Source of the DNA: Candidatus Sericytochromatia bacterium
Lineage (GTDB): Bacteria; Cyanobacteriota; Sericytochromatia; S15B-MN24; VGJW01
DNA: 64,000 nt
Reading direction: 5' to 3'
Assembly (NCBI GenBank): GCA_035285865.1
Contig: JAYKHS010000014.1
Location: forward strand, 96,001-160,000
Part shown: positions 1 to 64,000 of the stretch, one piece after another
Position numbering within the stretch: position 1 is the stretch's first letter
How the letters are laid out: each line of letters starts with the position of its first letter
The notes under the pieces: generated by a model
What the model saw: the letters and a program-made list of their open reading frames with translations, nothing else
Database searches by the model: none
Told to the model about the DNA's origin: nothing
Translations under genes and position numbers: made by a program

Positions 1-398
1 TCCCATGCCTCGGGCCGGACCCGGGGCAACCGATGGGCCAGATCGGATACGACACGGACGAACAAGCGGCGCTGCAGGGCTTCTGCCACCCAGATCTGCA
101 GGCCCTTGAGTGCCGATGAGAAGCCCAGGGCCACGAGCAGCATGATCGCGAGGACCAACAAGGGTTGCAGGACCGAACCGAAGGCCACCGTGGTGACCAG
201 CGCCTGCACCACGACCGGGGCCGCGAGGCCCAGCAGGCTGACGGAACCCCCGTAGATGAAGATGGCGGCGATGTCTTCGCGCTCGAGAACGACCCAATCC
301 GCAAGGCGTTGCCAAGGACTGGGTGTGCCCGGTGCTGGAGTTGCCAACGGTCTGGTGTGTCGGTCCTGCGGACGCTGGTGGTCGGACCAGGGGGACAT
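1..398 (-). CDS. ABC exporter, transmembrane N-terminal part (runs off the window)
   Basis: Manual translation from ATG 398: ...SPWQRLADWVVLEREDIAAIFIYGGSVSLLGLAAPVVVQALVTTVAFGSVLQPLLVLAIMLL...LQIWVAEALQRRLFVRV, typical of the first ABC_membrane helices. Not in the ORF track because it is truncated. Confidence 0.75.
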   Translation of the reverse strand, partial: MSPWSDHQRPQDRHTRPLATPAPGTPSPWQRLADWVVLEREDIAAIFIYGGSVSLLGLAAPVVVQALVTTVAFGSVLQPLLVLAIMLLVALGFSSALKGLQIWVAEALQRRLFVRVVSDLAHRLPRVRPEAW

Positions 399-513
399 GC
401 CTGAGTCCGGGGGCTCAAAGGGTCTGGCGAATAGCTTAACATGGATGCCTGGGTGGACTTTGTGATTCCCGGCCCACTTGCGGTACGATCCCTGCAGTCC
501 CGAGGAGGTTCCC

Positions 514-1368
514 GTGAACAAGCTCATCATCACGTGCGCGCCCGTCGGTGCCGAGACGATGAAGTCCGATCATCCCGGCCATCCGTATGGCCCCGAGGAG
601 ATTGCCATCGCCTCCATCGAGGCGGTCAAGGCCGGAGCCTCCATCATCCATCTGCACGTGCGGGAGGATGACGGCACGCCGAGTCAGTCGCCGACCAAGT
701 TCGCCGAGGCCATCCGCCACATCAAGGAGGAGGTCGACTGCATCATCCAGATCTCCACGGGTGGAGCCGTCACCGCGAGCGAGGACGAGCGCCTCCTGCC
801 CGTGACCGAGCTGATTCCCCCGCCCGAGATGGCGACCTTGACGATGGGCACCGTGAACTTCGGCGAGGACGTGTTCATGAATCCGCCGTCCCTGATCCGG
901 CGGTTCATCGGGGAGTTCTCGCGGCGCGGCATTCGCCCTGAACTCGAGGTTTTCGACGTGGGTCAGCTCGAGGCCGCCCTGCGCCTGATTCGCAAGGGTG
1001 AACTGGTCGGGCCCCAACACTTCGACTTCGTGCTGGGCGTGCCCGGGGCGATGGCAGGGACTCCTGCCAATTTGATGCATTTGGTCTCGCTCCTCCCTGA
1101 AGGCCACACTTGGTCCGTGGCCGGCATCGGTGCCGCGGAACTGACACTGGGCACCCTCGCCGTGGCCTTGGGCGGGCACGTTCGTGTCGGCTTCGAGGAC
1201 AACATCTACTACCGCAAGGGCGAGCTGGCCGAGAGCAACGCCCAACTCGTCGCACGGATCGTGCGCATCGGTCGCGAGCTCGACCGCGCGCCGGCGACGG
1301 CCGCCGAGGCCCGCAAGGTTCTCGGACTGCCGTTGCGCAAGGCGCCGCGCCTGACCCCCAACAAGTAG
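514..1368 (+). CDS. kce: 3-keto-5-aminohexanoate cleavage enzyme (BKACE family)
   Basis: GTG start after GAGGAGG. KLIITCA, Zn-binding HLH, QISTGG, TLTMGTVNFG, GGHVRVGFEDN motifs; adjacent to kdd. Confidence 0.92.
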   Translation: MNKLIITCAPVGAETMKSDHPGHPYGPEEIAIASIEAVKAGASIIHLHVREDDGTPSQSPTKFAEAIRHIKEEVDCIIQISTGGAVTASEDERLLPVTELIPPPEMATLTMGTVNFGEDVFMNPPSLIRRFIGEFSRRGIRPELEVFDVGQLEAALRLIRKGELVGPQHFDFVLGVPGAMAGTPANLMHLVSLLPEGHTWSVAGIGAAELTLGTLAVALGGHVRVGFEDNIYYRKGELAESNAQLVARIVRIGRELDRAPATAAEARKVLGLPLRKAPRLTPNK

Positions 1369-1374
1369 CCCGAC

Positions 1375-2415
1375 GTGTCGACGACCTCAACGACGGAACT
1401 TAGCCCATCGCCCATCGGCCTTCATCGGGTGCTGGCGCCAGCCGGTGTTCTGCCCTACGACGCCGAGCGTCTGGACGTGGCCTCTCCCCTCGCAGTGGGT
1501 GAGGCCGAGGTCCGCGTCGACACCCTGAACATCGACTCGGCCAGCTTCACGCAACTGCTCGCCGAAGGCGGCGGAGATCCGGCGCATGTGGCTCGGCGGG
1601 TGATGCAGATCGTCGACGAGCGCGGCAAGATGCACAACCCCGTCACCGGTTCGGGCGGGGTCCTGTGCGGAACGGTCACTGCCGTTGCGGAAGGGGCGAC
1701 GGCGCACGTCGGTTCCCGCATCGTGACGTTGTCCAGCCTCACGACCACTCCGCTCGAGTTGGACCGGGTGCTGGAGATTCGTCCCGAGCGGCATCAGATC
1801 CGTGTCGAGGGCCGGGCCTTCCTCTATGCCCGTACACCTTTCGCGGTGCTGGATGACCGGCTACCCGAGGATCTGGCGCTGGGGGTACTGGATGTCTGCG
1901 GTGCCCCGGCCCAGGCCGCAAGGCTGGCCAAGCCGGGAAGCACCGTGGCCGTGCTGGGGGCTGCGGGCAAGTCGGGTACCTTGGTCTGCTGGGTCGCTGC
2001 CGCGCAGGGCGCGCGGGTCCTCGCGCTCGTGCGCAGCCCGGAGGAGGCGGCTCATCTCGCGGCCCTTGGCGTGCCGATGGATTGTGCGGTCGTGGATGGC
2101 CGCAACGCGGTGGCCGTTCAGGATGCCGTCGGTCGGATGACCGCCGGTGCGATGGCGGACGTGACCATCAACTGTGTCAATGTGCCGGGTGTCGAGATGT
2201 CGTGCATTCTGGCGACCCGTCCGCGCGGCATCGTCTATTTCTTCAGCATGGCCACCAGTTTCCAGGCAGCCGCACTGGGCGGAGAGGCTCTGGGCGCCGA
2301 TGTGGACCTGATGATCGGCAATGGTTTCGCCGAGGGCCACGCGGCTCTGGCCCTCGACCTGGTTGCATCCCAGCCGCCCCTGCGGGCGGCCCTCGAACGT
2401 CTCGGACGCGCATGA
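1375..2415 (+). CDS. kdd: L-erythro-3,5-diaminohexanoate dehydrogenase
   Basis: [42 protein letters not shown] and IGNG motifs characteristic of Kdd. Confidence 0.9.
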
Positions 2416-3992
2416 CCCCATCTTCGGAATCCGCCGCCCCCGAGGCCGCAGCGACGACGGCCGGCCGTCTCGCCGAACTTGAAGCGAGGCAATCGGGAGC
2501 GCTCGAGGGCGGGGGGGCGGAGGCCGTTCGCCGCCAGCACGATCGCGGCAAGCTGACGGCTCGGGAGCGCATCGAGCGGTTGCTGGATCCTGGCAGTTTC
2601 GTGGAGCTGGACCGCCATCGGGTCCATCGGGCGCATGCCTTCGGGATGGCCGAGCGCAAGGTGCCCGGCGACGGTGTCATCACAGGGCACGGCACAGTGG
2701 ACGGACGGCTCGTCTATGTGTTCAGTCAGGACTTCACGGTGTTCGGGGGCTCGCTTGGCGAGGTTCATGCCGAGAAGATATGCAAGGTCATGGATCTTGC
2801 GCTCAAGGTCGGGGCACCCATCATCGGTCTCAACGACAGCGGGGGAGCCCGAATCCAGGAAGGTGTGGAGAGTCTTGGGGGCTATGCCGAGATATTCTGG
2901 CGCAACGTACAGGCGAGCGGCGTCATTCCCCAGATTTCGCTCATCCTCGGTCCGTGTGCCGGCGGGGCCGTCTATTCGCCGGTCATGACGGACTTTGTCC
3001 TGATGGCGCAGGACACCAGCTACATGTTCATCACCGGCCCGGACGTCGTGAAGACCGTGACCGGCGAGGATGTCACCTTCGAAGAACTCGGTGGTGCCTC
3101 GGTTCACAACACCATCTCGGGTGTTGCCCACGTTCGCTTCCCGAGCGAGGAAGAGGCGCTCGAGCAGACGCGCGTCCTGCTGTCGTTCCTGCCGGACAAC
3201 AATCTTTCGGAAGTGCCCATGGTGCCTTCCGATGATCCTGACGATCGGCCTTGCCCAGAGCTTCGGACCATCGTCCCGGACCGGCCGACCCAACCCTACG
3301 ACATGAAGGAGGTCATCGCCTCAGTCGTCGATGATGGCGACTACTTCGAGATTCAGCCCGAGTTTGCCCGCAACCTGATCACGTGCTTCGCACGATTGGG
3401 AGGCCAGACCGTGGGCATCGTGGCCAATCAGCCCCGGGAGATGGCCGGAACGCTCGACATTTCGGCCAGCATCAAGGGTGCCCGGTTCGTCCGAACTTGT
3501 GACGCCTTCAATATTCCGATCCTCACCTTCGAGGATGTTCCGGGATACTTTCCCGGCAAGCAGCAGGAGCACGGCGGAATCATCCGGCATGGAGCCAAGC
3601 TGCTCTATGCCTATTGCGAGGCGACGGTGCCCAAGTTGACGGTCATTACCCGCAAGGCCTACGGCGGTGCCTATGACGTGCTGGGCTCGAAGCACATCCG
3701 TGCCGACTTGAATCTGGCCTGGCCAACCGCCGAGATTGCCGTGATGGGGGCCGAAGGGGCCGCCGGGATCCTGTACCGGCGCGAGATTCAGGAGGACCCG
3801 GCGTCGCGTGATGCCCGCATCGCAGACTATCGCCAGCGGTTCGCCAATCCGTGGATAGCTGCCGAGCGCGGGTTTCTGGACGACGTCATCGATCCGGCCG
3901 AGACCCGCGTCCGCCTCATCGAGGCCTTGCGCGTCCTGCGGCGCAAGCGTGTCGAACGGCCCCGCCGCAAGCACGGAAACATCCCGCTATGA
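2412..3992 (+). CDS. pccB: acyl-CoA (propionyl-CoA) carboxylase carboxyltransferase beta subunit
   Basis: ATGA overlap with kdd. [38 protein letters not shown] and C-terminal RKHGNIPL. Confidence 0.92.
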
Positions 3993-4252
3993 CGGTGACG
4001 GAGTCGCTCGGTTCGTCGGTTGCCGTCGGTGGAAACCGTTTGTGCGCCATCGACGTGCCCCTCGGAACTCCGCCCGAGCGCGTGGCGGCTGCGATGGTCG
4101 CCGTGGCGGAACTGTTGACTGAAGAGGCCAAGACCGATGCCGCGGCAGGGGCTTCCGGAACCTGGCGTGACAAAGGCCCGTGGGTCCGGGCTGCCCTGCT
4201 TGAGGCCGTTTCCGGCGGTGATCTGAGGTGGCGTCCGGGCCCTTGGGTCTGA
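3989..4252 (+). CDS. probable acyl-CoA carboxylase epsilon subunit
   Basis: 87 aa, ATGA-coupled to pccB; pattern '[13 protein letters not shown]...[10 protein letters not shown]' resembles epsilon subunits. Confidence 0.55.
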
Positions 4253-4286
4253 TAGAGAGGCTCGAACCCTCTCGGCGTGATCCGGG

Positions 4287-5420
4287 TCAGAGACCCTCGC
4301 CGTTGCCCCCGCCGCCCTGGCGCATCCGCTTCATCTGTTCCATGCGCTGACGTTGGTCATCCGAGACCTCGCGCGCGTTGGCCGTCCTGTTGCCCCCGTC
4401 GCGAACCTTGAGGGTTTCCATGCGCTGAGGCTCCGCGGCCTTTAGGCCCAGCGCCTGATGGTAAGCCACCCGACGATCCTGGTCGAGGAGGGTCTCGCGT
4501 GCCTCGGTGATCAGATCCAGTTGGCGCCGTAGCTTCTTGGTTCCTTTGCCGGAGGCACGCTCATGCTGCATGTTCTGCTCCTGAGCGTCCAGCAGGGTGG
4601 AGAGTGTCGAGATGGGCGCATCCTGCGGCAGGCTGAGCAGTTCGTAGTAGTTGGGCAGTTCGAGCTTGCCAGACTCGCCGTCCATCTTGCCGGTCTTGCT
4701 CTTTTTGGTCGCTGTTTCAGGCTTGGTGGCCGTGCGGGCATAGTCATCGGCGTGAAGCATGCGGTCGACCAGGTACCCGAGTGCCGCAAAGAGATAGTCC
4801 AGAAGGTTGGCCACGAGCAGGGAAGCGACGAATGCAGCGACGACCCCGATGCCCATGTGGACCAGACCCGCCTTGTTGCCGGCGTTGAAGAGCAGGGTCC
4901 CGAGCCCGACGGCAGCGGCGCTGAGTTCGTCAAGATCCTTGGGCAGGCCCGGCAGCTTGTAGGCCGGATCGAGATAGTAGGTCGGGAAGCGCAGCGACCC
5001 AAGCACACCAGCGAGTAGCAAAATGACCATGGTGATGAACTTGGCGTTGTTGAGCTTTTCGATGCGTCGCTCGGCCAACGTGTAGTCGGGATCCGACTTG
5101 ATCTTCCGCGCCGAACTGGGCCGGTTTCGGATCATTCTGTCGAAACGCCACATCACGGGGCGTCCGAAAAAGGACCGCCAGGCTACCTGCAGCGGGGCGA
5201 TGGCCAGAATGAACAGCACCACGGCGGCGATGCCGTAGATGGCCAGCACGGGCGGTTGGATGTCTTGCGGCAAGGAAAGCGACCTGTCGGGAATCGATGA
5301 GCGGATGGCGCGAGGGCACCGCTGACATCTTCTCATGAACGGGTTCGTTGATGTGTCGTCGGGATCACACGTTGCAGTCGGGACAGGTGCTGTGCCCGAT
5401 GCACGAGGACTTGCGTCCAT
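4287..5420 (-). CDS. multi-TM membrane protein with C-terminal J-domain-like region lacking HPD (start uncertain: 5273, 5336 or 5420)
   Basis: 3-4 hydrophobic segments, then LPNYYELLSLPQDA...LITEARETLLDQDRRVAYH resembling J-domain helices I and III/IV. Confidence 0.65.
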   Translation of the reverse strand: MDASPRASGTAPVPTATCDPDDTSTNPFMRRCQRCPRAIRSSIPDRSLSLPQDIQPPVLAIYGIAAVVLFILAIAPLQVAWRSFFGRPVMWRFDRMIRNRPSSARKIKSDPDYTLAERRIEKLNNAKFITMVILLLAGVLGSLRFPTYYLDPAYKLPGLPKDLDELSAAAVGLGTLLFNAGNKAGLVHMGIGVVAAFVASLLVANLLDYLFAALGYLVDRMLHADDYARTATKPETATKKSKTGKMDGESGKLELPNYYELLSLPQDAPISTLSTLLDAQEQNMQHERASGKGTKKLRRQLDLITEARETLLDQDRRVAYHQALGLKAAEPQRMETLKVRDGGNRTANAREVSDDQRQRMEQMKRMRQGGGGNGEGL

Positions 5421-5507
5421 TCATTCGTAACGCCGACAGCCCAATGTCTGCTGAAAGTGTGGTTAAAATGGGGGTCCTGATTTCTGCTGTGGAAGGAGCA
5501 TCCGCGG

Positions 5508-6503
5508 ATGATCGAGGTTCAGAACCTGACCAAACGCTATGGTGACCGGACAGCCGTGTCCGGCATCAGCTTCACGGTGGCCAAGGGCGAGATCCTTGGT
5601 TTCCTGGGGCCCAATGGTGCGGGCAAGTCCACCACCATGAAGATGATTACCGGATTTCTGTCACCCTCTGAGGGCAAGGTCACGGTCGGTGGTTACGACA
5701 TGGCGGAACAGCCGCTCGAGGCCAAGGCCCTCATCGGCTACTTGCCTGAGGTCGTGCCGCTCTACCCCGATATGTCGGTCACGGATTACCTCTCGTTCGT
5801 CGCTTCCCTGAAGGGGTTGCCCGGCAACGAGATCGCCGATCGGGTCGACTACGTCGTTAAGCGGTGCTGGCTGGAGGAGTACCGCAACCGGCTTATCAGC
5901 CATCTCTCGAAGGGCTACAGGCAGCGTGTCGGTCTGGCTCAGGCGCTCATCCACAAGCCGCCCGTGCTGATTCTGGACGAGCCCACCAGCGGCCTCGATC
6001 CCCGTCAGATCAACGAGACGCGCGAACTCATCCGCCAACTTTCGGGTGATCACACCGTGATCCTGTCCACGCACATCCTGCCCGAGGTCCAGAACCTCTG
6101 CCATCGCGTCCTCATCATCAACAAGGGGCGTGAGGTTGCCGAGGATCGGCCCGAGAACCTGGAGAACAAGCTCAAGGGCAGCCAGACCGTCGTCATGGAG
6201 GTTGCCGGGCCCGAATCGGCCGTCCGGGAGGCGTTGCAGGCCGTGCCGGGCATCCGCCATCTGTCGGTCGTGCCCCGCACCAACCACGATGCCGGCATCC
6301 TGGACATCAAGGCAGAGACGGACCCGACGGACGCCGTGCGGGCTGGTCTGGCCAGCGCCGTAGTGGGTCGTGGCTGGGGCCTCCTCGAACTGCGCGCGGC
6401 CAGGCTCTCGCTCGAGGACATCTTCATCCGCCTGACCACGGCTGAATCGCCTGTGGCCGATGCGGCCTCGGGATCGGCTCTCTCGGCAACGTCCGGCACC
6501 TGA
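5508..6503 (+). CDS. ABC-2 transporter ATP-binding protein (GldA-like)
   Basis: Walker A GPNGAGKST, signature LSKGYRQR, Walker B LILDEPT, C-terminal SLEDIF. Confidence 0.92.
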   Translation: MIEVQNLTKRYGDRTAVSGISFTVAKGEILGFLGPNGAGKSTTMKMITGFLSPSEGKVTVGGYDMAEQPLEAKALIGYLPEVVPLYPDMSVTDYLSFVASLKGLPGNEIADRVDYVVKRCWLEEYRNRLISHLSKGYRQRVGLAQALIHKPPVLILDEPTSGLDPRQINETRELIRQLSGDHTVILSTHILPEVQNLCHRVLIINKGREVAEDRPENLENKLKGSQTVVMEVAGPESAVREALQAVPGIRHLSVVPRTNHDAGILDIKAETDPTDAVRAGLASAVVGRGWGLLELRAARLSLEDIFIRLTTAESPVADAASGSALSATSGT

Positions 6504-6522
6504 AGCACGGAGAAACTGCACC

Positions 6523-7236
6523 ATGTCCAAGATCCTTGCCATCGCCAAGCGTGAACTGCGCAGCTATTTCGTTTCGCCTCTGGCGTACGTCGTCGCAGCC
6601 TTCTTCATGGCCGCCGTCGGCTTCCTGTTCTTCGCCATTCTGACGTCGACGCGCGAAGCCTCGATGCGGACGTTGTTCCAGAACATGGCCGTGGTCTTCC
6701 TGTTGCTCGTGCCGGCGCTGACGATGCGTCTGCTGGCCGAGGAACGGAAGTCCGGAACGATCGAGTTGCTGATGACCAGCCCCGTCACCGACGAGGCGAT
6801 CGTCTTCGGCAAGTATCTCGCGACGGTCACCTACCTCGTCTTCCTGATGGCCCTGACACTCATCTTCCCCCTGTCCCTGGTCGCCATAGGCGGCAAGCCC
6901 GAGTGGCCGCTCATCTGGACCGGCTATCTGGCAACGACGCTGATGGGTGCTTCGCTGATGGCGATCGGCCTGATGGCCAGTTCCTTCACCAACAACGTCA
7001 TCGTGTCGGCGCTCGTGGCCTTCGTCCTCTCGCTCATCATCTGGCTGCTGCCGGCCATCGGCGGGACCTTCGGTTCCCCGATCTCCGAGGCTTTCCAATA
7101 CATGAGCATCATCAGTCACCTCGAGAACATGGCGCGGGGGGTCATCGACTCCTCCGACCTGCTGTACTACCTGTCCGTCATCGGGACCTGCCTGCTGGTC
7201 ACGGTGCGGTCCGTCAACGTCTACCACTGGAGATAA
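6523..7236 (+). CDS. ABC-2 permease (GldF-like)
   Basis: IAKRELRSYFVSPLAY, TMRLLAEERKSGTIELLMTSP, about 6 TM helices. Confidence 0.9.
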   Translation: MSKILAIAKRELRSYFVSPLAYVVAAFFMAAVGFLFFAILTSTREASMRTLFQNMAVVFLLLVPALTMRLLAEERKSGTIELLMTSPVTDEAIVFGKYLATVTYLVFLMALTLIFPLSLVAIGGKPEWPLIWTGYLATTLMGASLMAIGLMASSFTNNVIVSALVAFVLSLIIWLLPAIGGTFGSPISEAFQYMSIISHLENMARGVIDSSDLLYYLSVIGTCLLVTVRSVNVYHWR

Positions 7237-7241
7237 CGCCG

Positions 7242-8915
7242 ATGCAGACTTCCCCAAGTCCCGACGTCGAGCTCCAGGGATCTTCGTCCCGGATGCTTGA
7301 TCTCGCCATCAATGCCCTCGGCATCCTCGCCGTGCTGTGCATGGCGGGCAGCCTGATCATTTCCCGCTTCCTCGTCGACAAGGTGCCGGCCCAGACCGTC
7401 GGCTACCTGCAGAATGCCGGCTGGGCCTGCATCGGTCTCTACGTGCTCGGCATGGCGTGGCAGGGGCGAGATGCCATCAAGGCCTTCGTCTCGTCCGAGC
7501 GCGGCCAGTCCGGCAGCAACCTCGTGCTGCAGGTCCTGTTCGCCGTGCTGCTCGTGGGCTTCCTGAACTACCTCGGCACGCGCTACCACAAGCGATGGGA
7601 TTTCACCGAAAACAGGCAGTTCTCGCTCTCCGAGCAGACCGAGAAGATTCTGCGCGAGCTGCCCGGCAAGGTCACGCTCACGATGTTCGTGAGTCCGGCT
7701 GATCGTGCGCAGCAGGCCAACAAGGATCTGTTGGGCGAGTACGCTTATGCCGCTCCCGACAAGGTCGCCTTCAAGACCATCGACGCGGATCGTGATCCGA
7801 TCCAGGTGCGCAAGTACCTGCAGAGCCTCCCCGAGGCCCAGCGGTCCAAGGTTCTCGAGAACGGCACCATTCGCCTCGGTACCGTCGTCATCGAACATCA
7901 GGGCAACATCACCCCCATCACCGGCTTCAATGAGCAGGACTTCACGTCGGCCATCCTCAAGGCCACGCGGACCAGCCAGAAGACCATCTACTTCCTCGAT
8001 GGCCACGGTGAGCTCGACTACGACAACTTCGGTGCCGAGGGCATGACGCAGGTCAAGCAGTCTCTCGAGAAGCAGAACTACCGCATCGACCGTCTGCGCA
8101 TCGACACCCGCAAGGGTATCCCCGCCGACGCTGCGGCCCTGGTCGTTTCCGCCCCCAAGACGCCCTTTGCCAAGGAAGAGATTGCCAGCCTCGATGCCTA
8201 CATCGGCAAGGGCGGCAAGGTGTTGCTGAACCTGCGGCCGGGCGTGAACACCGCGCTTGAGCCTTGGCTCAAGGACTCGTTCGGCGTCAAGCCGGAGTCC
8301 GTGCTGGTCGTGGAGGAGAATCTGGCCAACACGATGGGCTACCAGCCCACGCTGCCCGCCGTAGTCAAGTACGAATTCCACGCCGTCACGCAGTCCTTCA
8401 GCAACTACCGCATCGTGACGGTCTTCCCGGAGTCCGGGGCCTTCACCGTCGCGGACAAGAAGCCTGAGGGCGTCACGGTCGACGTGCTCGCCAAGACTTC
8501 ATCCGAGGCCAAGGGCGTGCCGCTCAAGAACGGCAACCTTGCCGACGGCGAGCACCTGAAGGGTCCGCTCAACCTCGCGGTAGCGGTGTCCCGCAAGCTG
8601 CCCGGCGTCGAGGATGCGAGCGCATCCGTCAAGGTCGACCGCAACGGTCGCTTGATCGTGATGGCCGCACCCTACTTTGCGGTGAACGGTCTTCTCCAGC
8701 GCAACGCCAGCGTTGGCAACAGCGACTTCCTGCTGTCGGGCCTGAACTGGCTGGCCGAGGACGAAACGCTGGTCTCCATCTCGCCCAAGAGTCAGGAGAG
8801 CCGGACCGTCACCCTGCTGGGCTCGACCCAGCAGTCCCTGTTCTACGGAACGGTCGTCCTGCCCCCGCTGGCGCTGCTCGTACTGGGTGGTGTCGTGTGG
8901 TGGCGGAGGAGGTAA
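7242..8915 (+). CDS. GldG-family ABC auxiliary component
   Basis: N-terminal TMs, RWDFTENRQFSLSEQT, IYFLDGHGE, LNWLAEDE, C-terminal TM ending WWRRR. Confidence 0.88.
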   Translation: MQTSPSPDVELQGSSSRMLDLAINALGILAVLCMAGSLIISRFLVDKVPAQTVGYLQNAGWACIGLYVLGMAWQGRDAIKAFVSSERGQSGSNLVLQVLFAVLLVGFLNYLGTRYHKRWDFTENRQFSLSEQTEKILRELPGKVTLTMFVSPADRAQQANKDLLGEYAYAAPDKVAFKTIDADRDPIQVRKYLQSLPEAQRSKVLENGTIRLGTVVIEHQGNITPITGFNEQDFTSAILKATRTSQKTIYFLDGHGELDYDNFGAEGMTQVKQSLEKQNYRIDRLRIDTRKGIPADAAALVVSAPKTPFAKEEIASLDAYIGKGGKVLLNLRPGVNTALEPWLKDSFGVKPESVLVVEENLANTMGYQPTLPAVVKYEFHAVTQSFSNYRIVTVFPESGAFTVADKKPEGVTVDVLAKTSSEAKGVPLKNGNLADGEHLKGPLNLAVAVSRKLPGVEDASASVKVDRNGRLIVMAAPYFAVNGLLQRNASVGNSDFLLSGLNWLAEDETLVSISPKSQESRTVTLLGSTQQSLFYGTVVLPPLALLVLGGVVWWRRR

Positions 8916-8919
8916 GTTC

Positions 8920-9597
8920 ATGCAACGTTGGCGCAATACGCTCCTGCTCGGAGCACTCACGGCCGGCATCGCCGCCTATGTCTTCCTCGTGGAGAACAAG
9001 CGCGACTACACGCCGGGGCAGGAGGAGACCGTGGCGGTCTGGACGCTGTCCGATCGTCAGATGGAGGATATCCGGACCATCGAGGTCGTGGCTGGTGGCA
9101 AGTCCGTCCGTTACGTCCGCAAGGATCCCGTGCCGACTCCAAAGCCCAGCGCGGACGTCACGCCCGACCCCTTGGCCACGCCGCCGCAGGCCACCTGGCA
9201 TCAGGAGGGCAAGCTTGACCGCGGCCTGACCTACGAGTGGGACAACGCCTATACGGACATCAAGCGTCCTGTCGCGGTCCGGGTCGTCGACGAGGCACCC
9301 AAGGATCTGACCGAGTACGAACTGGGCTCTCCCAGCGTGGAGGTCCGTCTCCTGGATGCCAAAGGCAAGGTGGCGCGCGGTCTGCAGTTCGGCAAGAAGG
9401 CCATCTCGGGCCAGGGCAACTACGTCAAGGCCGAGGGCGAGCCCAAGGTCTATCTGATTGCCTCGCACAAGCTGGACTCTGTCCGCAAGCTGGTGGAGCA
9501 GCCGCCCGTGGCCTCGCCTGCACCGACTCCCGTGCCGACCCCGACCGCCTCGGCCTCTGCGGTGCCCGCCGCGACCACCGCGCCGGCCACCAAGTAG
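8920..9597 (+). CDS. DUF4340-like membrane-anchored protein
   Basis: N-terminal TM, DLTEYELGSP...LQFGKK..YVK..VYLI pattern; usual fourth gene of gldAFG-like operons. Confidence 0.7.
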   Translation: MQRWRNTLLLGALTAGIAAYVFLVENKRDYTPGQEETVAVWTLSDRQMEDIRTIEVVAGGKSVRYVRKDPVPTPKPSADVTPDPLATPPQATWHQEGKLDRGLTYEWDNAYTDIKRPVAVRVVDEAPKDLTEYELGSPSVEVRLLDAKGKVARGLQFGKKAISGQGNYVKAEGEPKVYLIASHKLDSVRKLVEQPPVASPAPTPVPTPTASASAVPAATTAPATK

Positions 9598-9617
9598 CAC
9601 CAGGCGCTGCAAGGCTC

Positions 9618-9650
9618 GAAGCCCTCTCCGCAAGCTGCGGAGGGGGCTTC
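9618..9650 (+). terminator. stem-loop after the gld-like operon
   Basis: GAAGCCCTCTCCGCA-agc-TGCGGAGGGGGCTTC (stem with G-U pairs); weak U-tail. Confidence 0.55.
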
Positions 9651-9746
9651 GTCACAACTTAACCTCGGCTTCAGGGGGGCACAAGAATCCCGCTGCTCGC
9701 GTGGGCGACAAGAAGGACATCACCCCTCCCCAAAGAGGAACCGAAG

Positions 9747-10778
9747 ATGTCGAAGCTCTGGACCCTGCTGCCCCTCGCGGCCGTCGCCCTTGTGGGCTGT
9801 GGCACGGCGAATCAGGTGGCCCCCAGCCGCTACGCCTATGCGCAGACGTATGCTGCGGCCCCCGTCGCCCAGACCGCCGGTATTCGTCTGGTGCTGAGCG
9901 AGGCTTCGGCCTATCGGACACAGGCCACCGTCGCCGAGGTCGCGTCGATTCGTCTGACCGTCACCCCTGCCTCCGGGGCTCCTGCGACCAAGACCGTGGC
10001 CAAGGGCGCGGATCTCGCGATGGACAACCTGACGCCCGGCAAGGCCGCCCTCAAGGTCGAGGCGCTCGATGCAGCCGCTCAGACCATTGGTGTCGTCGAG
10101 CAGGGCAACGTCGACCTGGTAGCAGGCCAGACGACGACCGTCAAGCTGACCCTCAAGTTGCAGCCGACCGTGGTTTCCGCGGCCGGGCTCGGCGTCGACC
10201 TGACTTTGGTTGATGGCGACGTCGTCTACACCCAGCCTTCCCCCGCACCCTCCACCAGCCCGACGACCCCGCCTGTCGGCGGCAATCTGCTGGACGAGGG
10301 CTTCGAGAACGGTCTTGGAGGCTTCACCGCCGCCTATGCCAAGCCTGCCTACCTCACGGACGTCACCGCCGGCACGGGCTGGAACAGTGCCGCCGCTGCC
10401 GCCCAGGTCGGCGCCAAGGGCGCGACGGCTGGTGGTGCCGATGGCAAGGTGACGGCTCCCGGTGCCTACACCCTGACGCTGACGGGTGCGCTCAATACCA
10501 GCAGTCTGGCCGCCCCCAAGATCAGCTTTGCTTACGGCAAATTCACGAAGCAGTACTACTTCAAGACCGCGACGTTCGCTGTCGAGGCCTCCACTGACAA
10601 CGGCGCCACCTGGACTGCAGTCTGGTCCGCCCCTGCCACCCAGCCCGCCTGGACCGCCGTGACGGCCGATCTGCCCCGTGCCGCTGCCGTCAAGATTCGG
10701 TTCAACTTCACGTATGACTACTACCTCGGCACCGATGGATTCGATGCCCCGGTACTCGATGCGGTGGTCGTGAAGTAG
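9747..10778 (+). CDS. lipoprotein: N-terminal beta-sandwich, Pro/Ser/Thr linker, C-terminal jelly-roll/MAM-like domain
   Basis: Lipobox VALVG|C. C-terminal 'LLDEGFENG...VEASTDNGATWT...VKIRFNF...LDAVVVK' is typical of MAM/cleaved-adhesin-like domains. Confidence 0.7.
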   Translation: MSKLWTLLPLAAVALVGCGTANQVAPSRYAYAQTYAAAPVAQTAGIRLVLSEASAYRTQATVAEVASIRLTVTPASGAPATKTVAKGADLAMDNLTPGKAALKVEALDAAAQTIGVVEQGNVDLVAGQTTTVKLTLKLQPTVVSAAGLGVDLTLVDGDVVYTQPSPAPSTSPTTPPVGGNLLDEGFENGLGGFTAAYAKPAYLTDVTAGTGWNSAAAAAQVGAKGATAGGADGKVTAPGAYTLTLTGALNTSSLAAPKISFAYGKFTKQYYFKTATFAVEASTDNGATWTAVWSAPATQPAWTAVTADLPRAAAVKIRFNFTYDYYLGTDGFDAPVLDAVVVK

Positions 10779-10796
10779 GCGACGTTACCCCCAAGC

Positions 10797-10831
10797 GAAT
10801 GCGGCCTCCCTACCCCCGGGAGGCCGCATTC
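10797..10831. terminator. hairpin between convergent genes (probable bidirectional terminator)
   Basis: GAATGCGGCCTCCC-N7-GGGAGGCCGCATTC, a perfect 14-bp stem. Confidence 0.7.
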
Positions 10832-10853
10832 CTTCGTCGACTTGGCCGGTGGT

Positions 10854-12068
10854 TCAGCGCAGCGGCCTGCCCCAGACGTGCACCAACTGGCTCGAGCGTC
10901 CCGCCATCACGGTGAACACAAGGCTGCCGTCCTCGCCCAGGAACGAGGGGCCGCTGGGCTCGGCGGCGCCGCCGATGGCGAGGACTTCCGTCAGGGCGCC
11001 GTCCTTGCCGAGACGCAGGATCTGGTTGTCCCCGTACCGATCATAGTTGTCCTGATTCTGGTCCTCGCAGATGTAGAGCCGACCCTTGCGGTCGAAGGCA
11101 AGGTTGTCCGGATTGGCCAATTGTTTGCCATCGCCCTCGACCACCGTGCGCAGGTCAAGCGTTCGTGGGTCGAGACGACGGACCCGACCGTAAGGGTCGC
11201 CCTTTTCGGGCAGGCCGGTCTCGGCGAACCAGACGGCCTTGTCCGGGCCTATTTGCACGTCCTCGAGCCGTTGGAACAGCGTTGCACCTTTGCGGGTTGC
11301 TTCGAAGGATGCGTTGCCCGGGTCCAAGAGCGGAAGCCATCGCTTCCTTGCCACATCCAGGGCCTCGAGTCGTCCCTCCGAGAGGTCGCGGGCACGCTTG
11401 GCCGTGAAGCGATACAGGTGACCGTCCTGATCGTCCTCCGTCAGGTAGACCGTTCGGTCGTCCGCCACGGCCGCGGCCTCGTGGCTGAATCGCCCCATGG
11501 CCTTGCGCGTCCTGATGCGGTTTGCAGGATTCTCTGCACGGGGGTCGATCTCCTGGATCCAGCCATGCGCCATGATCGGGGAATCCGCAGGGTAAGGGGG
11601 CTGGCCCAGCAGCGCGCGCTGGCCCTCCGGTACGGCAAGGCTCGGATACTCCTCTCCGGAGAGGACCGTGCCCCAGGGTGTCACACCGCCGGCACAGTTG
11701 TTGTGCATTCCCTGAGCCCAGCGTTGGCCGCCCGTCACGACGAAGTCGAGGCCCTCTGCCGCGCGGGTCCTGCGGACCTCGAGACGCGTGAAGGCACCCC
11801 CGATGCCGCCTTCGGCGCCGGCACGGATCTCGTGTCCGACCATAAGGAATCCCGATCCGCCCTTGCCCGGGAACCATGCCGTCAGGTCATTCTTGGGCAG
11901 ATAGGACGTACCATCCGAGAGCGTCGTGCCCGCCACGAGGACGACCCGCTGGTCGAGACCCGGCATCAGACGCGAGACCAGGCTGCGCGGGCCTTGGGCC
12001 TCCGCGGCCAGCGGAGCTGCGAGCAGGGGCAGCGCACTGGCCAGCAGCACGTGGATGGGATACTTCAT
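10854..12068 (-). CDS. phoX: PhoX-family alkaline phosphatase (DUF839), compact form
   Basis: NCAGGVTPWGTVLSGEE, AMGRFSHEA, YLTEDD, RLED, NPDNL, ICED and EPSGP motifs; Sec-type signal peptide. Confidence 0.85.
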   Translation of the reverse strand: MKYPIHVLLASALPLLAAPLAAEAQGPRSLVSRLMPGLDQRVVLVAGTTLSDGTSYLPKNDLTAWFPGKGGSGFLMVGHEIRAGAEGGIGGAFTRLEVRRTRAAEGLDFVVTGGQRWAQGMHNNCAGGVTPWGTVLSGEEYPSLAVPEGQRALLGQPPYPADSPIMAHGWIQEIDPRAENPANRIRTRKAMGRFSHEAAAVADDRTVYLTEDDQDGHLYRFTAKRARDLSEGRLEALDVARKRWLPLLDPGNASFEATRKGATLFQRLEDVQIGPDKAVWFAETGLPEKGDPYGRVRRLDPRTLDLRTVVEGDGKQLANPDNLAFDRKGRLYICEDQNQDNYDRYGDNQILRLGKDGALTEVLAIGGAAEPSGPSFLGEDGSLVFTVMAGRSSQLVHVWGRPLR

Positions 12069-13288
12069 GGCCGGTCTTCCTTTCGATGGTCCGTTCCCTG
12101 TCCCGCAACCAGTGTCACGAGGCGATCGAGCGGCAGCGCGTGGGCGAGGTGACCATCACGACCCCGTGTGGTCTTCGCCATGCAAAGCGCGTTGAGAATG
12201 GCTTCCTCGACAGCCTCGACGGCCGGCATGAACAGGGCGTCCGCGGCGGCGGGGTGCAAACGCTCGACCTTGAGCAGCGGTGGATCCGGCATATCCATCG
12301 GGATTTCCGTGCCCGTGGAGAAAGCCAGCACCAGATCCCCGGACGAATGGTGCGCAGGTGCTCCGGTCCGGGCGATGCCAAGCGTGGCGCGGCGCGCGAG
12401 GCGCTGCAGTTGCTGGGCATCCATCGGGGCATCCGTAGCCAGGACGACGATGATGGACCCTTCGCTGGGTCGACGTACGGGCATCAGATCGCGGATGGCC
12501 TTGCCGACGGCGATGCCGGCGACCGTCAGTTCCGGTCTGCGCCCCATGTTCGTGTTGACGAGGGCACCCACCGTATAGCGGACACTGCCGAGGCTCGCCA
12601 CGCGGGAGGCCGTGCCGATACCCCCCTTGAACCCGTAGGACATCATCCCGGTCCCGGCCCCGACAGCTCCCTCGGCGACCGGGCCACCCTTGGCCCCGTC
12701 CAGGGCTGCGGCAACATCCGCGCTCGTCGCGTGACGTCCCAACTGGTCGTTCAGGAAACCGTCGTCGCACTCGGCGACCACAGGCAGCACCACATCCTCG
12801 TCCCGCCCCATGCCGGGGAAGCGTCGCGCCATCCAGTCGACGACGCCATCCGTGACCTTGCCGACCGAGAGGGTGTCCGTCAGGACGATGGGAGTCTCGA
12901 GCCAGCCGGACTCGCGGATCCAGTGCGTGCCCGTCATCTCCCCGTTGCCGTTGAGCACGTCCACGGCTGCGGGCAGCTTGCGATGCCACGGGTCGGGTCG
13001 CGGCATGATGGCCGTGATGCCGGTGCGGACCGGACCCTTGCCCGGCACGAGGCGGCCCTCGCCCCGGACCAGCGTGACATGACCGACCAGGACACCCGGG
13101 ACGTCCGTCAGCGCATTGAATGGCCCGGTCGGATGGCTGCCGATGACGATGCCCAAGTCACGCAGGCGTGCTCGCGGGGCCTCTGATGGCGTGGGTTCGG
13201 GGGATGGGGATGCAGCACCGGGCAGGGCGGAGAAGAGCGCGGCCCATGTGAGGCTTCCGGCCAGCAGGACGGAGCTGAATCGGGTCAC
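12065..13288 (-). CDS. dmpA: DmpA/P1 (S58) family L-aminopeptidase/D-esterase, secreted
   Basis: GTG start overlaps the corA stop; signal peptide. NALTDVPGVLVGH, PVVAECDDG, GAGTGM, KGGIGTASR and the autoproteolysis site EG|SIIVV. Confidence 0.88.
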   Translation of the reverse strand: MTRFSSVLLAGSLTWAALFSALPGAASPSPEPTPSEAPRARLRDLGIVIGSHPTGPFNALTDVPGVLVGHVTLVRGEGRLVPGKGPVRTGITAIMPRPDPWHRKLPAAVDVLNGNGEMTGTHWIRESGWLETPIVLTDTLSVGKVTDGVVDWMARRFPGMGRDEDVVLPVVAECDDGFLNDQLGRHATSADVAAALDGAKGGPVAEGAVGAGTGMMSYGFKGGIGTASRVASLGSVRYTVGALVNTNMGRRPELTVAGIAVGKAIRDLMPVRRPSEGSIIVVLATDAPMDAQQLQRLARRATLGIARTGAPAHHSSGDLVLAFSTGTEIPMDMPDPPLLKVERLHPAAADALFMPAVEAVEEAILNALCMAKTTRGRDGHLAHALPLDRLVTLVAGQGTDHRKEDRP

Positions 13289-14292
13289 AGGTATTTCCTC
13301 CAGCGGAACAGGCCGAGGATCACGCCCGTCACGGCCAGCATCAGCGCCAACGCCCAAGGATAGCCGAAGGTCCAGTGCAGTTCAGGCATGCGATCGAAGT
13401 TCATACCGTAGATGCCGGCGATGAGCGTGGCCGTCATCAGGGCCGTGGAGAGCGCCGTCAAGCGCTTCATGGTGTCGTTGGTCCGGTTGGCGAGCATCGA
13501 GAGGTGCGCGTCCTGGACTCCCATGGCGAGGTCCCGGAAGAGATCCATATGGTCGGCGAGGCGCACCAGATGGTCGTAGACATCCTGCAGGTGGGTCTGG
13601 GTGTTGCGGCTGACCTCGGCACCCTCGCGCCGGATGAAGAGTAGCACGGCGTCCCTGAGGGGACCTACGAGACGTCGCAGGGCCAGCAATTCGCGCTTGA
13701 GCCGGAAGACGCGCACCAGCAGGCGCTCGTCCGTGCGGACGAAGACCTCTTCGTCCAGGTCGGCGAGCCTGTCTTCGAAGTGGTCCAGGACGGGGAAGTA
13801 GGCGTCGACGACGGTGTCCAGCAGCATGTAGGCGAGATGCGGCATGCCGTTCGGCAGGGCATCCGGGCTCACGGCCCAGCGCCCCCGGACCTCGTCCATG
13901 ACGGAAAGTGCACCCTGGTGCGTCGTGATGAGCCAACCCGGCCCGATGAAGGTCTCAATCTCCCCCAGTTGGACCCGGTCGCGCGCCGAATCGATGGCCC
14001 TTGGGTGGTGCATCACCATGAAGACGTGTCCGTCGTAGACCTCGAACTTGGGTCTCTGACCCACGTGGAGGCAGTCCTCGATGGCGAGGCCGTGCAGGTT
14101 GAAGGTCGTGGCGAGGGCCTCGAGCACCTCGCGTGTCGGGTGGGACAAGTCCAGCCAGAGCAGGTGGTCAGGCCCGAGCGGCCAGGAGGTCTCCGCGCTC
14201 AAGGCGTCGGCATCGAGGCGGTGCACGCCTCGGGCATCCCGTACCCAAGCGGCAACCCCCTCCCGGGCGAGTACCTGGGAAGGGGTCAACAT
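13285..14292 (-). CDS. corA: magnesium/cobalt transporter CorA
   Basis: LHGLAIEDC..QRPK, C-terminal YGMNF and MPEL, two TM helices. Confidence 0.93.
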   Translation of the reverse strand: MLTPSQVLAREGVAAWVRDARGVHRLDADALSAETSWPLGPDHLLWLDLSHPTREVLEALATTFNLHGLAIEDCLHVGQRPKFEVYDGHVFMVMHHPRAIDSARDRVQLGEIETFIGPGWLITTHQGALSVMDEVRGRWAVSPDALPNGMPHLAYMLLDTVVDAYFPVLDHFEDRLADLDEEVFVRTDERLLVRVFRLKRELLALRRLVGPLRDAVLLFIRREGAEVSRNTQTHLQDVYDHLVRLADHMDLFRDLAMGVQDAHLSMLANRTNDTMKRLTALSTALMTATLIAGIYGMNFDRMPELHWTFGYPWALALMLAVTGVILGLFRWRKYL

Positions 14293-14314
14293 GGAACGCG
14301 GTGCGGTTGGCGCG

Positions 14315-15214
14315 TCAGCGGGTCGCTGCCGCAGGAAGGCGCCCCTTCTCGCGAAGGGTCTTCTCGACCAGCTCGCCGACCTCGTCGGTGGTTGCGGCGA
14401 CCTTGACCCCGGCTGCCTCGAGGGCGTCCACCTTGGCCTGCGCCGTGCCCTTGTTGCCCGAGACGATGGCGCCGGCGTGGCCCATCCGCTTGCCCGGGGG
14501 GGCGGTACGGCCCGAGATGAAGCCGATGACGGGCTTGGTCATCGACTTGATGTAGGCTGCGGCAGTCTCTTCGTCCGAGCCGCCGATCTCGCCGGCCAGC
14601 ACGCAGATCTCGGTGGTCGGATCGTTCTCGAAGGCCTTCATGACGTCGATGAACGGAGTGCCGATGATGGGGTCGCCGCCGATGCCCACCACCGTCGACT
14701 GGCCAAGCCCGCGATCCGACAGGTTCTTGGCGACTTCGTAGGTCAGCGTGCCCGACCGCGAAACCATGCCGACGATGCCAGGCTTGAAGATGTGACCGGG
14801 CATGATGCCCATCTTGCACTCGCCCGGCGTGATGAGACCGGGACAGTTGGGACCGATCAGGCGCGTCTCGCTGTGGCGCAGGATCTCGTAAACGCGGACC
14901 ATGTCGTGGGTCGGCACGCCCTCGGTGATGCAGACGACGAGCGGCACGCCCGCGTCCACGGCTTCGAGGATGGCATCCGCGGCGCCGGCAGGCGGCACGA
15001 AGATGATGGATGCATCAGCCCCCGTGGCGTTGCGGGCCTGGCCGACGGTATCGAACATGGGCACGCCCAACTCTGTCGTTCCACCCTTGCCCGGGGTCAC
15101 GCCACCGACGATGGTCGTCCCGTACGCCAGCATCTGCTCGGAGTGGAAGCGCCCTTCGCGGCCCGTAAGGCCCTGGACGATGACGCGGGTATCGCGGTTG
15201 ATGAAGATACTCAT
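14315..15214 (-). CDS. sucD: succinyl-CoA synthetase alpha subunit
   Basis: [21 protein letters not shown] and phospho-His motif MGHAGA. Confidence 0.97.
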
Positions 15215-15237
15215 TGGACTGACGTCTCCCGGCGACC

Positions 15238-16389
15238 TTAACGGGCGCCTGCGTAGGCGAGTTCGACGACCTTGGCGGCGGCTTCACGCATCGAGCCAGC
15301 CGGGACGAGATTCAGGCCGGACTCGGCCAGCAGCTTCTTGCCTTCTTCGACCGAGGTGCCCTCGAGCCGAACGACCACGGGGACCTTGATGTCCAGCTTG
15401 CCGGCCGCGTCGATGACGCCCTTGGCGACTTCGTCGCACCGCGTGATGCCGCCGAAGATGTTGATGACCACACCCCGCACCTTGGGCTCGAGCAGCACCA
15501 CCTCGAGTGCGTTGCGGACAACCTCGGCCTTGGCGCCGCCGCCGATGTCCAAGAAGTTGGCGGCCTTGCCGCCTTCGCGGGCCACGACGTCCAGGCTGGT
15601 CATGACCAGGCCCGCTCCGTTGCCGATGATGCCGATGTCCCCGTCGAGGTGGACGTAGGTCAGGCCGCGTCGACGCGCCTCCTCCTCGATGGGGTCGTTC
15701 TCCTCGGACTCCTGCAGGGCCGCGAGAGCCTTCTGGCGGTACAGGGCGTTCTCGTCGATGTCCATCTTGGCGTCGGCGGCGATGAGTACGCCGTCCTTGG
15801 TGATGACGAGGGGGTTGATTTCGGCGAGCGTCGCGTCGGACTGGGTGATGGCCTGGTAGAGGGCCTTCAGGAAGACGGCGATCTCCTTGACCTTGTCCTT
15901 GGGCAGGCCGGCACCGAAACAGAGGTGGCGAACCTGATAGTCCGTGAGGCCCAGAGCCGGGTTGATGGTGCAGCGGGCAATCTTGTCGGGCGTACGCTCG
16001 GCGACTTCCTCGATGTCCATGCCGCCCTCGGCGCTGACCATGACGACGATGCGCTTGGTGTCGCGATCGAGAATCATGCCGAGATAGATTTCCTTGTCGA
16101 TGGCGATGCCTTCCTCGACGAGGACCTTGTGGACCGTCAGGCCCTTGATGTCCATGCCGAGAATCTGGCTGCCCATCTGGCGTGCCTCGTCCGGGGTCTT
16201 GGCCAGCTTGACGCCACCGGCCTTGCCGCGACCGCCCACATGGACCTGGGCCTTGACGACGCAGAGGCCGCCGCCCAACTCGGCGGCGACTGCCGCGCAC
16301 TCATCGGGGGTGGTTGCAACCCGACCGCGAGGAATGGGCACGCCATGGCTGGCAAGGACCTGCTTGGCCTGGAACTCGTGGATCTTCAT
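15238..16389 (-). CDS. sucC: succinyl-CoA synthetase beta subunit
   Basis: [48 protein letters not shown]. Confidence 0.97.
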
Positions 16390-16432
16390 CGGTCAGGACG
16401 CCCTCCTCGGCATCACTTGGCCAGGGAACGCT

Positions 16433-16882
16433 TCATGATACGCCATGGCTGGCTTCATCGGGGCGTTCCGACACTTCGAGCAGAACCCCTCCCGTGGCCT
16501 TGGGATGCACGAAACCGATGCGTGCACCCTCGGCACCAAGCCGCGGGGCAGCGTCGATCAGCCGGATCCCGGATGCCGCAAGGTGCTCGAGCATCGGCCC
16601 GCAACCGTCGACGCGCATGGCTACGTGGTGGATGCCCTCGCCGCGTGTGTCGAGGAATTTGCGGATCGGGCTGTCCTCGGCCGTGGGTTCGAGCAGCTCG
16701 ATGCGGTTGGGCCCTGCCAGCAGCACGGCGACACGTACCTTCTGATCGGGAACGTCCTCGAATCCGACGAACGCCAGGCCGAGCACGTCCCGCCAGAAGG
16801 GCAGGGCCTGCTCCAGACTGCGCACCGCGATGCCCAGATGGTCGATATGTCGCGGGGCAGGCACGCTCTCGGCGGGCATCAC
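16433..16882 (-). CDS. mce: methylmalonyl-CoA epimerase
   Basis: VOC fold: [33 protein letters not shown]; coupled to the mutase gene. Confidence 0.92.
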
Positions 16883-18483
16883 GACAGGCTGACCCGCGGG
16901 CGATGCTTGCCGAACACACCCTTGAGTACGCCGCAGATCTCACCGACCGAGGCCATCGCGCGGACGGCTTCGGTGATGGGCGGCATCAGGTTCGCCTCGC
17001 CGCGTGCGGCGTCCTCGAGCCGAGCCAGGGTCGCGGCCACGGCCGAGGCGTCGCGGCCGGCGCGGACCGCCTGCAGGCGCTCGACCTGACGGCGTTCGGC
17101 AGCAGGATCGATGCGCTGCAGTTCGGGCGCAGGTTCATCATCGACCGTGAAGCGGTTGATGCCCACGATGACGCGCTTCTCGTCCTCGACCGCCTTCTGG
17201 AAGCGGTAGGCGGACTCGTGGATTTCGGCCTGGAAGAAGCCTGCCTCGATGGCCGCGAGTGCCCCGCCCATCGCGTCGATGCGGGCAAAGTAGTCGAGCA
17301 CCTCGGCCTCGATGCGATCCGTGAGGGCTTCGATGTAGTAGGATCCGCCGAGCGGGTCCACCGTGGCCGTGGCACCGCTCTCGTAGGCCAGCAACTGCTG
17401 GACGCGAAGCGCCGTGCGGGCCGTGGCTTCGGTCGGCAGGGCCAGAGCCTCGTCCTGGGCGTTCGTATGCAGCGATTGGGTGCCGCCGAGGACCGCAGCC
17501 AAGGCGGATAGCGTGGTCCGGACGATGTTGTTCTCCGGTTGCTGGGCCGTCAGCGAACTGCCGGCCGTCTGCGTGTGGAAGCGCAGTTGCATGCTCCTGG
17601 GGTTGCGCGCCCCGAAGCGCTCCTGCATCATCCGTGCCCAGATGCGCCTTGCGGCCCGGAACTTGGCCACTTCTTCGAGCACGTCGGTCCAGGCGCAGAA
17701 GAAGAACGACAACTGCGGCGCGAAGGAGTCGACGTCAAGGCCGCGCGCCAGAGCAGCCTCGACATAGGCTCGGGCATTGGCCAGGGTGAATGCGACCTCC
17801 TGCACGGCCGTGCAGCCGGCCTCGCGCATGTGGTAGCCGCTGATGGAGATGGTGTTCCATCGGGGCATCTCGGCGGCGCAGTGGGCGAAGATGTCCGTCA
17901 CGAGCCGCATCGAGGGCGCTGGCGGGAAGATGTAGGTGTTCCGCGCGACGTACTCCTTCAGGATGTCGTTCTGCGTCGTGCCGGAGATGCTTGACGGGTC
18001 GACGCCCTGTCGCTCTCCCACCACACGGTACATGGCCAGCAGCACGGCGGCCGGGGCGTTGATGGTCATCGAGGTGCTGACGGCACCGAGGTCGATTCCG
18101 GCGAAGAGCGTCTCCATGTCCGCGAGCGTGTCGATGGCCACGCCCGTTCGGCCGACCTCCCCGGTGGCCATCGGGTCATCCGAATCCAGTCCCATCTGGG
18201 TCGGCAGGTCGAAGGCCGTCGACAGGCCGGATTGCCCCTGAGCCAGCAGGTATCGGAAGCGGGCGTTGGTCTCCGAAGCCGACCCGAAACCTGCGTACTG
18301 GCGCATGGTCCAGAGGCGGCTGCGGTACATCTCGGGCTGGACGCCCCGGGTGTAGGGGAAGCCGGCCGGCTGCCCGAGCGCCGTTGTCGCGTCCCGGGTG
18401 TCTTCCGGTCCGTAGCACGCCGCCACCGGCTCTCCGGACCCGGTCACGCCCAGGTCAATGCGCGTCTGGCCCACCCGCGTCAT
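16879..18483 (-). CDS. methylmalonyl-CoA mutase, substrate-binding subunit (no B12-binding domain)
   Basis: [57 protein letters not shown]. Ends at 534 aa without a DxHxxG domain. Confidence 0.93.
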
Positions 18484-20222
18484 GCCTCACCGCCCGGCTG
18501 GATGCGAACCAGCAACTGGCCACCTTCGACAGCGGTGCCGGCGACGACCGGCAGCTCGGCTACGATGCCCGCCACCGGAGCCACGACATCCGTTTCCATC
18601 TTCATCGCCTCGAGGACAAGCAGGCGCTGGCCGGCCGTGACCGCATCGCCTGCCGCCACGTCGACCCGGGTGACGGTCGCGTGCATGGGGGCCGTCACGC
18701 TGCCATTGCCGACTGGCCGAGCCGAAGCACGCGCCTTGCTGGCCTTGACCCGGCGCGACGCTGCCGGGGCGGCTGCGCCACGTTCGGATACCCGCACTTC
18801 AAAGCGTTGGCCGGAGACCTCCACGGCGAAGGTCCTCGCCGTGGGCTCGTCTGCAGCCTCACCTGCGGCAGGCGCGGGCGCCGCCAGCGTCGCTAGATCC
18901 GCTTCCGTCAGGACTTCGCCGATGAAGTGGGTCGAGACCTTGCCCTCTTGGAACTCGGGGCGGCCAAGGACCATGCGGTGCAGGCCGGCCGTGGTGGGCA
19001 CGCCCTCCACCACCAGCTCGGCAAGTGCCCGGCGCATTCGGGCGATGGCCTCGGAGCGGTCGGCACCCCGCGTCACGATCTTGGCAATCATGGAATCGTA
19101 CTGGTCCGGGATGCGCATGCCCGAGGCATAGGCATCCTCGACGCGGACGCCCGGCCCCGCCGGTCGGACATAGCGGACCAGCAACCCCGGAGCGGGCCGG
19201 AAGCGTGCCGAAGGGTCCTCGGCGTTCAAGCGACACTCGATCGCCCAGCCGCGAGGCTCCCGATGTTCCCAAACCGCCGGAACCGCCTCGCCGAAGGCCA
19301 CTTCCAGCATCGCCTTGACCAAGTCGACGTCGTAGACTTCCTCGGTGATGGCGTGCTCCACCTGGATGCGCGTGTTCATCTCGAGGAAGAACCACGCACC
19401 CCGCGACCAGAGGAACTCGACGGTCCCGGCACTGTCATAGCCGACCCGCTGGGCCAGGCGGACGGCCGCTGCCCCCATCTCCGCGCGGGTCGCGACGTCC
19501 AGTGCCGGCGACGGGCACTCCTCGACCAGCTTCTGGTGCCTGCGCTGGATGGAACACTCACGCTCGCCGAGATGGATGATCCGCCCGTGCTTGTCGCCGA
19601 GGACCTGGATTTCGATGTGGCGGGGTTCGGCAAGGTATTTCTCGAGGTAGACCTCGGGATCCTTGAAGTAGTTCAGGCCCTCGCGGCGTGCACGCTCCAA
19701 GGCACTGCCCGCTTCGTCGGGACGCCACACGACGACGAAACCCTTGCCCCCGCCACCGGCGGCCGCCTTGAGCGCGACGGGCCAGCCGACCCGTTCCCCG
19801 AAGGCGATGATCTCGGCTTCGTCGCGGACGTCCGAAGTCGTGCCCGGCACGATGGGGACACCTGCGGCCTCGGCCTCGCGCCGAGCTGCAGTCTTGCTGG
19901 CCATGCGCCGCATGGCGTCCGAGTTAGGACCGACCCACGCCAGCCCTGCGGCCTGCACCTGATCGGCGAAGGCGGCGTTCTCGGCGAGGAAGCCGTAGCC
20001 CGGATGGATGCCGTCCGCGCCGGCTTCGCGGGCGATAGCGAGAACCCGATCCCCGTCCAGGTAGCCCCCGGGCACATGCCACGCCGCATCAGCAGCCGAG
20101 ACGTGCATGGCCTCGCGATCGGCATCGCTGTAGATGGCGATCGCCTGCCAGCCTAGATCGCGACAGGCCCGAATCACGCGCAGCGCGATTTCTCCGCGAT
20201 TGGCGACCAGAATCCGACGCAT
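18480..20222 (-). CDS. pccA: acyl-CoA carboxylase alpha subunit (biotin carboxylase fused to BCCP)
   Basis: [45 protein letters not shown] and biotinylation motif EAMKM. Confidence 0.92.
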
Positions 20223-20390
20223 CGACCCGCCTCCCGCCGCCTCGGGGAGCCCCGCTCCGGTGCGGCCACGCGCCATGCTAGCACGGGCGGCACGCGAGCC
20301 CTCTGCAGCCCGAAGCCACGGACGTTTAGCCCCCCTGAAGGATTGGGAACAACAAGAACGTCTCACCCTTCCCCCAGGGAGGCTTAGCCG

Positions 20391-21824
20391 ATGTCCCAGG
20401 TGAATTCCGGTTCCGGGTTCGTCTACGTTCCTTCCTTCTCGGAAGTGAACCATCGCCCGCAGACCCAGACGCCGGTCCCGACCGAGCAGACCTTCCTGCC
20501 CGAGCCCACCCTCGTCCAGCCGCCGCCCGAGCCCGTGATCCGGCCGGAGCCGGTCCCGACGCCCCAGCCGCCGCGGTACCAGACGAGCGAGATCAAGGCT
20601 GATGGTCTCAATGCTTGCAGCTGGGGTGATCCGCATTTCGTGAGCGGCGACGGTCGCAAGTGGGACAACATGTTGCTTGCCGACATCGTGCTGGCCCGCA
20701 GCAAGGCCGGGGATCTCGAGATTCAATCGCGTCAGGAGCAGGTGGCCGGCCAGAGCAACGGCGTCACCTTCAACACCGAGGCGGCCGTCCGTTTCGGCAA
20801 GGAAGTCATCCGGTATGACGGCAAGAGCAACACGCTGACGCTCGATGGTCGCAAGCTCGACCTCAAGCCGGGCCAAACGGTGGCGCTCGATGGCGGTGGC
20901 TTCATCGAAAAGGTCGGCAACGACATCCGGATGGTGTCGGCCAAGGGTGATGAGGTCACCATCAAGGAGATGGGAGCCTACATCGACATTCATGTCACGC
21001 TTTCCGCCGCGCGCGGGGACGGCGAGGTGACGGGCGGGCTCGGTCGTTTCGACGCCGACACGGACGCCGGCAATGATCTGGTGATGCGGGATGGCAGCCA
21101 GACCCAGGACGTCGACAAGTTCAACAGCGAGTGGGTCGTCGGAGCGTCGGAGAGCCTGTTTGGGCTCGCGGACCGCGAGGCGGGCAAGGCCGCAGCCCAG
21201 AATCGGGTGGATGCGGCCGAGGCCAAGGTCGGCGAGCTGGCCGAGGCCGGTGAGGCAGCCCTGCGCAAGAACCCGATGGCGCGCACTGCGGCGGACAAGG
21301 CGACCGTAGCGGCCTATGAGGCGGCGAAGAAGGAACTCGCGGACGCACAGGCCGACTTGCAGGTCTTCGAGAATGACCGGGCTCGCGTGCTGGCGATGCA
21401 GGGGGTGTCCTCCTACGAGCAATTGCACGACCTGCTGTTGCAGGCCATCGCGGATCGGGGGCGCTACCAGCCCAGAGCCATGGCACTTTCGGCTACGGCG
21501 AACTTCGACCCGGGAGCGCTTTCGGCCGTCGACAGGGACATCCTTGCTCTGTTTCAGCGGATCCAGGAGCAGGAGAAGGAGTTGCGGCGTCGACTCGAGG
21601 AGGCCGAGGCCGGTCGCAAGGCCGCCGGGCAGCCCGTCCCGCGCACGACGCCCACGCGGATGCTGGGCCCCGTCCAGCCCGGTTCGCCTGCCACGCGCAT
21701 GCTGCGTCCCACGACCGGCACGCCGCAGCCGACTCCGGCTCCGGTCACGCCGCCCGGCATCTTCACGGCACCGGCCACTGATCTCGCCGGGAGTGGCGGC
21801 GGCCCCCGGATTACGGTTCGCTGA
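20391..21824 (+). CDS. VWD (von Willebrand D)-like domain protein with Pro-rich ends and coiled coils
   Basis: RBS GGAGG. CSWGDPHFVSGDGRKWD...GGLGRFDAD...NDLVMRDGS...FNSEWVV matches the VWD pattern. Confidence 0.7.
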   Translation: MSQVNSGSGFVYVPSFSEVNHRPQTQTPVPTEQTFLPEPTLVQPPPEPVIRPEPVPTPQPPRYQTSEIKADGLNACSWGDPHFVSGDGRKWDNMLLADIVLARSKAGDLEIQSRQEQVAGQSNGVTFNTEAAVRFGKEVIRYDGKSNTLTLDGRKLDLKPGQTVALDGGGFIEKVGNDIRMVSAKGDEVTIKEMGAYIDIHVTLSAARGDGEVTGGLGRFDADTDAGNDLVMRDGSQTQDVDKFNSEWVVGASESLFGLADREAGKAAAQNRVDAAEAKVGELAEAGEAALRKNPMARTAADKATVAAYEAAKKELADAQADLQVFENDRARVLAMQGVSSYEQLHDLLLQAIADRGRYQPRAMALSATANFDPGALSAVDRDILALFQRIQEQEKELRRRLEEAEAGRKAAGQPVPRTTPTRMLGPVQPGSPATRMLRPTTGTPQPTPAPVTPPGIFTAPATDLAGSGGGPRITVR

Positions 21825-21843
21825 CCCCGACTGACGACGAGCC

Positions 21844-23061
21844 TTGGCCATGCCTCCTTCGCAGCTTCTCCCTGATCTCGCTCCTCGGCTGGTGGCTTGG
21901 CGTCGTGATCTGCACATGCACCCCGAACTCGGCTTTGCCGAGCATCGCACGGCTGCCAAGGTGGCCGAGGTCCTCGCGCCGATGGTTTCCGAGGGGATGC
22001 AGATTCGGCCAGGCATCGCAGGCACGGGCCTTGCCGCGACCATCACCGGCGGGCGTCCGGGCAGGTGTCTGCTGGTGCGGGCCGACATGGACGCCTTGCC
22101 CATCCTCGAGGCCGATGACGGCAGGCCTTATCGGTCGCTTGTGGACGGCGTGATGCACGCGTGCGGCCATGATGGGCACGTGGCCATCCTGCTCGGTCTC
22201 GCCGAGCGCCTGTGGGCCCGGCGTCACGAGTTGGCCGGCACCGTCCGGCTCGTATTCCAGCCCGCCGAAGAGGGGCCCGGCGGCGCCGCGCCCATGATTG
22301 CCGAGGGCGTCCTCGAGGAGCCTCGCGTCGACGCGGCTATCGGGCTGCATCTCTGGAGCCAGTTGCCGGCGGGCACGATGGGGGTGCGCAGCGGGCCGGT
22401 CATGGCGGCGACGGACCAGATGGACATCGTCGTGGCCGGTTGCGGCGGTCACGGCGCCAAGCCTCAGGAAACGGTGGACGCCATCGTGCTGGCGGCTCAG
22501 GTGGTCAATGGCCTGCAGACTCTGGTCTCGCGCAACGTCGACCCGCTGCAACCCGCTGTCCTCACGCTGGGCACGATCAACGGTGGGTTCCGGCACAACG
22601 TCATCGCCCCCGAGGTCCGTCTGAGCGGTACGGTGCGCACTTACGCGCCAGAGGTTCAGGACTTGCTGGAGCGTCGCATCACCGAGGTCGTGGAAGGGCT
22701 TTGCGGGGCGATGGGGGGCTGCGGCCATGTCCAGTACACGCGAACCTACCCCGCAACTGTCAATCATGCGGGCATGACCCGGCTCGTGGCCGAGGCCGGA
22801 CGGGCCGTGCTGGGCGACGCAGCAGTCGTGCTTGCCGAGCCCTCGATGGGCGGAGAGGACATGGCCTACTTCCTCGAGGCCGTTCCGGGCAGCTTCTTCT
22901 TCCTCGGTGCAGCCCGACCGGACGCCGCGCCGGGGGCGCCCCACCATAGCCCCGGGTTCGACATCGACGAGTCCGCCCTGCCGTGCGGCGTTGCCGTGCT
23001 CGAGGAGGCCGTGTTCCGTTTCCTTGCCGACCCGGAACCGTGGCTCGGCGAAGAGGCCTGA
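21844..23061 (+). CDS. M20D amidohydrolase (HipO/YxeP-like)
   Basis: RRDLHMHPEL, RADMDALP, MHACGHDGH, FQPAEEG, GGHG, GGEDM, HHSPGFDIDE. Confidence 0.92.
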   Translation: MAMPPSQLLPDLAPRLVAWRRDLHMHPELGFAEHRTAAKVAEVLAPMVSEGMQIRPGIAGTGLAATITGGRPGRCLLVRADMDALPILEADDGRPYRSLVDGVMHACGHDGHVAILLGLAERLWARRHELAGTVRLVFQPAEEGPGGAAPMIAEGVLEEPRVDAAIGLHLWSQLPAGTMGVRSGPVMAATDQMDIVVAGCGGHGAKPQETVDAIVLAAQVVNGLQTLVSRNVDPLQPAVLTLGTINGGFRHNVIAPEVRLSGTVRTYAPEVQDLLERRITEVVEGLCGAMGGCGHVQYTRTYPATVNHAGMTRLVAEAGRAVLGDAAVVLAEPSMGGEDMAYFLEAVPGSFFFLGAARPDAAPGAPHHSPGFDIDESALPCGVAVLEEAVFRFLADPEPWLGEEA

Positions 23062-23071
23062 AGGGCGTCGA

Positions 23072-24046
23072 TCAGGCAGGGTTGCCTGAGGCCATGGCCT
23101 TGGTGGCGGCTCGGACGTGGTGGCCCATGTAGCGCGTGCAGGCCACGAGCGTGGTGCGTTCAGCGTCGGCCGATGGCGCGTCGGGCAGTTCCGGCCAGTT
23201 TGCTGCGGCCTCGCGGTCGCCCGTGGCCATCCGCTCCAGTGCTGCGGCTACGCGCGGCAAAACCTGTTCGTGGTCCGCATCCCTCACGCGCAGCAGGTCA
23301 AGGCCATAGTGTCCGGCCATCTCCAAGTGCCGGAGCGCAGCCTCGTAAGCGGAAAAGCGCTCGGCTGCGGCGGCCTGGCGTCCGGCACGCCACCAGCTCC
23401 ACTCCTGACGGAAGGCCCCCGCTTCCTGACGCCAGGCGACGAGGTCCCCATGCAGGATGTCGAAGGCCGCCGGCTCCTCTCCCGCACGGGTCCGCTCCAG
23501 CCCGGTCCGGAAGGCCTGCGCGAGGTCCCTGCCACCCTGCCGCAGGCGCGCGCCGAGCATGGAGCCGTAGTACCAGGGACCCAGCAACAGGGTGACGAGC
23601 ACGCCGCTCACCACCCCGACGAAGACAGCGATCATCCGGACGGGACCCGCGACCAGTTGGGGTTCGACGGGCATCTGGTACATGTACAGCGCCGAGAACA
23701 GGGCGACAGCCAGCGTCCCGAAACTCGCCCTGCGCCAGAGCACGAGGGACGCCGTCAGAAAGATCGCCAGGGCGAGCGGGCCTGCGGCCACGGGGCCGAG
23801 CGCCAGCAGCAGCGAGCCGATCAGGGCGCCCGCAAGGCTGCCGAGCAACTGCGAAACGGCCTCCTTGAGTCCCCCCGTGACCGTCGGCTGCACGCACATC
23901 ATCGCGACGAATCCTGCCGACAAGCCATCCTTGGGCAGGCTCGCGGGCAGCAGGCCCAGACTTGTCACGGCCACGGCCGCTGCAACACCCAGCTTGAATG
24001 GGTACACGAACCACAGGAGCCGATCGGGAATACTCAGGGTGACCAT
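23072..24046 (-). CDS. FUSC/aromatic acid exporter-like membrane protein (start 24046 or 24055)
   Basis: FKLGVAAAVA...AGFVAMMCVQPTV...LLGSLAGALIG; about 5 TMs followed by a helical cytoplasmic domain. Confidence 0.7.
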   Translation of the reverse strand: MVTLSIPDRLLWFVYPFKLGVAAAVAVTSLGLLPASLPKDGLSAGFVAMMCVQPTVTGGLKEAVSQLLGSLAGALIGSLLLALGPVAAGPLALAIFLTASLVLWRRASFGTLAVALFSALYMYQMPVEPQLVAGPVRMIAVFVGVVSGVLVTLLLGPWYYGSMLGARLRQGGRDLAQAFRTGLERTRAGEEPAAFDILHGDLVAWRQEAGAFRQEWSWWRAGRQAAAAERFSAYEAALRHLEMAGHYGLDLLRVRDADHEQVLPRVAAALERMATGDREAAANWPELPDAPSADAERTTLVACTRYMGHHVRAATKAMASGNPA

Positions 24047-24130
24047 GTCGCCCATCGTACCCGCCGGCCTGCGTCACGTCTGTGGTATAGTCGAGGCCTG
24101 TGGCTTTTGCGCTCTTTTTCCGGTGATGGC

Positions 24131-25993
24131 ATGACAGATCCCGCGCGCAGCGCGCTCATCGTCGATCATGGCTCCGTGTGGCAGGCTCTGCGCCAGCGAT
24201 TCGGTGCCGGTACCATCGATGACGACTTCGCGGTCGACCTGGTCGCCAACCTGCAGGAAAAGGTGGCCGAAATTGCTCCGGACAGCCGCTGCATCGTTCT
24301 GGGCGATTGGTCGGATCCCGAACTGGGCCAGCATGCCCGGATGTTTGCCCGCTGCGGTTTCGAGGTGGTCATGGACATGGCCGCCATCCCGGCTCCGGAG
24401 GGCGGTCGCTTCCGCGCGACTCTGGACGAGCACCTCGCCCGGCATCCGCAGGCCACGACCCTGATCCTCGCCACCACGGACGGCAGCCTCGCCGCCGACC
24501 TCGAGGCCCTGCGCCAGCAACAGCGCATCGTCCTGGTCTGGGGCATCCGCACGGCGACGCCGCAGGCGCTGTGCGAGGCCGCCACCAACTACGCCTTTCT
24601 GGACGAGATGCTCAGCGACGTCCTTGACCTGGCCCAGCAGGTGCCCTCCGAGCGCTCGCCCGCCCCGCCTGCACGTCCCGGCGTCAGGCCCGGGACCGGA
24701 CCCTTCAAGGGACGGCCCGAGGCAGACGAGGAAGGCCTCGGCCCGCGCGAGGCTGCAGGCGACCTGCGGGATCGCGGCGAGCATGTCGGCACCCTCGATG
24801 CCATCATCGTCTACGCCGATTACTACATGCGGGCCAATCGCTTCGACTTCCTGACCTTCGCCAAGTTCCTGGATTTCCTGCACCAGCGCGACCTCGTCGG
24901 CCATACGGATGCCGAACGCGAAATCTGGCTCAAGTCGGCCGTCGAGACGCCTTCGTTCCACATCGAGTCCGTCACGCTCGTCGACCAGCACACCCATGAG
25001 CCCAAGACCATCCGGCGCTTCCGGCTTGTCGGACAGGATGCCCGCGTGGACGAGGCCCGGCGCATGCTGGCCGAGATCCTGGCCTTCCTGTCCGGAACGC
25101 TCACGGATACCTTCAACCCCAGCTTCAGCAAGCTGCGCGACCATCTGCAGCAGCAGTTCCCGGCTTTGACGATGGATCGGATTCACGGCTGGCTCTCCTG
25201 GTACAAGGAGACGCGCGTCATCCTGTCCAAGGAAGTGCCGCACAAGAAGGATCCGTCCATCCGGGTCAAGCTGATCCGCCTGAACCCCGACCACTTCCTG
25301 ATCAAGCACCTCGCGGCCGGTCCGTACTTCGGCCCGGAGGAGACGCTCGTGTGTCTGCTGGATGCCTATCTGGTCGAGCATGACCATGAGTGGATGGCCG
25401 CCAGCAAGTTGCTCGAGCGGCTGGCGGACAAGCTCGTCCAGGACGGCCGTGCGCCGGTGGAGGCGCGTCGCGAGGCCAAGGAGGTGCTGGATGCGGCCAA
25501 GCAGGCCGGCCTTATCACCGTTTCCAAGCCTGCGGCCCGCAGCGAAACGCTTTCCGACGACACGGAAGCGGCTCCCGCTGCTCCCCCCCCGGCCAGTCAG
25601 GTCTACCTGTGCGACGACAAGGAGTGGGTCTGCGACATTCTCGATCGCCGGGATGACCTGATCCAGGCCATGCACGATGCCCTGCGGGGCCGTGTCTGGA
25701 TTGCCCGCAGCACGCTTCAGCGCGAGTTGCTGCCTCTCTTTGCAGAGGACAGCCGCCAGGAGAGCGAGGCCCGGCCGCACGAGCGCATCCACTTCTGGAT
25801 CGGTCTGATGACCTACCTGCGCCAGTTCGTGCCCCGGCAGGTTCCCAATCCCCGCGGAGGCACCACCCACGCGCTCGTCCTCAACCCGTCGAGCAAGGTC
25901 GTCCAGGCTGCCCTCGAGGACCTCGGCTATGACGACGAAGCCGAAGGCGATGCCGAGGACGAAGGGGATCCGGTCGCCGGCACCAGCATCTGA
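24131..25993 (+). CDS. degenerate NYN (LabA/DUF88-like) domain protein with C-terminal repeated winged-helix-like domains
   Basis: ALIVDHGSV...LGDWS...LILATTDGSLA..LEALRQQQRIVLVWG...QALCEAATNYAFLDE follows the NYN topology; downstream helix plus beta-hairpin repeats. Confidence 0.6.
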   Translation: MTDPARSALIVDHGSVWQALRQRFGAGTIDDDFAVDLVANLQEKVAEIAPDSRCIVLGDWSDPELGQHARMFARCGFEVVMDMAAIPAPEGGRFRATLDEHLARHPQATTLILATTDGSLAADLEALRQQQRIVLVWGIRTATPQALCEAATNYAFLDEMLSDVLDLAQQVPSERSPAPPARPGVRPGTGPFKGRPEADEEGLGPREAAGDLRDRGEHVGTLDAIIVYADYYMRANRFDFLTFAKFLDFLHQRDLVGHTDAEREIWLKSAVETPSFHIESVTLVDQHTHEPKTIRRFRLVGQDARVDEARRMLAEILAFLSGTLTDTFNPSFSKLRDHLQQQFPALTMDRIHGWLSWYKETRVILSKEVPHKKDPSIRVKLIRLNPDHFLIKHLAAGPYFGPEETLVCLLDAYLVEHDHEWMAASKLLERLADKLVQDGRAPVEARREAKEVLDAAKQAGLITVSKPAARSETLSDDTEAAPAAPPPASQVYLCDDKEWVCDILDRRDDLIQAMHDALRGRVWIARSTLQRELLPLFAEDSRQESEARPHERIHFWIGLMTYLRQFVPRQVPNPRGGTTHALVLNPSSKVVQAALEDLGYDDEAEGDAEDEGDPVAGTSI

Positions 25994-25999
25994 CGGTCT

Positions 26000-26575
26000 T
26001 CAGGCCAGCTGTTGCAGCAGGGCTTCGAGTGCCCTGCCGCGATGCGACAGGGCGTCCTTCTGGGCAGGAGTGGCCTCGGCCAGCGTGCAGCCCAATGCCG
26101 GACAGTGGAACACGGGGTCGTAACCGAATCCGCCCGCTCCGGCCGGCTCGAGGGTAATGCTCCCTTCGACCCGGCCCTCCGTCTCGAGGAGCCGACCATC
26201 GGGCCAAGCGAGACATAGCGCGCAGACGAAGGCAGCCCGTCGATCCGGTGTCGCGCCCAGTTCGTCCAGCACGCGCGCGATTCGGGCCTCGGGCGTGTCG
26301 GCATAGCGTGCCGAATGGATGCCGGGCCGCCCATCGAGGGCCGTGACGACGAGGCCGGAATCGTCGGCAAGCGCCACGCGGCCCGTCATTCTTGCGACCG
26401 TCACGGCCTTCTTGCGGGCATTGCCGGCGAATGTGTCGGCATCCTCCTCGACTTCGATGGCATGCTCGAGGGCCGCGAGTCGCAACGGGCCGCCGGGCGG
26501 AAGCATCCTGCCGAATTCTTCCAGCTTGTGGGCATTGGTCGTCGCCAGCACGACCTCTAGGGCGTCGGTGCTCAT
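26000..26575 (-). CDS. rdgB: non-canonical purine NTP pyrophosphatase (Ham1/RdgB)
   Basis: LATTNAHKLEE, ADDSGL, PGIHSARY, GFGYDPVF, SHRGRA. Confidence 0.95.
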   Translation of the reverse strand: MSTDALEVVLATTNAHKLEEFGRMLPPGGPLRLAALEHAIEVEEDADTFAGNARKKAVTVARMTGRVALADDSGLVVTALDGRPGIHSARYADTPEARIARVLDELGATPDRRAAFVCALCLAWPDGRLLETEGRVEGSITLEPAGAGGFGYDPVFHCPALGCTLAEATPAQKDALSHRGRALEALLQQLA

Positions 26576-28752
26576 GCGGGTTTCTTGCCCCCGGATGCCT
26601 GCCCGCGCTGGGTCCGGTAGGCGCGAATGACATCCGCGATTCGGCCGATGGTTGCCAGTACCCGCTCCAGGTGGGCCACGTCCGTCACGTCCACCGTCAT
26701 GTGCACGACGAGGATGCGGTCGCGGGCCTTGCGGACGTCGATATTGCGGATGTTGGTCTTGATGTCGGCGATCTTGACGGTGATGTCCTTGAGCAGACCG
26801 ACCCGATCCATGACTTCGACGGCGATGTGGACTGGGAACGTGGCCTTCGGATCACTCTGCCACTCGACCGCGACCAGGCGACCCGCCTCCACGCGCGCCA
26901 GATTGGGACAGCCCTCGGCGTGGATGGAAATGCCCTTGCCCTTGGTGACGGCGCCCGTGATGCGCTCACCCGGTACCGGCGCGCAGCAGCGCGCGACGGA
27001 CAGCAGCATGCCGCCCCCACCCTCCACGAGGATGCCTGTCCCGCGCGAGCGCAGCGGCTGTGCCTTGGCGGGCACCAACGGGATGTCGACCGGCTTGGGG
27101 GCCACGGCGTCGCGGAACTGCTGCGCCACCGACGAGGCCACCTTCTCCCCGTAGCCGATGGCCGCGAGCAGGTCGTCCGGCGTGCCCATCTTGAGCCGGG
27201 CGCAGAGATCGGCCAGAGACTCGGGTTTGGCAAGGGCTGCCTGACGGGTGCGGTCCAGCTCACGCTCCAGCGCCTCTCGACCCAGGACAATCATCTCGTC
27301 GCGGCGTTGCTTCTTGTACCAGCCGCGGATGCGCTGCTTGGCCGTGTTCGTGACGGCGAAGGCCAGCCAGTCGAGGCGCGGGCGCTCGATCTTGCCGGTC
27401 AGGACCTCGATGATGTCCCCATTGCGCAGCCGGGTCTCGAGCGGGACCATTCGCCCGTTCACGCGGGCCCCGGTGCAACGATGCCCCACGCTGGAGTGGA
27501 CTCGGTAGGCGAAGTCGATGCAGGTGGATCCCTGCATCAGGTCGATGACGTCCCCGGCAGGCGTGAAGACGAAGACCTCCTCGCTGAAAAGGTCGTCCTT
27601 GACGGAGGACATGAACTCGTCCGCATCGTGCATCTCGGGTTGCCAATCCAGAAACTGCCGCAGCCAGGTCAGCTTCTCGTCGGACTTCGAGAACGCGCCG
27701 CCCTCCTTGTAGCGCCAATGCGCCGCGATGCCATACTCGGCGACCTGATGCATCTCCTGAGTGCGGATCTGGACTTCGAAGGGCGCCCCGTGGGGACCCA
27801 TCACGGCGGTATGCAGGCTCTGGTAGCGATTGCCCTTGGGCATCGCGATATAGTCCTTGAAACGGCCCGGCAAGGGCAGCCATCGCGTGTGGACGAGGCC
27901 CAGCGCGTGGTAGCAGTCGGGAATGGTGTCGACGATGACGCGCAGGGCCGTCACGTCGAAGAGGTCGGCGAAATCCTTGCCCTGGGAGGTCATCTTGTTC
28001 CAGATGCTGTAGAAGTGCTTGGGCCGTCCCAGCACCTTGCCACGGATGCCCGCAGCCTCAAGATCGGCCTCGATCTGACCGACGATCTCGCGCAGCTTGG
28101 CTTCGCGTTCGTCACGCTTCTCGGCCACGAGGCCCGTGATGCGGGCGTACTCGTCGGCATGTAGCCAGCGGAAGCAGAGGTCCTCGAGCTCCCATTTGAG
28201 CTTTCCCATGCCCAGCCGATGGGCCAGAGGCGAGAAGATGTCGAGCGTTTCCTGCGCGATCTCGACCTGCTTCTCGCGCGCCATGGGGCCAAGCGTCCGC
28301 ATGTTGTGCAGACGGTCTGCAAGCTTGACGACGATGACGCGGATGTCCTGGGCCATCGCGAGGAACATCCGGCGGAAGTTTTCGGCCTGCCGTTCGCGCT
28401 TGCTCGAGAAGGACAGCTTGCCCAGCTTCGTTACGCCGGCGACGAGTTGGACCACCTGTTTGCCGAAGCGCTCCTCGAGCGCCGGTTCACCCACGTCGGT
28501 GTCCTCGAGGACGTCATGGAGCAGGCCTGCAGCGATGGTCGGGGCGTCGGCGCCGAGGCGCGCGAGGATCAGCGCCACCTCATAGGGGTGGACGATGTAG
28601 GGTTCGCCGGACTTGCGGGCCTGGCCCTCGTGCATCCTGTGCGCGAAGGCATAGGCATCACGCACGAGCGCGACGCCGTCCGGGGGAAGCGTGCCCTCGA
28701 CGAGACCGATCAGGGCGTCGTGGGGTTCACGCGGCGGTGCAGCGGATGACAA
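26572..28752 (-). CDS. rel: bifunctional (p)ppGpp synthetase/hydrolase (long RSH)
   Basis: RKSGEPYIVHP, intact HD motif (LHDVLEDT), RFKDYIA, YQSLHT, EVQIRT; TGS, ZFD (ARCCAP) and ACT domains. Confidence 0.96.
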   Translation of the reverse strand: MSSAAPPREPHDALIGLVEGTLPPDGVALVRDAYAFAHRMHEGQARKSGEPYIVHPYEVALILARLGADAPTIAAGLLHDVLEDTDVGEPALEERFGKQVVQLVAGVTKLGKLSFSSKRERQAENFRRMFLAMAQDIRVIVVKLADRLHNMRTLGPMAREKQVEIAQETLDIFSPLAHRLGMGKLKWELEDLCFRWLHADEYARITGLVAEKRDEREAKLREIVGQIEADLEAAGIRGKVLGRPKHFYSIWNKMTSQGKDFADLFDVTALRVIVDTIPDCYHALGLVHTRWLPLPGRFKDYIAMPKGNRYQSLHTAVMGPHGAPFEVQIRTQEMHQVAEYGIAAHWRYKEGGAFSKSDEKLTWLRQFLDWQPEMHDADEFMSSVKDDLFSEEVFVFTPAGDVIDLMQGSTCIDFAYRVHSSVGHRCTGARVNGRMVPLETRLRNGDIIEVLTGKIERPRLDWLAFAVTNTAKQRIRGWYKKQRRDEMIVLGREALERELDRTRQAALAKPESLADLCARLKMGTPDDLLAAIGYGEKVASSVAQQFRDAVAPKPVDIPLVPAKAQPLRSRGTGILVEGGGGMLLSVARCCAPVPGERITGAVTKGKGISIHAEGCPNLARVEAGRLVAVEWQSDPKATFPVHIAVEVMDRVGLLKDITVKIADIKTNIRNIDVRKARDRILVVHMTVDVTDVAHLERVLATIGRIADVIRAYRTQRGQASGGKKPA

Positions 28753-28834
28753 GGTTCAGGAGTCATACCCCTGAAGCAAGCCTGCGTCACGGTCGCGGCC
28801 ACCAGAATGGCCTGTTCGGGCCGGCCTTGATGGC

Positions 28835-29374
28835 TCAGTACGTCAGGATCGGGTAGATGTCGAGGCCCAGCTCGGCGACCCGCGCCCGGCCACCCAGGAA
28901 GGAGAGTTCGACGAGGAAGGCCGCCTCGATCACGTCGCCGCCAAGCTGCCGCACCAGTTCCAGCGTGGCCGATACCGTGCCGCCCGTGGCCAGCAGGTCG
29001 TCCACGATCAGGACCCGGCTGCCGGGAGCGAGGGCATCCTCGTGGATTTCGAGGGCATCGGTGCCGTACTCGAGCGTGTAGGTCTGGCGCACGGTGCGGG
29101 CGGGCAGCTTGCCGGGCTTGCGGACGGGGACGAAGCCGCAGCCCAGCGCGTAGGCGAGCGGAGCGCCCAGGATGAACCCGCGAGACTCGATGCCCACGAC
29201 GGCATCGACGCGGGAGTCGGCATGCCGCGCGGCGATGTGGTCGACGGCCGCCCGGAAGACCTCGGGCTCCTGCAGCAACGGCGTGATGTCCTTGAAGACG
29301 ATCCCCGGCTTGGGGAAGTCGGGAACATCGCGGATCCGGTCCTTGAAGCGGGCGGTCAACTCAGCCGTGAGCAC
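28835..29374 (-). CDS. apt: adenine phosphoribosyltransferase
   Basis: [41 protein letters not shown]. Confidence 0.97.
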
Positions 29375-29502
29375 GTCGGGAACCTCTGGCCCCCTTCACG
29401 CGCGGAAGGGGAAGCTGCATGTTAGCCCATCCCCGGCATCCTGGTCCAAGGCGGGCGCGGTTTCGGGTTGCAGGGGGCCAGCCTTCGGGCATAGGTCAGG
29501 TG

Positions 29503-31455
29503 ATGGCCAAGTCGCGACACGGAACCCTGTCCCGCCTCGGGCTGGCAAGCCTTGCCGCCGGCGCCGCCCTGCAACTGCTGCTGGCATGCAGCACCGGAGC
29601 AGGTCTCGTCCCGTCGGTCCGGTCCGCTGCCGCCGGTACCGCGACGTTGCGCCTGGTCTGGCCCGGGACGGACCGCAACATCCAGGCTGCCTCGTTGCTT
29701 GCGCCCTCATGGCGCCTGCGTGTCCTCCTGCCGGGAGGCAAGGAAACCCTGCTGCCCGTGACGATGGGATCGGCCGGCGATACGGCAGACATCCAAGGGC
29801 TGGAACCCGGGGAAACCGTTCTGGTGGTCCTCGAGGCCCTGGTTGAGGGCGTGCCGGTGCCTGGGGGTTCACATCGCGCGGTGCTGGCCCTCGAACCCGG
29901 TTCGACGACTGTGGCGACTTTCACCCCGTCCGGCATGGCGGTCGGCGAGGTCTACGAGACCCTGCTCAGGCGCACCGATGCGGAAACCCTGCTGGCCAGC
30001 CTGCCCGTGGCCTCGATCTCGTCTTTCGTCCGGACGGTCCATGATGCGCCTCCGACCTTGCCGACTTGGGGGCAGGTCGACGGCAAGGCTCTGGCCGAGG
30101 CCATCATCGTGCGCAACGGCGCCTTGCCGGGCGAACCGCTTGTCTTTCGCACGGGTGAAGCCACGGTCGACATCCGCATTCGCGGCATCAGTCCGGTCCT
30201 GCCCGTCACGATGGCTGTCCTCGATCCGGCCTCGGTCCCCCAGGGGGCGGCACGCGTCAGTTTCGGCGGGCCGGACCCCCTGCATCGAATCCGGGGGGTT
30301 CGCCCCGGTTCGTGGCCGGTGCATGTCCGGGTGCATGACCTGCCGGTCGAGATGGCCACCGTGTCGGTCGCGGCGGGTGGTACGGCGCGCGTCGACATCG
30401 ATCTTTCCCCGTGGCAAGCGGGGCCTCCCCTGCCCGTGCCCCTCGGTGGCGCCTGTGTGTCGGCCAATGGCGGCCGCATCTACTTGGTGGGCGGCCTGAC
30501 CAAGGAACGCGAGGCGACGGATTCGGTCTGGATGCTGGATACGCTCGCCACGACGCCCGGGTGGGTCGCCCGTCGACCTGCAACGCTGCCGCGGGAAGGT
30601 GCTGCTGCCGGCTGGGTAGGCGGACGCCTCGTCGTGGCTGGTGGCGTGACGCCGAATGCACAGGGTTTCCCTGTGCCTACCCGCCGTGTCGAAGCTTACG
30701 ATCCGGTGGCGGACACCTGGACCGCCCTGCCGGACATGCCGTTCGACACCTCCATCCTCACGCCTGCTGCGGGCTACGATGCCCAGGGTGTCAGCAGCCT
30801 CCTCGGGGGCGTCCTGCTCGATGCCCTCTGGATCCATGGGGCACGTGGCCTGGATGTCCTGCCCACCCCCATCCTGCGTGCCTTGCCCGCTGCTGCGGGG
30901 GCAAACTGGTTCACGCCTCCGGTGACGGGTGCGGCCTCTCCGCGCGTCCAGGCGGCGTCCATCTCCGGGGACGGTCAATGGTGGCTCATCGGTGGGCGCA
31001 TGCTGCCGCCGGTACCGTTCCTGACCGGTTCGGGCCAGGCCTTCGAGGCCGGGGCTCCCCGCGAGGATGCCGAGGTGCTCGATGCGCGGGGCACCGTACC
31101 GCGCTGGCGCAGTGTGGGCCAACCGCTGGTCGAGGCGCGTGCGGAGGCGGCCGGGGTCGTCCAGAACGGCCGCCTGCTGGTTCTGGGTGGCGTGGCCTCG
31201 GCCCGCAGGACGCTGGGTTCGGTAGAACGACTCGATCCCGGCGGGGGGCCGTGGCGTCCCGTCGGAGCGCTGCGACAACCGAGGGCCGCGCTGGGAGCCG
31301 CGATTGCCGGGGGCAAGGTCTGGGCCATCGGTGGCCTCGCCGGCAGACAAACCCTCTACTACGAGAATCCGCTCGCTGGTGGCGTCGACCTCGAGGCCTC
31401 GATCATCGCCACGGACACTGTCGAGTTTGCCCCGGTCGGGGAGTTGGGCTTGTGA
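29503..31455 (+). CDS. Kelch-repeat lipoprotein
   Basis: Lipobox LLLA|C; N-terminal beta-sandwich domains; Kelch repeats (IYLVGG, LVVAGG...YDPVADTW, LLVLGG, VWAIGG). Confidence 0.8.
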   Translation: MAKSRHGTLSRLGLASLAAGAALQLLLACSTGAGLVPSVRSAAAGTATLRLVWPGTDRNIQAASLLAPSWRLRVLLPGGKETLLPVTMGSAGDTADIQGLEPGETVLVVLEALVEGVPVPGGSHRAVLALEPGSTTVATFTPSGMAVGEVYETLLRRTDAETLLASLPVASISSFVRTVHDAPPTLPTWGQVDGKALAEAIIVRNGALPGEPLVFRTGEATVDIRIRGISPVLPVTMAVLDPASVPQGAARVSFGGPDPLHRIRGVRPGSWPVHVRVHDLPVEMATVSVAAGGTARVDIDLSPWQAGPPLPVPLGGACVSANGGRIYLVGGLTKEREATDSVWMLDTLATTPGWVARRPATLPREGAAAGWVGGRLVVAGGVTPNAQGFPVPTRRVEAYDPVADTWTALPDMPFDTSILTPAAGYDAQGVSSLLGGVLLDALWIHGARGLDVLPTPILRALPAAAGANWFTPPVTGAASPRVQAASISGDGQWWLIGGRMLPPVPFLTGSGQAFEAGAPREDAEVLDARGTVPRWRSVGQPLVEARAEAAGVVQNGRLLVLGGVASARRTLGSVERLDPGGGPWRPVGALRQPRAALGAAIAGGKVWAIGGLAGRQTLYYENPLAGGVDLEASIIATDTVEFAPVGELGL

Positions 31456-32111
31456 CGGGACGCTTGCCCATGGCCTTGTGTACCGCGGCCCTGATTCCCC
31501 TTGCCTGCAGGCCACCGAGTTCTGCGACCGACAGCCGGCAGATCGTCATCACGCCGGCCCCCGGGCCGACCCCGGTCATCGGTGCCTCGAACGGAACGTC
31601 CGGCAGTGCCACGCCGACCCCGGGACCCGCTCCGACAGATCCCGGTCGCACGCCGCCACCGACACCTGAACCGACGCGTCAGGTGAATCTCTGGATCGAA
31701 GTCCTGGTCGACGACACCCCCGGCGAAACCCGGCTCGTCGTGGTTCCTGCCGATGCTACCTCGGCTTCGACGCGCATCCAGGCCCTCTCGGCGACCGACC
31801 TGAGCGTCGATTGGGCCTTCGAGGCACCCGGGCCCGTGCCGGACGAGCGCTCGGGCAACATGAAGCCTGCAGCGACCACCGGCCTTGCCGCGACGCTCCT
31901 CGAGAGCATGTATCCCGGCGTCGGCACGGCGTCGGTCGCCCTCCGCTCGGACGCGGGGACGATCGGCACGGCGACGGCAACGACGTCGCTGGCTTCGGGC
32001 CGAAACAACGTGCTGCGCTTCGCGCTTTCGTCATCCGGGGAGATGCGCGTCGATCTGAGCGGGGATCTGCCGTGGCCAACTCCGGATGTCCGCCTGACGG
32101 TGCGCCCATGA
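31452..32111 (+). CDS. hypothetical lipoprotein with Pro/Thr linker and a single beta-rich domain
   Basis: GTGA overlap with the upstream stop; IPLA|C lipobox-like; ATGA overlap with the downstream gene. Confidence 0.65.
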   Translation: MTGRLPMALCTAALIPLACRPPSSATDSRQIVITPAPGPTPVIGASNGTSGSATPTPGPAPTDPGRTPPPTPEPTRQVNLWIEVLVDDTPGETRLVVVPADATSASTRIQALSATDLSVDWAFEAPGPVPDERSGNMKPAATTGLAATLLESMYPGVGTASVALRSDAGTIGTATATTSLASGRNNVLRFALSSSGEMRVDLSGDLPWPTPDVRLTVRP

Positions 32112-33685
32112 AGTTGTTTGCAAACGTCGGCCGGCCCGCCCTGCGCGGCCTGGTCTTCCTCGTCGGGTGCGTCTGGGTGGTGGCCTGCACGGCTCCGGCC
32201 AACTTGCCGACGGCAGGCGTCGGGGGAGCGGCCGTGCGCGCGGATGAGGGGGCTCCTGCGGGTGCAACGCTGCGCATCGTGGTTGCCCTGCCTCCGGCCC
32301 TGCAGGGACCGGAGGCCGAGCGGGACACGATGGCCCTGTCCGGGTTCATCGATCGCATCGAGGCCGAGATTCGGGGGACCAACGTGCCCGGTGGGCGCCA
32401 CACGGCAACCTTCACGCGCAAGGACTTCCGGGGCAAGGCTGTCGTCCTGGTCTTCGGGCGCCTCCTGCCTGGGCAGGTCACCGTCACGCTGACCTTTCTG
32501 GACCGCAGCGACAGATTGTTGGGCAAGGCTGTCAGCGATCTCATCGAGGTCGGTCCCGCCGTGCCCGCGGAGGCCACCCTTTCCTTGATCCCCGAAGAGG
32601 GTTCGCTGAGCGTGCCCTTCGATCCGGTTACCGTCGAACCGACGACCGCCGTCAGGCTCGATGCGCGGATCCAGCCTTTCGAACAGGGGCAGTGGACTCA
32701 GGTGCCGCCTTTGTTGCTGCCCCGTACCGGGGGCAGCCTCGTCCTGCACGATGGAGCGCTGATGGCCGTGCTCGGTGCACCGAGTCCTTCGGTGGAGCGG
32801 CGTGATCCGGTCACGGGCCACTGGCGACTGGTACCTCTGCCGTCGTCCTACAGCGTGCTCGTGCGGGACGCTGCCATCCAACCCATCGCCGGAAGCCTTC
32901 ACGTGTTCGGAGGTGACAGCTTTGGCGTGGATCAACCGTTCGGTTCCGGTTTGGAGATGACGCGGATTCGGCCCGAGGCGGCTTTGCCGGATCGCGTCCA
33001 GAACGTATCCCGATCCTCGGTTGCGGTTGTCCCGCAACTCGAGGGCGACCTTGCGCGTTCCGGGGCCGCGAGCTTCCTGTGGCAGGATGAGGTCGTGCTG
33101 GTCGGCGGGCGTGGGGAGCACCCGCCCGAGACGGGACTGCCGCGACACGGCTGGGTCCTTCCGGTTCACGGCAGCGCCCACGCTGCATCGCGGGGAACGT
33201 GGCGTCGCTTGGCCGGCCTGCAGTCTCCGAGAGCCGATCTGGCGGGGGCGACCGTGGACGGGCGCATGGTGGCGGTCGGCGGACGGACGCTGTCCGGAGC
33301 CACGGGGAAGGACAGGCTCCTCGGATTGCCCTGGTACGATGCCGCGACGGCGCAGTGGACAGCCGTCAGCACCGTGGAGACCTACGATCCGGTCGAAGAG
33401 CGGTGGCAGTCCGCGCCAGCCTTGCCCGAGGCACGCTGGGACCTGGCGGCCGTCGGGCATGCCGGTCGTGTCTGGGTCAGCGGTGGGCGAAACGCTTCGG
33501 GGCAACCCACGGCCACGGTATGGAGCTGGGCACCGGGCGAGGCGTCATGGCGTCCAGAGCCTTCGATGACGCGTGTCCGGGCCAGTCACGGCATGGCGGT
33601 GGCTCCCGGGGGCCTGCTGATGGTGGCCGGGGGAGAGGGGCTGGATGCCTTCACGTCCCGGCATGTCGAGGTGATGAGGCCATGA
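32108..33685 (+). CDS. Kelch-repeat lipoprotein
   Basis: Lipobox VVA|C; Kelch repeats (LHVFGG, VVLVGG, MVAVGG...YDPVEERW, VWVSGG, LMVAGG). Confidence 0.8.
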   Translation: MKLFANVGRPALRGLVFLVGCVWVVACTAPANLPTAGVGGAAVRADEGAPAGATLRIVVALPPALQGPEAERDTMALSGFIDRIEAEIRGTNVPGGRHTATFTRKDFRGKAVVLVFGRLLPGQVTVTLTFLDRSDRLLGKAVSDLIEVGPAVPAEATLSLIPEEGSLSVPFDPVTVEPTTAVRLDARIQPFEQGQWTQVPPLLLPRTGGSLVLHDGALMAVLGAPSPSVERRDPVTGHWRLVPLPSSYSVLVRDAAIQPIAGSLHVFGGDSFGVDQPFGSGLEMTRIRPEAALPDRVQNVSRSSVAVVPQLEGDLARSGAASFLWQDEVVLVGGRGEHPPETGLPRHGWVLPVHGSAHAASRGTWRRLAGLQSPRADLAGATVDGRMVAVGGRTLSGATGKDRLLGLPWYDAATAQWTAVSTVETYDPVEERWQSAPALPEARWDLAAVGHAGRVWVSGGRNASGQPTATVWSWAPGEASWRPEPSMTRVRASHGMAVAPGGLLMVAGGEGLDAFTSRHVEVMRP

Positions 33686-35103
33686 TGCGGGGAGTGTCCG
33701 TTGCGGTGATGGTGTCGGCCGCGTCCGTTCTCCTCTCCGCTTGCCAGGCCGTGTCGCCATCGACCGTGTCCGCGCTGCCCTTGCCCATCATCGGCTTGGG
33801 AACCGCCGCCGATGCGCGCGACCCGGTGCTGGCGTGGCGCGCCGAGCGCGCCGAGCCGCCCCAGGGCCGTGTCCTTGCGGGAGAGTTGCTGGTGGGTATC
33901 TCCCAGCCGGGAGTCCTGCCAGCGGCGCTCGAGGGGTTGTCCGTCCGTCGCCTGCATGGCACGCGCTTCCTGATGGTCCGGACGTCGCCTGCAGCTGCGG
34001 ATGATCTCGGCAGCCGCCTGCTGGCCGATCCGGACGTTCGCTGGGTGACGCGCCATCGTGCTGCGACGCCGGCAGCGGAGCCCTACTACGATGGGGATCC
34101 CTTGACGGCCTACAATCCGGCCATGCGCCTGATGAAGGTGCAAGAGGCGCTGGTGTCCATCCTCGATGCTTCCCGCGAGTGGCGCACCTCGTGCGTGGCC
34201 GTGCTGGATTCGGGTGTCCAGCGCCAGCACCCCGATCTCGTGGGCCATGTCCTCGCAGGCTTCCAGACGCACGCAGCCTTCGATCCCGACACGCCGCCGC
34301 CATCGGGAGATTTCGACGACTTCCGTGGCTTCCACGGCACGCGCGTCGCGGGCGTGATCTCGGGCGCCGTCGCGAACGACACCGGCGCTGCCGGGATTGC
34401 GCCGGGGTGCATCATCCTGCCGGTGATGGTCGCCGACCCGTCCACGGGGGAAATGTCGACGTTCGCCATCCTGTCCGGGATGTGGCTGGCTGCTCACCTG
34501 AATCGCCCCGAGGCCCCCTTCGGCTGGATGCAGGGTGTCGGGGACGGCACGCCGGTTCACGTGGTGTCGATGAGCCTCGGTTTCGAGGGGGTGGAGTCGC
34601 GTATCGCGGCTTTCGACGAAATGGCCGGCCTCCTGCGCCAGCGCGGGATTCTCGTGGTCGCCAGTGCCGGCAACGCAGCCGGGGGCGTGACGGCTCCCGC
34701 GAACAGCCCGGGAGTCCTTGCCGTCGGGGCCACGGTGCCACCACCCGACGTCGAGGCGCTTGCACCCTACAGCAACCATGGGGATGGCCTCGACTTCGTG
34801 GCACCCGGTTCGGGCATCTGGACGACCGACGGGGCCAACACGGCGACGGGTTTGCCGGACTATGCGAAGGCTTATGCCCGCTTCACCGGCACTTCCGCGT
34901 CCGCCCCCATGGTGGCGGCCGTGGCAGCCCTGATCCGTGGCCGTTATGCTGAAGAACTGGCGGGTCATCCGGCGCCGGCGGACTGGATCGAGTCTCGCTT
35001 GCGCGAGAGCGCCGTGGACCTGGGCGAGCCGGGCTGGGACCCGTACTTCGGATGGGGCCGGCCGGACGCCCTGCGGGCGGTGACGGGGCCGTTCGTCCCC
35101 TGA
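33682..35103 (+). CDS. S8 (subtilisin-like) serine peptidase, lipoprotein
   Basis: Lipobox LLSA|C; catalytic VAVLDSG, HGTRVAG and GTSASAP; oxyanion ASAGN; DLGEPGWDPYFGWG. Confidence 0.92.
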   Translation: MMRGVSVAVMVSAASVLLSACQAVSPSTVSALPLPIIGLGTAADARDPVLAWRAERAEPPQGRVLAGELLVGISQPGVLPAALEGLSVRRLHGTRFLMVRTSPAAADDLGSRLLADPDVRWVTRHRAATPAAEPYYDGDPLTAYNPAMRLMKVQEALVSILDASREWRTSCVAVLDSGVQRQHPDLVGHVLAGFQTHAAFDPDTPPPSGDFDDFRGFHGTRVAGVISGAVANDTGAAGIAPGCIILPVMVADPSTGEMSTFAILSGMWLAAHLNRPEAPFGWMQGVGDGTPVHVVSMSLGFEGVESRIAAFDEMAGLLRQRGILVVASAGNAAGGVTAPANSPGVLAVGATVPPPDVEALAPYSNHGDGLDFVAPGSGIWTTDGANTATGLPDYAKAYARFTGTSASAPMVAAVAALIRGRYAEELAGHPAPADWIESRLRESAVDLGEPGWDPYFGWGRPDALRAVTGPFVP

Positions 35104-35163
35104 CCTCGTGCCGACGACGTTCCCCGCCTTGCGTCCCCGCAGACCGGATGGCTACCATGGGGG

Positions 35164-35775
35164 ATGCATCCTGAATCCGGTCACGACCTCGGCGAGAGCA
35201 TCGAGCGCCTCGCACGCCGCCGCCGCCTCTTCACCGTCGCGATGCTCGTGATGCTCCTGACGGCTCTGCTGGGTACGTCCATCTACCCCTACATGATGGC
35301 GGACGGTCCTGCTCCGTCGCCTTCGGCGGGGGCTACTGCGGCGGATCCCTTCAAGGAACTCGAGGCCATCGTTCGGGCTCATCCCCGCGATGTCGAGGCC
35401 CTCACGGAGTTGGGCAATCGCTACTACGATGCCGAGCGCTATGGCGACGCCGAGGCCATGTACCGCAAGGTCCTGGCCGTGACGCCGGGCAATCCCTCCG
35501 TGACGACGGATCTGGGCACGGCGCTCTTCTACCAGAAGAAGACGCTCGAGGCGATCGCCGCATGGCGGTCCGTTCTGGAGACGCATCCGCGACAGGCTCA
35601 GGCTCGGGTCAACCTTGGGCTTGCCTACCACAGCCTCGGGCAGACGCCCAAGGCCATCCGGGAGTGGGAAGTGGCCCGCGAGACGGCGACGGACGACAAC
35701 GTCCGCAAGACCGCGGAGCAGTTCCTGGCCCAGGTCCGGCCCGCAGCGGCAACATCCTCGGCCCAGCCCGGATAA
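35164..35775 (+). CDS. membrane-anchored TPR protein
   Basis: One TM helix followed by three TPRs (ALTELGNRYY, VTTDLGTALF, ARVNLGLAYH). Confidence 0.85.
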   Translation: MHPESGHDLGESIERLARRRRLFTVAMLVMLLTALLGTSIYPYMMADGPAPSPSAGATAADPFKELEAIVRAHPRDVEALTELGNRYYDAERYGDAEAMYRKVLAVTPGNPSVTTDLGTALFYQKKTLEAIAAWRSVLETHPRQAQARVNLGLAYHSLGQTPKAIREWEVARETATDDNVRKTAEQFLAQVRPAAATSSAQPG

Positions 35776-35830
35776 GCCGCCTTCCTGCCGGCGTCATCGG
35801 CCCTCAACATGGAGCGGGCACGGTACGTTC

Positions 35831-36829
35831 GTGTTCAGGCCTGAAGCTTCTCCGGGTAATTGCCCGCGTGTCGTCGCAGCGCTCTTCGCCGCGATGACGG
35901 TGGCTTCCTGCTGCCCCGGCATCGCGGCGCCTGTCGCGACGGGAGGGGCTGAGGAGGGAACCGATTCGGAAGCCGAGGTTGTCAGGGTCGAACCCGTGCG
36001 TGACGTCGGCATGGGGCAGCTGGTGCCGACAGCGGGGCCTGACGACGAGCCTGCCCTGCTCGCCAGCGGGGAAGGCCGGGTCGTGCTCGCCGATCGGAAG
36101 GGGACGATGCAGCTTGATTGGCCCGACCCTGCCGAATTCCCCCACAGGGCCGGGGTCGTGTCGGCCGTGGCGTGGGATCGCGACGGCACGCTCTGGTTGG
36201 CGGGCTCGGCTGGACTGACACGCAATCGCCCGCCCGAGGCAGGGGAGGCCTGGGCGTGGAGTCTGCCCGATGGCCGCAGGCCTTCGGTCCAGGCTCTCGT
36301 GGCCGCCGATGATGGCCTGCTGTTCGCGGCTGTCGATCACGGCGTCCTGCGCTTCGAGCCGGCGACGCGGCAGGTCCGCTGGCTCGCGGGTGGCCCCATG
36401 CCCGGCTTGACGGATGGCGAGGGCCACGACGCTGCCTTCCGGGAGCCCGAGGGCCTGTTGCTGCACGAAGACGGCCTGCTGGTCGCCGATGCCGGCAACC
36501 ACGCGCTGCGCACGGTTTTGCGATCGGGCAGGACGGCGCTGCTGCTGGGGGGCAGGCCCGGATTCATCGACGGCCCGGCCGGGCGCGCCCGGCTGCGGCA
36601 GCCTCATGGGCTCTGGCGGCATCCGCGGTGGGGCGTGCTGGTTTGCGATACGGGGAACCATGCCTTGCGCCGGCTCGATGGGCAGGGCCTGACGACCCTT
36701 GCGGGGGACGGCATGCCGGGCCGGGTTCCCGGACCGCTGCCGGATGTGCGCCTGATTGCACCTGTCGGATTGGCCGGGGACTGGCTGCTCGGGTCCGGGG
36801 GGCGACTCTGGCGGTGGGTGCCGGCATGA
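35831..36829 (+). CDS. NHL-repeat beta-propeller protein, probable lipoprotein (start uncertain)
   Basis: DGEGHDAAFREPEGL, VADAGNHALR, DGPAGRARLRQPHGL, VCDTGNHALR; TVAS|C lipobox-like. Confidence 0.75.
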   Translation: MFRPEASPGNCPRVVAALFAAMTVASCCPGIAAPVATGGAEEGTDSEAEVVRVEPVRDVGMGQLVPTAGPDDEPALLASGEGRVVLADRKGTMQLDWPDPAEFPHRAGVVSAVAWDRDGTLWLAGSAGLTRNRPPEAGEAWAWSLPDGRRPSVQALVAADDGLLFAAVDHGVLRFEPATRQVRWLAGGPMPGLTDGEGHDAAFREPEGLLLHEDGLLVADAGNHALRTVLRSGRTALLLGGRPGFIDGPAGRARLRQPHGLWRHPRWGVLVCDTGNHALRRLDGQGLTTLAGDGMPGRVPGPLPDVRLIAPVGLAGDWLLGSGGRLWRWVPA

Positions 36830-37758
36830 TGCGCCTCGCGCGTCGTGCCGGCGCGCTGGCCCTCTGGCCGTTCGTCCTCGCGGCCTGTCCCGGTTCAGGT
36901 AGCCCCACGAGCGCATCATCTGCTGCGGTCGCTCCCCCATCGGCGGGGGCTGCGCCCTTGGTCCTGCCGGAGGTGGCCACGACGGTGCATCTCTTGCTTG
37001 AGGGCCTGGTCGCGCCCGCTGGGCTTGTCCGGATGCCCGAGGGTCTGTACGTCAGTGACGAGGCCACGGATCGGGTCTGGTTGCAGCCCTTGCCCGCGGG
37101 TGCCGCCGTCCCGATTCCCGGACCCGAATCCGGACTCGACGGACCATCGGCGCTTGCTGGGGACGAGACAGGCAACCTTTTCGTCGCGGAGCGAAGGGGG
37201 CGCCGGGTGGTCTGCCGGGACCCGGGTGGTCGCTGGATCACGGTGCTCGGCGGCGGGGACGTGCCCCCGGGCGAGGCGCCTGTCCGGGCCACGGACCTCG
37301 CGCTGGAAGACCCGGGGGCTCTCGCGGTGGATGATGCGGGCAGCCTGTGGGTCCTCGACGCCGGCTGGCGCATGCTGGTCAGGCGTGGGGCCGATGGTCG
37401 CGCCACGGCCTGGTCGGCTCCGGGCAGCGCACCGGCGGCACTTGCCGCCCATGCGGATGGCAGCTTGCTGGTTCTCGATCCGCTGACCGGGGTGCTCTAC
37501 CGCGGCCGTCCGGGGAGCTGGAGCGTCGCGGCGACCGGGCTGTCGCGCGCCGTGGGCGTGCTGGTCCATCCCCGATATCCGTGGGTCGTCCTCGAGGCCG
37601 GTGGAGCCTTGCTGCTCGGTCCGGACGGTGAGCGCCTCGAGGTTGCAGGCAGCCCACGCCCGGTTGCGGGGGCGTGGATGGACCCGTTGGGTTGGGCCGT
37701 GGCGGATGCTGCGCGGGGGGGCGTCCTGCTGCAGCAACCCCGGACGGGGGCGCGTTAG
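36826..37758 (+). CDS. NHL/SMP-30-type beta-propeller lipoprotein
   Basis: ATGA-coupled; lipobox VLAA|C; repeats LYVSDEATDRV, LDGPSALAGDETGNLFVAE, PGALAVDDAGSLWVLD. Confidence 0.72.
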   Translation: MMRLARRAGALALWPFVLAACPGSGSPTSASSAAVAPPSAGAAPLVLPEVATTVHLLLEGLVAPAGLVRMPEGLYVSDEATDRVWLQPLPAGAAVPIPGPESGLDGPSALAGDETGNLFVAERRGRRVVCRDPGGRWITVLGGGDVPPGEAPVRATDLALEDPGALAVDDAGSLWVLDAGWRMLVRRGADGRATAWSAPGSAPAALAAHADGSLLVLDPLTGVLYRGRPGSWSVAATGLSRAVGVLVHPRYPWVVLEAGGALLLGPDGERLEVAGSPRPVAGAWMDPLGWAVADAARGGVLLQQPRTGAR

Positions 37759-37862
37759 AGCCTTCGTCCGGCACCGTGCCGGGCCCTCAGGCAGCCCTTG
37801 CGTGCGTCGGTCTGACCGGGCCGACTGGGGTCGTCCGCGCCTGCGGACAACAGGAGGTCCCG

Positions 37863-38939
37863 ATGGATCACGCGGGCCGTCTTGCCAGGCTGCGTCAGTA
37901 TCTGGCGGACCAGAAGCGGTCACACCTGCTCGTGTGCCATCCGGCCAACGTGGCTTGGCTCAGCGGCTGTTCGGCCGAGGGCGCCTGTCTCCTCGTCGGA
38001 CCCGAGCGATGCCGGATCTTCCTCGACGGACGTGCCGCAAGGACATGGCAAGGTCGGCTCACGGCCCGGATCGAGCTGCTGGCGTCCGGCCCCGACGGTT
38101 TCGGGCCGCTCATCGGGCGCTGCCTCGATCGCACGCGGGGGTGCCTCCATTTCGAGCCGGACGGACTGGACTGGTGGCAGGCCGTCGCGCTGGCGCAGGC
38201 CCTGCCGACGGGCTGGTCTCTGGAGGCGGCGGGCGGGGACGTCGAGGTCTTGCGGCAGCGGAAGGACCCGGATGAGATCCGGATTTTGGGGGATCTTGCC
38301 CGGGATGCGGGCCGGCTTCGCGCAAGGGCGGCGGAGATGCTTCGGGAAGGCAGTCCGGTGTCGGATGTCCGGGCCGTGATACTCGAGGGCATTGCCCGCT
38401 GTGAGGCGTGGCCCGCATTTCGACCGCTGCTCGCCACGGGACTGGACACGCTGGATCTGCACCCGGCAGGGCCTGGCCGTTCGACGGCCGGGGAGGGCCT
38501 CGCGCTCGTGGATCTGGGTCTTTCCCGGGCGGGTCTGAACAGTGACGTCGCGACCAGCGTGCTGGTCGCCGGGCGTGCGGCCCGGAGCCACGGCACGCTG
38601 TTGGCTATTGCCGAAGAGGCCTTCCGCGCGGCGGTCGCCGCCGTGGGGCCCGGAGTGCCTGCGGCGGAGGTCGCCGGGGCGGCCCATCGGGTGCTGCGTC
38701 GCCACGGGCTGGAGGCGCGTCATGATGCCGGGCACGGGATTGGCTGGCAGGTCCACGAGGCGCCGTGGATTGCCGAGGAGAGTCCGGACGTGATCGAGGA
38801 AGGCATGGTGCTTTGCCTCGAGCCGGGGGCCTATCATCCCGCGGTCGGCGGGGGGCGGCGCGAGGAAATGGTGCTCGTGACCCGGGGCGGAGCCGTGGTC
38901 CTGGGGCAAGTGGCGGCAGACGGCCGCCCGTTGGTATGA
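37863..38939 (+). CDS. M24B Xaa-Pro peptidase (PepQ/YqhT-like)
   Basis: Creatinase-type N-domain; [10 protein letters not shown]; metal ligands DLG..SD, GHGIG..HE, EPG and REE; upstream of efp. Confidence 0.85.
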
Positions 38940-38971
38940 TGGGCTCCCTTCCCTGCACCGAGGTTCCGCCC

Positions 38972-39529
38972 TTGATCTCCACCAACGACCTGCGCACCGG
39001 CACCACCATCGAAATCGAAGGTGACGTCTTCGTGGTCCAGGACTTCCAGCACGTCAAGCCGGGCAAGGGCGCGGCATTCGTCCGCACGCGACTCAAGAAC
39101 GCCAAGACCGGCAACGTGGTCGAGCGGACGTTCCGGGCGGGCGAGAAGGTGGCGCGTGCCGTCCTCGAGAAGAAGCAGATGCAGTACATGTACGCGTCCG
39201 ACGACGAGTACTACTTCATGGACCTCGAGACCTTCGATCAGACCCCCATCCTGGCCGACAAGCTGGGCGACAAGATCAAGTGGCTCAAGGAAGAGATGGT
39301 CATCGAGATCCTGACGTGGCAGGGCATGATTCTGGGCATCGACCTGCCCAACTTCGTGGAACTGCGCATCGTCGACACGCCCCCGGGCGTCAAGGGCGAC
39401 ACGGCATCCGGCGGCGGCAAGCCGGCGACGCTCGAGACCGGTGCTGTCGTTCAGGTGCCCTTCTTCGTCAACCCGGACGAGGTCATCCGCGTCGATACCC
39501 GTACGGGCACGTATCTGGACCGGGTCTGA
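38972..39529 (+). CDS. efp: elongation factor P
   Basis: TTG start; [35 protein letters not shown]. Confidence 0.97.
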
Positions 39530-39533
39530 CGCA

Positions 39534-39983
39534 TTGGACCTGGGGCTTTCGGAAATCCGCGAACTGGTTCGCATCCTGCAGGATGGGGGCCTGTCGGAGC
39601 TGGCTGTCGAGGCCGGGTCCGTCAAGGTTCACTTGAAGCGGGGCGGCGTCGCGCTTCCCGTGGCTCCGGTCGAATCCGTCGTTTCTGCGTCGCCTGCGCT
39701 TCCCGCTGCGGCTCCCGCCCCGGCCCCTGTCGCGGTCGCCTCGGATAATCAGGTGGTCCGTTCGCCCATGGTGGGTACCTTCTACCGCTCGCCTTCCCCC
39801 GAGGCCCCGCCGTTCGTCGAGGAAGGCGCCGTCGTCACCCCCGGCCAGTGCCTGTGCATCATCGAAGCGATGAAGCTCATGAACGAGATCGAGGCCGAGC
39901 AGGGTGGCCGCGTCGTGAAGGTGCTCGTGGCGAACGGCGCGTTGGTCGAGTACGGCCAGCCGCTCTTCGAACTCGCCCGCTAA
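39534..39983 (+). CDS. accB: acetyl-CoA carboxylase biotin carboxyl carrier protein
   Basis: Probable TTG start; Ala/Pro linker; SPMVGTFYR; EAMKLMNEI. Confidence 0.95.
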   Translation: MDLGLSEIRELVRILQDGGLSELAVEAGSVKVHLKRGGVALPVAPVESVVSASPALPAAAPAPAPVAVASDNQVVRSPMVGTFYRSPSPEAPPFVEEGAVVTPGQCLCIIEAMKLMNEIEAEQGGRVVKVLVANGALVEYGQPLFELAR

Positions 39984-39987
39984 GCCC

Positions 39988-41330
<1,343 letters not shown>

Positions 41331-41334
<4 letters not shown>

Positions 41335-42116
41335 ATCCCGTGAGCGAAACCCTGAACATCCGCCGCCTTGCCCGCGAGCTGGCGCTGCTTTCGATGGCCC
41401 AGCTGGGTCCGCTTCCAGCCGAGGTCAAGCCGGAACTCGAGGAGCTGGTGACCCGTGCCGCCCACTTGCTTTCTGCCGAAGCGCGCGACAGGGTCGAGGA
41501 GGCTGCCGGTCTCGTGGACAAGGTGCGCCTCGAGCTGTCGTTGCTGGGCGAGGATGACGCGGCGCCGCGCCTGCTGGCCGAACTGGCCCGCCATGCCCGG
41601 AAGGATCCCCTCCCCGACCCTGCAGCCCTCGAAGAGGTGGCGCGCGCCTTCTGGAACGCTGCCCGGGACCTGGACGTCCTGGATCTGCTCAAGGGCGGTA
41701 TCGTGTCGGCCCATGCCGCCCGGGTGCTGGAGGCGGCGGATGCGATGGATCGTGCGGCCGACCTGGTCGGCGAGGCGCTGGATTGGCCCGAGAAGGCCGC
41801 CATTGCCGGCGGTTCGAAGGTCCGGGCGTTTGCCATCGGCATGCTGCGCCAGTACCTGGATCATGCGGCAAGCATCGACGCAGCCATCGACGGGGCCCTC
41901 GAACACTGGTCCATCGAACGTCTTGCGGCCGTCGATCGGGACCTGCTGCGCCTCGCCGTCGCCGAGATCCGGCACGCCGAGGACATCCCCCTCGAGGTCG
42001 CGATCAATGAGGCCGTCGAGTTGGCCAAGCGCTACGGCACCGAAGAGTCGGGCCGCTTCGTGAATGGCGTGCTGGCGCGCTTCGCCCAGGACCGCAACGG
42101 GAGCCCGCGCGCCTGA
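41331..42116 (+). CDS. nusB: transcription antitermination factor NusB (long form)
   Basis: RRLARELALLS N-terminus; WSIERLAAVDRDLLRLA, VAINEAVELAKRY and FVNGVL; large central helical insertion. Confidence 0.92.
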
Positions 42117-43345
42117 TGCGTTGGTGGGACAAACTGCGGGGCGTCGCCACCGAGCCCCCGACGGAAGCGGTGCAGGCACCCGGGGCCTCGCCACCGCCCC
42201 CGGCACCTGCACAGGATTCCGGTGCCGGTCCGATGGCTGCGGATGTGCCGCCGCAAGGCGACGGTCCGACGGCTGAGCCGGTTCTCGTCCCTGCCGTGGA
42301 CGCCACGGCAGGCCTTGATGACGGTGGAGAGGAGGGCGGCCGCCCGGAGAGTTTCTGGGGCAAGGCCTGGGCCTTCCTGAACACGCCCATCCCTGGCACG
42401 CCCTCGTTCCGCATGGAGGGCGAGACGGTCGAACGGCTGCGCGAGCGGCTGACTCGGACGCGTGGTCAGCTGGTCGACAGGGTGCGGGATCTGTTCCGCG
42501 GCCGTGCCCACGTGGACGCCGAGACCTGGGATAGCCTCGAGGAGATTCTGCTCGAATCGGATCTTGGTCCCGGCCTGACGGAGCAGGCGCTCGATCATCT
42601 GCGCGCCGGCCTCAAGGCCGGCACCGTCACGCCGGATGACCTGACGCGCGAGCTTGCGCTCTTCCTGGCCGCACGCCTCGGACCGGCGCGCCCTTGGGTC
42701 CCCGATTCGGATCGGCTCAACGTGGTCACGTTGGTGGGGGTCAACGGGGCCGGGAAGACCACGACGCTGGGCAAGCTGGCTCGTCGCCTCGTCCTCGAGA
42801 ATCGCAAGGTGGTGGTCGCCGCGGCCGATACCTTCCGCGCAGCTGCCGTGGAGCAGTTGGCCGTCTGGGCTGCACGTTCGGACGTGCCCCTGATCCGGCA
42901 TGCCGAAGGTGGCGATGCGGCTGCGGTGGTCTTCGATGCCGTCCGGGCCGCCAAGGCACGGGAAGCGGGCGTGCTGCTGGTCGATACGGCAGGCCGCTTG
43001 CAGAACAAGACAAACTTGATGGCCGAGTTGGCCAAGATCGGTCGCGTGCTCGATCGCGAGGCCCCCGACGCCTTGCGGGAGACTTGGCTTGTCCTGGATG
43101 CGACGACGGGCCAGAACGGCCTGCGGCAGGCCGAGGTCTTCGGGCAGGCCGTCCCGCTCACCGGCGTGGTGCTGACCAAGCTCGACGGTACGGCCAAGGG
43201 GGGTGTCGTTTTCTCGATCCAGAGCCAGCTCGGCATTCCGGTTCGGCTCGCAGGCCTTGGGGAAGGCGTCACGGATCTGCGAGACTTCGATCCCGAGGTC
43301 TTCGTCTCGGCGCTCTTCGAGGACGAGCGTCCACAAGGAGCCTGA
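42116..43345 (+). CDS. ftsY: signal recognition particle receptor FtsY
   Basis: GVNGAGKTTT, DTFRAAA, DTAGRL, DATTGQNG, TKLDGTAKGG. Confidence 0.96.
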   Translation: MRWWDKLRGVATEPPTEAVQAPGASPPPPAPAQDSGAGPMAADVPPQGDGPTAEPVLVPAVDATAGLDDGGEEGGRPESFWGKAWAFLNTPIPGTPSFRMEGETVERLRERLTRTRGQLVDRVRDLFRGRAHVDAETWDSLEEILLESDLGPGLTEQALDHLRAGLKAGTVTPDDLTRELALFLAARLGPARPWVPDSDRLNVVTLVGVNGAGKTTTLGKLARRLVLENRKVVVAAADTFRAAAVEQLAVWAARSDVPLIRHAEGGDAAAVVFDAVRAAKAREAGVLLVDTAGRLQNKTNLMAELAKIGRVLDREAPDALRETWLVLDATTGQNGLRQAEVFGQAVPLTGVVLTKLDGTAKGGVVFSIQSQLGIPVRLAGLGEGVTDLRDFDPEVFVSALFEDERPQGA

Positions 43346-43349
43346 GCCC

Positions 43350-44630
43350 TTGGCCCGCCGCGTCGTCCCGGTGCTGTTGGTCCTCGCCGCGTGTCTGCAG
43401 GCCGTGCTTCCCGCAACGGCCGGCGCCGCCGACCTGCTCGAGAGCATCCGCGCGCGCGAGGTCTACGACGCCCGGCGTCCGCTCCGGGCGATGCCCTGTT
43501 CGAGCGGGGAAGAGGCCACCGCACAGGTCTGGCTGCGTGCCGATGCCGAAGAAATCTATCCTCGGGCGCTTGCCCTGATCGACGCAGCCCGTGAGGAAGT
43601 CCTGCTGGACATGTACCTGTTGGGTGGACGCATCGGGCATCGGGTCGCGGCGGCGCTCGCCCGCGCACGCGACAGGGGTTGCCGGGTCCACGTGACCACC
43701 TGCCCAGTGGAACAGACCATCGGCACGACCACCGACCTGCTGGTGGCGCAGTGGGCGGTCATGCGCAAGGCCGATCTCGCGCCCGAGGCCTATCCCCTGT
43801 CCCGCTTGCCGAAGGCCGAGCGCAACCCGCTGACGGTCATCGACCATGCCAAGGTGCTGGTATGCGATCGACGACGCGGCATGATGGGGGGGGCCAATCT
43901 GTTCGAGATTGCCGATACCGACCACGATCTCATGCTCGAGTTCGAAGGCGACATCGGCGAGGCGCTGGCCAGGGAGGTCGCGCGCCCTTTCGGTTGGCCG
44001 TTGCCGCCGCTGCAGCAGCCCGTGGTTGCGCCTCGTGCCGATGGTAAGCAGGCTTCGCTCGCCTTGGTGCGCAACGACGAGGAGATGGCTTGCGGCAAGG
44101 AACACCTGATGCGCTTGCTGCGGGGCGCGAGACATCGCATCGAGGCCGGCGTGTTCGAGTTCAGCGACCTCGAGGTGGCCGAGGCGCTTGTTGCCGCGCA
44201 CCGTCGTGGCGTCGCGGTCAAGGTGCTGCTGGACCGGCACAGGTTCGACGGCAAGTGGTCCGGTGGTCCGACCGCGAACATCCCGCGCTGGGGCGTGCCC
44301 AATCTGGTCGTCGCGGAGCGCCTGCTCGAGGCTGGCGTGCCGGTGCGCTGGTACGAGGCCAGGCGGGATCAGGAGGAGTTCCACGCCAAGTACGCGATCA
44401 TCGACGGCGAGGTCGGGTTCTTCGGGTCGCTCAACTGGACGCCGAGCGCCTTCCATCGGTTTCGCGAACTCAACGTCCACTGGCAGGGGCCCAGCGTCCG
44501 ACTGCTGGAGTCCAGTTTCCTCGGGGACTGGAACCGCCACGCGCAGCCGGTCCGCCGTCTGGATGCCTGGCAGCGCTGGGGAGCGCGGGCGATCGAATGG
44601 CTCGATCGGCAGGGCATCTGCTACTGGTGA
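43350..44630 (+). CDS. phospholipase D family protein (two HKD motifs), exported
   Basis: TTG after AAGGAG; signal peptide; HAKVLVCD...GGAN and HAKYAIID...GSLNW. Confidence 0.85.
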   Translation: MARRVVPVLLVLAACLQAVLPATAGAADLLESIRAREVYDARRPLRAMPCSSGEEATAQVWLRADAEEIYPRALALIDAAREEVLLDMYLLGGRIGHRVAAALARARDRGCRVHVTTCPVEQTIGTTTDLLVAQWAVMRKADLAPEAYPLSRLPKAERNPLTVIDHAKVLVCDRRRGMMGGANLFEIADTDHDLMLEFEGDIGEALAREVARPFGWPLPPLQQPVVAPRADGKQASLALVRNDEEMACGKEHLMRLLRGARHRIEAGVFEFSDLEVAEALVAAHRRGVAVKVLLDRHRFDGKWSGGPTANIPRWGVPNLVVAERLLEAGVPVRWYEARRDQEEFHAKYAIIDGEVGFFGSLNWTPSAFHRFRELNVHWQGPSVRLLESSFLGDWNRHAQPVRRLDAWQRWGARAIEWLDRQGICYW

Positions 44631-44657
44631 CGCCCGGCAGGGCGCGGCCCGCCGGCC

Positions 44658-45023
44658 TCAGCCGCCGCGGACGGACTGGCTGAGCTTGACGAAGCGCTCG
44701 TCCATCTCGCGCAGACGCTGGGCCAGCAGCCGTGCGATGCGCGCGACCAGCATCGGATTGGTCTCGACCAGCGAAGCCACGTCGTGAATCACCAGGAACT
44801 CGGACGGCTGGTTCGCGAAGACCGTGGCCGTGCGGGGAGACTCGAGCAGGAAGGAAACCTCCCCGAAGACCGAGCCGGCCTCATTGACCGAGGCGATGAT
44901 CTGGCCGTGCATCTGGATATCGACGCCGCCCGAGAGCAGCATGTAAAGCTCGTGGCTGTGCTCGCCCTCGAGGAACAGGGCCTGACCAGCCTGGTACGTG
45001 CGGCGGGTTGATGCTTCGGACAT
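44658..45023 (-). CDS. stand-alone cyclic-nucleotide-binding domain protein
   Basis: LFLEGE..ELYMLLSGGV...GSVFGEVSFL..PRTATV. Confidence 0.85.
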   Translation of the reverse strand: MSEASTRRTYQAGQALFLEGEHSHELYMLLSGGVDIQMHGQIIASVNEAGSVFGEVSFLLESPRTATVFANQPSEFLVIHDVASLVETNPMLVARIARLLAQRLREMDERFVKLSQSVRGG

Positions 45024-45157
45024 GGGGTCGGATCTCGCGGGGGACGGAACATGGCCAGCATACCCCGGCAGCCGACGTTGGCACGGACCTGGGTCACATC
45101 CGACCGGCCATGACGCCCGGCTTGCCCGGCCTGCGGGCCCGTGCGACCATGCCCGCC

Positions 45158-46060
45158 ATGAACCTCGGAGCGTGGACCCTCGACTGGCTGCATGACACGG
45201 CTTTCGGGCTTGATGGCGGGGCGATGTTCGGGGTGGTGCCCCGCGTGGTCTGGCAACGCAAGTATCCGGCTGACCGGGACCATTTCATCCCGCTGGCCCT
45301 GCGACCCCTGCTGATCCGGGGTCATGGCCGGACGTTGCTGGTGGACTCCGGATACGGCAGCAAGCTGGATGGGCGCCAGCAGGGCCAGTTCCGGCTGATC
45401 CGACCCTGCGATCCCTTGCGCACGCTGGCGGCGGCCGGACTGGTCCCGGATGACATCACGGATGTCGTCGTGACGCACATGCATCCGGATCATGCGGGCG
45501 GTCTCGTCTCCCGTCAGGAGGACGGCAGCCTCGTGCCGACTTTCCCCCGGGCCCGCATCCATCTGCAGGCGCGCGAGGTCGAGGCCCTGCACACGCCGCA
45601 TCCCCGGACCCGCCACGCCTATCCCGACGAGAATTGGCGTCCGCTCGAGGAAGCCGGCCTGCTCGAGCCGGCTGATGGCCACAAGGTCCTCGCTCCGGGC
45701 CTCGAACTGCACCACACGGGTGGGCATTCGCTCGGCCATCAGGCCCTGACCTTGTCGGGCGGCGGTCAGACCATCCTGCATCTCGGAGACCTCATGGCCA
45801 CCCACGCCCATTTGAATCCGCTGTGGGTCATGGCCTTCGACGACTTCCCGATGGACAGCATCCTCGCCAAGCAGGACTGGATGGCCAAGGCTCGCGAGGG
45901 CCAATGGTGGGTGGCGTTCTACCACGATCTGTTCCATCTGGCCGGCAGGGTCGGAGCAGATGGTCAGTGGACGGACTTCCTTCGTGCAGAGCGGACCGCG
46001 GACGTGGATGAGGCCCTTGCCAAGGTGGACATGGCGCTGCCGGCGGGGTTGGCGTGGTGA
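45158..46060 (+). CDS. MBL-fold metallo-hydrolase (YtnP-like)
   Basis: LDGGAMFGVVP, THMHPDHAGG, GGHSLGHQ, GDL, YHD. Confidence 0.88.
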   Translation: MNLGAWTLDWLHDTAFGLDGGAMFGVVPRVVWQRKYPADRDHFIPLALRPLLIRGHGRTLLVDSGYGSKLDGRQQGQFRLIRPCDPLRTLAAAGLVPDDITDVVVTHMHPDHAGGLVSRQEDGSLVPTFPRARIHLQAREVEALHTPHPRTRHAYPDENWRPLEEAGLLEPADGHKVLAPGLELHHTGGHSLGHQALTLSGGGQTILHLGDLMATHAHLNPLWVMAFDDFPMDSILAKQDWMAKAREGQWWVAFYHDLFHLAGRVGADGQWTDFLRAERTADVDEALAKVDMALPAGLAW

Positions 46061-46713
46061 CGGTCGGGCTCGCGGGCCCCGAAGCTGCCGCAAGGGTGCT
46101 TGGTGTCCGCCCGGCCAAGATACTGGCCGTCGGGCTCAATTTCCGCTCGCACCTGCACGGTCGTCCCGTGCCCGAGAAGCCCGAGCTCTTCCTGAAGCCT
46201 TCCTCGAGTCTGGCGGGACCTGAAGCACAGGTTCTCCTGCCGGATGGTGCGACACGTCCTCAGGCCGAGGGAGAGCTGGCCGTCGTCGTCGGCAGCGTCC
46301 TGCGCGATGCGACGGCGACCGAGGCAGCGGCGGCGATCCGCGGCTATACCTGTGCCTTCGACATCACGGATCGGGCCTGGCAGCAGGGTGACCGACAGTG
46401 GTGGCGGGCCAAGGGCTGCGACACGTGGTGTCCGGTCGGTCCCGTCGTCGTGCCTGCGGAGGCCTTCGACCCGGATCAGGCACACCTGACGACACGGTGT
46501 GCCGGCAGCGTCGTGCAGGATGCACCTCTTTCGGACCTGATCTTCAAGGTTCCCGAGGTCCTGGCCTTCGCCTCGCGACACATGACCCTCGAACCCGGCG
46601 ACCTGGTCCTGATGGGCACGCCGGGTGAGACGCCCGACCTGGTACCCGGGATGGACCTTGCGGTCACGATTCGCGGGATCGGCACCCTCGAGGCAACGGT
46701 TGCCCTAAGGTAA
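46054..46713 (+). CDS. fumarylacetoacetate hydrolase family protein
   Basis: KILAVGLNF, FLKP, EGELAVV, DITDR, RAKGCDT..PVGP, TLEPGDLVLMGTP. Confidence 0.9.
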   Translation: MVTVGLAGPEAAARVLGVRPAKILAVGLNFRSHLHGRPVPEKPELFLKPSSSLAGPEAQVLLPDGATRPQAEGELAVVVGSVLRDATATEAAAAIRGYTCAFDITDRAWQQGDRQWWRAKGCDTWCPVGPVVVPAEAFDPDQAHLTTRCAGSVVQDAPLSDLIFKVPEVLAFASRHMTLEPGDLVLMGTPGETPDLVPGMDLAVTIRGIGTLEATVALR

Positions 46714-46743
46714 CTTGACACAGTCGCACTAAAGTCAGAGACT
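46714..46743 (+). promoter_or_regulatory. sigma70-type promoter overlapped by a HAIR-like (HspR) operator
   Basis: CTTGACA-N7-ACTAAAG (HAIR consensus CTTGAGT-N7-ACTCAAG); TTGACA-N17-GAGACT. Confidence 0.6.
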
Positions 46744-46750
46744 TGAAGCC

Positions 46751-47773
46751 ATGGGCACCAAGGCGCGCGATCCGTACTCCGTTCTGGGAGTCAAGCGGGA
46801 TGCGTCCGATCAGGAGATTCGTTCCGCCTGGGTGAAGCTGGCCAAGAAGTGGCATCCTGACCGCCATCAGGAATCCGAGAAGGCCCGCCAGGAAGCCGAA
46901 CGCCGGATCAAGGAGATCAACGAGGCCTACGAGACGCTCTCGGATCCCGAACGGCGGGCCCGATTCGACCGTTTCGGCGCGGACGGACCTTTCGAAGGGA
47001 CGGGTCAAGGGCCTTTCCGCCCCGGCCAGGGGCCATTCGGCGGGGGCTTCGGCGGTGCGGGCTTCGGCGGCGAGGGCTTCGGCCGCATCCTCGAGGGCAT
47101 GTTCGAGGATCTGTTCCGGGCGGAAGCACCGCGGGGGCGTCCTGCCGGAGCGTCGCGCACGCCAGAGGAAGTGCGCATCGAGGTGCGCCTGCGGGAGGCC
47201 CACGCAGGCACGCGCAAGAAATTGCGGTTGCGCACCCAGGAGCCCTGCGGTGTCTGCCAGGGGCGGCGTCCGACCGGTCCTGCCCCGTGTCCGTCCTGCC
47301 AGGGCATCGGCATCAAGGTCCAGGAGCGGACCGTCGAGGTGAACCTTCCTGCCGGCGTCCGGGATGGTGCTCGGCTCCGGGTCCCCTCTCCGGACGGCGA
47401 ACTGCTGCTTCGGGTTGCCCTGCAGCCGCACGCCCTCTACACCGTGTCCGGCGATGATCTCGAGGTCGACTTGCCCGTCGCTCCGCACGAGGCCGTGCTG
47501 GGTGCCGAGGTCACGGTCCCGACGCTGGAGGGCGAGGTGCGCCTGAAGGTGCCCGAAGGCAGCCAGAGCGGCCGGATCCTGCGCATGAAGGGCAAGGGCC
47601 TGACCCGCAGGGGAGGGGGCCGTGGCGACATGCTGGTGCGGTTGGTCATTCGGGTTCCCGAGGCCCCGGATCCCGAGACCCGCAGGCTCTATGAGGCTCT
47701 GGCCCGCCAGGTCACGGACGGTTCGGGACGGACGGCCTGGCTCGAACGGGCCCGGGAACAACGCGATGGCTGA
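46751..47773 (+). CDS. DnaJ/CbpA-like chaperone with a partial zinc finger
   Basis: J domain with WHPD, G/F-rich region, only two CxxCxG motifs, DnaJ C-terminal domain (LRMKGKG, GDMLV). Confidence 0.92.
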   Translation: MGTKARDPYSVLGVKRDASDQEIRSAWVKLAKKWHPDRHQESEKARQEAERRIKEINEAYETLSDPERRARFDRFGADGPFEGTGQGPFRPGQGPFGGGFGGAGFGGEGFGRILEGMFEDLFRAEAPRGRPAGASRTPEEVRIEVRLREAHAGTRKKLRLRTQEPCGVCQGRRPTGPAPCPSCQGIGIKVQERTVEVNLPAGVRDGARLRVPSPDGELLLRVALQPHALYTVSGDDLEVDLPVAPHEAVLGAEVTVPTLEGEVRLKVPEGSQSGRILRMKGKGLTRRGGGRGDMLVRLVIRVPEAPDPETRRLYEALARQVTDGSGRTAWLERAREQRDG

Positions 47774-47846
47774 GCAGGGCCGTGGACGGGGTATAGGATG
47801 GACTGGAGCCCCCCCTCGAGTCCCGCCTGGGGGAGGAGGAGCCGAA

Positions 47847-48158
47847 ATGCACCTGATCGAACGCCTGAAACGCATGCAGGACGACAACCAACTGGTCGAA
47901 CTGTTCTTCGCGCCTGCCAACACCTGCTACCTCGCACGCATCGTGCGGGTGGGACAGGACTTCCTCGAGTTCGATGCCTACGACGAGGATGACACCGTCG
48001 TGGCCCACAACATCGTGCCGCTGCAGCTCCTGATGGGCGTCACCACGCACTCCCTCGAGCGCAGCCGCAACCGTCTCGAGGCCCTGTTCAACCAGGACAC
48101 GCCTGCGGATCCGGGGTCCGAGGGCCCGGGCAGCCCCCAGTCGGGCAATCCGGCCTGA
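47847..48158 (+). CDS. small hypothetical protein (possible Sm/SH3-like beta-barrel)
   Basis: Strong RBS GGAGGAGG; helix plus strands pattern VELFF..YLARIVRVGQDFLEF..NIVPL. Confidence 0.6.
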   Translation: MHLIERLKRMQDDNQLVELFFAPANTCYLARIVRVGQDFLEFDAYDEDDTVVAHNIVPLQLLMGVTTHSLERSRNRLEALFNQDTPADPGSEGPGSPQSGNPA

Positions 48159-48162
48159 CCAC

Positions 48163-48939
48163 GTGGCTGTTCCAGCCGGATTGCTGCTGGCGGCGCTGCT
48201 GTCGTCGGCACCCAAGGCCACGCCCGTCCCTGGACCTGGTCTGTTGCCCGGTGCGCCCCTGCAGGCCTTCAGGATCAAGACGCCAGGCTTGCGGCGCACG
48301 GGTGGCCTTGCGAGCCCGGACATGAGGCCCGGTTTCTCGCTGGAGACGTGGCAGGCCGGGCAGGCCCGCGAGTGGCGGGTCGACAGGGACATCCTCGTGG
48401 GGGATCCGACCCTTCGTCCGCAAAGTCTGGTCTACGCCCCGCGCACGACGCTCGTGGTCCAGCGCGGTCCGCGTGGCGAGAGCATGGTGGTTGCGACGCG
48501 GAGTGGTCGTGTGGTGACCAAGCAGAAGGAAATTCAGAACACTCTCGATGTCGAGGCGGCCTGGATACGGCCCCCTGCGGCTGCCAAGGTCGGCCTGGTC
48601 GCACGCCTTCTGGCGCTGCTTCCCGGACGGGATCCGGGTGCGGCCGAACTTCGTGTCGTGCACGACAACGGCCGTCAGCGCATCTGGATGGGCGAGGCCT
48701 CGCCATCCGGGCTGGTGACGGTGGTGCTCGAGCCCGTTCTGCATCCCGAGCCAGAGGCGTCCGAGGATGAAGTTCTGGTCGACGAGAACGGCGAGGAGAT
48801 CCCTGCCGCGACACCGACGCCGGCAGTCGCGCGTCCGCGCAAGGGGCTGCTGGAGGTGTTGCGCTTCCCCCGCACGCACGCGCGGATCGTCCTCGAGGAG
48901 TTGGCCAGCTTCGTCAAGCTGGCGGGGAAGGGCAAGTGA
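48163..48939 (+). CDS. hypothetical exported protein
   Basis: Hydrophobic N-terminus; GTGA-coupled to the next gene; no recognised motif. Confidence 0.55.
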   Translation: MAVPAGLLLAALLSSAPKATPVPGPGLLPGAPLQAFRIKTPGLRRTGGLASPDMRPGFSLETWQAGQAREWRVDRDILVGDPTLRPQSLVYAPRTTLVVQRGPRGESMVVATRSGRVVTKQKEIQNTLDVEAAWIRPPAAAKVGLVARLLALLPGRDPGAAELRVVHDNGRQRIWMGEASPSGLVTVVLEPVLHPEPEASEDEVLVDENGEEIPAATPTPAVARPRKGLLEVLRFPRTHARIVLEELASFVKLAGKGK

Positions 48940-49685
48940 GCGGGGGCTGGACCCGCTGCGTGCCGGTCCTGCCTCTGCTGCTGGGCGTGGGCTGTGGGCC
49001 CTCGCTGACGATACAGGGCAGAACGGTACCTCCGACGCCCGCGCCGACCCCGGTTGCGTCGTTTCCCTGGACCGTCTCGTGGTTGCAGCGCGACAAGACG
49101 CCCGCGACCCGGCTTGCGGCGCATGACCGGGCGCTCTATCTGGCTGTCTCCGGGGCATCGGGCGAGTCGCGGATGCCCGACCTGATGGTCATGCCCCCCG
49201 AGGGTGTCACGCCTCCCATCCAGGAGCCCCCTGTCTGGGAACAGAGCCGCGGCCTCTGGACCATTCGGCTCCGATTCCTCGAGCCATCGACAGGGTATCG
49301 GGTGGTCGAGCGCGGGGCCCCCGATGGAACCGACGTTGCCGTGCCACCCGTAGAGCCGTCTCTGGCCGCGCTCGAGGGCGTCACGCTCGTGATGGGCGCG
49401 GCACCGGCGGTGACCGGTCCGGGCGTGCCTGTCACGCTGAGGTTCCGGTTGTCGGCGACGAGCCAGACCGCCCGCGATTACCATATCCGCGTGATCAACC
49501 CGTGCGGATGGGGCCCCGAGGCGACCCGATCCGTCGCCACCCTGCCCGCGACGATCTCGATGGTGATTCCATCCGAAGAAGTCATCGATGTCACGGGCAA
49601 CTACACCATCCGCGTAGCCGACGTGACGGGGGGCAAGACCTATGCACAGGCTGCCAAGGCCACTTTCACCTATCTGACACGTTGA
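48936..49685 (+). CDS. hypothetical lipoprotein
   Basis: LLLGVG|C lipobox-like, PTPAPTP linker, beta-rich body. Confidence 0.6.
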   Translation: MSGGWTRCVPVLPLLLGVGCGPSLTIQGRTVPPTPAPTPVASFPWTVSWLQRDKTPATRLAAHDRALYLAVSGASGESRMPDLMVMPPEGVTPPIQEPPVWEQSRGLWTIRLRFLEPSTGYRVVERGAPDGTDVAVPPVEPSLAALEGVTLVMGAAPAVTGPGVPVTLRFRLSATSQTARDYHIRVINPCGWGPEATRSVATLPATISMVIPSEEVIDVTGNYTIRVADVTGGKTYAQAAKATFTYLTR

Positions 49686-49794
49686 CCGCCTGCTGCCCGG
49701 AAGTTCCGCAGAGGCGTATCATGCGAAACCTTGAAGCCCCGGGAGCCGTCCCTGCATGTGGGGGCTTGCCGCCCCGGAACCGGAGGAAAACATC

Positions 49795-51033
49795 ATGGCC
49801 AGGACCCTGATCGCGAACCTGCTGACAGCAGGTCTCGCCGCCACGGGTGGCGCAGCCGGTACCTATGCCGTGCTGGCGCACCAGGGAGCCGTTCAACCCG
49901 CACTGGCTGCACCCGGCATGCCTGACGCCCGGGAGGGACGGGCTCAGGACGTTTCGCGTGCGTCGGCAAGGCTGACTGGAGACGAGCCCATTGCCGATCT
50001 GGTGGAGCGCGTGGGAGCAGCGGTCGTCAACATCGATACCGAGACCCGCCAGCGCAATCCCTTCTATGGTCAGGAACAGGACCCGTTCTTCGGGTTCTTC
50101 GGGCCATTCGGCGGTATGGGCGGGCCTGGCGGTCGGGGCGGCAATCCGCACCAGGGTCAAGGTCCATTTCTCGTGCGGAAGGGCGTGGGATCGGGCTTTG
50201 TCCTCGAGCCGGAGGGTTACATCGTCACCAACCATCACGTGATCGCCGGGGCGACCAAGCTGCGGGTCACGATGACGGATGGCCGCAAGCTCGAGGGCAA
50301 GGTCGTCGGTCAGGATCCCAGCACGGACCTGGCCTTGGTGAAGGTCGAGGCAAGCGGATTGCCGACCTTGCCCCTGACCAATCCCGCGACCCTGCGTGTC
50401 GGCGAGCGTGTCATCGCCATCGGCAGTCCACTGGGCTTGCAGCATACGGTCACGGCCGGCATCCTGTCCGCGGTCAACCGCGATGTTCAGGTCAATCCCA
50501 GGGTCGGATTCCTGCAGACGGATGCACCGATCAATCCGGGCAATTCGGGTGGCCCCTTGCTGAACCTGAAGGGTGAGGTCATCGGCGTCAACACGGCGGT
50601 GGCGCGGGATGGTCAGGGCATCGGCTTCGCCATTCCCGTGACGACCCTGAAGCAGGTCCTGCCCCAGCTCAAGGCCAAGGGACGGGTCGAGCGTGCGTGG
50701 CTGGGCGTCGGGGTGCGTGACTTGCCCGAGGAGCGGGACAAGATGTTCTTCCCGGTCGACAAGGGCGCGGTCGTCACGCAGGTGACGGACGGCAGTCCTG
50801 CGGCCAGGGCCGGACTGGCGCCCGGCGACGTCATCCTCGAGGTTCAGGGCAAGCCCATTGCGTCGGCGGCGGAACTCATCTGGTCCATCAGCAACCGCAG
50901 CAAGGGTGACAAGGTCACGCTGCTGGTCATGCGCGAAGGCCAGCGCAAGCGTCTCGAGGTCGTCCTCGACCGGATGCCGGATCAGGTTTCCCGGGCCATG
51001 AACCAGGCTCAGGAAGAGCAACAGGGCGAGTAG
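49795..51033 (+). CDS. htrA: HtrA/DegP-family serine protease with one PDZ domain
   Basis: GSGF, TNHHV, DLAL, QTDAPINPGNSGGPL, GIGFAIP; PDZ (SPAARAGL..GDVIL). Confidence 0.93.
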   Translation: MARTLIANLLTAGLAATGGAAGTYAVLAHQGAVQPALAAPGMPDAREGRAQDVSRASARLTGDEPIADLVERVGAAVVNIDTETRQRNPFYGQEQDPFFGFFGPFGGMGGPGGRGGNPHQGQGPFLVRKGVGSGFVLEPEGYIVTNHHVIAGATKLRVTMTDGRKLEGKVVGQDPSTDLALVKVEASGLPTLPLTNPATLRVGERVIAIGSPLGLQHTVTAGILSAVNRDVQVNPRVGFLQTDAPINPGNSGGPLLNLKGEVIGVNTAVARDGQGIGFAIPVTTLKQVLPQLKAKGRVERAWLGVGVRDLPEERDKMFFPVDKGAVVTQVTDGSPAARAGLAPGDVILEVQGKPIASAAELIWSISNRSKGDKVTLLVMREGQRKRLEVVLDRMPDQVSRAMNQAQEEQQGE

Positions 51034-51047
51034 TTCGCTTCGTGCGG

Positions 51048-51084
51048 GCGGTCGGAGACCCAGGGTTTCCGGCCGCTTCTGCTT
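51048..51084 (+). terminator. probable intrinsic terminator of htrA
   Basis: GCGGTCGGAGACCC/GGGTTTCCGGCCGC stem followed by TTCTGCTT. Confidence 0.5.
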
Positions 51085-51120
51085 GGGGCCGACGCACGCG
51101 GTTTGCGTCCGATTTATTCA

Positions 51121-51155
51121 TTTACTTGACAAGTAAACACTCAATGCAATAGCAT
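51121..51155 (+). promoter_or_regulatory. hsp20 promoter with a HAIR-like operator
   Basis: CTTGACA-N7-ACTCAAT (51125-51145); TTGACA-N18-TAGCAT; overlapping perfect IR TTTACTTG-A-CAAGTAAA. Confidence 0.7.
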
Positions 51156-51189
51156 TCAGGCACATCGATTCACCTGAAGGAGGTTTCCG

Positions 51190-51672
51190 ATGCGTCGACT
51201 CATCCTGAATCCCGCGCTTCCCGATGCCCGCCAGCTTCGGCGCCTGCAGCACGAGATGCTCGAGAGTGTTTTCGAGGCCCTGGGAACGGGTGCTCACGAT
51301 CGCGCCTGGGTGCCGGCTGCCAACATGATCCAGCGGCAGGATACCTACGAATTGCACCTGGCCCTGCCGGGCGTCCCCCGGGACGAGGTCCGCCTGTCCG
51401 TCGAGGGAGACGTTCTGCTCGTGCGCGGCCAGCGTCCCGTGCTCGAGGCCGGCGAGCATGACCGCATGTGGATGTCCGAGGTGCCGTCTGGCCGCTTCGA
51501 GCGGCGCTTCCAGCTGCCTGACGGCATGTCCGGCGAGGCCATCTCGGCCCGCTTCGAGGACGGCATGCTGCGCATCCGCATGCCGCTTGCGAGCACGCCT
51601 GCGGCTCGGATGATCCCCATCGAAGGAGCTGAGGCTCCTCGCACCACGGTCACCGAGGTGATGGAGGCCTGA
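51190..51672 (+). CDS. small heat-shock protein (Hsp20)
   Basis: WVPAANM, ALPGV, LLVRGQR, GRFERRFQLP, ARFEDGMLRIRMP and C-terminal IPI motif. Confidence 0.93.
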   Translation: MRRLILNPALPDARQLRRLQHEMLESVFEALGTGAHDRAWVPAANMIQRQDTYELHLALPGVPRDEVRLSVEGDVLLVRGQRPVLEAGEHDRMWMSEVPSGRFERRFQLPDGMSGEAISARFEDGMLRIRMPLASTPAARMIPIEGAEAPRTTVTEVMEA

Positions 51673-51681
51673 GGCGACGGT

Positions 51682-52122
51682 TCAGGCGATGTCGGGTGGC
51701 GGGGCATCGCCCTGCCACCCGGCGGCTTCCGGGGCCTCAAGTGCCCGGCGCAGCGGGTCAGGTACCGTGATGGGTCTTCCCTCGGGGCCGACCATGACCA
51801 TCAGGGTCTCGCCGGTAGCCACTTCGGTCCCGTCACGTGTCAGCCTGTAGACGACCCGCACCGAAGACCGGCCGACCTCGCCCGTCGTCGTCTCGAGCAA
51901 CAGCTCCTCGTCGTAGCGGACGGGCTTGCGATAGCGCACGTGCAATTCGGCCACCACCATGAAGGCCCCGTTCCGCTCCATCGCGTTGTAGTCGAGGCCC
52001 AGGTCCCGGAGCAGGTCGGCCCGCCCCATCTCGAACCAGACAGGATAGGCGGCGTGGTGTGCGATGCGCTGTCCGTCCGTTTCCGCGTAGCGGACCCGGA
52101 ACCGCGTCAGGGCAGACCTCAC
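51682..52122 (-). CDS. acyl-CoA thioesterase (YbgC/FadM hotdog family)
   Basis: RVRYAETD..IAHHAAYPVWFEMGR, YRKPVRYDEEL. Confidence 0.88.
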   Translation of the reverse strand: MRSALTRFRVRYAETDGQRIAHHAAYPVWFEMGRADLLRDLGLDYNAMERNGAFMVVAELHVRYRKPVRYDEELLLETTTGEVGRSSVRVVYRLTRDGTEVATGETLMVMVGPEGRPITVPDPLRRALEAPEAAGWQGDAPPPDIA

Positions 52123-52328
52123 GCGCAGGTGTCGTCCGGGCGGACCGTGCCGTCCTTGCCGTCAAAGGTGTCCCGATTCAGGCGCGGACCCTCGTGATCC
52201 CACGGGCAATTGCGGCAGCCGTTACGGCAGCAGTAGCCCCGGCGCAGCAGGTAATCGGCCGTGAAGACCATCAGGCCGCGCTCCAAGGTGTAGTCCACCC
52301 CTTCGACCAGCCGTTCCGTCGGGCTCAA
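52119..52328 (-). CDS. small Cys-rich protein (DUF5522-like)
   Basis: TTG overlaps the asnS stop; [31 protein letters not shown]. Confidence 0.75.
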
Positions 52329-53638
52329 GGGTGCAACCGCGTCAGCATGCGGGGGAAGGGAGCCGTCTCGCGGACGTGCTCCAGACCGCAGATCCACGCG
52401 ACCGTGCGCTCGAGGCCGATGCCGAAGCCCGCGTGGGGCACGCTGCCGTAGCGGCGCAGGTCCAGATACCACTCCATGCCTTCCTCGCGCACGCCTGCTT
52501 CGGCCATGCGGCTGCGCAGGGTCTCGAGATCATCCTCGCGCTGGCTGCCACCGATGATCTCTCCATAGCCCTCGGGCGCCAGCAGATCGGCGCAGCGTAC
52601 GACATCGGGACGTGCCGGATCGACCTTCATGTAGAAAGCCTTGCACTGCCTCGGATAGTGCGTGACGAAGACCGGCCGGTCGAAGCGCTCGGCAAGCAGG
52701 GTCTCGTCCGGGGCCCCGAAGTCATCGCCCCAGTCGATGGCATGGCCGGCTTCCTGAAGGATCTTGACGGCCTCGTCGTAGGTGATGCGGGGGAACGGGG
52801 CCTGGACGGCTTGCAGGCGGCTGACATCCCGTTCGAGGATCGCGAGTTCTTCGGGGCAGGCGGCGAGAACTTCCTGCACCACGCCGGCGACGAACTGTTC
52901 CTGCAGCCGCAGGTTGTCGTCATGGTCGGCAAAAGCGACCTCGGGCTCCAGCATCCAGAACTCCGTCAGGTGGCGGCGGGTCTTGGACTTCTCGGCACGG
53001 AAGGTCGGACCGAAGGTGTAGACCTTGCCGAAGGCCATGGCCGCGGCTTCGGCGTAGAGCTGGCCCGACTGCGTCAGGTAGGCCTTCTCGTCGAAGTAGT
53101 CCGTCTCGAAGAGCGTGCTGGTTCCCTCGCAGGCCGCCGGCGTCAGGATGGGCGCATCCACCAGCAGGAAGCCGTTCCGGTCCATCCAGCCGCGCATGGC
53201 CCGGATGATGGCGGCGCGGACACGCAGGATGGCGTGCTGCCTGCGGCTGCGCAGCCAGAGGTGGCGATGCCCCATCAGGAAGTCGACTCCGTGTTCCTTG
53301 GGCGAGATGGGGAACTCCTCGGTCAACTGGAAGGTACACAGGCCGTCCACGGCCAGCTCGAAACCCCCGGGCGCACGGGGTTCGGCCTTGACCACCCCTG
53401 AAAGCGCGAGGCTGCTCTCCTGCGTCAGGGATTCCGCTTGCTGCCACAGGTCCTCGGCCACATCGGGACGGAACACCACGCCCTGGACCAGACCGGTGCC
53501 GTCGCGCACCACGAGGAAGGCGATTTTCCCCTTGGACCGATGGTGGGTCAGCCAACCCTTGACCGTGACGCGTTGGCCGACGTAAGCGCCCAGATCGGAC
53601 AGCCGGACGTAGGGAGGCTCCTGCACGATCGTATCCAT
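52325..53638 (-). CDS. asnS: asparagine--tRNA ligase
   Basis: [67 protein letters not shown]. Confidence 0.96.
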
Positions 53639-53745
53639 GCGTGGATTCTAGCCCGCCCGGGCAGGGCCGGACAACCCGGCGTCTGCTACCATGCCCCTTC
53701 GGACCCGGGGGCGAGGCCGCCTGCCGGATGCCTTTGGAGGCCCCC

Positions 53746-55578
53746 GTGACGACGACGATCAGCGACGCCCTGCGCCTGGGCACCCGCAGCCACATGGGCG
53801 GCGACCTGCGCAAGGACCACCTCGGCCAGGAGGTCACGCTCTTCGGGTGGGTGGACTCCCGTCGGGACCACGGCGGCGTCATCTTCGTCGACCTTCGCGA
53901 TCGGACCGGTCTGGTGCAGGTGGTCTTCGAGCCCGAGACTTCGGCAGAGGCGCACGCGGCTGCGGACCGTCTGCGCGGCGAGTATGCCATCGGCATCCGG
54001 GGCATCGTGCGCGCCCGCGGCGAGGGCCTCGCCAACCCGCGCCTCGCAACGGGTGAAATCGAGGTGGCCGTGCGCGCGCTCGAAGTCTACAACGCCGCCC
54101 GTCCGTTGCCTTTCCCGCTGGATGACGATGGCGTGGACGAGAACCTGCGCCTGACGCATCGGTACCTCGAGCTTCGCGGTCGTCGCCTGACCGGGGCCCT
54201 TGCCGCCCGGCACCGCATCATGCAGCGCATGCGTCGCTACCTGGATGAGCGCGGTTTCCTCGAGATCGAGACGCCCATCCTGACGAAGAGCACCCCGGAA
54301 GGGGCTCGGGACTATCTGGTACCCAGCCGCGTCCACCCGGGCGAGTTCTTCGCCTTGCCGCAGAGCCCCCAGATCTTCAAGCAGATCCTGATGGTGGGCG
54401 GCCAGGACCGCTACTTCCAGATCGCGCGCTGCTTCCGCGATGAGGACCTGCGCGCGGACCGCCAGCCCGAGTTCACCCAGCTGGACTGCGAGCTTTCCTG
54501 GACCAGTCAGGAACAGATCCTCGAGCTGTTTGAGGGCCTGATGGCGCACCTCATCGAGGAGTCGGTCGGCGCGACCGTCGCCCTGCCCATCCCCCGCATC
54601 AGCTGGCAGGAGGCGATGGATCGCTATGGCTCCGACAAGCCGGACACGCGGTTCGGCCTCGAGCTCTGTGACCTGACGGCCGCCACCCGGGGCTGCAGCT
54701 TCCAGGTCTTCAGCGGGGCGCCCGTGGTCAAGGGCCTGCGGGTGCCCGGTGGTGCGCAGCGCATCAGCCGCAGCCAGATTGATGTGCTCACGGACTTCGT
54801 GCGCAAGTTCGGTGCCAAGGGGTTGGCCTACGTGAAGGTCGGCGATGCCTCCGGCCCCGTCGCCAAGAACCTTGCCGAGGCCGAATTGGCTTCCGTGGTG
54901 GCGGCCGCGGGTGCCGAGACCGGCGACCTGCTCTTCTTCGGGGCTGGCGAATGGGGTCAGGTGGTCGATGTGCTGGGGCGGCTGCGCCTGCGGCTGGGCC
55001 AGGATCTCGGGCTGATTCCGCAGGGCCTCTGGAACCTGCTCTGGGTCGTGGACTTCCCGATGTTCGAGCATGATCCGGCCGAAGGACGCCTGTACGCAAT
55101 GCATCACCCCTTCACGTCGGCCCGGCCGGCCGACCTGCCGGTGCTGGCCCGTTGGGCGGCCCATCTGGACGAGGGCGGCACGTTGACGGCCGATGCCATC
55201 GCCGAGTTGACGGCCGTCCGGGCCAACGCCTACGACATGGTGCTCAATGGCGTCGAGCTGGGTGGCGGCAGCATCCGAATCCACCAAGCCGAGGTGCAGC
55301 AGCAGGCTTTCCGGCTGCTGGGCCTCTCGGCGGAAGAAATCAAGACCAAGTTCGGCTTCATGATCGAGGCCTTCACCTACGGCACGCCCCCTCATGGCGG
55401 TATCGCCTTCGGTCTGGATCGCCTGTGCATGCTGCTTTCGGGTGTCCCGGCCATTCGCGACGTCATCGCCTTCCCCAAGACCCAGCAGGCCCGGGATCTG
55501 ATGGCGGCGGCTCCCGGGTCGGTCGACGACAAGCAGCTCAAGGAGCTGCACGTGCGGACGGTGGTCGACGCGGGTTAG
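53746..55578 (+). CDS. aspS: aspartate--tRNA ligase (non-discriminating-type signature)
   Basis: GTG after GGAGG; RRDHGG, TPEGARDYLVPSR, ALPQSPQ, CFRDEDLRADRQPEFTQ, HHPFT, PPHGGIAFGLDR. Confidence 0.96.
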   Translation: MTTTISDALRLGTRSHMGGDLRKDHLGQEVTLFGWVDSRRDHGGVIFVDLRDRTGLVQVVFEPETSAEAHAAADRLRGEYAIGIRGIVRARGEGLANPRLATGEIEVAVRALEVYNAARPLPFPLDDDGVDENLRLTHRYLELRGRRLTGALAARHRIMQRMRRYLDERGFLEIETPILTKSTPEGARDYLVPSRVHPGEFFALPQSPQIFKQILMVGGQDRYFQIARCFRDEDLRADRQPEFTQLDCELSWTSQEQILELFEGLMAHLIEESVGATVALPIPRISWQEAMDRYGSDKPDTRFGLELCDLTAATRGCSFQVFSGAPVVKGLRVPGGAQRISRSQIDVLTDFVRKFGAKGLAYVKVGDASGPVAKNLAEAELASVVAAAGAETGDLLFFGAGEWGQVVDVLGRLRLRLGQDLGLIPQGLWNLLWVVDFPMFEHDPAEGRLYAMHHPFTSARPADLPVLARWAAHLDEGGTLTADAIAELTAVRANAYDMVLNGVELGGGSIRIHQAEVQQQAFRLLGLSAEEIKTKFGFMIEAFTYGTPPHGGIAFGLDRLCMLLSGVPAIRDVIAFPKTQQARDLMAAAPGSVDDKQLKELHVRTVVDAG

Positions 55579-55599
55579 GGCGCGGCGCCGAGGTGCCGG

Positions 55600-56229
55600 C
55601 TACCGCTCGTTGAAGCCCCTGCCCGCCAGGATCACGGGTACCACGCTCTCGGCGCGCCGCGCCCGTGTCGCGGCCTGTTTGGCCCCGCCCACGTGCAGAA
55701 TATGGCTGCGGCGGCGTCCGGGAGTCAGCGCCGCGAAGGCAGCCTCCAGCGCCGGGTCGGCCTCAAGCCGCAAGGCGAGTTCTTCAGGCATCTCCTCGGC
55801 GGCCGGCGGCAGGTCGACCTTGATGCCTTCCCGCTCGAGGCGAACGGCCTCCGCGATGAAGACCATGGCGTGCTGGCGTTGGTCCTCCACGTCGTCCATG
55901 GAGCGGAATCGCAGCAGGCGGCCGATGCGCGAGTTTGGGCCTGCCCGGTCGAGGAGCCCTTCCGGGTCTGCCAGGGCATAGCCGTTCGAGAACTGCAACG
56001 CGCATGAGTCTCGCAGGGACACCAGCATCGCGACATTCTTGCCACCCAAGGTGTAGCAGGGGGATCCCCACTTCATCTCCTCGTCCAGTCCCGCTTCGAG
56101 CAGCAGTTTGCGCAATTCGCCGAGCTCCCGCGTCCACTGCAGGGCCTTGCATCGGGGGGTCCGGTACAGGTCGCAGCGCCCGCAGCCGTCCCGCAGGTAG
56201 GCGTCCACGCTCTCGCGGTTGATAGCCAA
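55600..56229 (-). CDS. YdeI/OmpD-associated family protein (DUF1801 + OmdA)
   Basis: TTG start; N-terminal GCGRCDL..C, EEMKWGSPCY, FAALTPGRRRS, AKQAATRARR, GRGFNER. Confidence 0.85.
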   Translation of the reverse strand: MAINRESVDAYLRDGCGRCDLYRTPRCKALQWTRELGELRKLLLEAGLDEEMKWGSPCYTLGGKNVAMLVSLRDSCALQFSNGYALADPEGLLDRAGPNSRIGRLLRFRSMDDVEDQRQHAMVFIAEAVRLEREGIKVDLPPAAEEMPEELALRLEADPALEAAFAALTPGRRRSHILHVGGAKQAATRARRAESVVPVILAGRGFNER

Positions 56230-56272
56230 GGTCAGCCTTCTCTTTTCGTAAAAGGGGCCGGGGCAAGCAGGC

Positions 56273-56315
56273 ATCGCAGCAACCAGCCGGTTGAACGGTG
56301 GCTGGTTGCTGCGAT
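56273..56315. repeat. perfect 16-bp intergenic inverted repeat
   Basis: ATCGCAGCAACCAGCC-N11-GGCTGGTTGCTGCGAT, no U-tract on either side. Confidence 0.8.
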
Positions 56316-56323
56316 CAATCCGG

Positions 56324-57022
56324 TCAGGGCTGCAGCCACGCAAGGATCTCCCGGTTCTCGACGACGTGGACGCCGGGGAGTGCCGACAAGCACCGATCGA
56401 CGAGGCAGCCGGCAATGGCCGCCGGGGAGACGGGGGCCCAGTCGGCCGTCTTGCCCCGTGGCGGCAGCAGCAGGCGTGCCAAAGGCAGGGACAGGCGTTC
56501 CAGCGGGCGAAACTCTTCCCGTGTGCCGGCGTCGTCGATGAATGAGGGACGCACGATGACGACACGTGCGAAGCCGAGGGCCAGCACGCCTTGCTCGGCC
56601 TCGTGCTTGGTGCGCAGGTAGAAGGCCGCACCGGGATGTCCGGCTCCTATCGAACTGACGAGCCCGAAGCGCTTGGCGCCCCGCGCCCGTGCGGCTCTGG
56701 CGAAGGCCAGGACCGCATCCCGGTCCACCAGCCGGAAGGCGGCTCTGGAACCCGCACGGCGGATCGTCGTCCCCAGCGCGCACAGGGCCAGTTCGATGCC
56801 ATCGGGCAGCACGTCGGTCCAAGCGGCCTCGTCCTCGATGCGGTCGAGCATGGGGCAGTCTACCGAGGCAGGAGCATGTTCCAGCGCCCTGCGGCCCGGT
56901 GCGCAGGTCCGTGCCACTTCGGATCGGCCATCGAGGCAGGCGGCGAGGCTGCGACCCACCACGCCCGTGGCACCGGCAAGGGCCACGACATGCCCGCGGA
57001 CAGGGAAGTCTTGCGCGTGCAC
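56324..57022 (-). CDS. NAD(P)H-binding atypical SDR (YraR/TIP30-like)
   Basis: GATGVVG, CALGTTIRRAGS..FRLVD, VSSIGA, FYLRTK..AE, IVRPS. Confidence 0.85.
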   Translation of the reverse strand: MHAQDFPVRGHVVALAGATGVVGRSLAACLDGRSEVARTCAPGRRALEHAPASVDCPMLDRIEDEAAWTDVLPDGIELALCALGTTIRRAGSRAAFRLVDRDAVLAFARAARARGAKRFGLVSSIGAGHPGAAFYLRTKHEAEQGVLALGFARVVIVRPSFIDDAGTREEFRPLERLSLPLARLLLPPRGKTADWAPVSPAAIAGCLVDRCLSALPGVHVVENREILAWLQP

Positions 57023-57026
57023 GGCG

Positions 57027-57923
57027 TCAGGCCCGGATGATTTCCGGGGGGATCTGCCCCATCCTGCCTTCCACATAGTCGTCATAGGCCTGCAGCACTT
57101 CGGCTCTGGAGTTCATTACGAATGGTCCGGCCCACGCCACGGGCTCGCCGATGGGACGCCCGCCAAGCAGCAGGCACTCCACGCCCATCTGCGTGGCGAT
57201 CTGCACGGACGTGCCCTCGCCCAAGACGGCCAGTTCGCCGTCTGTGACCATCCGCTCGCCGACCTTGGCCTCTCCCCGGAACACGTAGACGGCAAGCCGA
57301 TGGTCTTTGGGAACGGGCCAATCCATGGCGGCGTCCGGCTCGAGGGTCCAGTGCTGCAATGTCAGCGGAGTATGGGTCCGCACCGGAGCCTCGACATCTG
57401 CGGTTTCCCCGGCCACGATGCGGCCGAGGGCACGTCCCCCGGCGGCACGGACTGCGGGAATCCGGTCGCCCCTCAGCTCCTGGTAGCGCGGGTTCGTCCG
57501 TTTGAGTGCAGCCGGCAGGTTCACCCAGATCTGGAAGCCGTGCATCCGACCGCCTTCGGCCTGGATGCGTCGACCGGGCATTTCGCGGTGCACCACGCCC
57601 GAACCGGCCGTCATCCACTGCACGTCGCCAGGCCCCAGCGTGCCGGCGTGTCCGGCGCTGTCGGCGTGTTCGACTTCGCCGTCCAACACGATCGTCACGG
57701 TCTCGAACCCGCGGTGCGGATGGTCCGGGGCGCCGAGGGCTTCACCCGGTCCGTACGTCACGGGGCCCATCTCATCGATCATCAGGATGGGGTCGAGCGT
57801 TTCGAGGCCAGGTGCCGGGACGGGCCTGCGGACCACGAATCCACCACCCTCGATCAGTCGCGAGGCACGCACGATGCCGACCACAGGGCGCGGCAGCGCG
57901 GGTGGCTCCGGGTTCACGGTCAT
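57027..57923 (-). CDS. pirin family protein
   Basis: EGGGFVVRR, HPHRGFETVT, QWMTAGSGVVHRE, QIWVNLP, GPFVMN. Confidence 0.95.
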   Translation of the reverse strand: MTVNPEPPALPRPVVGIVRASRLIEGGGFVVRRPVPAPGLETLDPILMIDEMGPVTYGPGEALGAPDHPHRGFETVTIVLDGEVEHADSAGHAGTLGPGDVQWMTAGSGVVHREMPGRRIQAEGGRMHGFQIWVNLPAALKRTNPRYQELRGDRIPAVRAAGGRALGRIVAGETADVEAPVRTHTPLTLQHWTLEPDAAMDWPVPKDHRLAVYVFRGEAKVGERMVTDGELAVLGEGTSVQIATQMGVECLLLGGRPIGEPVAWAGPFVMNSRAEVLQAYDDYVEGRMGQIPPEIIRA

Positions 57924-57993
57924 CGCGGGCCTTTCTGCCTGACATCCGGCGGGCGCCGGTGCGGTTCGATCCTACCGCGCCCGTGCCGATTCT

Positions 57994-58443
57994 TCAGGCG
58001 GAGCGCAGGGAAAGCCCTGCGCCTTCAAGCCACTGCACGAGCGCGGTTTCCGGCATGAAGCCCGCTTGCCGGCGGACGACCTCGCCGCGCTTGAACAGGA
58101 GCAGCGTGGGCAGGCCCTGCACCCCCAGGGCCGCCGCGGTCGCCGGGTTCTCGTCCGCATTCAGTTTGACGACACGCAATTGACCGGCAAACCGACGGGC
58201 CACACGCTCGAGTACGGGCGCCAGCATGCGACACGGACCGCACCATGCCGCCCAGACATCCACGAGGACGGGCTCGGCTGCCTGCAGGACCCGGGCTTGG
58301 AAAGTGGCGTCGCCAACGTGCCCGGGGGCGGCGCTCGGGCGCGCGAGGGGTGTGCGGCAGGCGGCGCAGCGCGGCTTTCCGGGGCGATCGGCCACGCGGT
58401 TGCGGACCTTGCAGGATGGGCAGGTCACGATTTCATGATCCAC
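57994..58443 (-). CDS. trxC: thioredoxin 2 (zinc-finger N-terminus)
   Basis: CPSC...NRV...CAAC N-terminus plus WAAWCGPC active site. Confidence 0.92.
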   Translation of the reverse strand: MDHEIVTCPSCKVRNRVADRPGKPRCAACRTPLARPSAAPGHVGDATFQARVLQAAEPVLVDVWAAWCGPCRMLAPVLERVARRFAGQLRVVKLNADENPATAAALGVQGLPTLLLFKRGEVVRRQAGFMPETALVQWLEGAGLSLRSA

Positions 58444-58458
58444 AATGCTGCTCCTTGG

Positions 58459-58501
58459 TACCCTATGGGGGTATAGTGGAAGTCCTTGGCGAAGACGTCA
58501 A
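58459..58501 (-). promoter_or_regulatory. trxC promoter with a CsoR/RcnR-family operator
   Basis: TACCCTATGGGGGTA (58459-58473); minus-strand TTGACG-N17-CACTAT. Confidence 0.7.
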
Positions 58502-58666
58502 GACCGCTCCTGAGGGCGCAAGGTCGGTCGTTGATTCGCCCGCAGCCTGCACCTCTTCGACGCGCGCGTGCCTGTCGCAAGAAACCGTGCACGTCCCCCC
58601 GGAGGAAGTCGCTTGTCCACGCATCCCGCAGACGCGGCCACTGCCGCCGGGTTCCGTGTTGCCCGC

Positions 58667-59350
58667 GTGCGTGCCTTTCTGACGATCGTCGCCGTGTTGT
58701 CCGTCTGCTCCGGCTCGGAGGACGTGGCGGTTGCGGCGGAGCCTGCAGAAACCCTCGTGTTGCGCTTTTCGGGATCGGACTGGCCCGCCTGGCAGAATGC
58801 GACGTCCATGCCGTGGCACCCCAAGGTTCGCTACGCGCCGGAGGCGGGTCCATACGGCGAGACGGTGGTGCGGGCGGACAGCAGGGCCGCGGCTTCGATG
58901 CTGACGCGCAAGGTCCAGTTGGACCCGAGCCAGACCCCGTGGGTCACGTGGACCTGGAAGGTCGAAGGGCCCATCGCGAAGGCCGACGAGCAGATCCGCC
59001 GCACCGACGACATGCCCGCCCGCATCTACTTCTTCTGGAACCTCAGGCGCAAGGAGGACCTGGCCCGGGCCGAGGCCGTCGCCTATGTCTGGGGCAATGC
59101 GCTTCCGGCGGGGGCGGTGCGTCCTGCTCCGGACAGCTCCCGGACCGCCATCCACGTGCTGCGGAGCGGCGCGGAACAGGCCGGAACATGGCAGCGAGAG
59201 ACGCGGAAACTCGACGCCGACTACCGTGCCTTTTTCCACAAGCAACCGACCGGGACCGTCACGGCCGTCGCCCTGCTGACGGATACGGACCAGACCAAGG
59301 GGATGGCCACGGCATGGTACGGACCGATCGCGGCACGCCCGGTCCGATAG
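58667..59350 (+). CDS. DUF3047 domain exported protein (start uncertain)
   Basis: Signal-like N-terminus; TPWVTWTWKV, DDMPARIY, AYVWG, GTWQRETRKLDADYR, LLTDTDQT, AWYGPI. Confidence 0.8.
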   Translation: MRAFLTIVAVLSVCSGSEDVAVAAEPAETLVLRFSGSDWPAWQNATSMPWHPKVRYAPEAGPYGETVVRADSRAAASMLTRKVQLDPSQTPWVTWTWKVEGPIAKADEQIRRTDDMPARIYFFWNLRRKEDLARAEAVAYVWGNALPAGAVRPAPDSSRTAIHVLRSGAEQAGTWQRETRKLDADYRAFFHKQPTGTVTAVALLTDTDQTKGMATAWYGPIAARPVR

Positions 59351-59357
59351 GCCTGCT

Positions 59358-60263
59358 TCAGCGGCGTCCGGCGGGCTTGTCGCCCGTGTCGGGTGGCAGG
59401 ATGTCGTGCAGGTTGTAGAGGGCGCCCGGCGGGATCACGAGCCGGACCTTGTCGCTCAGTTTGTCGATATAGGCTTTGCGGATGATGCGATCCGTCAGGG
59501 ACTTGCTGACGACCTGATTGGCCTTGGCCTCCGCTTCTGCGCGGATGAGGCGGGCCTTGGCCTCGCCTTCCGCTGCGACCACGTTGGCCTGGGCAGAGGC
59601 CTCGGCCTCGACGACTTTCTGGCGCGCCACGGTGCGTGCGCGTTCCAGATCATTCTCGGCCCGGGTCTTGTCCGAGATGGCCTGGGCAATGGCGTCGGGC
59701 AGGTAGACGGCTCGGATCAGCACCGCATGCAGGTCGATGTGGTCGTCCGACATGGACTTGCGGAGGTCAGCCAGCGCCATAGCCTCGACCTTGCGGCGAC
59801 CCTCCCCGGAGATGGCTTCGTTCAGGGGCAGTGACGCTATTGCCGTGGCGAGCGCCGCCTTGAAGCGGCTGCGGTAGTAGCCGTCCACGATGGCGTCGAA
59901 GGACAGGCCATATCGCTGGTAGAGCGGAGCGACATCCTGCTTGCTGCGCACGACGAACTCCACCGAGGCATCGACGATGAAGTTCTGGCCCTCGAGCGAG
60001 TTGACGCGGACGGCGTCGTCGCGTTCCTTGCCGCTGCGCTCGCCGCCCTTGACCATCACGTACTGCTGCACGATGACGGGATATTCGACGATATGTTCGC
60101 GCAAGGGGATGGCGAGGCGCAGGCCAGGGTCCTGAACCTGCTTGATTTCGCCCGTGAAGTCATCCACCAGCAGGCCAACGTGCCCCTGCCGCACGTAGGC
60201 GACGCAGCCGCCAAGGGTCAGCGAAGCCAGGCAGGCAGCGAGCAGGCGGGTCGTCATGGTCAC
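59358..60263 (-). CDS. SPFH/prohibitin family lipoprotein
   Basis: TLGG|C; VRQGHVGL; C-terminal AEA/AEGEAKARLIRAEAEAKAN coiled coil. Confidence 0.85.
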   Translation of the reverse strand: MTMTTRLLAACLASLTLGGCVAYVRQGHVGLLVDDFTGEIKQVQDPGLRLAIPLREHIVEYPVIVQQYVMVKGGERSGKERDDAVRVNSLEGQNFIVDASVEFVVRSKQDVAPLYQRYGLSFDAIVDGYYRSRFKAALATAIASLPLNEAISGEGRRKVEAMALADLRKSMSDDHIDLHAVLIRAVYLPDAIAQAISDKTRAENDLERARTVARQKVVEAEASAQANVVAAEGEAKARLIRAEAEAKANQVVSKSLTDRIIRKAYIDKLSDKVRLVIPPGALYNLHDILPPDTGDKPAGRR

Positions 60264-60488
60264 GGCGCGATCCTCCGAAGTTCCGGGCGGGGGCGGCTCC
60301 CCGGTGATCCGGAAATTCCCCCCTCGGCACTTCCTTAACCGTGCACGGCCAGACCTTGGCGGTGTCCGGGGCGGCTGGCTGACTTTATCGATAACACCGG
60401 AATAGGCGTGTTCTTGGCCTCGGCCTTACAGTCACGATGCTTGAGGGGCCCCGCTATTCGCCCCCCTGCCAGATGAAAGGACCTTCCG

Positions 60489-61718
60489 ATGACCCTTCCC
60501 GTGATCACCCTCCGTCCGCTCCGTCATGCCGCTTGCTCGGACGCTCCCGTCGTGCTCGACGTGCTGGCGAGGTTCGCCGTGCCTTCCGTGGCGCTACGAC
60601 AACCGCGACCACCGCTGAACCTCGCCATGGTCCTCGATCGCTCGGGGTCCATGCACGGCCTCAAGATCGATTACGCACGCGAAGCGGCGCGTTGCCTCGT
60701 TCGCCAGCTGGGGCCCGAGGATCGCCTCAGCCTGACGGTCTTCGACGATGAGGTCGACGTTCTGATGCCCAGCACGCCGGTGCGTGACCCGGCTCCGGTC
60801 TTTGAGGCCATCGCCGGGATTCGGGCGGGCGGTTCGACCGATCTGTCCGGCGGCTGGCGAAGTGGCCACGACGAGGTCGCCGGCCAGGTACGCGAGGGGA
60901 CGCTCACACGCATCCTCCTGGTCTCGGATGGGCTCGCGAACAGGGGCGAGCGGGGTGTCGGCACGCTTGGCGCGTGGGCGGCCGAGGCCGCTGCCCGAGG
61001 TGTCGGAACCACGACGCTTGGCGTCGGCGACCACTATCACGAACACCTGTTGGAGACGATGGCGCGCGAGGGCGATGGCAACTATCACTTCATCGAGGAC
61101 CCGCGCAGCCTGCCGGACATCTTCGAAGCCGAACTTTCCGGCCTCGCCACGCTCGTCGGGGAGCGGGCCAGCCTCGGCCTGATGCCCCTCTCGGGTGCCT
61201 CGGTCCTCGAGGTCCTGAATGATCTCGACCGAACGTCCCGAGGCGGTTACAAGCTGCCCAACCTGCGATCGGGCAACACGATCGAGGTCGTCATCCGACT
61301 TGCCTTGCCGGCTTGCCCGAGCAAGACCGAGGTCCTGAGCGTCCGACTCGGATGGGATGCGCCGGGTCTTGGCGAACGCCAGAAGGTCGTGGCCAGGCTG
61401 GAGCTACCCGTCGTTTCCCGCGAAGAGTGGGAGCGATTGCCCGAGGATCCCGATGTGGTGCGCCACGTGGCTCTGCTCGAGGCCTCGCGGTCCAAGCGAC
61501 GGGTGATGGACCACATCGACCGCGGCGACCGTCAGTCCGTGGCACGGGAGCTTGACCGTGCCCGTCGCCTGGTCATGGCGGCGCCGGGCAGCGCCGAGAC
61601 GGAGCGTGAACTGCTGGGGTTGCAGCAGTTGGATCGCGACTACGCGTCGGGCGATGATCGAAAGCTGCGCAAGCGCGCAGGCTACCAGGCCTACAGCCGC
61701 GAACGCAGCCGGGACTGA
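60489..61718 (+). CDS. vWA domain protein (YfbK-like)
   Basis: PLNLAMVLDRSGSM MIDAS, GGSTDL, LLVSDGLAN, TTLGVG, GDGNYHFI. Confidence 0.9.
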   Translation: MTLPVITLRPLRHAACSDAPVVLDVLARFAVPSVALRQPRPPLNLAMVLDRSGSMHGLKIDYAREAARCLVRQLGPEDRLSLTVFDDEVDVLMPSTPVRDPAPVFEAIAGIRAGGSTDLSGGWRSGHDEVAGQVREGTLTRILLVSDGLANRGERGVGTLGAWAAEAAARGVGTTTLGVGDHYHEHLLETMAREGDGNYHFIEDPRSLPDIFEAELSGLATLVGERASLGLMPLSGASVLEVLNDLDRTSRGGYKLPNLRSGNTIEVVIRLALPACPSKTEVLSVRLGWDAPGLGERQKVVARLELPVVSREEWERLPEDPDVVRHVALLEASRSKRRVMDHIDRGDRQSVARELDRARRLVMAAPGSAETERELLGLQQLDRDYASGDDRKLRKRAGYQAYSRERSRD

Positions 61719-61739
61719 GCCTGCGGTTGGGGGCGGGCG

Positions 61740-63572
61740 TCAGCCGAGAACGGCGACGTCCGCCCGTGCCTGGGCCAGCCGCGTCGTCGCGTCGGTCAGC
61801 CGGTCCAGCAGGCCTTGCCGAAGCCTGGCGCGGGTCTCTTCGATGCCGACCAGCTCTTCGCGCCCCCTGCGCAGGGCCTCCTCCAGATCCTGACGCCGTC
61901 GCTCGGCGATACGCCGCAGCTGCTCGCGGTCTTCGCCGGTCGCCAGTCGGACCGGATCGATCTCGAGGCCGCGCTCCAGGCTTGCTCTCCAGTCCAGAAG
62001 GGCCTTCACCAAAGCACCGCCCAGTGTCGGGACCTTGCCGAGCGCCTCGCGTGTCACGTCTGCGGCCGTCGTCATGCCGGCGGCCGCCACCGCTTCGCGC
62101 TTCGCAGGACTGAACCACGCGACTTCGGCATCCTCGATGGCATGCCGACGGAGCAGGCGGTCCATCTCGCGCAAGCGGACGCGCTCGAGCATCTGCATCT
62201 CTTCCTGGCCTTCCTGCCTTGCGAGGTCCAGATAGCTTGCCTTCAGCCCCGCGAGACGTCCCTTGCAGGTCTGGAAGGCCTGCAGCGAGAGCGCCTGCTC
62301 GACGTCCCGCCACGCCTGCTGCAGCGCTTCTTCGGCATCGAACAGGGCCTCACGCCTCCTCCGGGCTTCCGTACGCACGCCCCGCAGCCGACCCAGCACG
62401 CCTCCCTTCGGCTCGGGCAGAGGTCGGCCGACGATCTGCAGGCGTTCCGGGGCGGGCCGCTCGGGCAACGGCACGGGTTGAAGGGCCTCGATCTGCCACC
62501 AGAACCGATGAATCTGGAACGGTTCGATACCGGTGGGGCGCACCCTCGGGGCCTGGGGCAGAAAGTAGGGCAGCCCCTGGGCATCGAAGGCACACCAGGG
62601 ACAGTCAGGCGACTGCAGCGGGTGGGCGTGGTTGCCGTTGCGGGTGCAGGGACGCAACTGCCCGCGCAGTTCATCGAGCGCTTCGACCCACTGGTCGGCA
62701 GAGGGGCGGCCGACATGGGTCCCTTCTTCCGTGAAGGCCTGCAGGAAGAGCTTTTCGATCGCATGCGGCACCAGCGACACGGGGATGGCGCCGGGTGCTG
62801 CCTTCAGGCCGCGCGCGGCGGCGTCCGGCGCATGGGCGTAGCGGTAGGCCTTGATGTCCTCGTCCAGCACCTCGCCCGCCTCCGGCATGAGCGGCACCCC
62901 GGCAAAAGGATGGCGCCCCCCGAACAGCAGGTGGAACAGCAGCAGGGCGAGGCCGAAGTGGTCATGCTCGAAGGTCCGGTCGAGCGCGTCGAAGGCCACG
63001 AGACCCTGCAGTTCCGGAGGCGTGAAGTGGCCCACGCCGACCTTGCACCGATGGGTGAGCCCCGGTTCACGGACCTGGAACGAGTCGCAGTCGATGAGGG
63101 CCACCCGGCTGTCCGCGGCGAAGAGGATGTTGCCCGGGTTGATGTCGCCCACGACATGGCCCCGTCGGTGAACGGCCTCGAAGGCCGCTGCCGTGTTGCG
63201 CGCGGCACAGAGCAGGAAGTCCCAGCCTGCATCGGGAAGCAGACGCTTGCGGCTGCCGGGCGCGTACAGCATATGCAGGGGATGCCGATCGCCCATGCGC
63301 GGCATCACGAAGCCCACGACGGGGCCTTCGGCGACCCGGTGCAGCGTGTGCCGAGGCCACGCGGCGTAGCTGGCCAGCTCCTCGTCGTAGGCCTGGGTCA
63401 TCGTCCGCAGCTTGGCCTGCTTCTCGGCATCCGGAAAGTGGGCCGGGTGGTACAACTTCGCCACCATGTCCGGCATCCCGGGCAGGGCATGCACGGTACC
63501 CTCGCCGCCCCGACCCAGTTCCTGCCCGAGCATCAGCGGTCGGCTGTCCTCGAGCACCAGCCGATCAGACAT
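61740..63572 (-). CDS. YegI-like Ser/Thr kinase with Cys/His cluster and HhH-like C-terminus
   Basis: LGRGGEGTV, VAKLY, AWP, GFVMP, GDINPGN, IDCDSFQ, FTPPELQ, GRHPF, CTRNGNH..DCPWC. Confidence 0.88.
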   Translation of the reverse strand: MSDRLVLEDSRPLMLGQELGRGGEGTVHALPGMPDMVAKLYHPAHFPDAEKQAKLRTMTQAYDEELASYAAWPRHTLHRVAEGPVVGFVMPRMGDRHPLHMLYAPGSRKRLLPDAGWDFLLCAARNTAAAFEAVHRRGHVVGDINPGNILFAADSRVALIDCDSFQVREPGLTHRCKVGVGHFTPPELQGLVAFDALDRTFEHDHFGLALLLFHLLFGGRHPFAGVPLMPEAGEVLDEDIKAYRYAHAPDAAARGLKAAPGAIPVSLVPHAIEKLFLQAFTEEGTHVGRPSADQWVEALDELRGQLRPCTRNGNHAHPLQSPDCPWCAFDAQGLPYFLPQAPRVRPTGIEPFQIHRFWWQIEALQPVPLPERPAPERLQIVGRPLPEPKGGVLGRLRGVRTEARRRREALFDAEEALQQAWRDVEQALSLQAFQTCKGRLAGLKASYLDLARQEGQEEMQMLERVRLREMDRLLRRHAIEDAEVAWFSPAKREAVAAAGMTTAADVTREALGKVPTLGGALVKALLDWRASLERGLEIDPVRLATGEDREQLRRIAERRRQDLEEALRRGREELVGIEETRARLRQGLLDRLTDATTRLAQARADVAVLG

Positions 63573-64000
63573 CCGGGGCGGGACCGACCCAGAGGGCGCA
63601 GACGAGCGTCGTGTCATCGTCTGTGCGTTCGCGGACACCGGGACTCTCGAGGAAGGTCGCCATGGCCTCGCCCAACGAGGCCTCCTGACCCTCGCCCGCG
63701 TGCTGCAGCACATCGAAGAACGGCCGGAAGAACGGAGCGTGTCCGACCTCATCGCCCCAGCGCAGGGCCAGGCGTTGCAGGCCATCCGTGAGCAGGGCCG
63801 CTCGGAGTGCCGGTTCCGGGAACGATCGGACCTCCATGATCGCCATGGCGTCGTCGTCCGTGAGGAAACGCGTGACGTTCGCATACTCGCCGGTCATCGG
63901 CGTGATGGGCACGAAGAGCGTCTCGTCGTGATGGGATGCCACCACCATGGCGCCGTCCCCGATCTGGGCCAGCAGCGTCATCTGTCGGCCGAGCACCGCC
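63565..64000 (-). CDS. YegK-like PP2C-family phosphatase (5' end outside the window)
   Basis: QIGDG, GEYANVTRFLT, LTDGLQ, PFFRPF, ERTDDDTTLV; overlaps the kinase start. Confidence 0.88.
   Translation of the reverse strand, partial: AVLGRQMTLLAQIGDGAMVVASHHDETLFVPITPMTGEYANVTRFLTDDDAMAIMEVRSFPEPALRAALLTDGLQRLALRWGDEVGHAPFFRPFFDVLQHAGEGQEASLGEAMATFLESPGVRERTDDDTTLVCALWVGPAPDV

Follow-up and report, generated by a model that had tools for sequence, protein, structure and literature searches.

Candidate strand exchange among surface lipoproteins linked to a subtilase in Sericytochromatia

The window analysed here is a stretch of 64,000 nucleotides (contig JAYKHS010000014.1, positions 96,001 to 160,000) from Candidatus Sericytochromatia bacterium, an uncultured, non-photosynthetic relative of cyanobacteria. 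Four of its genes, A, B, C and an S8 subtilase gene, form an operon in which each of the junctions A-B, B-C and C-S8 is a 4-nt stop/start overlap. A fifth gene, D, is located elsewhere in the window. All five open reading frames lie where the original prediction placed them, and its lipobox assignments and overlaps are confirmed. The operon shows no promoter or terminator signal and no Rfam match. The genes and the features discussed below are as follows.

29503-31455, + strand: gene A, 650 aa lipoprotein (Cys29) with N-domain, probably helical segment, second transthyretin-like domain and Kelch propeller
29635-29661, + strand: strand 1 of A, candidate anchor strand (profile alignment)
29674-29688, + strand: loop motif of A, R58-N-I-Q-A62 (orthologue alignment), with a putative cut at Gln61/Ala62
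30154-30405, + strand: second transthyretin-like domain of A (CarboxypepD_reg, Pfam E 0.039; 18-orthologue alignment)
31452-32111, + strand: gene B, small lipoprotein of 219 aa (GTG start, Cys19) with Pro/Thr linker and diverged N-domain
31770-31784, + strand: loop motif of B, T-R-I-Q-A (R-I-Q-A invariant in 3/3 orthologues)
32037-32108, + strand: tail of B with two strand-like segments, the first of the type G-x-[ML]-x-V-x-L (putative donor)
32108-33685, + strand: gene C, 525 aa lipoprotein (Cys27) with N-domain, lone strand and Kelch propeller
32321-32335, + strand: loop motif of C, R72-D-T-M-A76 (R-T-[AT]-L-A in same-genus orthologues)
32648-32668, + strand: lone amphipathic strand of C, just N-terminal of the propeller (by eye, 19-row and 33-row alignments; putative role as donor)
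33682-35103, + strand: S8 subtilase, 473 aa, itself a lipoprotein (Cys21)
34207, 34333 and 34894, + strand: S8 catalytic residues D176, H218 and S405, respectively (orthologue alignment)
9747-10778, + strand: gene D, 343 aa lipoprotein (Cys18) with N-domain, candidate donor strand, Pro/Thr linker and choice-of-anchor-J-like payload
9912-9926, + strand: loop motif of D, Y56-R-T-Q-A60, in a low-confidence loop of the D model
10185-10217, + strand: candidate donor strand of D, type G-x-[LV]-x-[AV]-x-[VIL]-x-[ILVF]-x-D-G; the model of the whole protein leaves it unplaced

The Kelch propellers of A and C and the intact protease hold up. The S8 domain is a strong match (Peptidase_S8 E 2e-39; PF00082 136 bits, cut-off 21.8), and its catalytic triad and oxyanion N331 are invariant across 16 orthologue rows. 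The MAM-like payload attributed to D does not stand: D has no Pfam MAM match, and its payload matches choice-of-anchor J below the cut-off (E 6.6e-5). B, C and D each have one transthyretin-like domain followed by a linker or payload. A also has a segment that is probably helical, judging by sequence, and a second transthyretin-like domain about 75 residues from the N-domain. In this second domain, an internal control within A, strand 1 is followed by a short turn, and the loop motif is absent. In one RNA run, only scraps of B and S8 are present.

The N-domains of the four lipoproteins, which were proposed to be shared, do not match one another in pairwise phmmer searches at E <10. However, a profile built from homologues of D, from which A, B and C were left out, recovers C (E 1e-6). 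When distant homologues of the A subfamily are added, the profile recovers A (E 1.2e-4) and C (E 1.6e-7) from 25,818 ORFs, the match to A being partly circular because these homologues were collected with A as the query. B is more weakly supported, with a profile E of 3.8, a profile-profile E of 0.0036 (probability 9%, with motif and strands aligned in register) and Atlas models that share the fold class (TM 0.44-0.62). Thus, the family holds for A, C and D and only weakly for B.

The domain is present in all 37 class Sericytochromatia genomes searched, with many copies in each. All 22 homologues with a taxon label belong to Sericytochromatia or are unassigned, and the closest named ones are Ca. 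Sericytochromatia; look-alikes occur in Myxococcota. A loose lipobox is present in 97 of 107 homologues, and payloads include Kelch, NHL, EF-hand and others, also in subunits bearing candidate donor strands. Among 58 members, P_gingi_FimA, Mfa_like_1 and Mfa2 find no match and PF13620 (carboxypeptidase regulatory-like) matches nine weakly. The three pilin families are also without a match in this 83% complete genome, while Bacteroides controls matched. Against the sequences of solved structures the profile is uninformative (best E 0.013). A full-text literature search, whose scope excluded most subscription papers, found no description of the family, and an Atlas match labelled TdpA_C led to nothing informative there.

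The predicted structure of the D domain is transthyretin-like, and its best matches include N-domains of type V pilins, in line with the proposed pilin likeness. The model has seven strands with a core pLDDT of about 90. Matches are tied at Z 7.3-8.8 and include 3liu, 3up6, 5cag, FimA (6jzk) and Mfa3 (5nf4), although the top score (8.8) belongs to a non-pilin domain. The carboxypeptidase regulatory-like or transthyretin-like domains 1nkg and 5aq0 score 8.8 and 7.2, and a Foldseek search of the PDB gave no match reaching E 0.001. Strand 1 is predicted to be the middle of a three-stranded beta1+beta4+beta7 sheet, and strands 4 and 7 lose their pairing when it is removed from the model. This fold and sheet are predicted for D and extend to A and C by profile and weakly to B.

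A conserved, exposed motif occupies the loop after strand 1, which is 13-25 residues long and modelled with low confidence (pLDDT <50 in D). The R-x(1-2)-[QM]-A motif described originally merges two columns, as the distance from Arg to Ala is four places in A and C but three in B and D, and fits just 25 of 103 homologues. The actual motif is [RYF]-x-[VTLI]-[QLM]-A. These homologues were gathered by a profile that held both the motif and the donor strand described below, and this inflates the column counts (R46/Y29/F24; V/T/L/I 96; Q56/L30/M8; A86) and the occurrence of the motif in 71 of 103 lipid-proximal domains. Internal repeats have it in 1 of 199 cases (35 proteins), and the lipid-proximal domains are therefore not ordinary stalk domains.

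Cleavage after Arg, as in FimA and Mfa pilins, does not fit this pattern: in 40 of the 103 homologues none of the three positions preceding the aliphatic residue is Arg, 31 motifs lack both Arg and Lys throughout the six positions leading up to the Ala, and Arg never stands directly before the conserved Ala. The motif instead resembles a subtilase site with Arg at P4 and is unlike a gingipain site. Orthologues of A have R-x-[LTV]-[QL] in this loop, with the Arg in 28 of 31 rows (the other three are unaligned), and the Ala place can also be Tyr, Gln, Leu, Trp or Val.

Overlooked originally was a look-alike of strand 1, the candidate donor strand, which is found in 66 of the 103 homologues, a count subject to the same inflation. 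Its position varies: directly behind the domain, at the end of the chain, or by itself in front of a payload. Its pattern occurs in 2 of 392 downstream windows and 78 of 20,600 shuffles, and it accompanies Thr or Lys after the motif Ala (59/64 versus 7/37). In this genome, all four lipoproteins with donor-like tails directly precede a domain gene that has no donor, although the tail pattern was chosen after seeing those genes. At 20 test loci of other genomes, 8 of 363 ORFs match and five of these lie directly upstream of a domain gene; a strict donor-tail gene is absent from that position at 15 of the loci.

These elements suggest different roles for the subunits. No donor strand is seen in A, which is therefore a candidate tip (acceptor-only) subunit, and for the same reason a long filament is not supported for this operon. 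B, a candidate adaptor, has orthologues in this genus only (3/41 genomes), and its tail fails the strict donor pattern ending in D-G. The N-domain of C is missing from most orthologues (no domain match in 13/14 held-out), and the lone strand of these proteins comes after a Pro/Thr/Gly linker, making C a candidate anchor and putative donor for A. D carries both acceptor and candidate donor and so is the sole subunit in the window with the potential for self-polymerisation.

Strand donation to loop-cut D, a check proposed originally, receives weak support. A complex of D(61-140) with D(136-165), two parts of one gene, is predicted with no interface given at ipSAE 0.47, compared with 0.07 for the best control, a value in the weak zone in that scores of 0.60 or less were reached by 18 of 157 solved pairs and both passing mismatches. 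Runs agree in >=90% of contacts, with a partner pLDDT of 58-59. In the truncated monomer the donor strand rises to a pLDDT of about 77 and stays unpaired; folding of the donor back into its own groove is not seen in the monomer model. When the truncated model was used for a fold search, the alignments covered residues 1-82 alone and are uninformative on the donor.

The proposed linkage of the S8 gene to the lipoproteins is kept across the order. A lies upstream of C and S8 at 17 of 19 loci and 13 of 14 held-out loci, compared with a domain gene at 0 of 6 control S8 loci. Operon S8s form their own clade in a quick tree, a grouping expected because the operon rows were chosen by similarity. One clade member has neither A nor C adjoining. 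A search for acidic pocket residues specific to the clade gave eight clade-typical columns, none of them assignable to a P4 pocket. The enzyme is not a class-wide maturase, because this clade is found in 21 of 27 genomes of one order and in none of 20 domain-carrying genomes of other orders, while the domain is present throughout the class. It is a candidate maturase or cargo protease.

Probably, these proteins belong to a class-wide plug-and-socket system of surface lipoproteins that resembles type V assembly, with the operon encoding a short defined chain. The acceptor would be made as a lipoprotein whose strand 1, the middle strand of the sheet, is tied to the lipid. A protease would then nick the loop after this strand, most likely at [RYF]-x-[VTLI]-[QLM]/A. 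The look-alike donor strand of another lipoprotein would displace strand 1 and hold the released payload, presumably on the cell surface. In the operon, the lone strand of C may be offered to A as the tip, with B as a genus-specific extra link to C, so that short defined chains are probably formed rather than a long pilus. The lipid-anchored S8 would be part of this unit and the best candidate for nicking A, though this nicking step by itself has somewhat less than even probability. The near-invariance of Arg in A, compared with 46/103 family-wide, is expected if A is tuned to the neighbouring S8. A bolder version is doubtful: A-C-S8 would be the smallest complete set, with tip, anchor and its own maturase, of a plug-and-socket display system general to Sericytochromatia, single-domain and independent of Bacteroidia. 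In this version a lipid-anchored, S1P-like subtilase would cut at R-x-aliphatic-[QL]/A, after which a strand of 8-12 residues would fasten dozens of payload proteins per genome to anchors or into fibres.

Strand exchange could also be real with S8 as its cargo or partner. The propellers of A and C would then present substrates in a dentilisin-like feeding complex, and a C11 lipoprotein or another S8 would nick loops genome-wide. The restricted distribution of the S8 clade is in keeping with this arrangement; one genome (99% complete) has 18 domain matches and no clade-level S8 match. Two triads, one of them in this genome, retain S8 and the lone strand of C where A has no domain match or motif. 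Other enzymes abound, with C11 in 45 of 47 class genomes and 24 S8 lipoproteins in this genome. C11 (clostripain-family) proteases are Arg-specific, however, and the 31 motifs without Arg or Lys would be hard for such an enzyme. The P4-like Arg of A orthologues also speaks for the adjacent S8, and we consider the cargo arrangement unlikely, though likelier than the alternatives that follow.

It is quite improbable that the motif serves for release (shedding) or for binding in self-contained domains, with the extra strands binding, for example, S8 or an export factor. Transthyretin-like domains are common as stalks, the support from the predicted complex is weak, and the motif resembles a signal peptidase I site, for which the rule is an aliphatic residue at -3 and a small one at -1. 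Variation at the Ala place in A orthologues does not suit that peptidase, and cleavage in the loop would remove a strand of the core. The motif goes with the domain and was rejected as a general lipoprotein release signal, being found in 13 of 251 other lipoproteins with 11.3 expected. Moreover, the donor-like strands look like strand 1 and are encoded in neighbouring genes upstream. Least probable by far, and largely refuted, are ordinary Ig-like stalks whose motif is a structural turn and whose pilin likeness is due to chance. The domains do lack matches to type V pilin families and to one another, but the motif's near-restriction to lipid-proximal domains, its absence from the second domain of A and its long, low-confidence loop all conflict with a simple turn.

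If strand exchange of the type V kind operates here, protease-driven exchange is wider and more modular than pili. A one-domain version would exist in a sister lineage of the cyanobacteria, in many copies per genome, as a means of displaying exchangeable payloads on the cell envelope. Because the conserved operon points to an enzyme, a substrate, a cut site and a partner as candidates, four recombinant proteins would suffice to test the idea even though the organism is uncultured.

Both type V pili and protease-driven strand exchange between lipoproteins are described as confined to Bacteroidia in the available text of PMC13655056, where the anchor strand of Mfa1 is held in a beta1+beta4+beta7 sheet. 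As far as that text and the accessible part of bioRxiv 10.64898/2026.07.16.738973 go, the P. gingivalis systems FimA/FimB/FimC-E and Mfa1/Mfa2/Mfa3-5 share with the present family lipoprotein precursors and a transthyretin-like domain. They also have in common a lipid-tied strand 1 in such a sheet (predicted here), a conserved beta1-beta2 loop motif, and donor-bearing and donor-less (tip) classes (donors here recognised by pattern). Type V subunits are beta-sandwiches of two domains, NTD and CTD, with a C-terminal donor and an Arg/Ala site, whereas Sericytochromatia proteins have one acceptor domain, a donor-like strand that is often internal and the motif given above. The operon co-encodes an S8 enzyme; a gingipain search gave no match, though its control also failed to match.

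The dentilisin operon of Treponema denticola, prcB-prcA-prtP, likewise encodes lipoproteins and ends in an acylated S8 protease. According to the portion of PMC8167434 available, PrcA is cut in a PrtP-dependent manner, the products assemble into a membrane complex, PrcA and PrcB are confined to oral spirochetes, and strand exchange is not mentioned. The partners here are instead Kelch proteins with an acceptor domain and a lone strand. NCBIfam names no PrcA or PrcB family for A, B or C, and the operon S8 scores 53.2 bits with the PrtP model NF033595 (cut-off 300), as a generic subtilase only. The S8 site-1 protease SKI-1/S1P has the consensus R-X-aliphatic-Z in the part of PMC10194167 available, which the R-x-[LTV]-[QL] of A orthologues fits except for Thr in the aliphatic place. 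This likeness is one of motif between enzymes that share the S8 fold, and in roughly half of the wider family Tyr or Phe replaces Arg. PF13620 domains are of the same fold class as the N-domain, and the internal repeats differ from it in having neither the long loop nor, with the single exception noted, the motif.

Three lipoprotein genes, A, B and C, form an operon with the subtilisin-like protease gene S8, and a fourth, D, lies outside it. All five open reading frames (ORFs) stand where the original prediction had placed them:

Gene A: 29503-31455, + strand, ORF with lipobox
Gene B: 31452-32111, + strand, ORF with lipobox
Gene C: 32108-33685, + strand, ORF with lipobox
S8: 33682-35103, + strand, ORF with lipobox
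Gene D: 9747-10778, + strand, ORF with lipobox

The A/B, B/C and C/S8 junctions each overlap by 4 nt. Pfam recognizes Kelch repeats in A and C and Peptidase_S8 in the protease, and gives no match for B. Nor does it find a MAM domain in D, for which a MAM-like payload had been proposed; a choice-of-anchor J match (NCBIfam) is below cut-off. The closest named homologues of D are from Candidatus Sericytochromatia. Likely ABC transporter genes precede D (window 5508-9597), including those for a GldG-like (ABC_transp_aux) and a DUF4340 protein, the latter seen beside D in same-genus loci only. Downstream of S8 (window 35164-37758), genes encode a membrane protein with TPR repeats and two proteins with NHL repeats that begin like lipoproteins; the N-domain profile matches none of them. 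A 958-aa ORF (window 23117-25993) has a NYN domain, below cut-off, as its sole Pfam match.

The N-domain is a transthyretin-like domain that follows the lipobox. Single-sequence searches give no link between the N-domains of A, B, C and D. A profile built from D homologues and excluding A, B and C was searched against 25,818 ORFs; the E-values were 1e-6 for C, 0.88 for A and 3.8 for B. A rises to E 1.2e-4 once distant A-type homologues, themselves found using A as query, join the profile. B aligns in register but weakly in a profile-profile comparison (E 0.0036, probability 9%), and its Atlas model is of similar fold class, including two Mfa_like_1 clusters, below the bar for naming. On these sequence profiles A, C and D are shown to belong to one domain family, and the B alignment and model make B a probable member.

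About 20 ORFs of this genome match the domain profile at E <0.1, 13 of them training sequences. A 58-row profile has matches in 37/37 genomes of the class, 1 to 20 per genome, where at most 20 candidates were scored per genome and many genomes supplied training rows; weak matches occur in 2/164 other Cyanobacteriota. A second transthyretin-like subfamily of nine ORFs in this genome (G000:C30:851-17671, C17:55682-59346, C28:190876-192366 and 200447-202906) has a similar strand 1 and loop, motif variants in several members and large payloads. Look-alike domains occur in Atlas clusters, mostly from Myxococcota, and two repeat-type proteins (P0056, P0149) have a similar first strand without the loop motif.

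Of the four N-domains, fold prediction covered that of D. AlphaFold2 models D 35-168 with seven strands at pLDDT ~90, a loop after strand 1 below 50 and an unplaced tail. Likeness to FimA/Mfa folds had been anticipated, and the model does match Bacteroidia adhesins and pilins (3liu, Z 8.7, rmsd 3.3, 96 aligned; 3up6, 8.0, 2.8, 94; 5cag, 7.9; FimA 6jzk, 7.7, 3.5, 107; Mfa3 5nf4, 7.3), but these tie with the top match, the transthyretin-like 1nkg (Z 8.8, rmsd 2.2, 82 aligned), and such values may reflect merely a common arrangement. A Foldseek search with the model gave nothing at E 0.001. When D is folded without strand 1, the model loses the pairing of strands 4 and 7; in Mfa1, anchor strand β1 forms a sheet with β4 and β7 (PMC13655056).

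The loop after strand 1 carries a motif. From 153 stored proteins, 107 had a single N-terminal match, and dropping two near-copies of D and two repeat-type proteins without motif left 103. Their columns read R46/Y29/F24, any residue, V/T/L/I 96, Q56/L30/M8 and A86. The Arg-containing motif of the original prediction is present, but its form R-x(1-2)-[QM]-A fits only 25/103 and merges two places: Arg stands four places before Ala in A and C and three in B and D. In its strict form the motif occurs in 71/103 lipid-proximal domains, an upper estimate because the retrieval profile contained it, versus 1/199 internal repeats (35 long proteins). The second transthyretin-like domain of A has a short turn without motif, and other lipoproteins of the genome show no enrichment (13/251 versus 11.3 expected). 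The motif thus goes with the lipid-proximal domain, and none of the testable outcomes that would have spoken against the prediction was seen. The loop before the B motif (window 31720-31765) is 14 residues longer than in two same-genus orthologues; the extra stretch is likewise missing from one short contig of an RNA run. Another lipoprotein (L057, G000:C2:31042-33048) has the domain, no loop motif and a donor-like strand after the domain; it is a possible uncleavable anchor of FimB/Mfa2 type.

A feature missed originally, a candidate donor strand, lies a few residues past the domain, with a linker most often of 7. The pattern G-x-[LV]-x-[AV]-x-[VIL]-x-[ILVF]-x-D-G, which resembles strand 1 (G-x-[LVI]-x-[VL]-x-[FVLI]), occurs there in 66/103 homologues, D included; the corresponding counts are 2/392 for downstream windows and 78/20,600 for shuffles. 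The strand accompanies Thr or Lys as the residue following Ala (59/64 homologues, against 7/37 others), a link inflated by kinship. The predicted complex of D 61-140 with D 136-165 scores 0.47 (ipSAE) versus 0.07 for the best control, on a benchmark whose mark was met by 116/157 solved and 2/215 mismatched pairs, with just 18 solved pairs and both mismatches at ≤0.60; both chains come from a single gene, and a pass may mirror likeness to solved folds. Donor pLDDT is 58-59, acceptor pLDDT is 75 versus 62-63 with unrelated partners, and contacts agree at least 90% between runs. The models weakly suggest that the D donor binds a D acceptor lacking strand 1. In the truncated D monomer model the donor strand gains confidence yet stays unpaired, for which a short linker could account.

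Gene context agrees with the donor-strand reading. In this genome, 4/252 domain-less lipoproteins end in G-x-[LVIA]-x-[VIML]-x-[VIL], a pattern picked after seeing them, and all four lie directly upstream of a donor-less domain gene. At 20 loci in other genomes, 8/363 ORFs have a donor-like end: five directly upstream of a domain gene, two further upstream on the same strand and one on the opposite strand; 15 of these loci have no donor-tail gene directly upstream. Minimal proteins of 136-193 aa (L126, G015:C39; L131, G008:C117; L031:809-1390), in which a signal peptide is followed by one domain and the chain ends in a donor-like strand, are the best stalk-subunit candidates. A-like genes without Kelch repeats at L040, L046, L049 and L051:8404-9900 end in a Pro/Thr linker and terminal strand, each adjoining another domain gene.

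The order A-C-S8 recurs in 17 of the 19 loci at the best S8 matches; one other has C-S8, with the rest past the fetched edge, and one has neither A nor C. Of 14 further, held-out loci picked by S8 score alone, 13 have A-C-S8 and one has domain gene-C-S8 at a contig edge. Six lower-scoring control S8 loci include no domain gene and one Kelch gene. In a quick tree, the operon proteases form a group separate from 22 other S8s (SH-aLRT 99). C lacks the N-domain in 13/14 held-out loci, consisting there of a signal peptide, a Pro/Thr/Gly linker, one amphipathic strand and the propeller. By eye, this strand resembles strand 1 of A, and from Kelch topology it presumably lies outside the propeller. Within this genus C does carry an N-domain and motif, and between A and C lies B, which has a donor-like tail; B is found in this genus only (3/41 genomes). 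A second triad of this genome (L142, G000:C30:169000-177000) has in its A a short loop in place of the motif-bearing one.

We infer that C would be an anchor whose lone strand plugs into A, with B an extra link before C in this genus. In type V pili the nicked anchor strand remains until a donor displaces it (PMC13655056); similarly, the last link would stay membrane-attached while its nicked strand is undisplaced. The predicted mechanism resembles type V pilus assembly, and strand exchange after proteolysis is reasonably probable for this operon; a long fibre is unlikely. Unlike type V pili, the system has neither the two-domain architecture nor a site of the type cleaved after Arg, matches none of the pilin sequence families and occurs outside their host range. 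Our literature search found no account of this domain family. The feature is real and probably represents a variant of a known mechanism, to which the locus adds a conserved triad of putative tip, anchor and protease and a corrected motif with controls.

The cleaving enzyme is less certain. Arg occupies the first motif place in 28/31 rows of A orthologues, the other three being unaligned, while the Ala place can also be Tyr, Gln, Gly or Leu. With Arg near-invariant and the Ala place variable, the A motif fits a subtilase site (P4 Arg, cut before Ala) and agrees less well with a site for gingipain or signal peptidase. Arg likewise stands at a P4-like place in R-X-aliphatic-Z, the consensus of site-1 protease (PMC10194167). 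Dentilisin (PMC8167434) offers a precedent, being an acylated S8 required to process its operon partner. The operon S8 is tentatively, though somewhat doubtfully, the enzyme that cuts A.

A role of S8 as general maturase is not borne out by comparison across genomes. At E <1e-100 its clade is present in 21 of the 27 genomes from the order but 0/20 from other orders, against a domain found in all 37 class genomes searched, and one genome (G013, 99% complete, 18 domain matches) has no S8 at this level. Another enzyme, such as a C11 protease or a different S8, could serve instead: this genome has 24 S8 lipoproteins, and C11 proteases occur in 45/47 class genomes. Two triads, one of them L142 at G000:C30, keep S8 and the C strand though A has lost the motif and the domain match. 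This genome encodes just one C11 lipoprotein of the clostripain family, at G000:C5:45775-47127, which is a rival candidate for the maturase.
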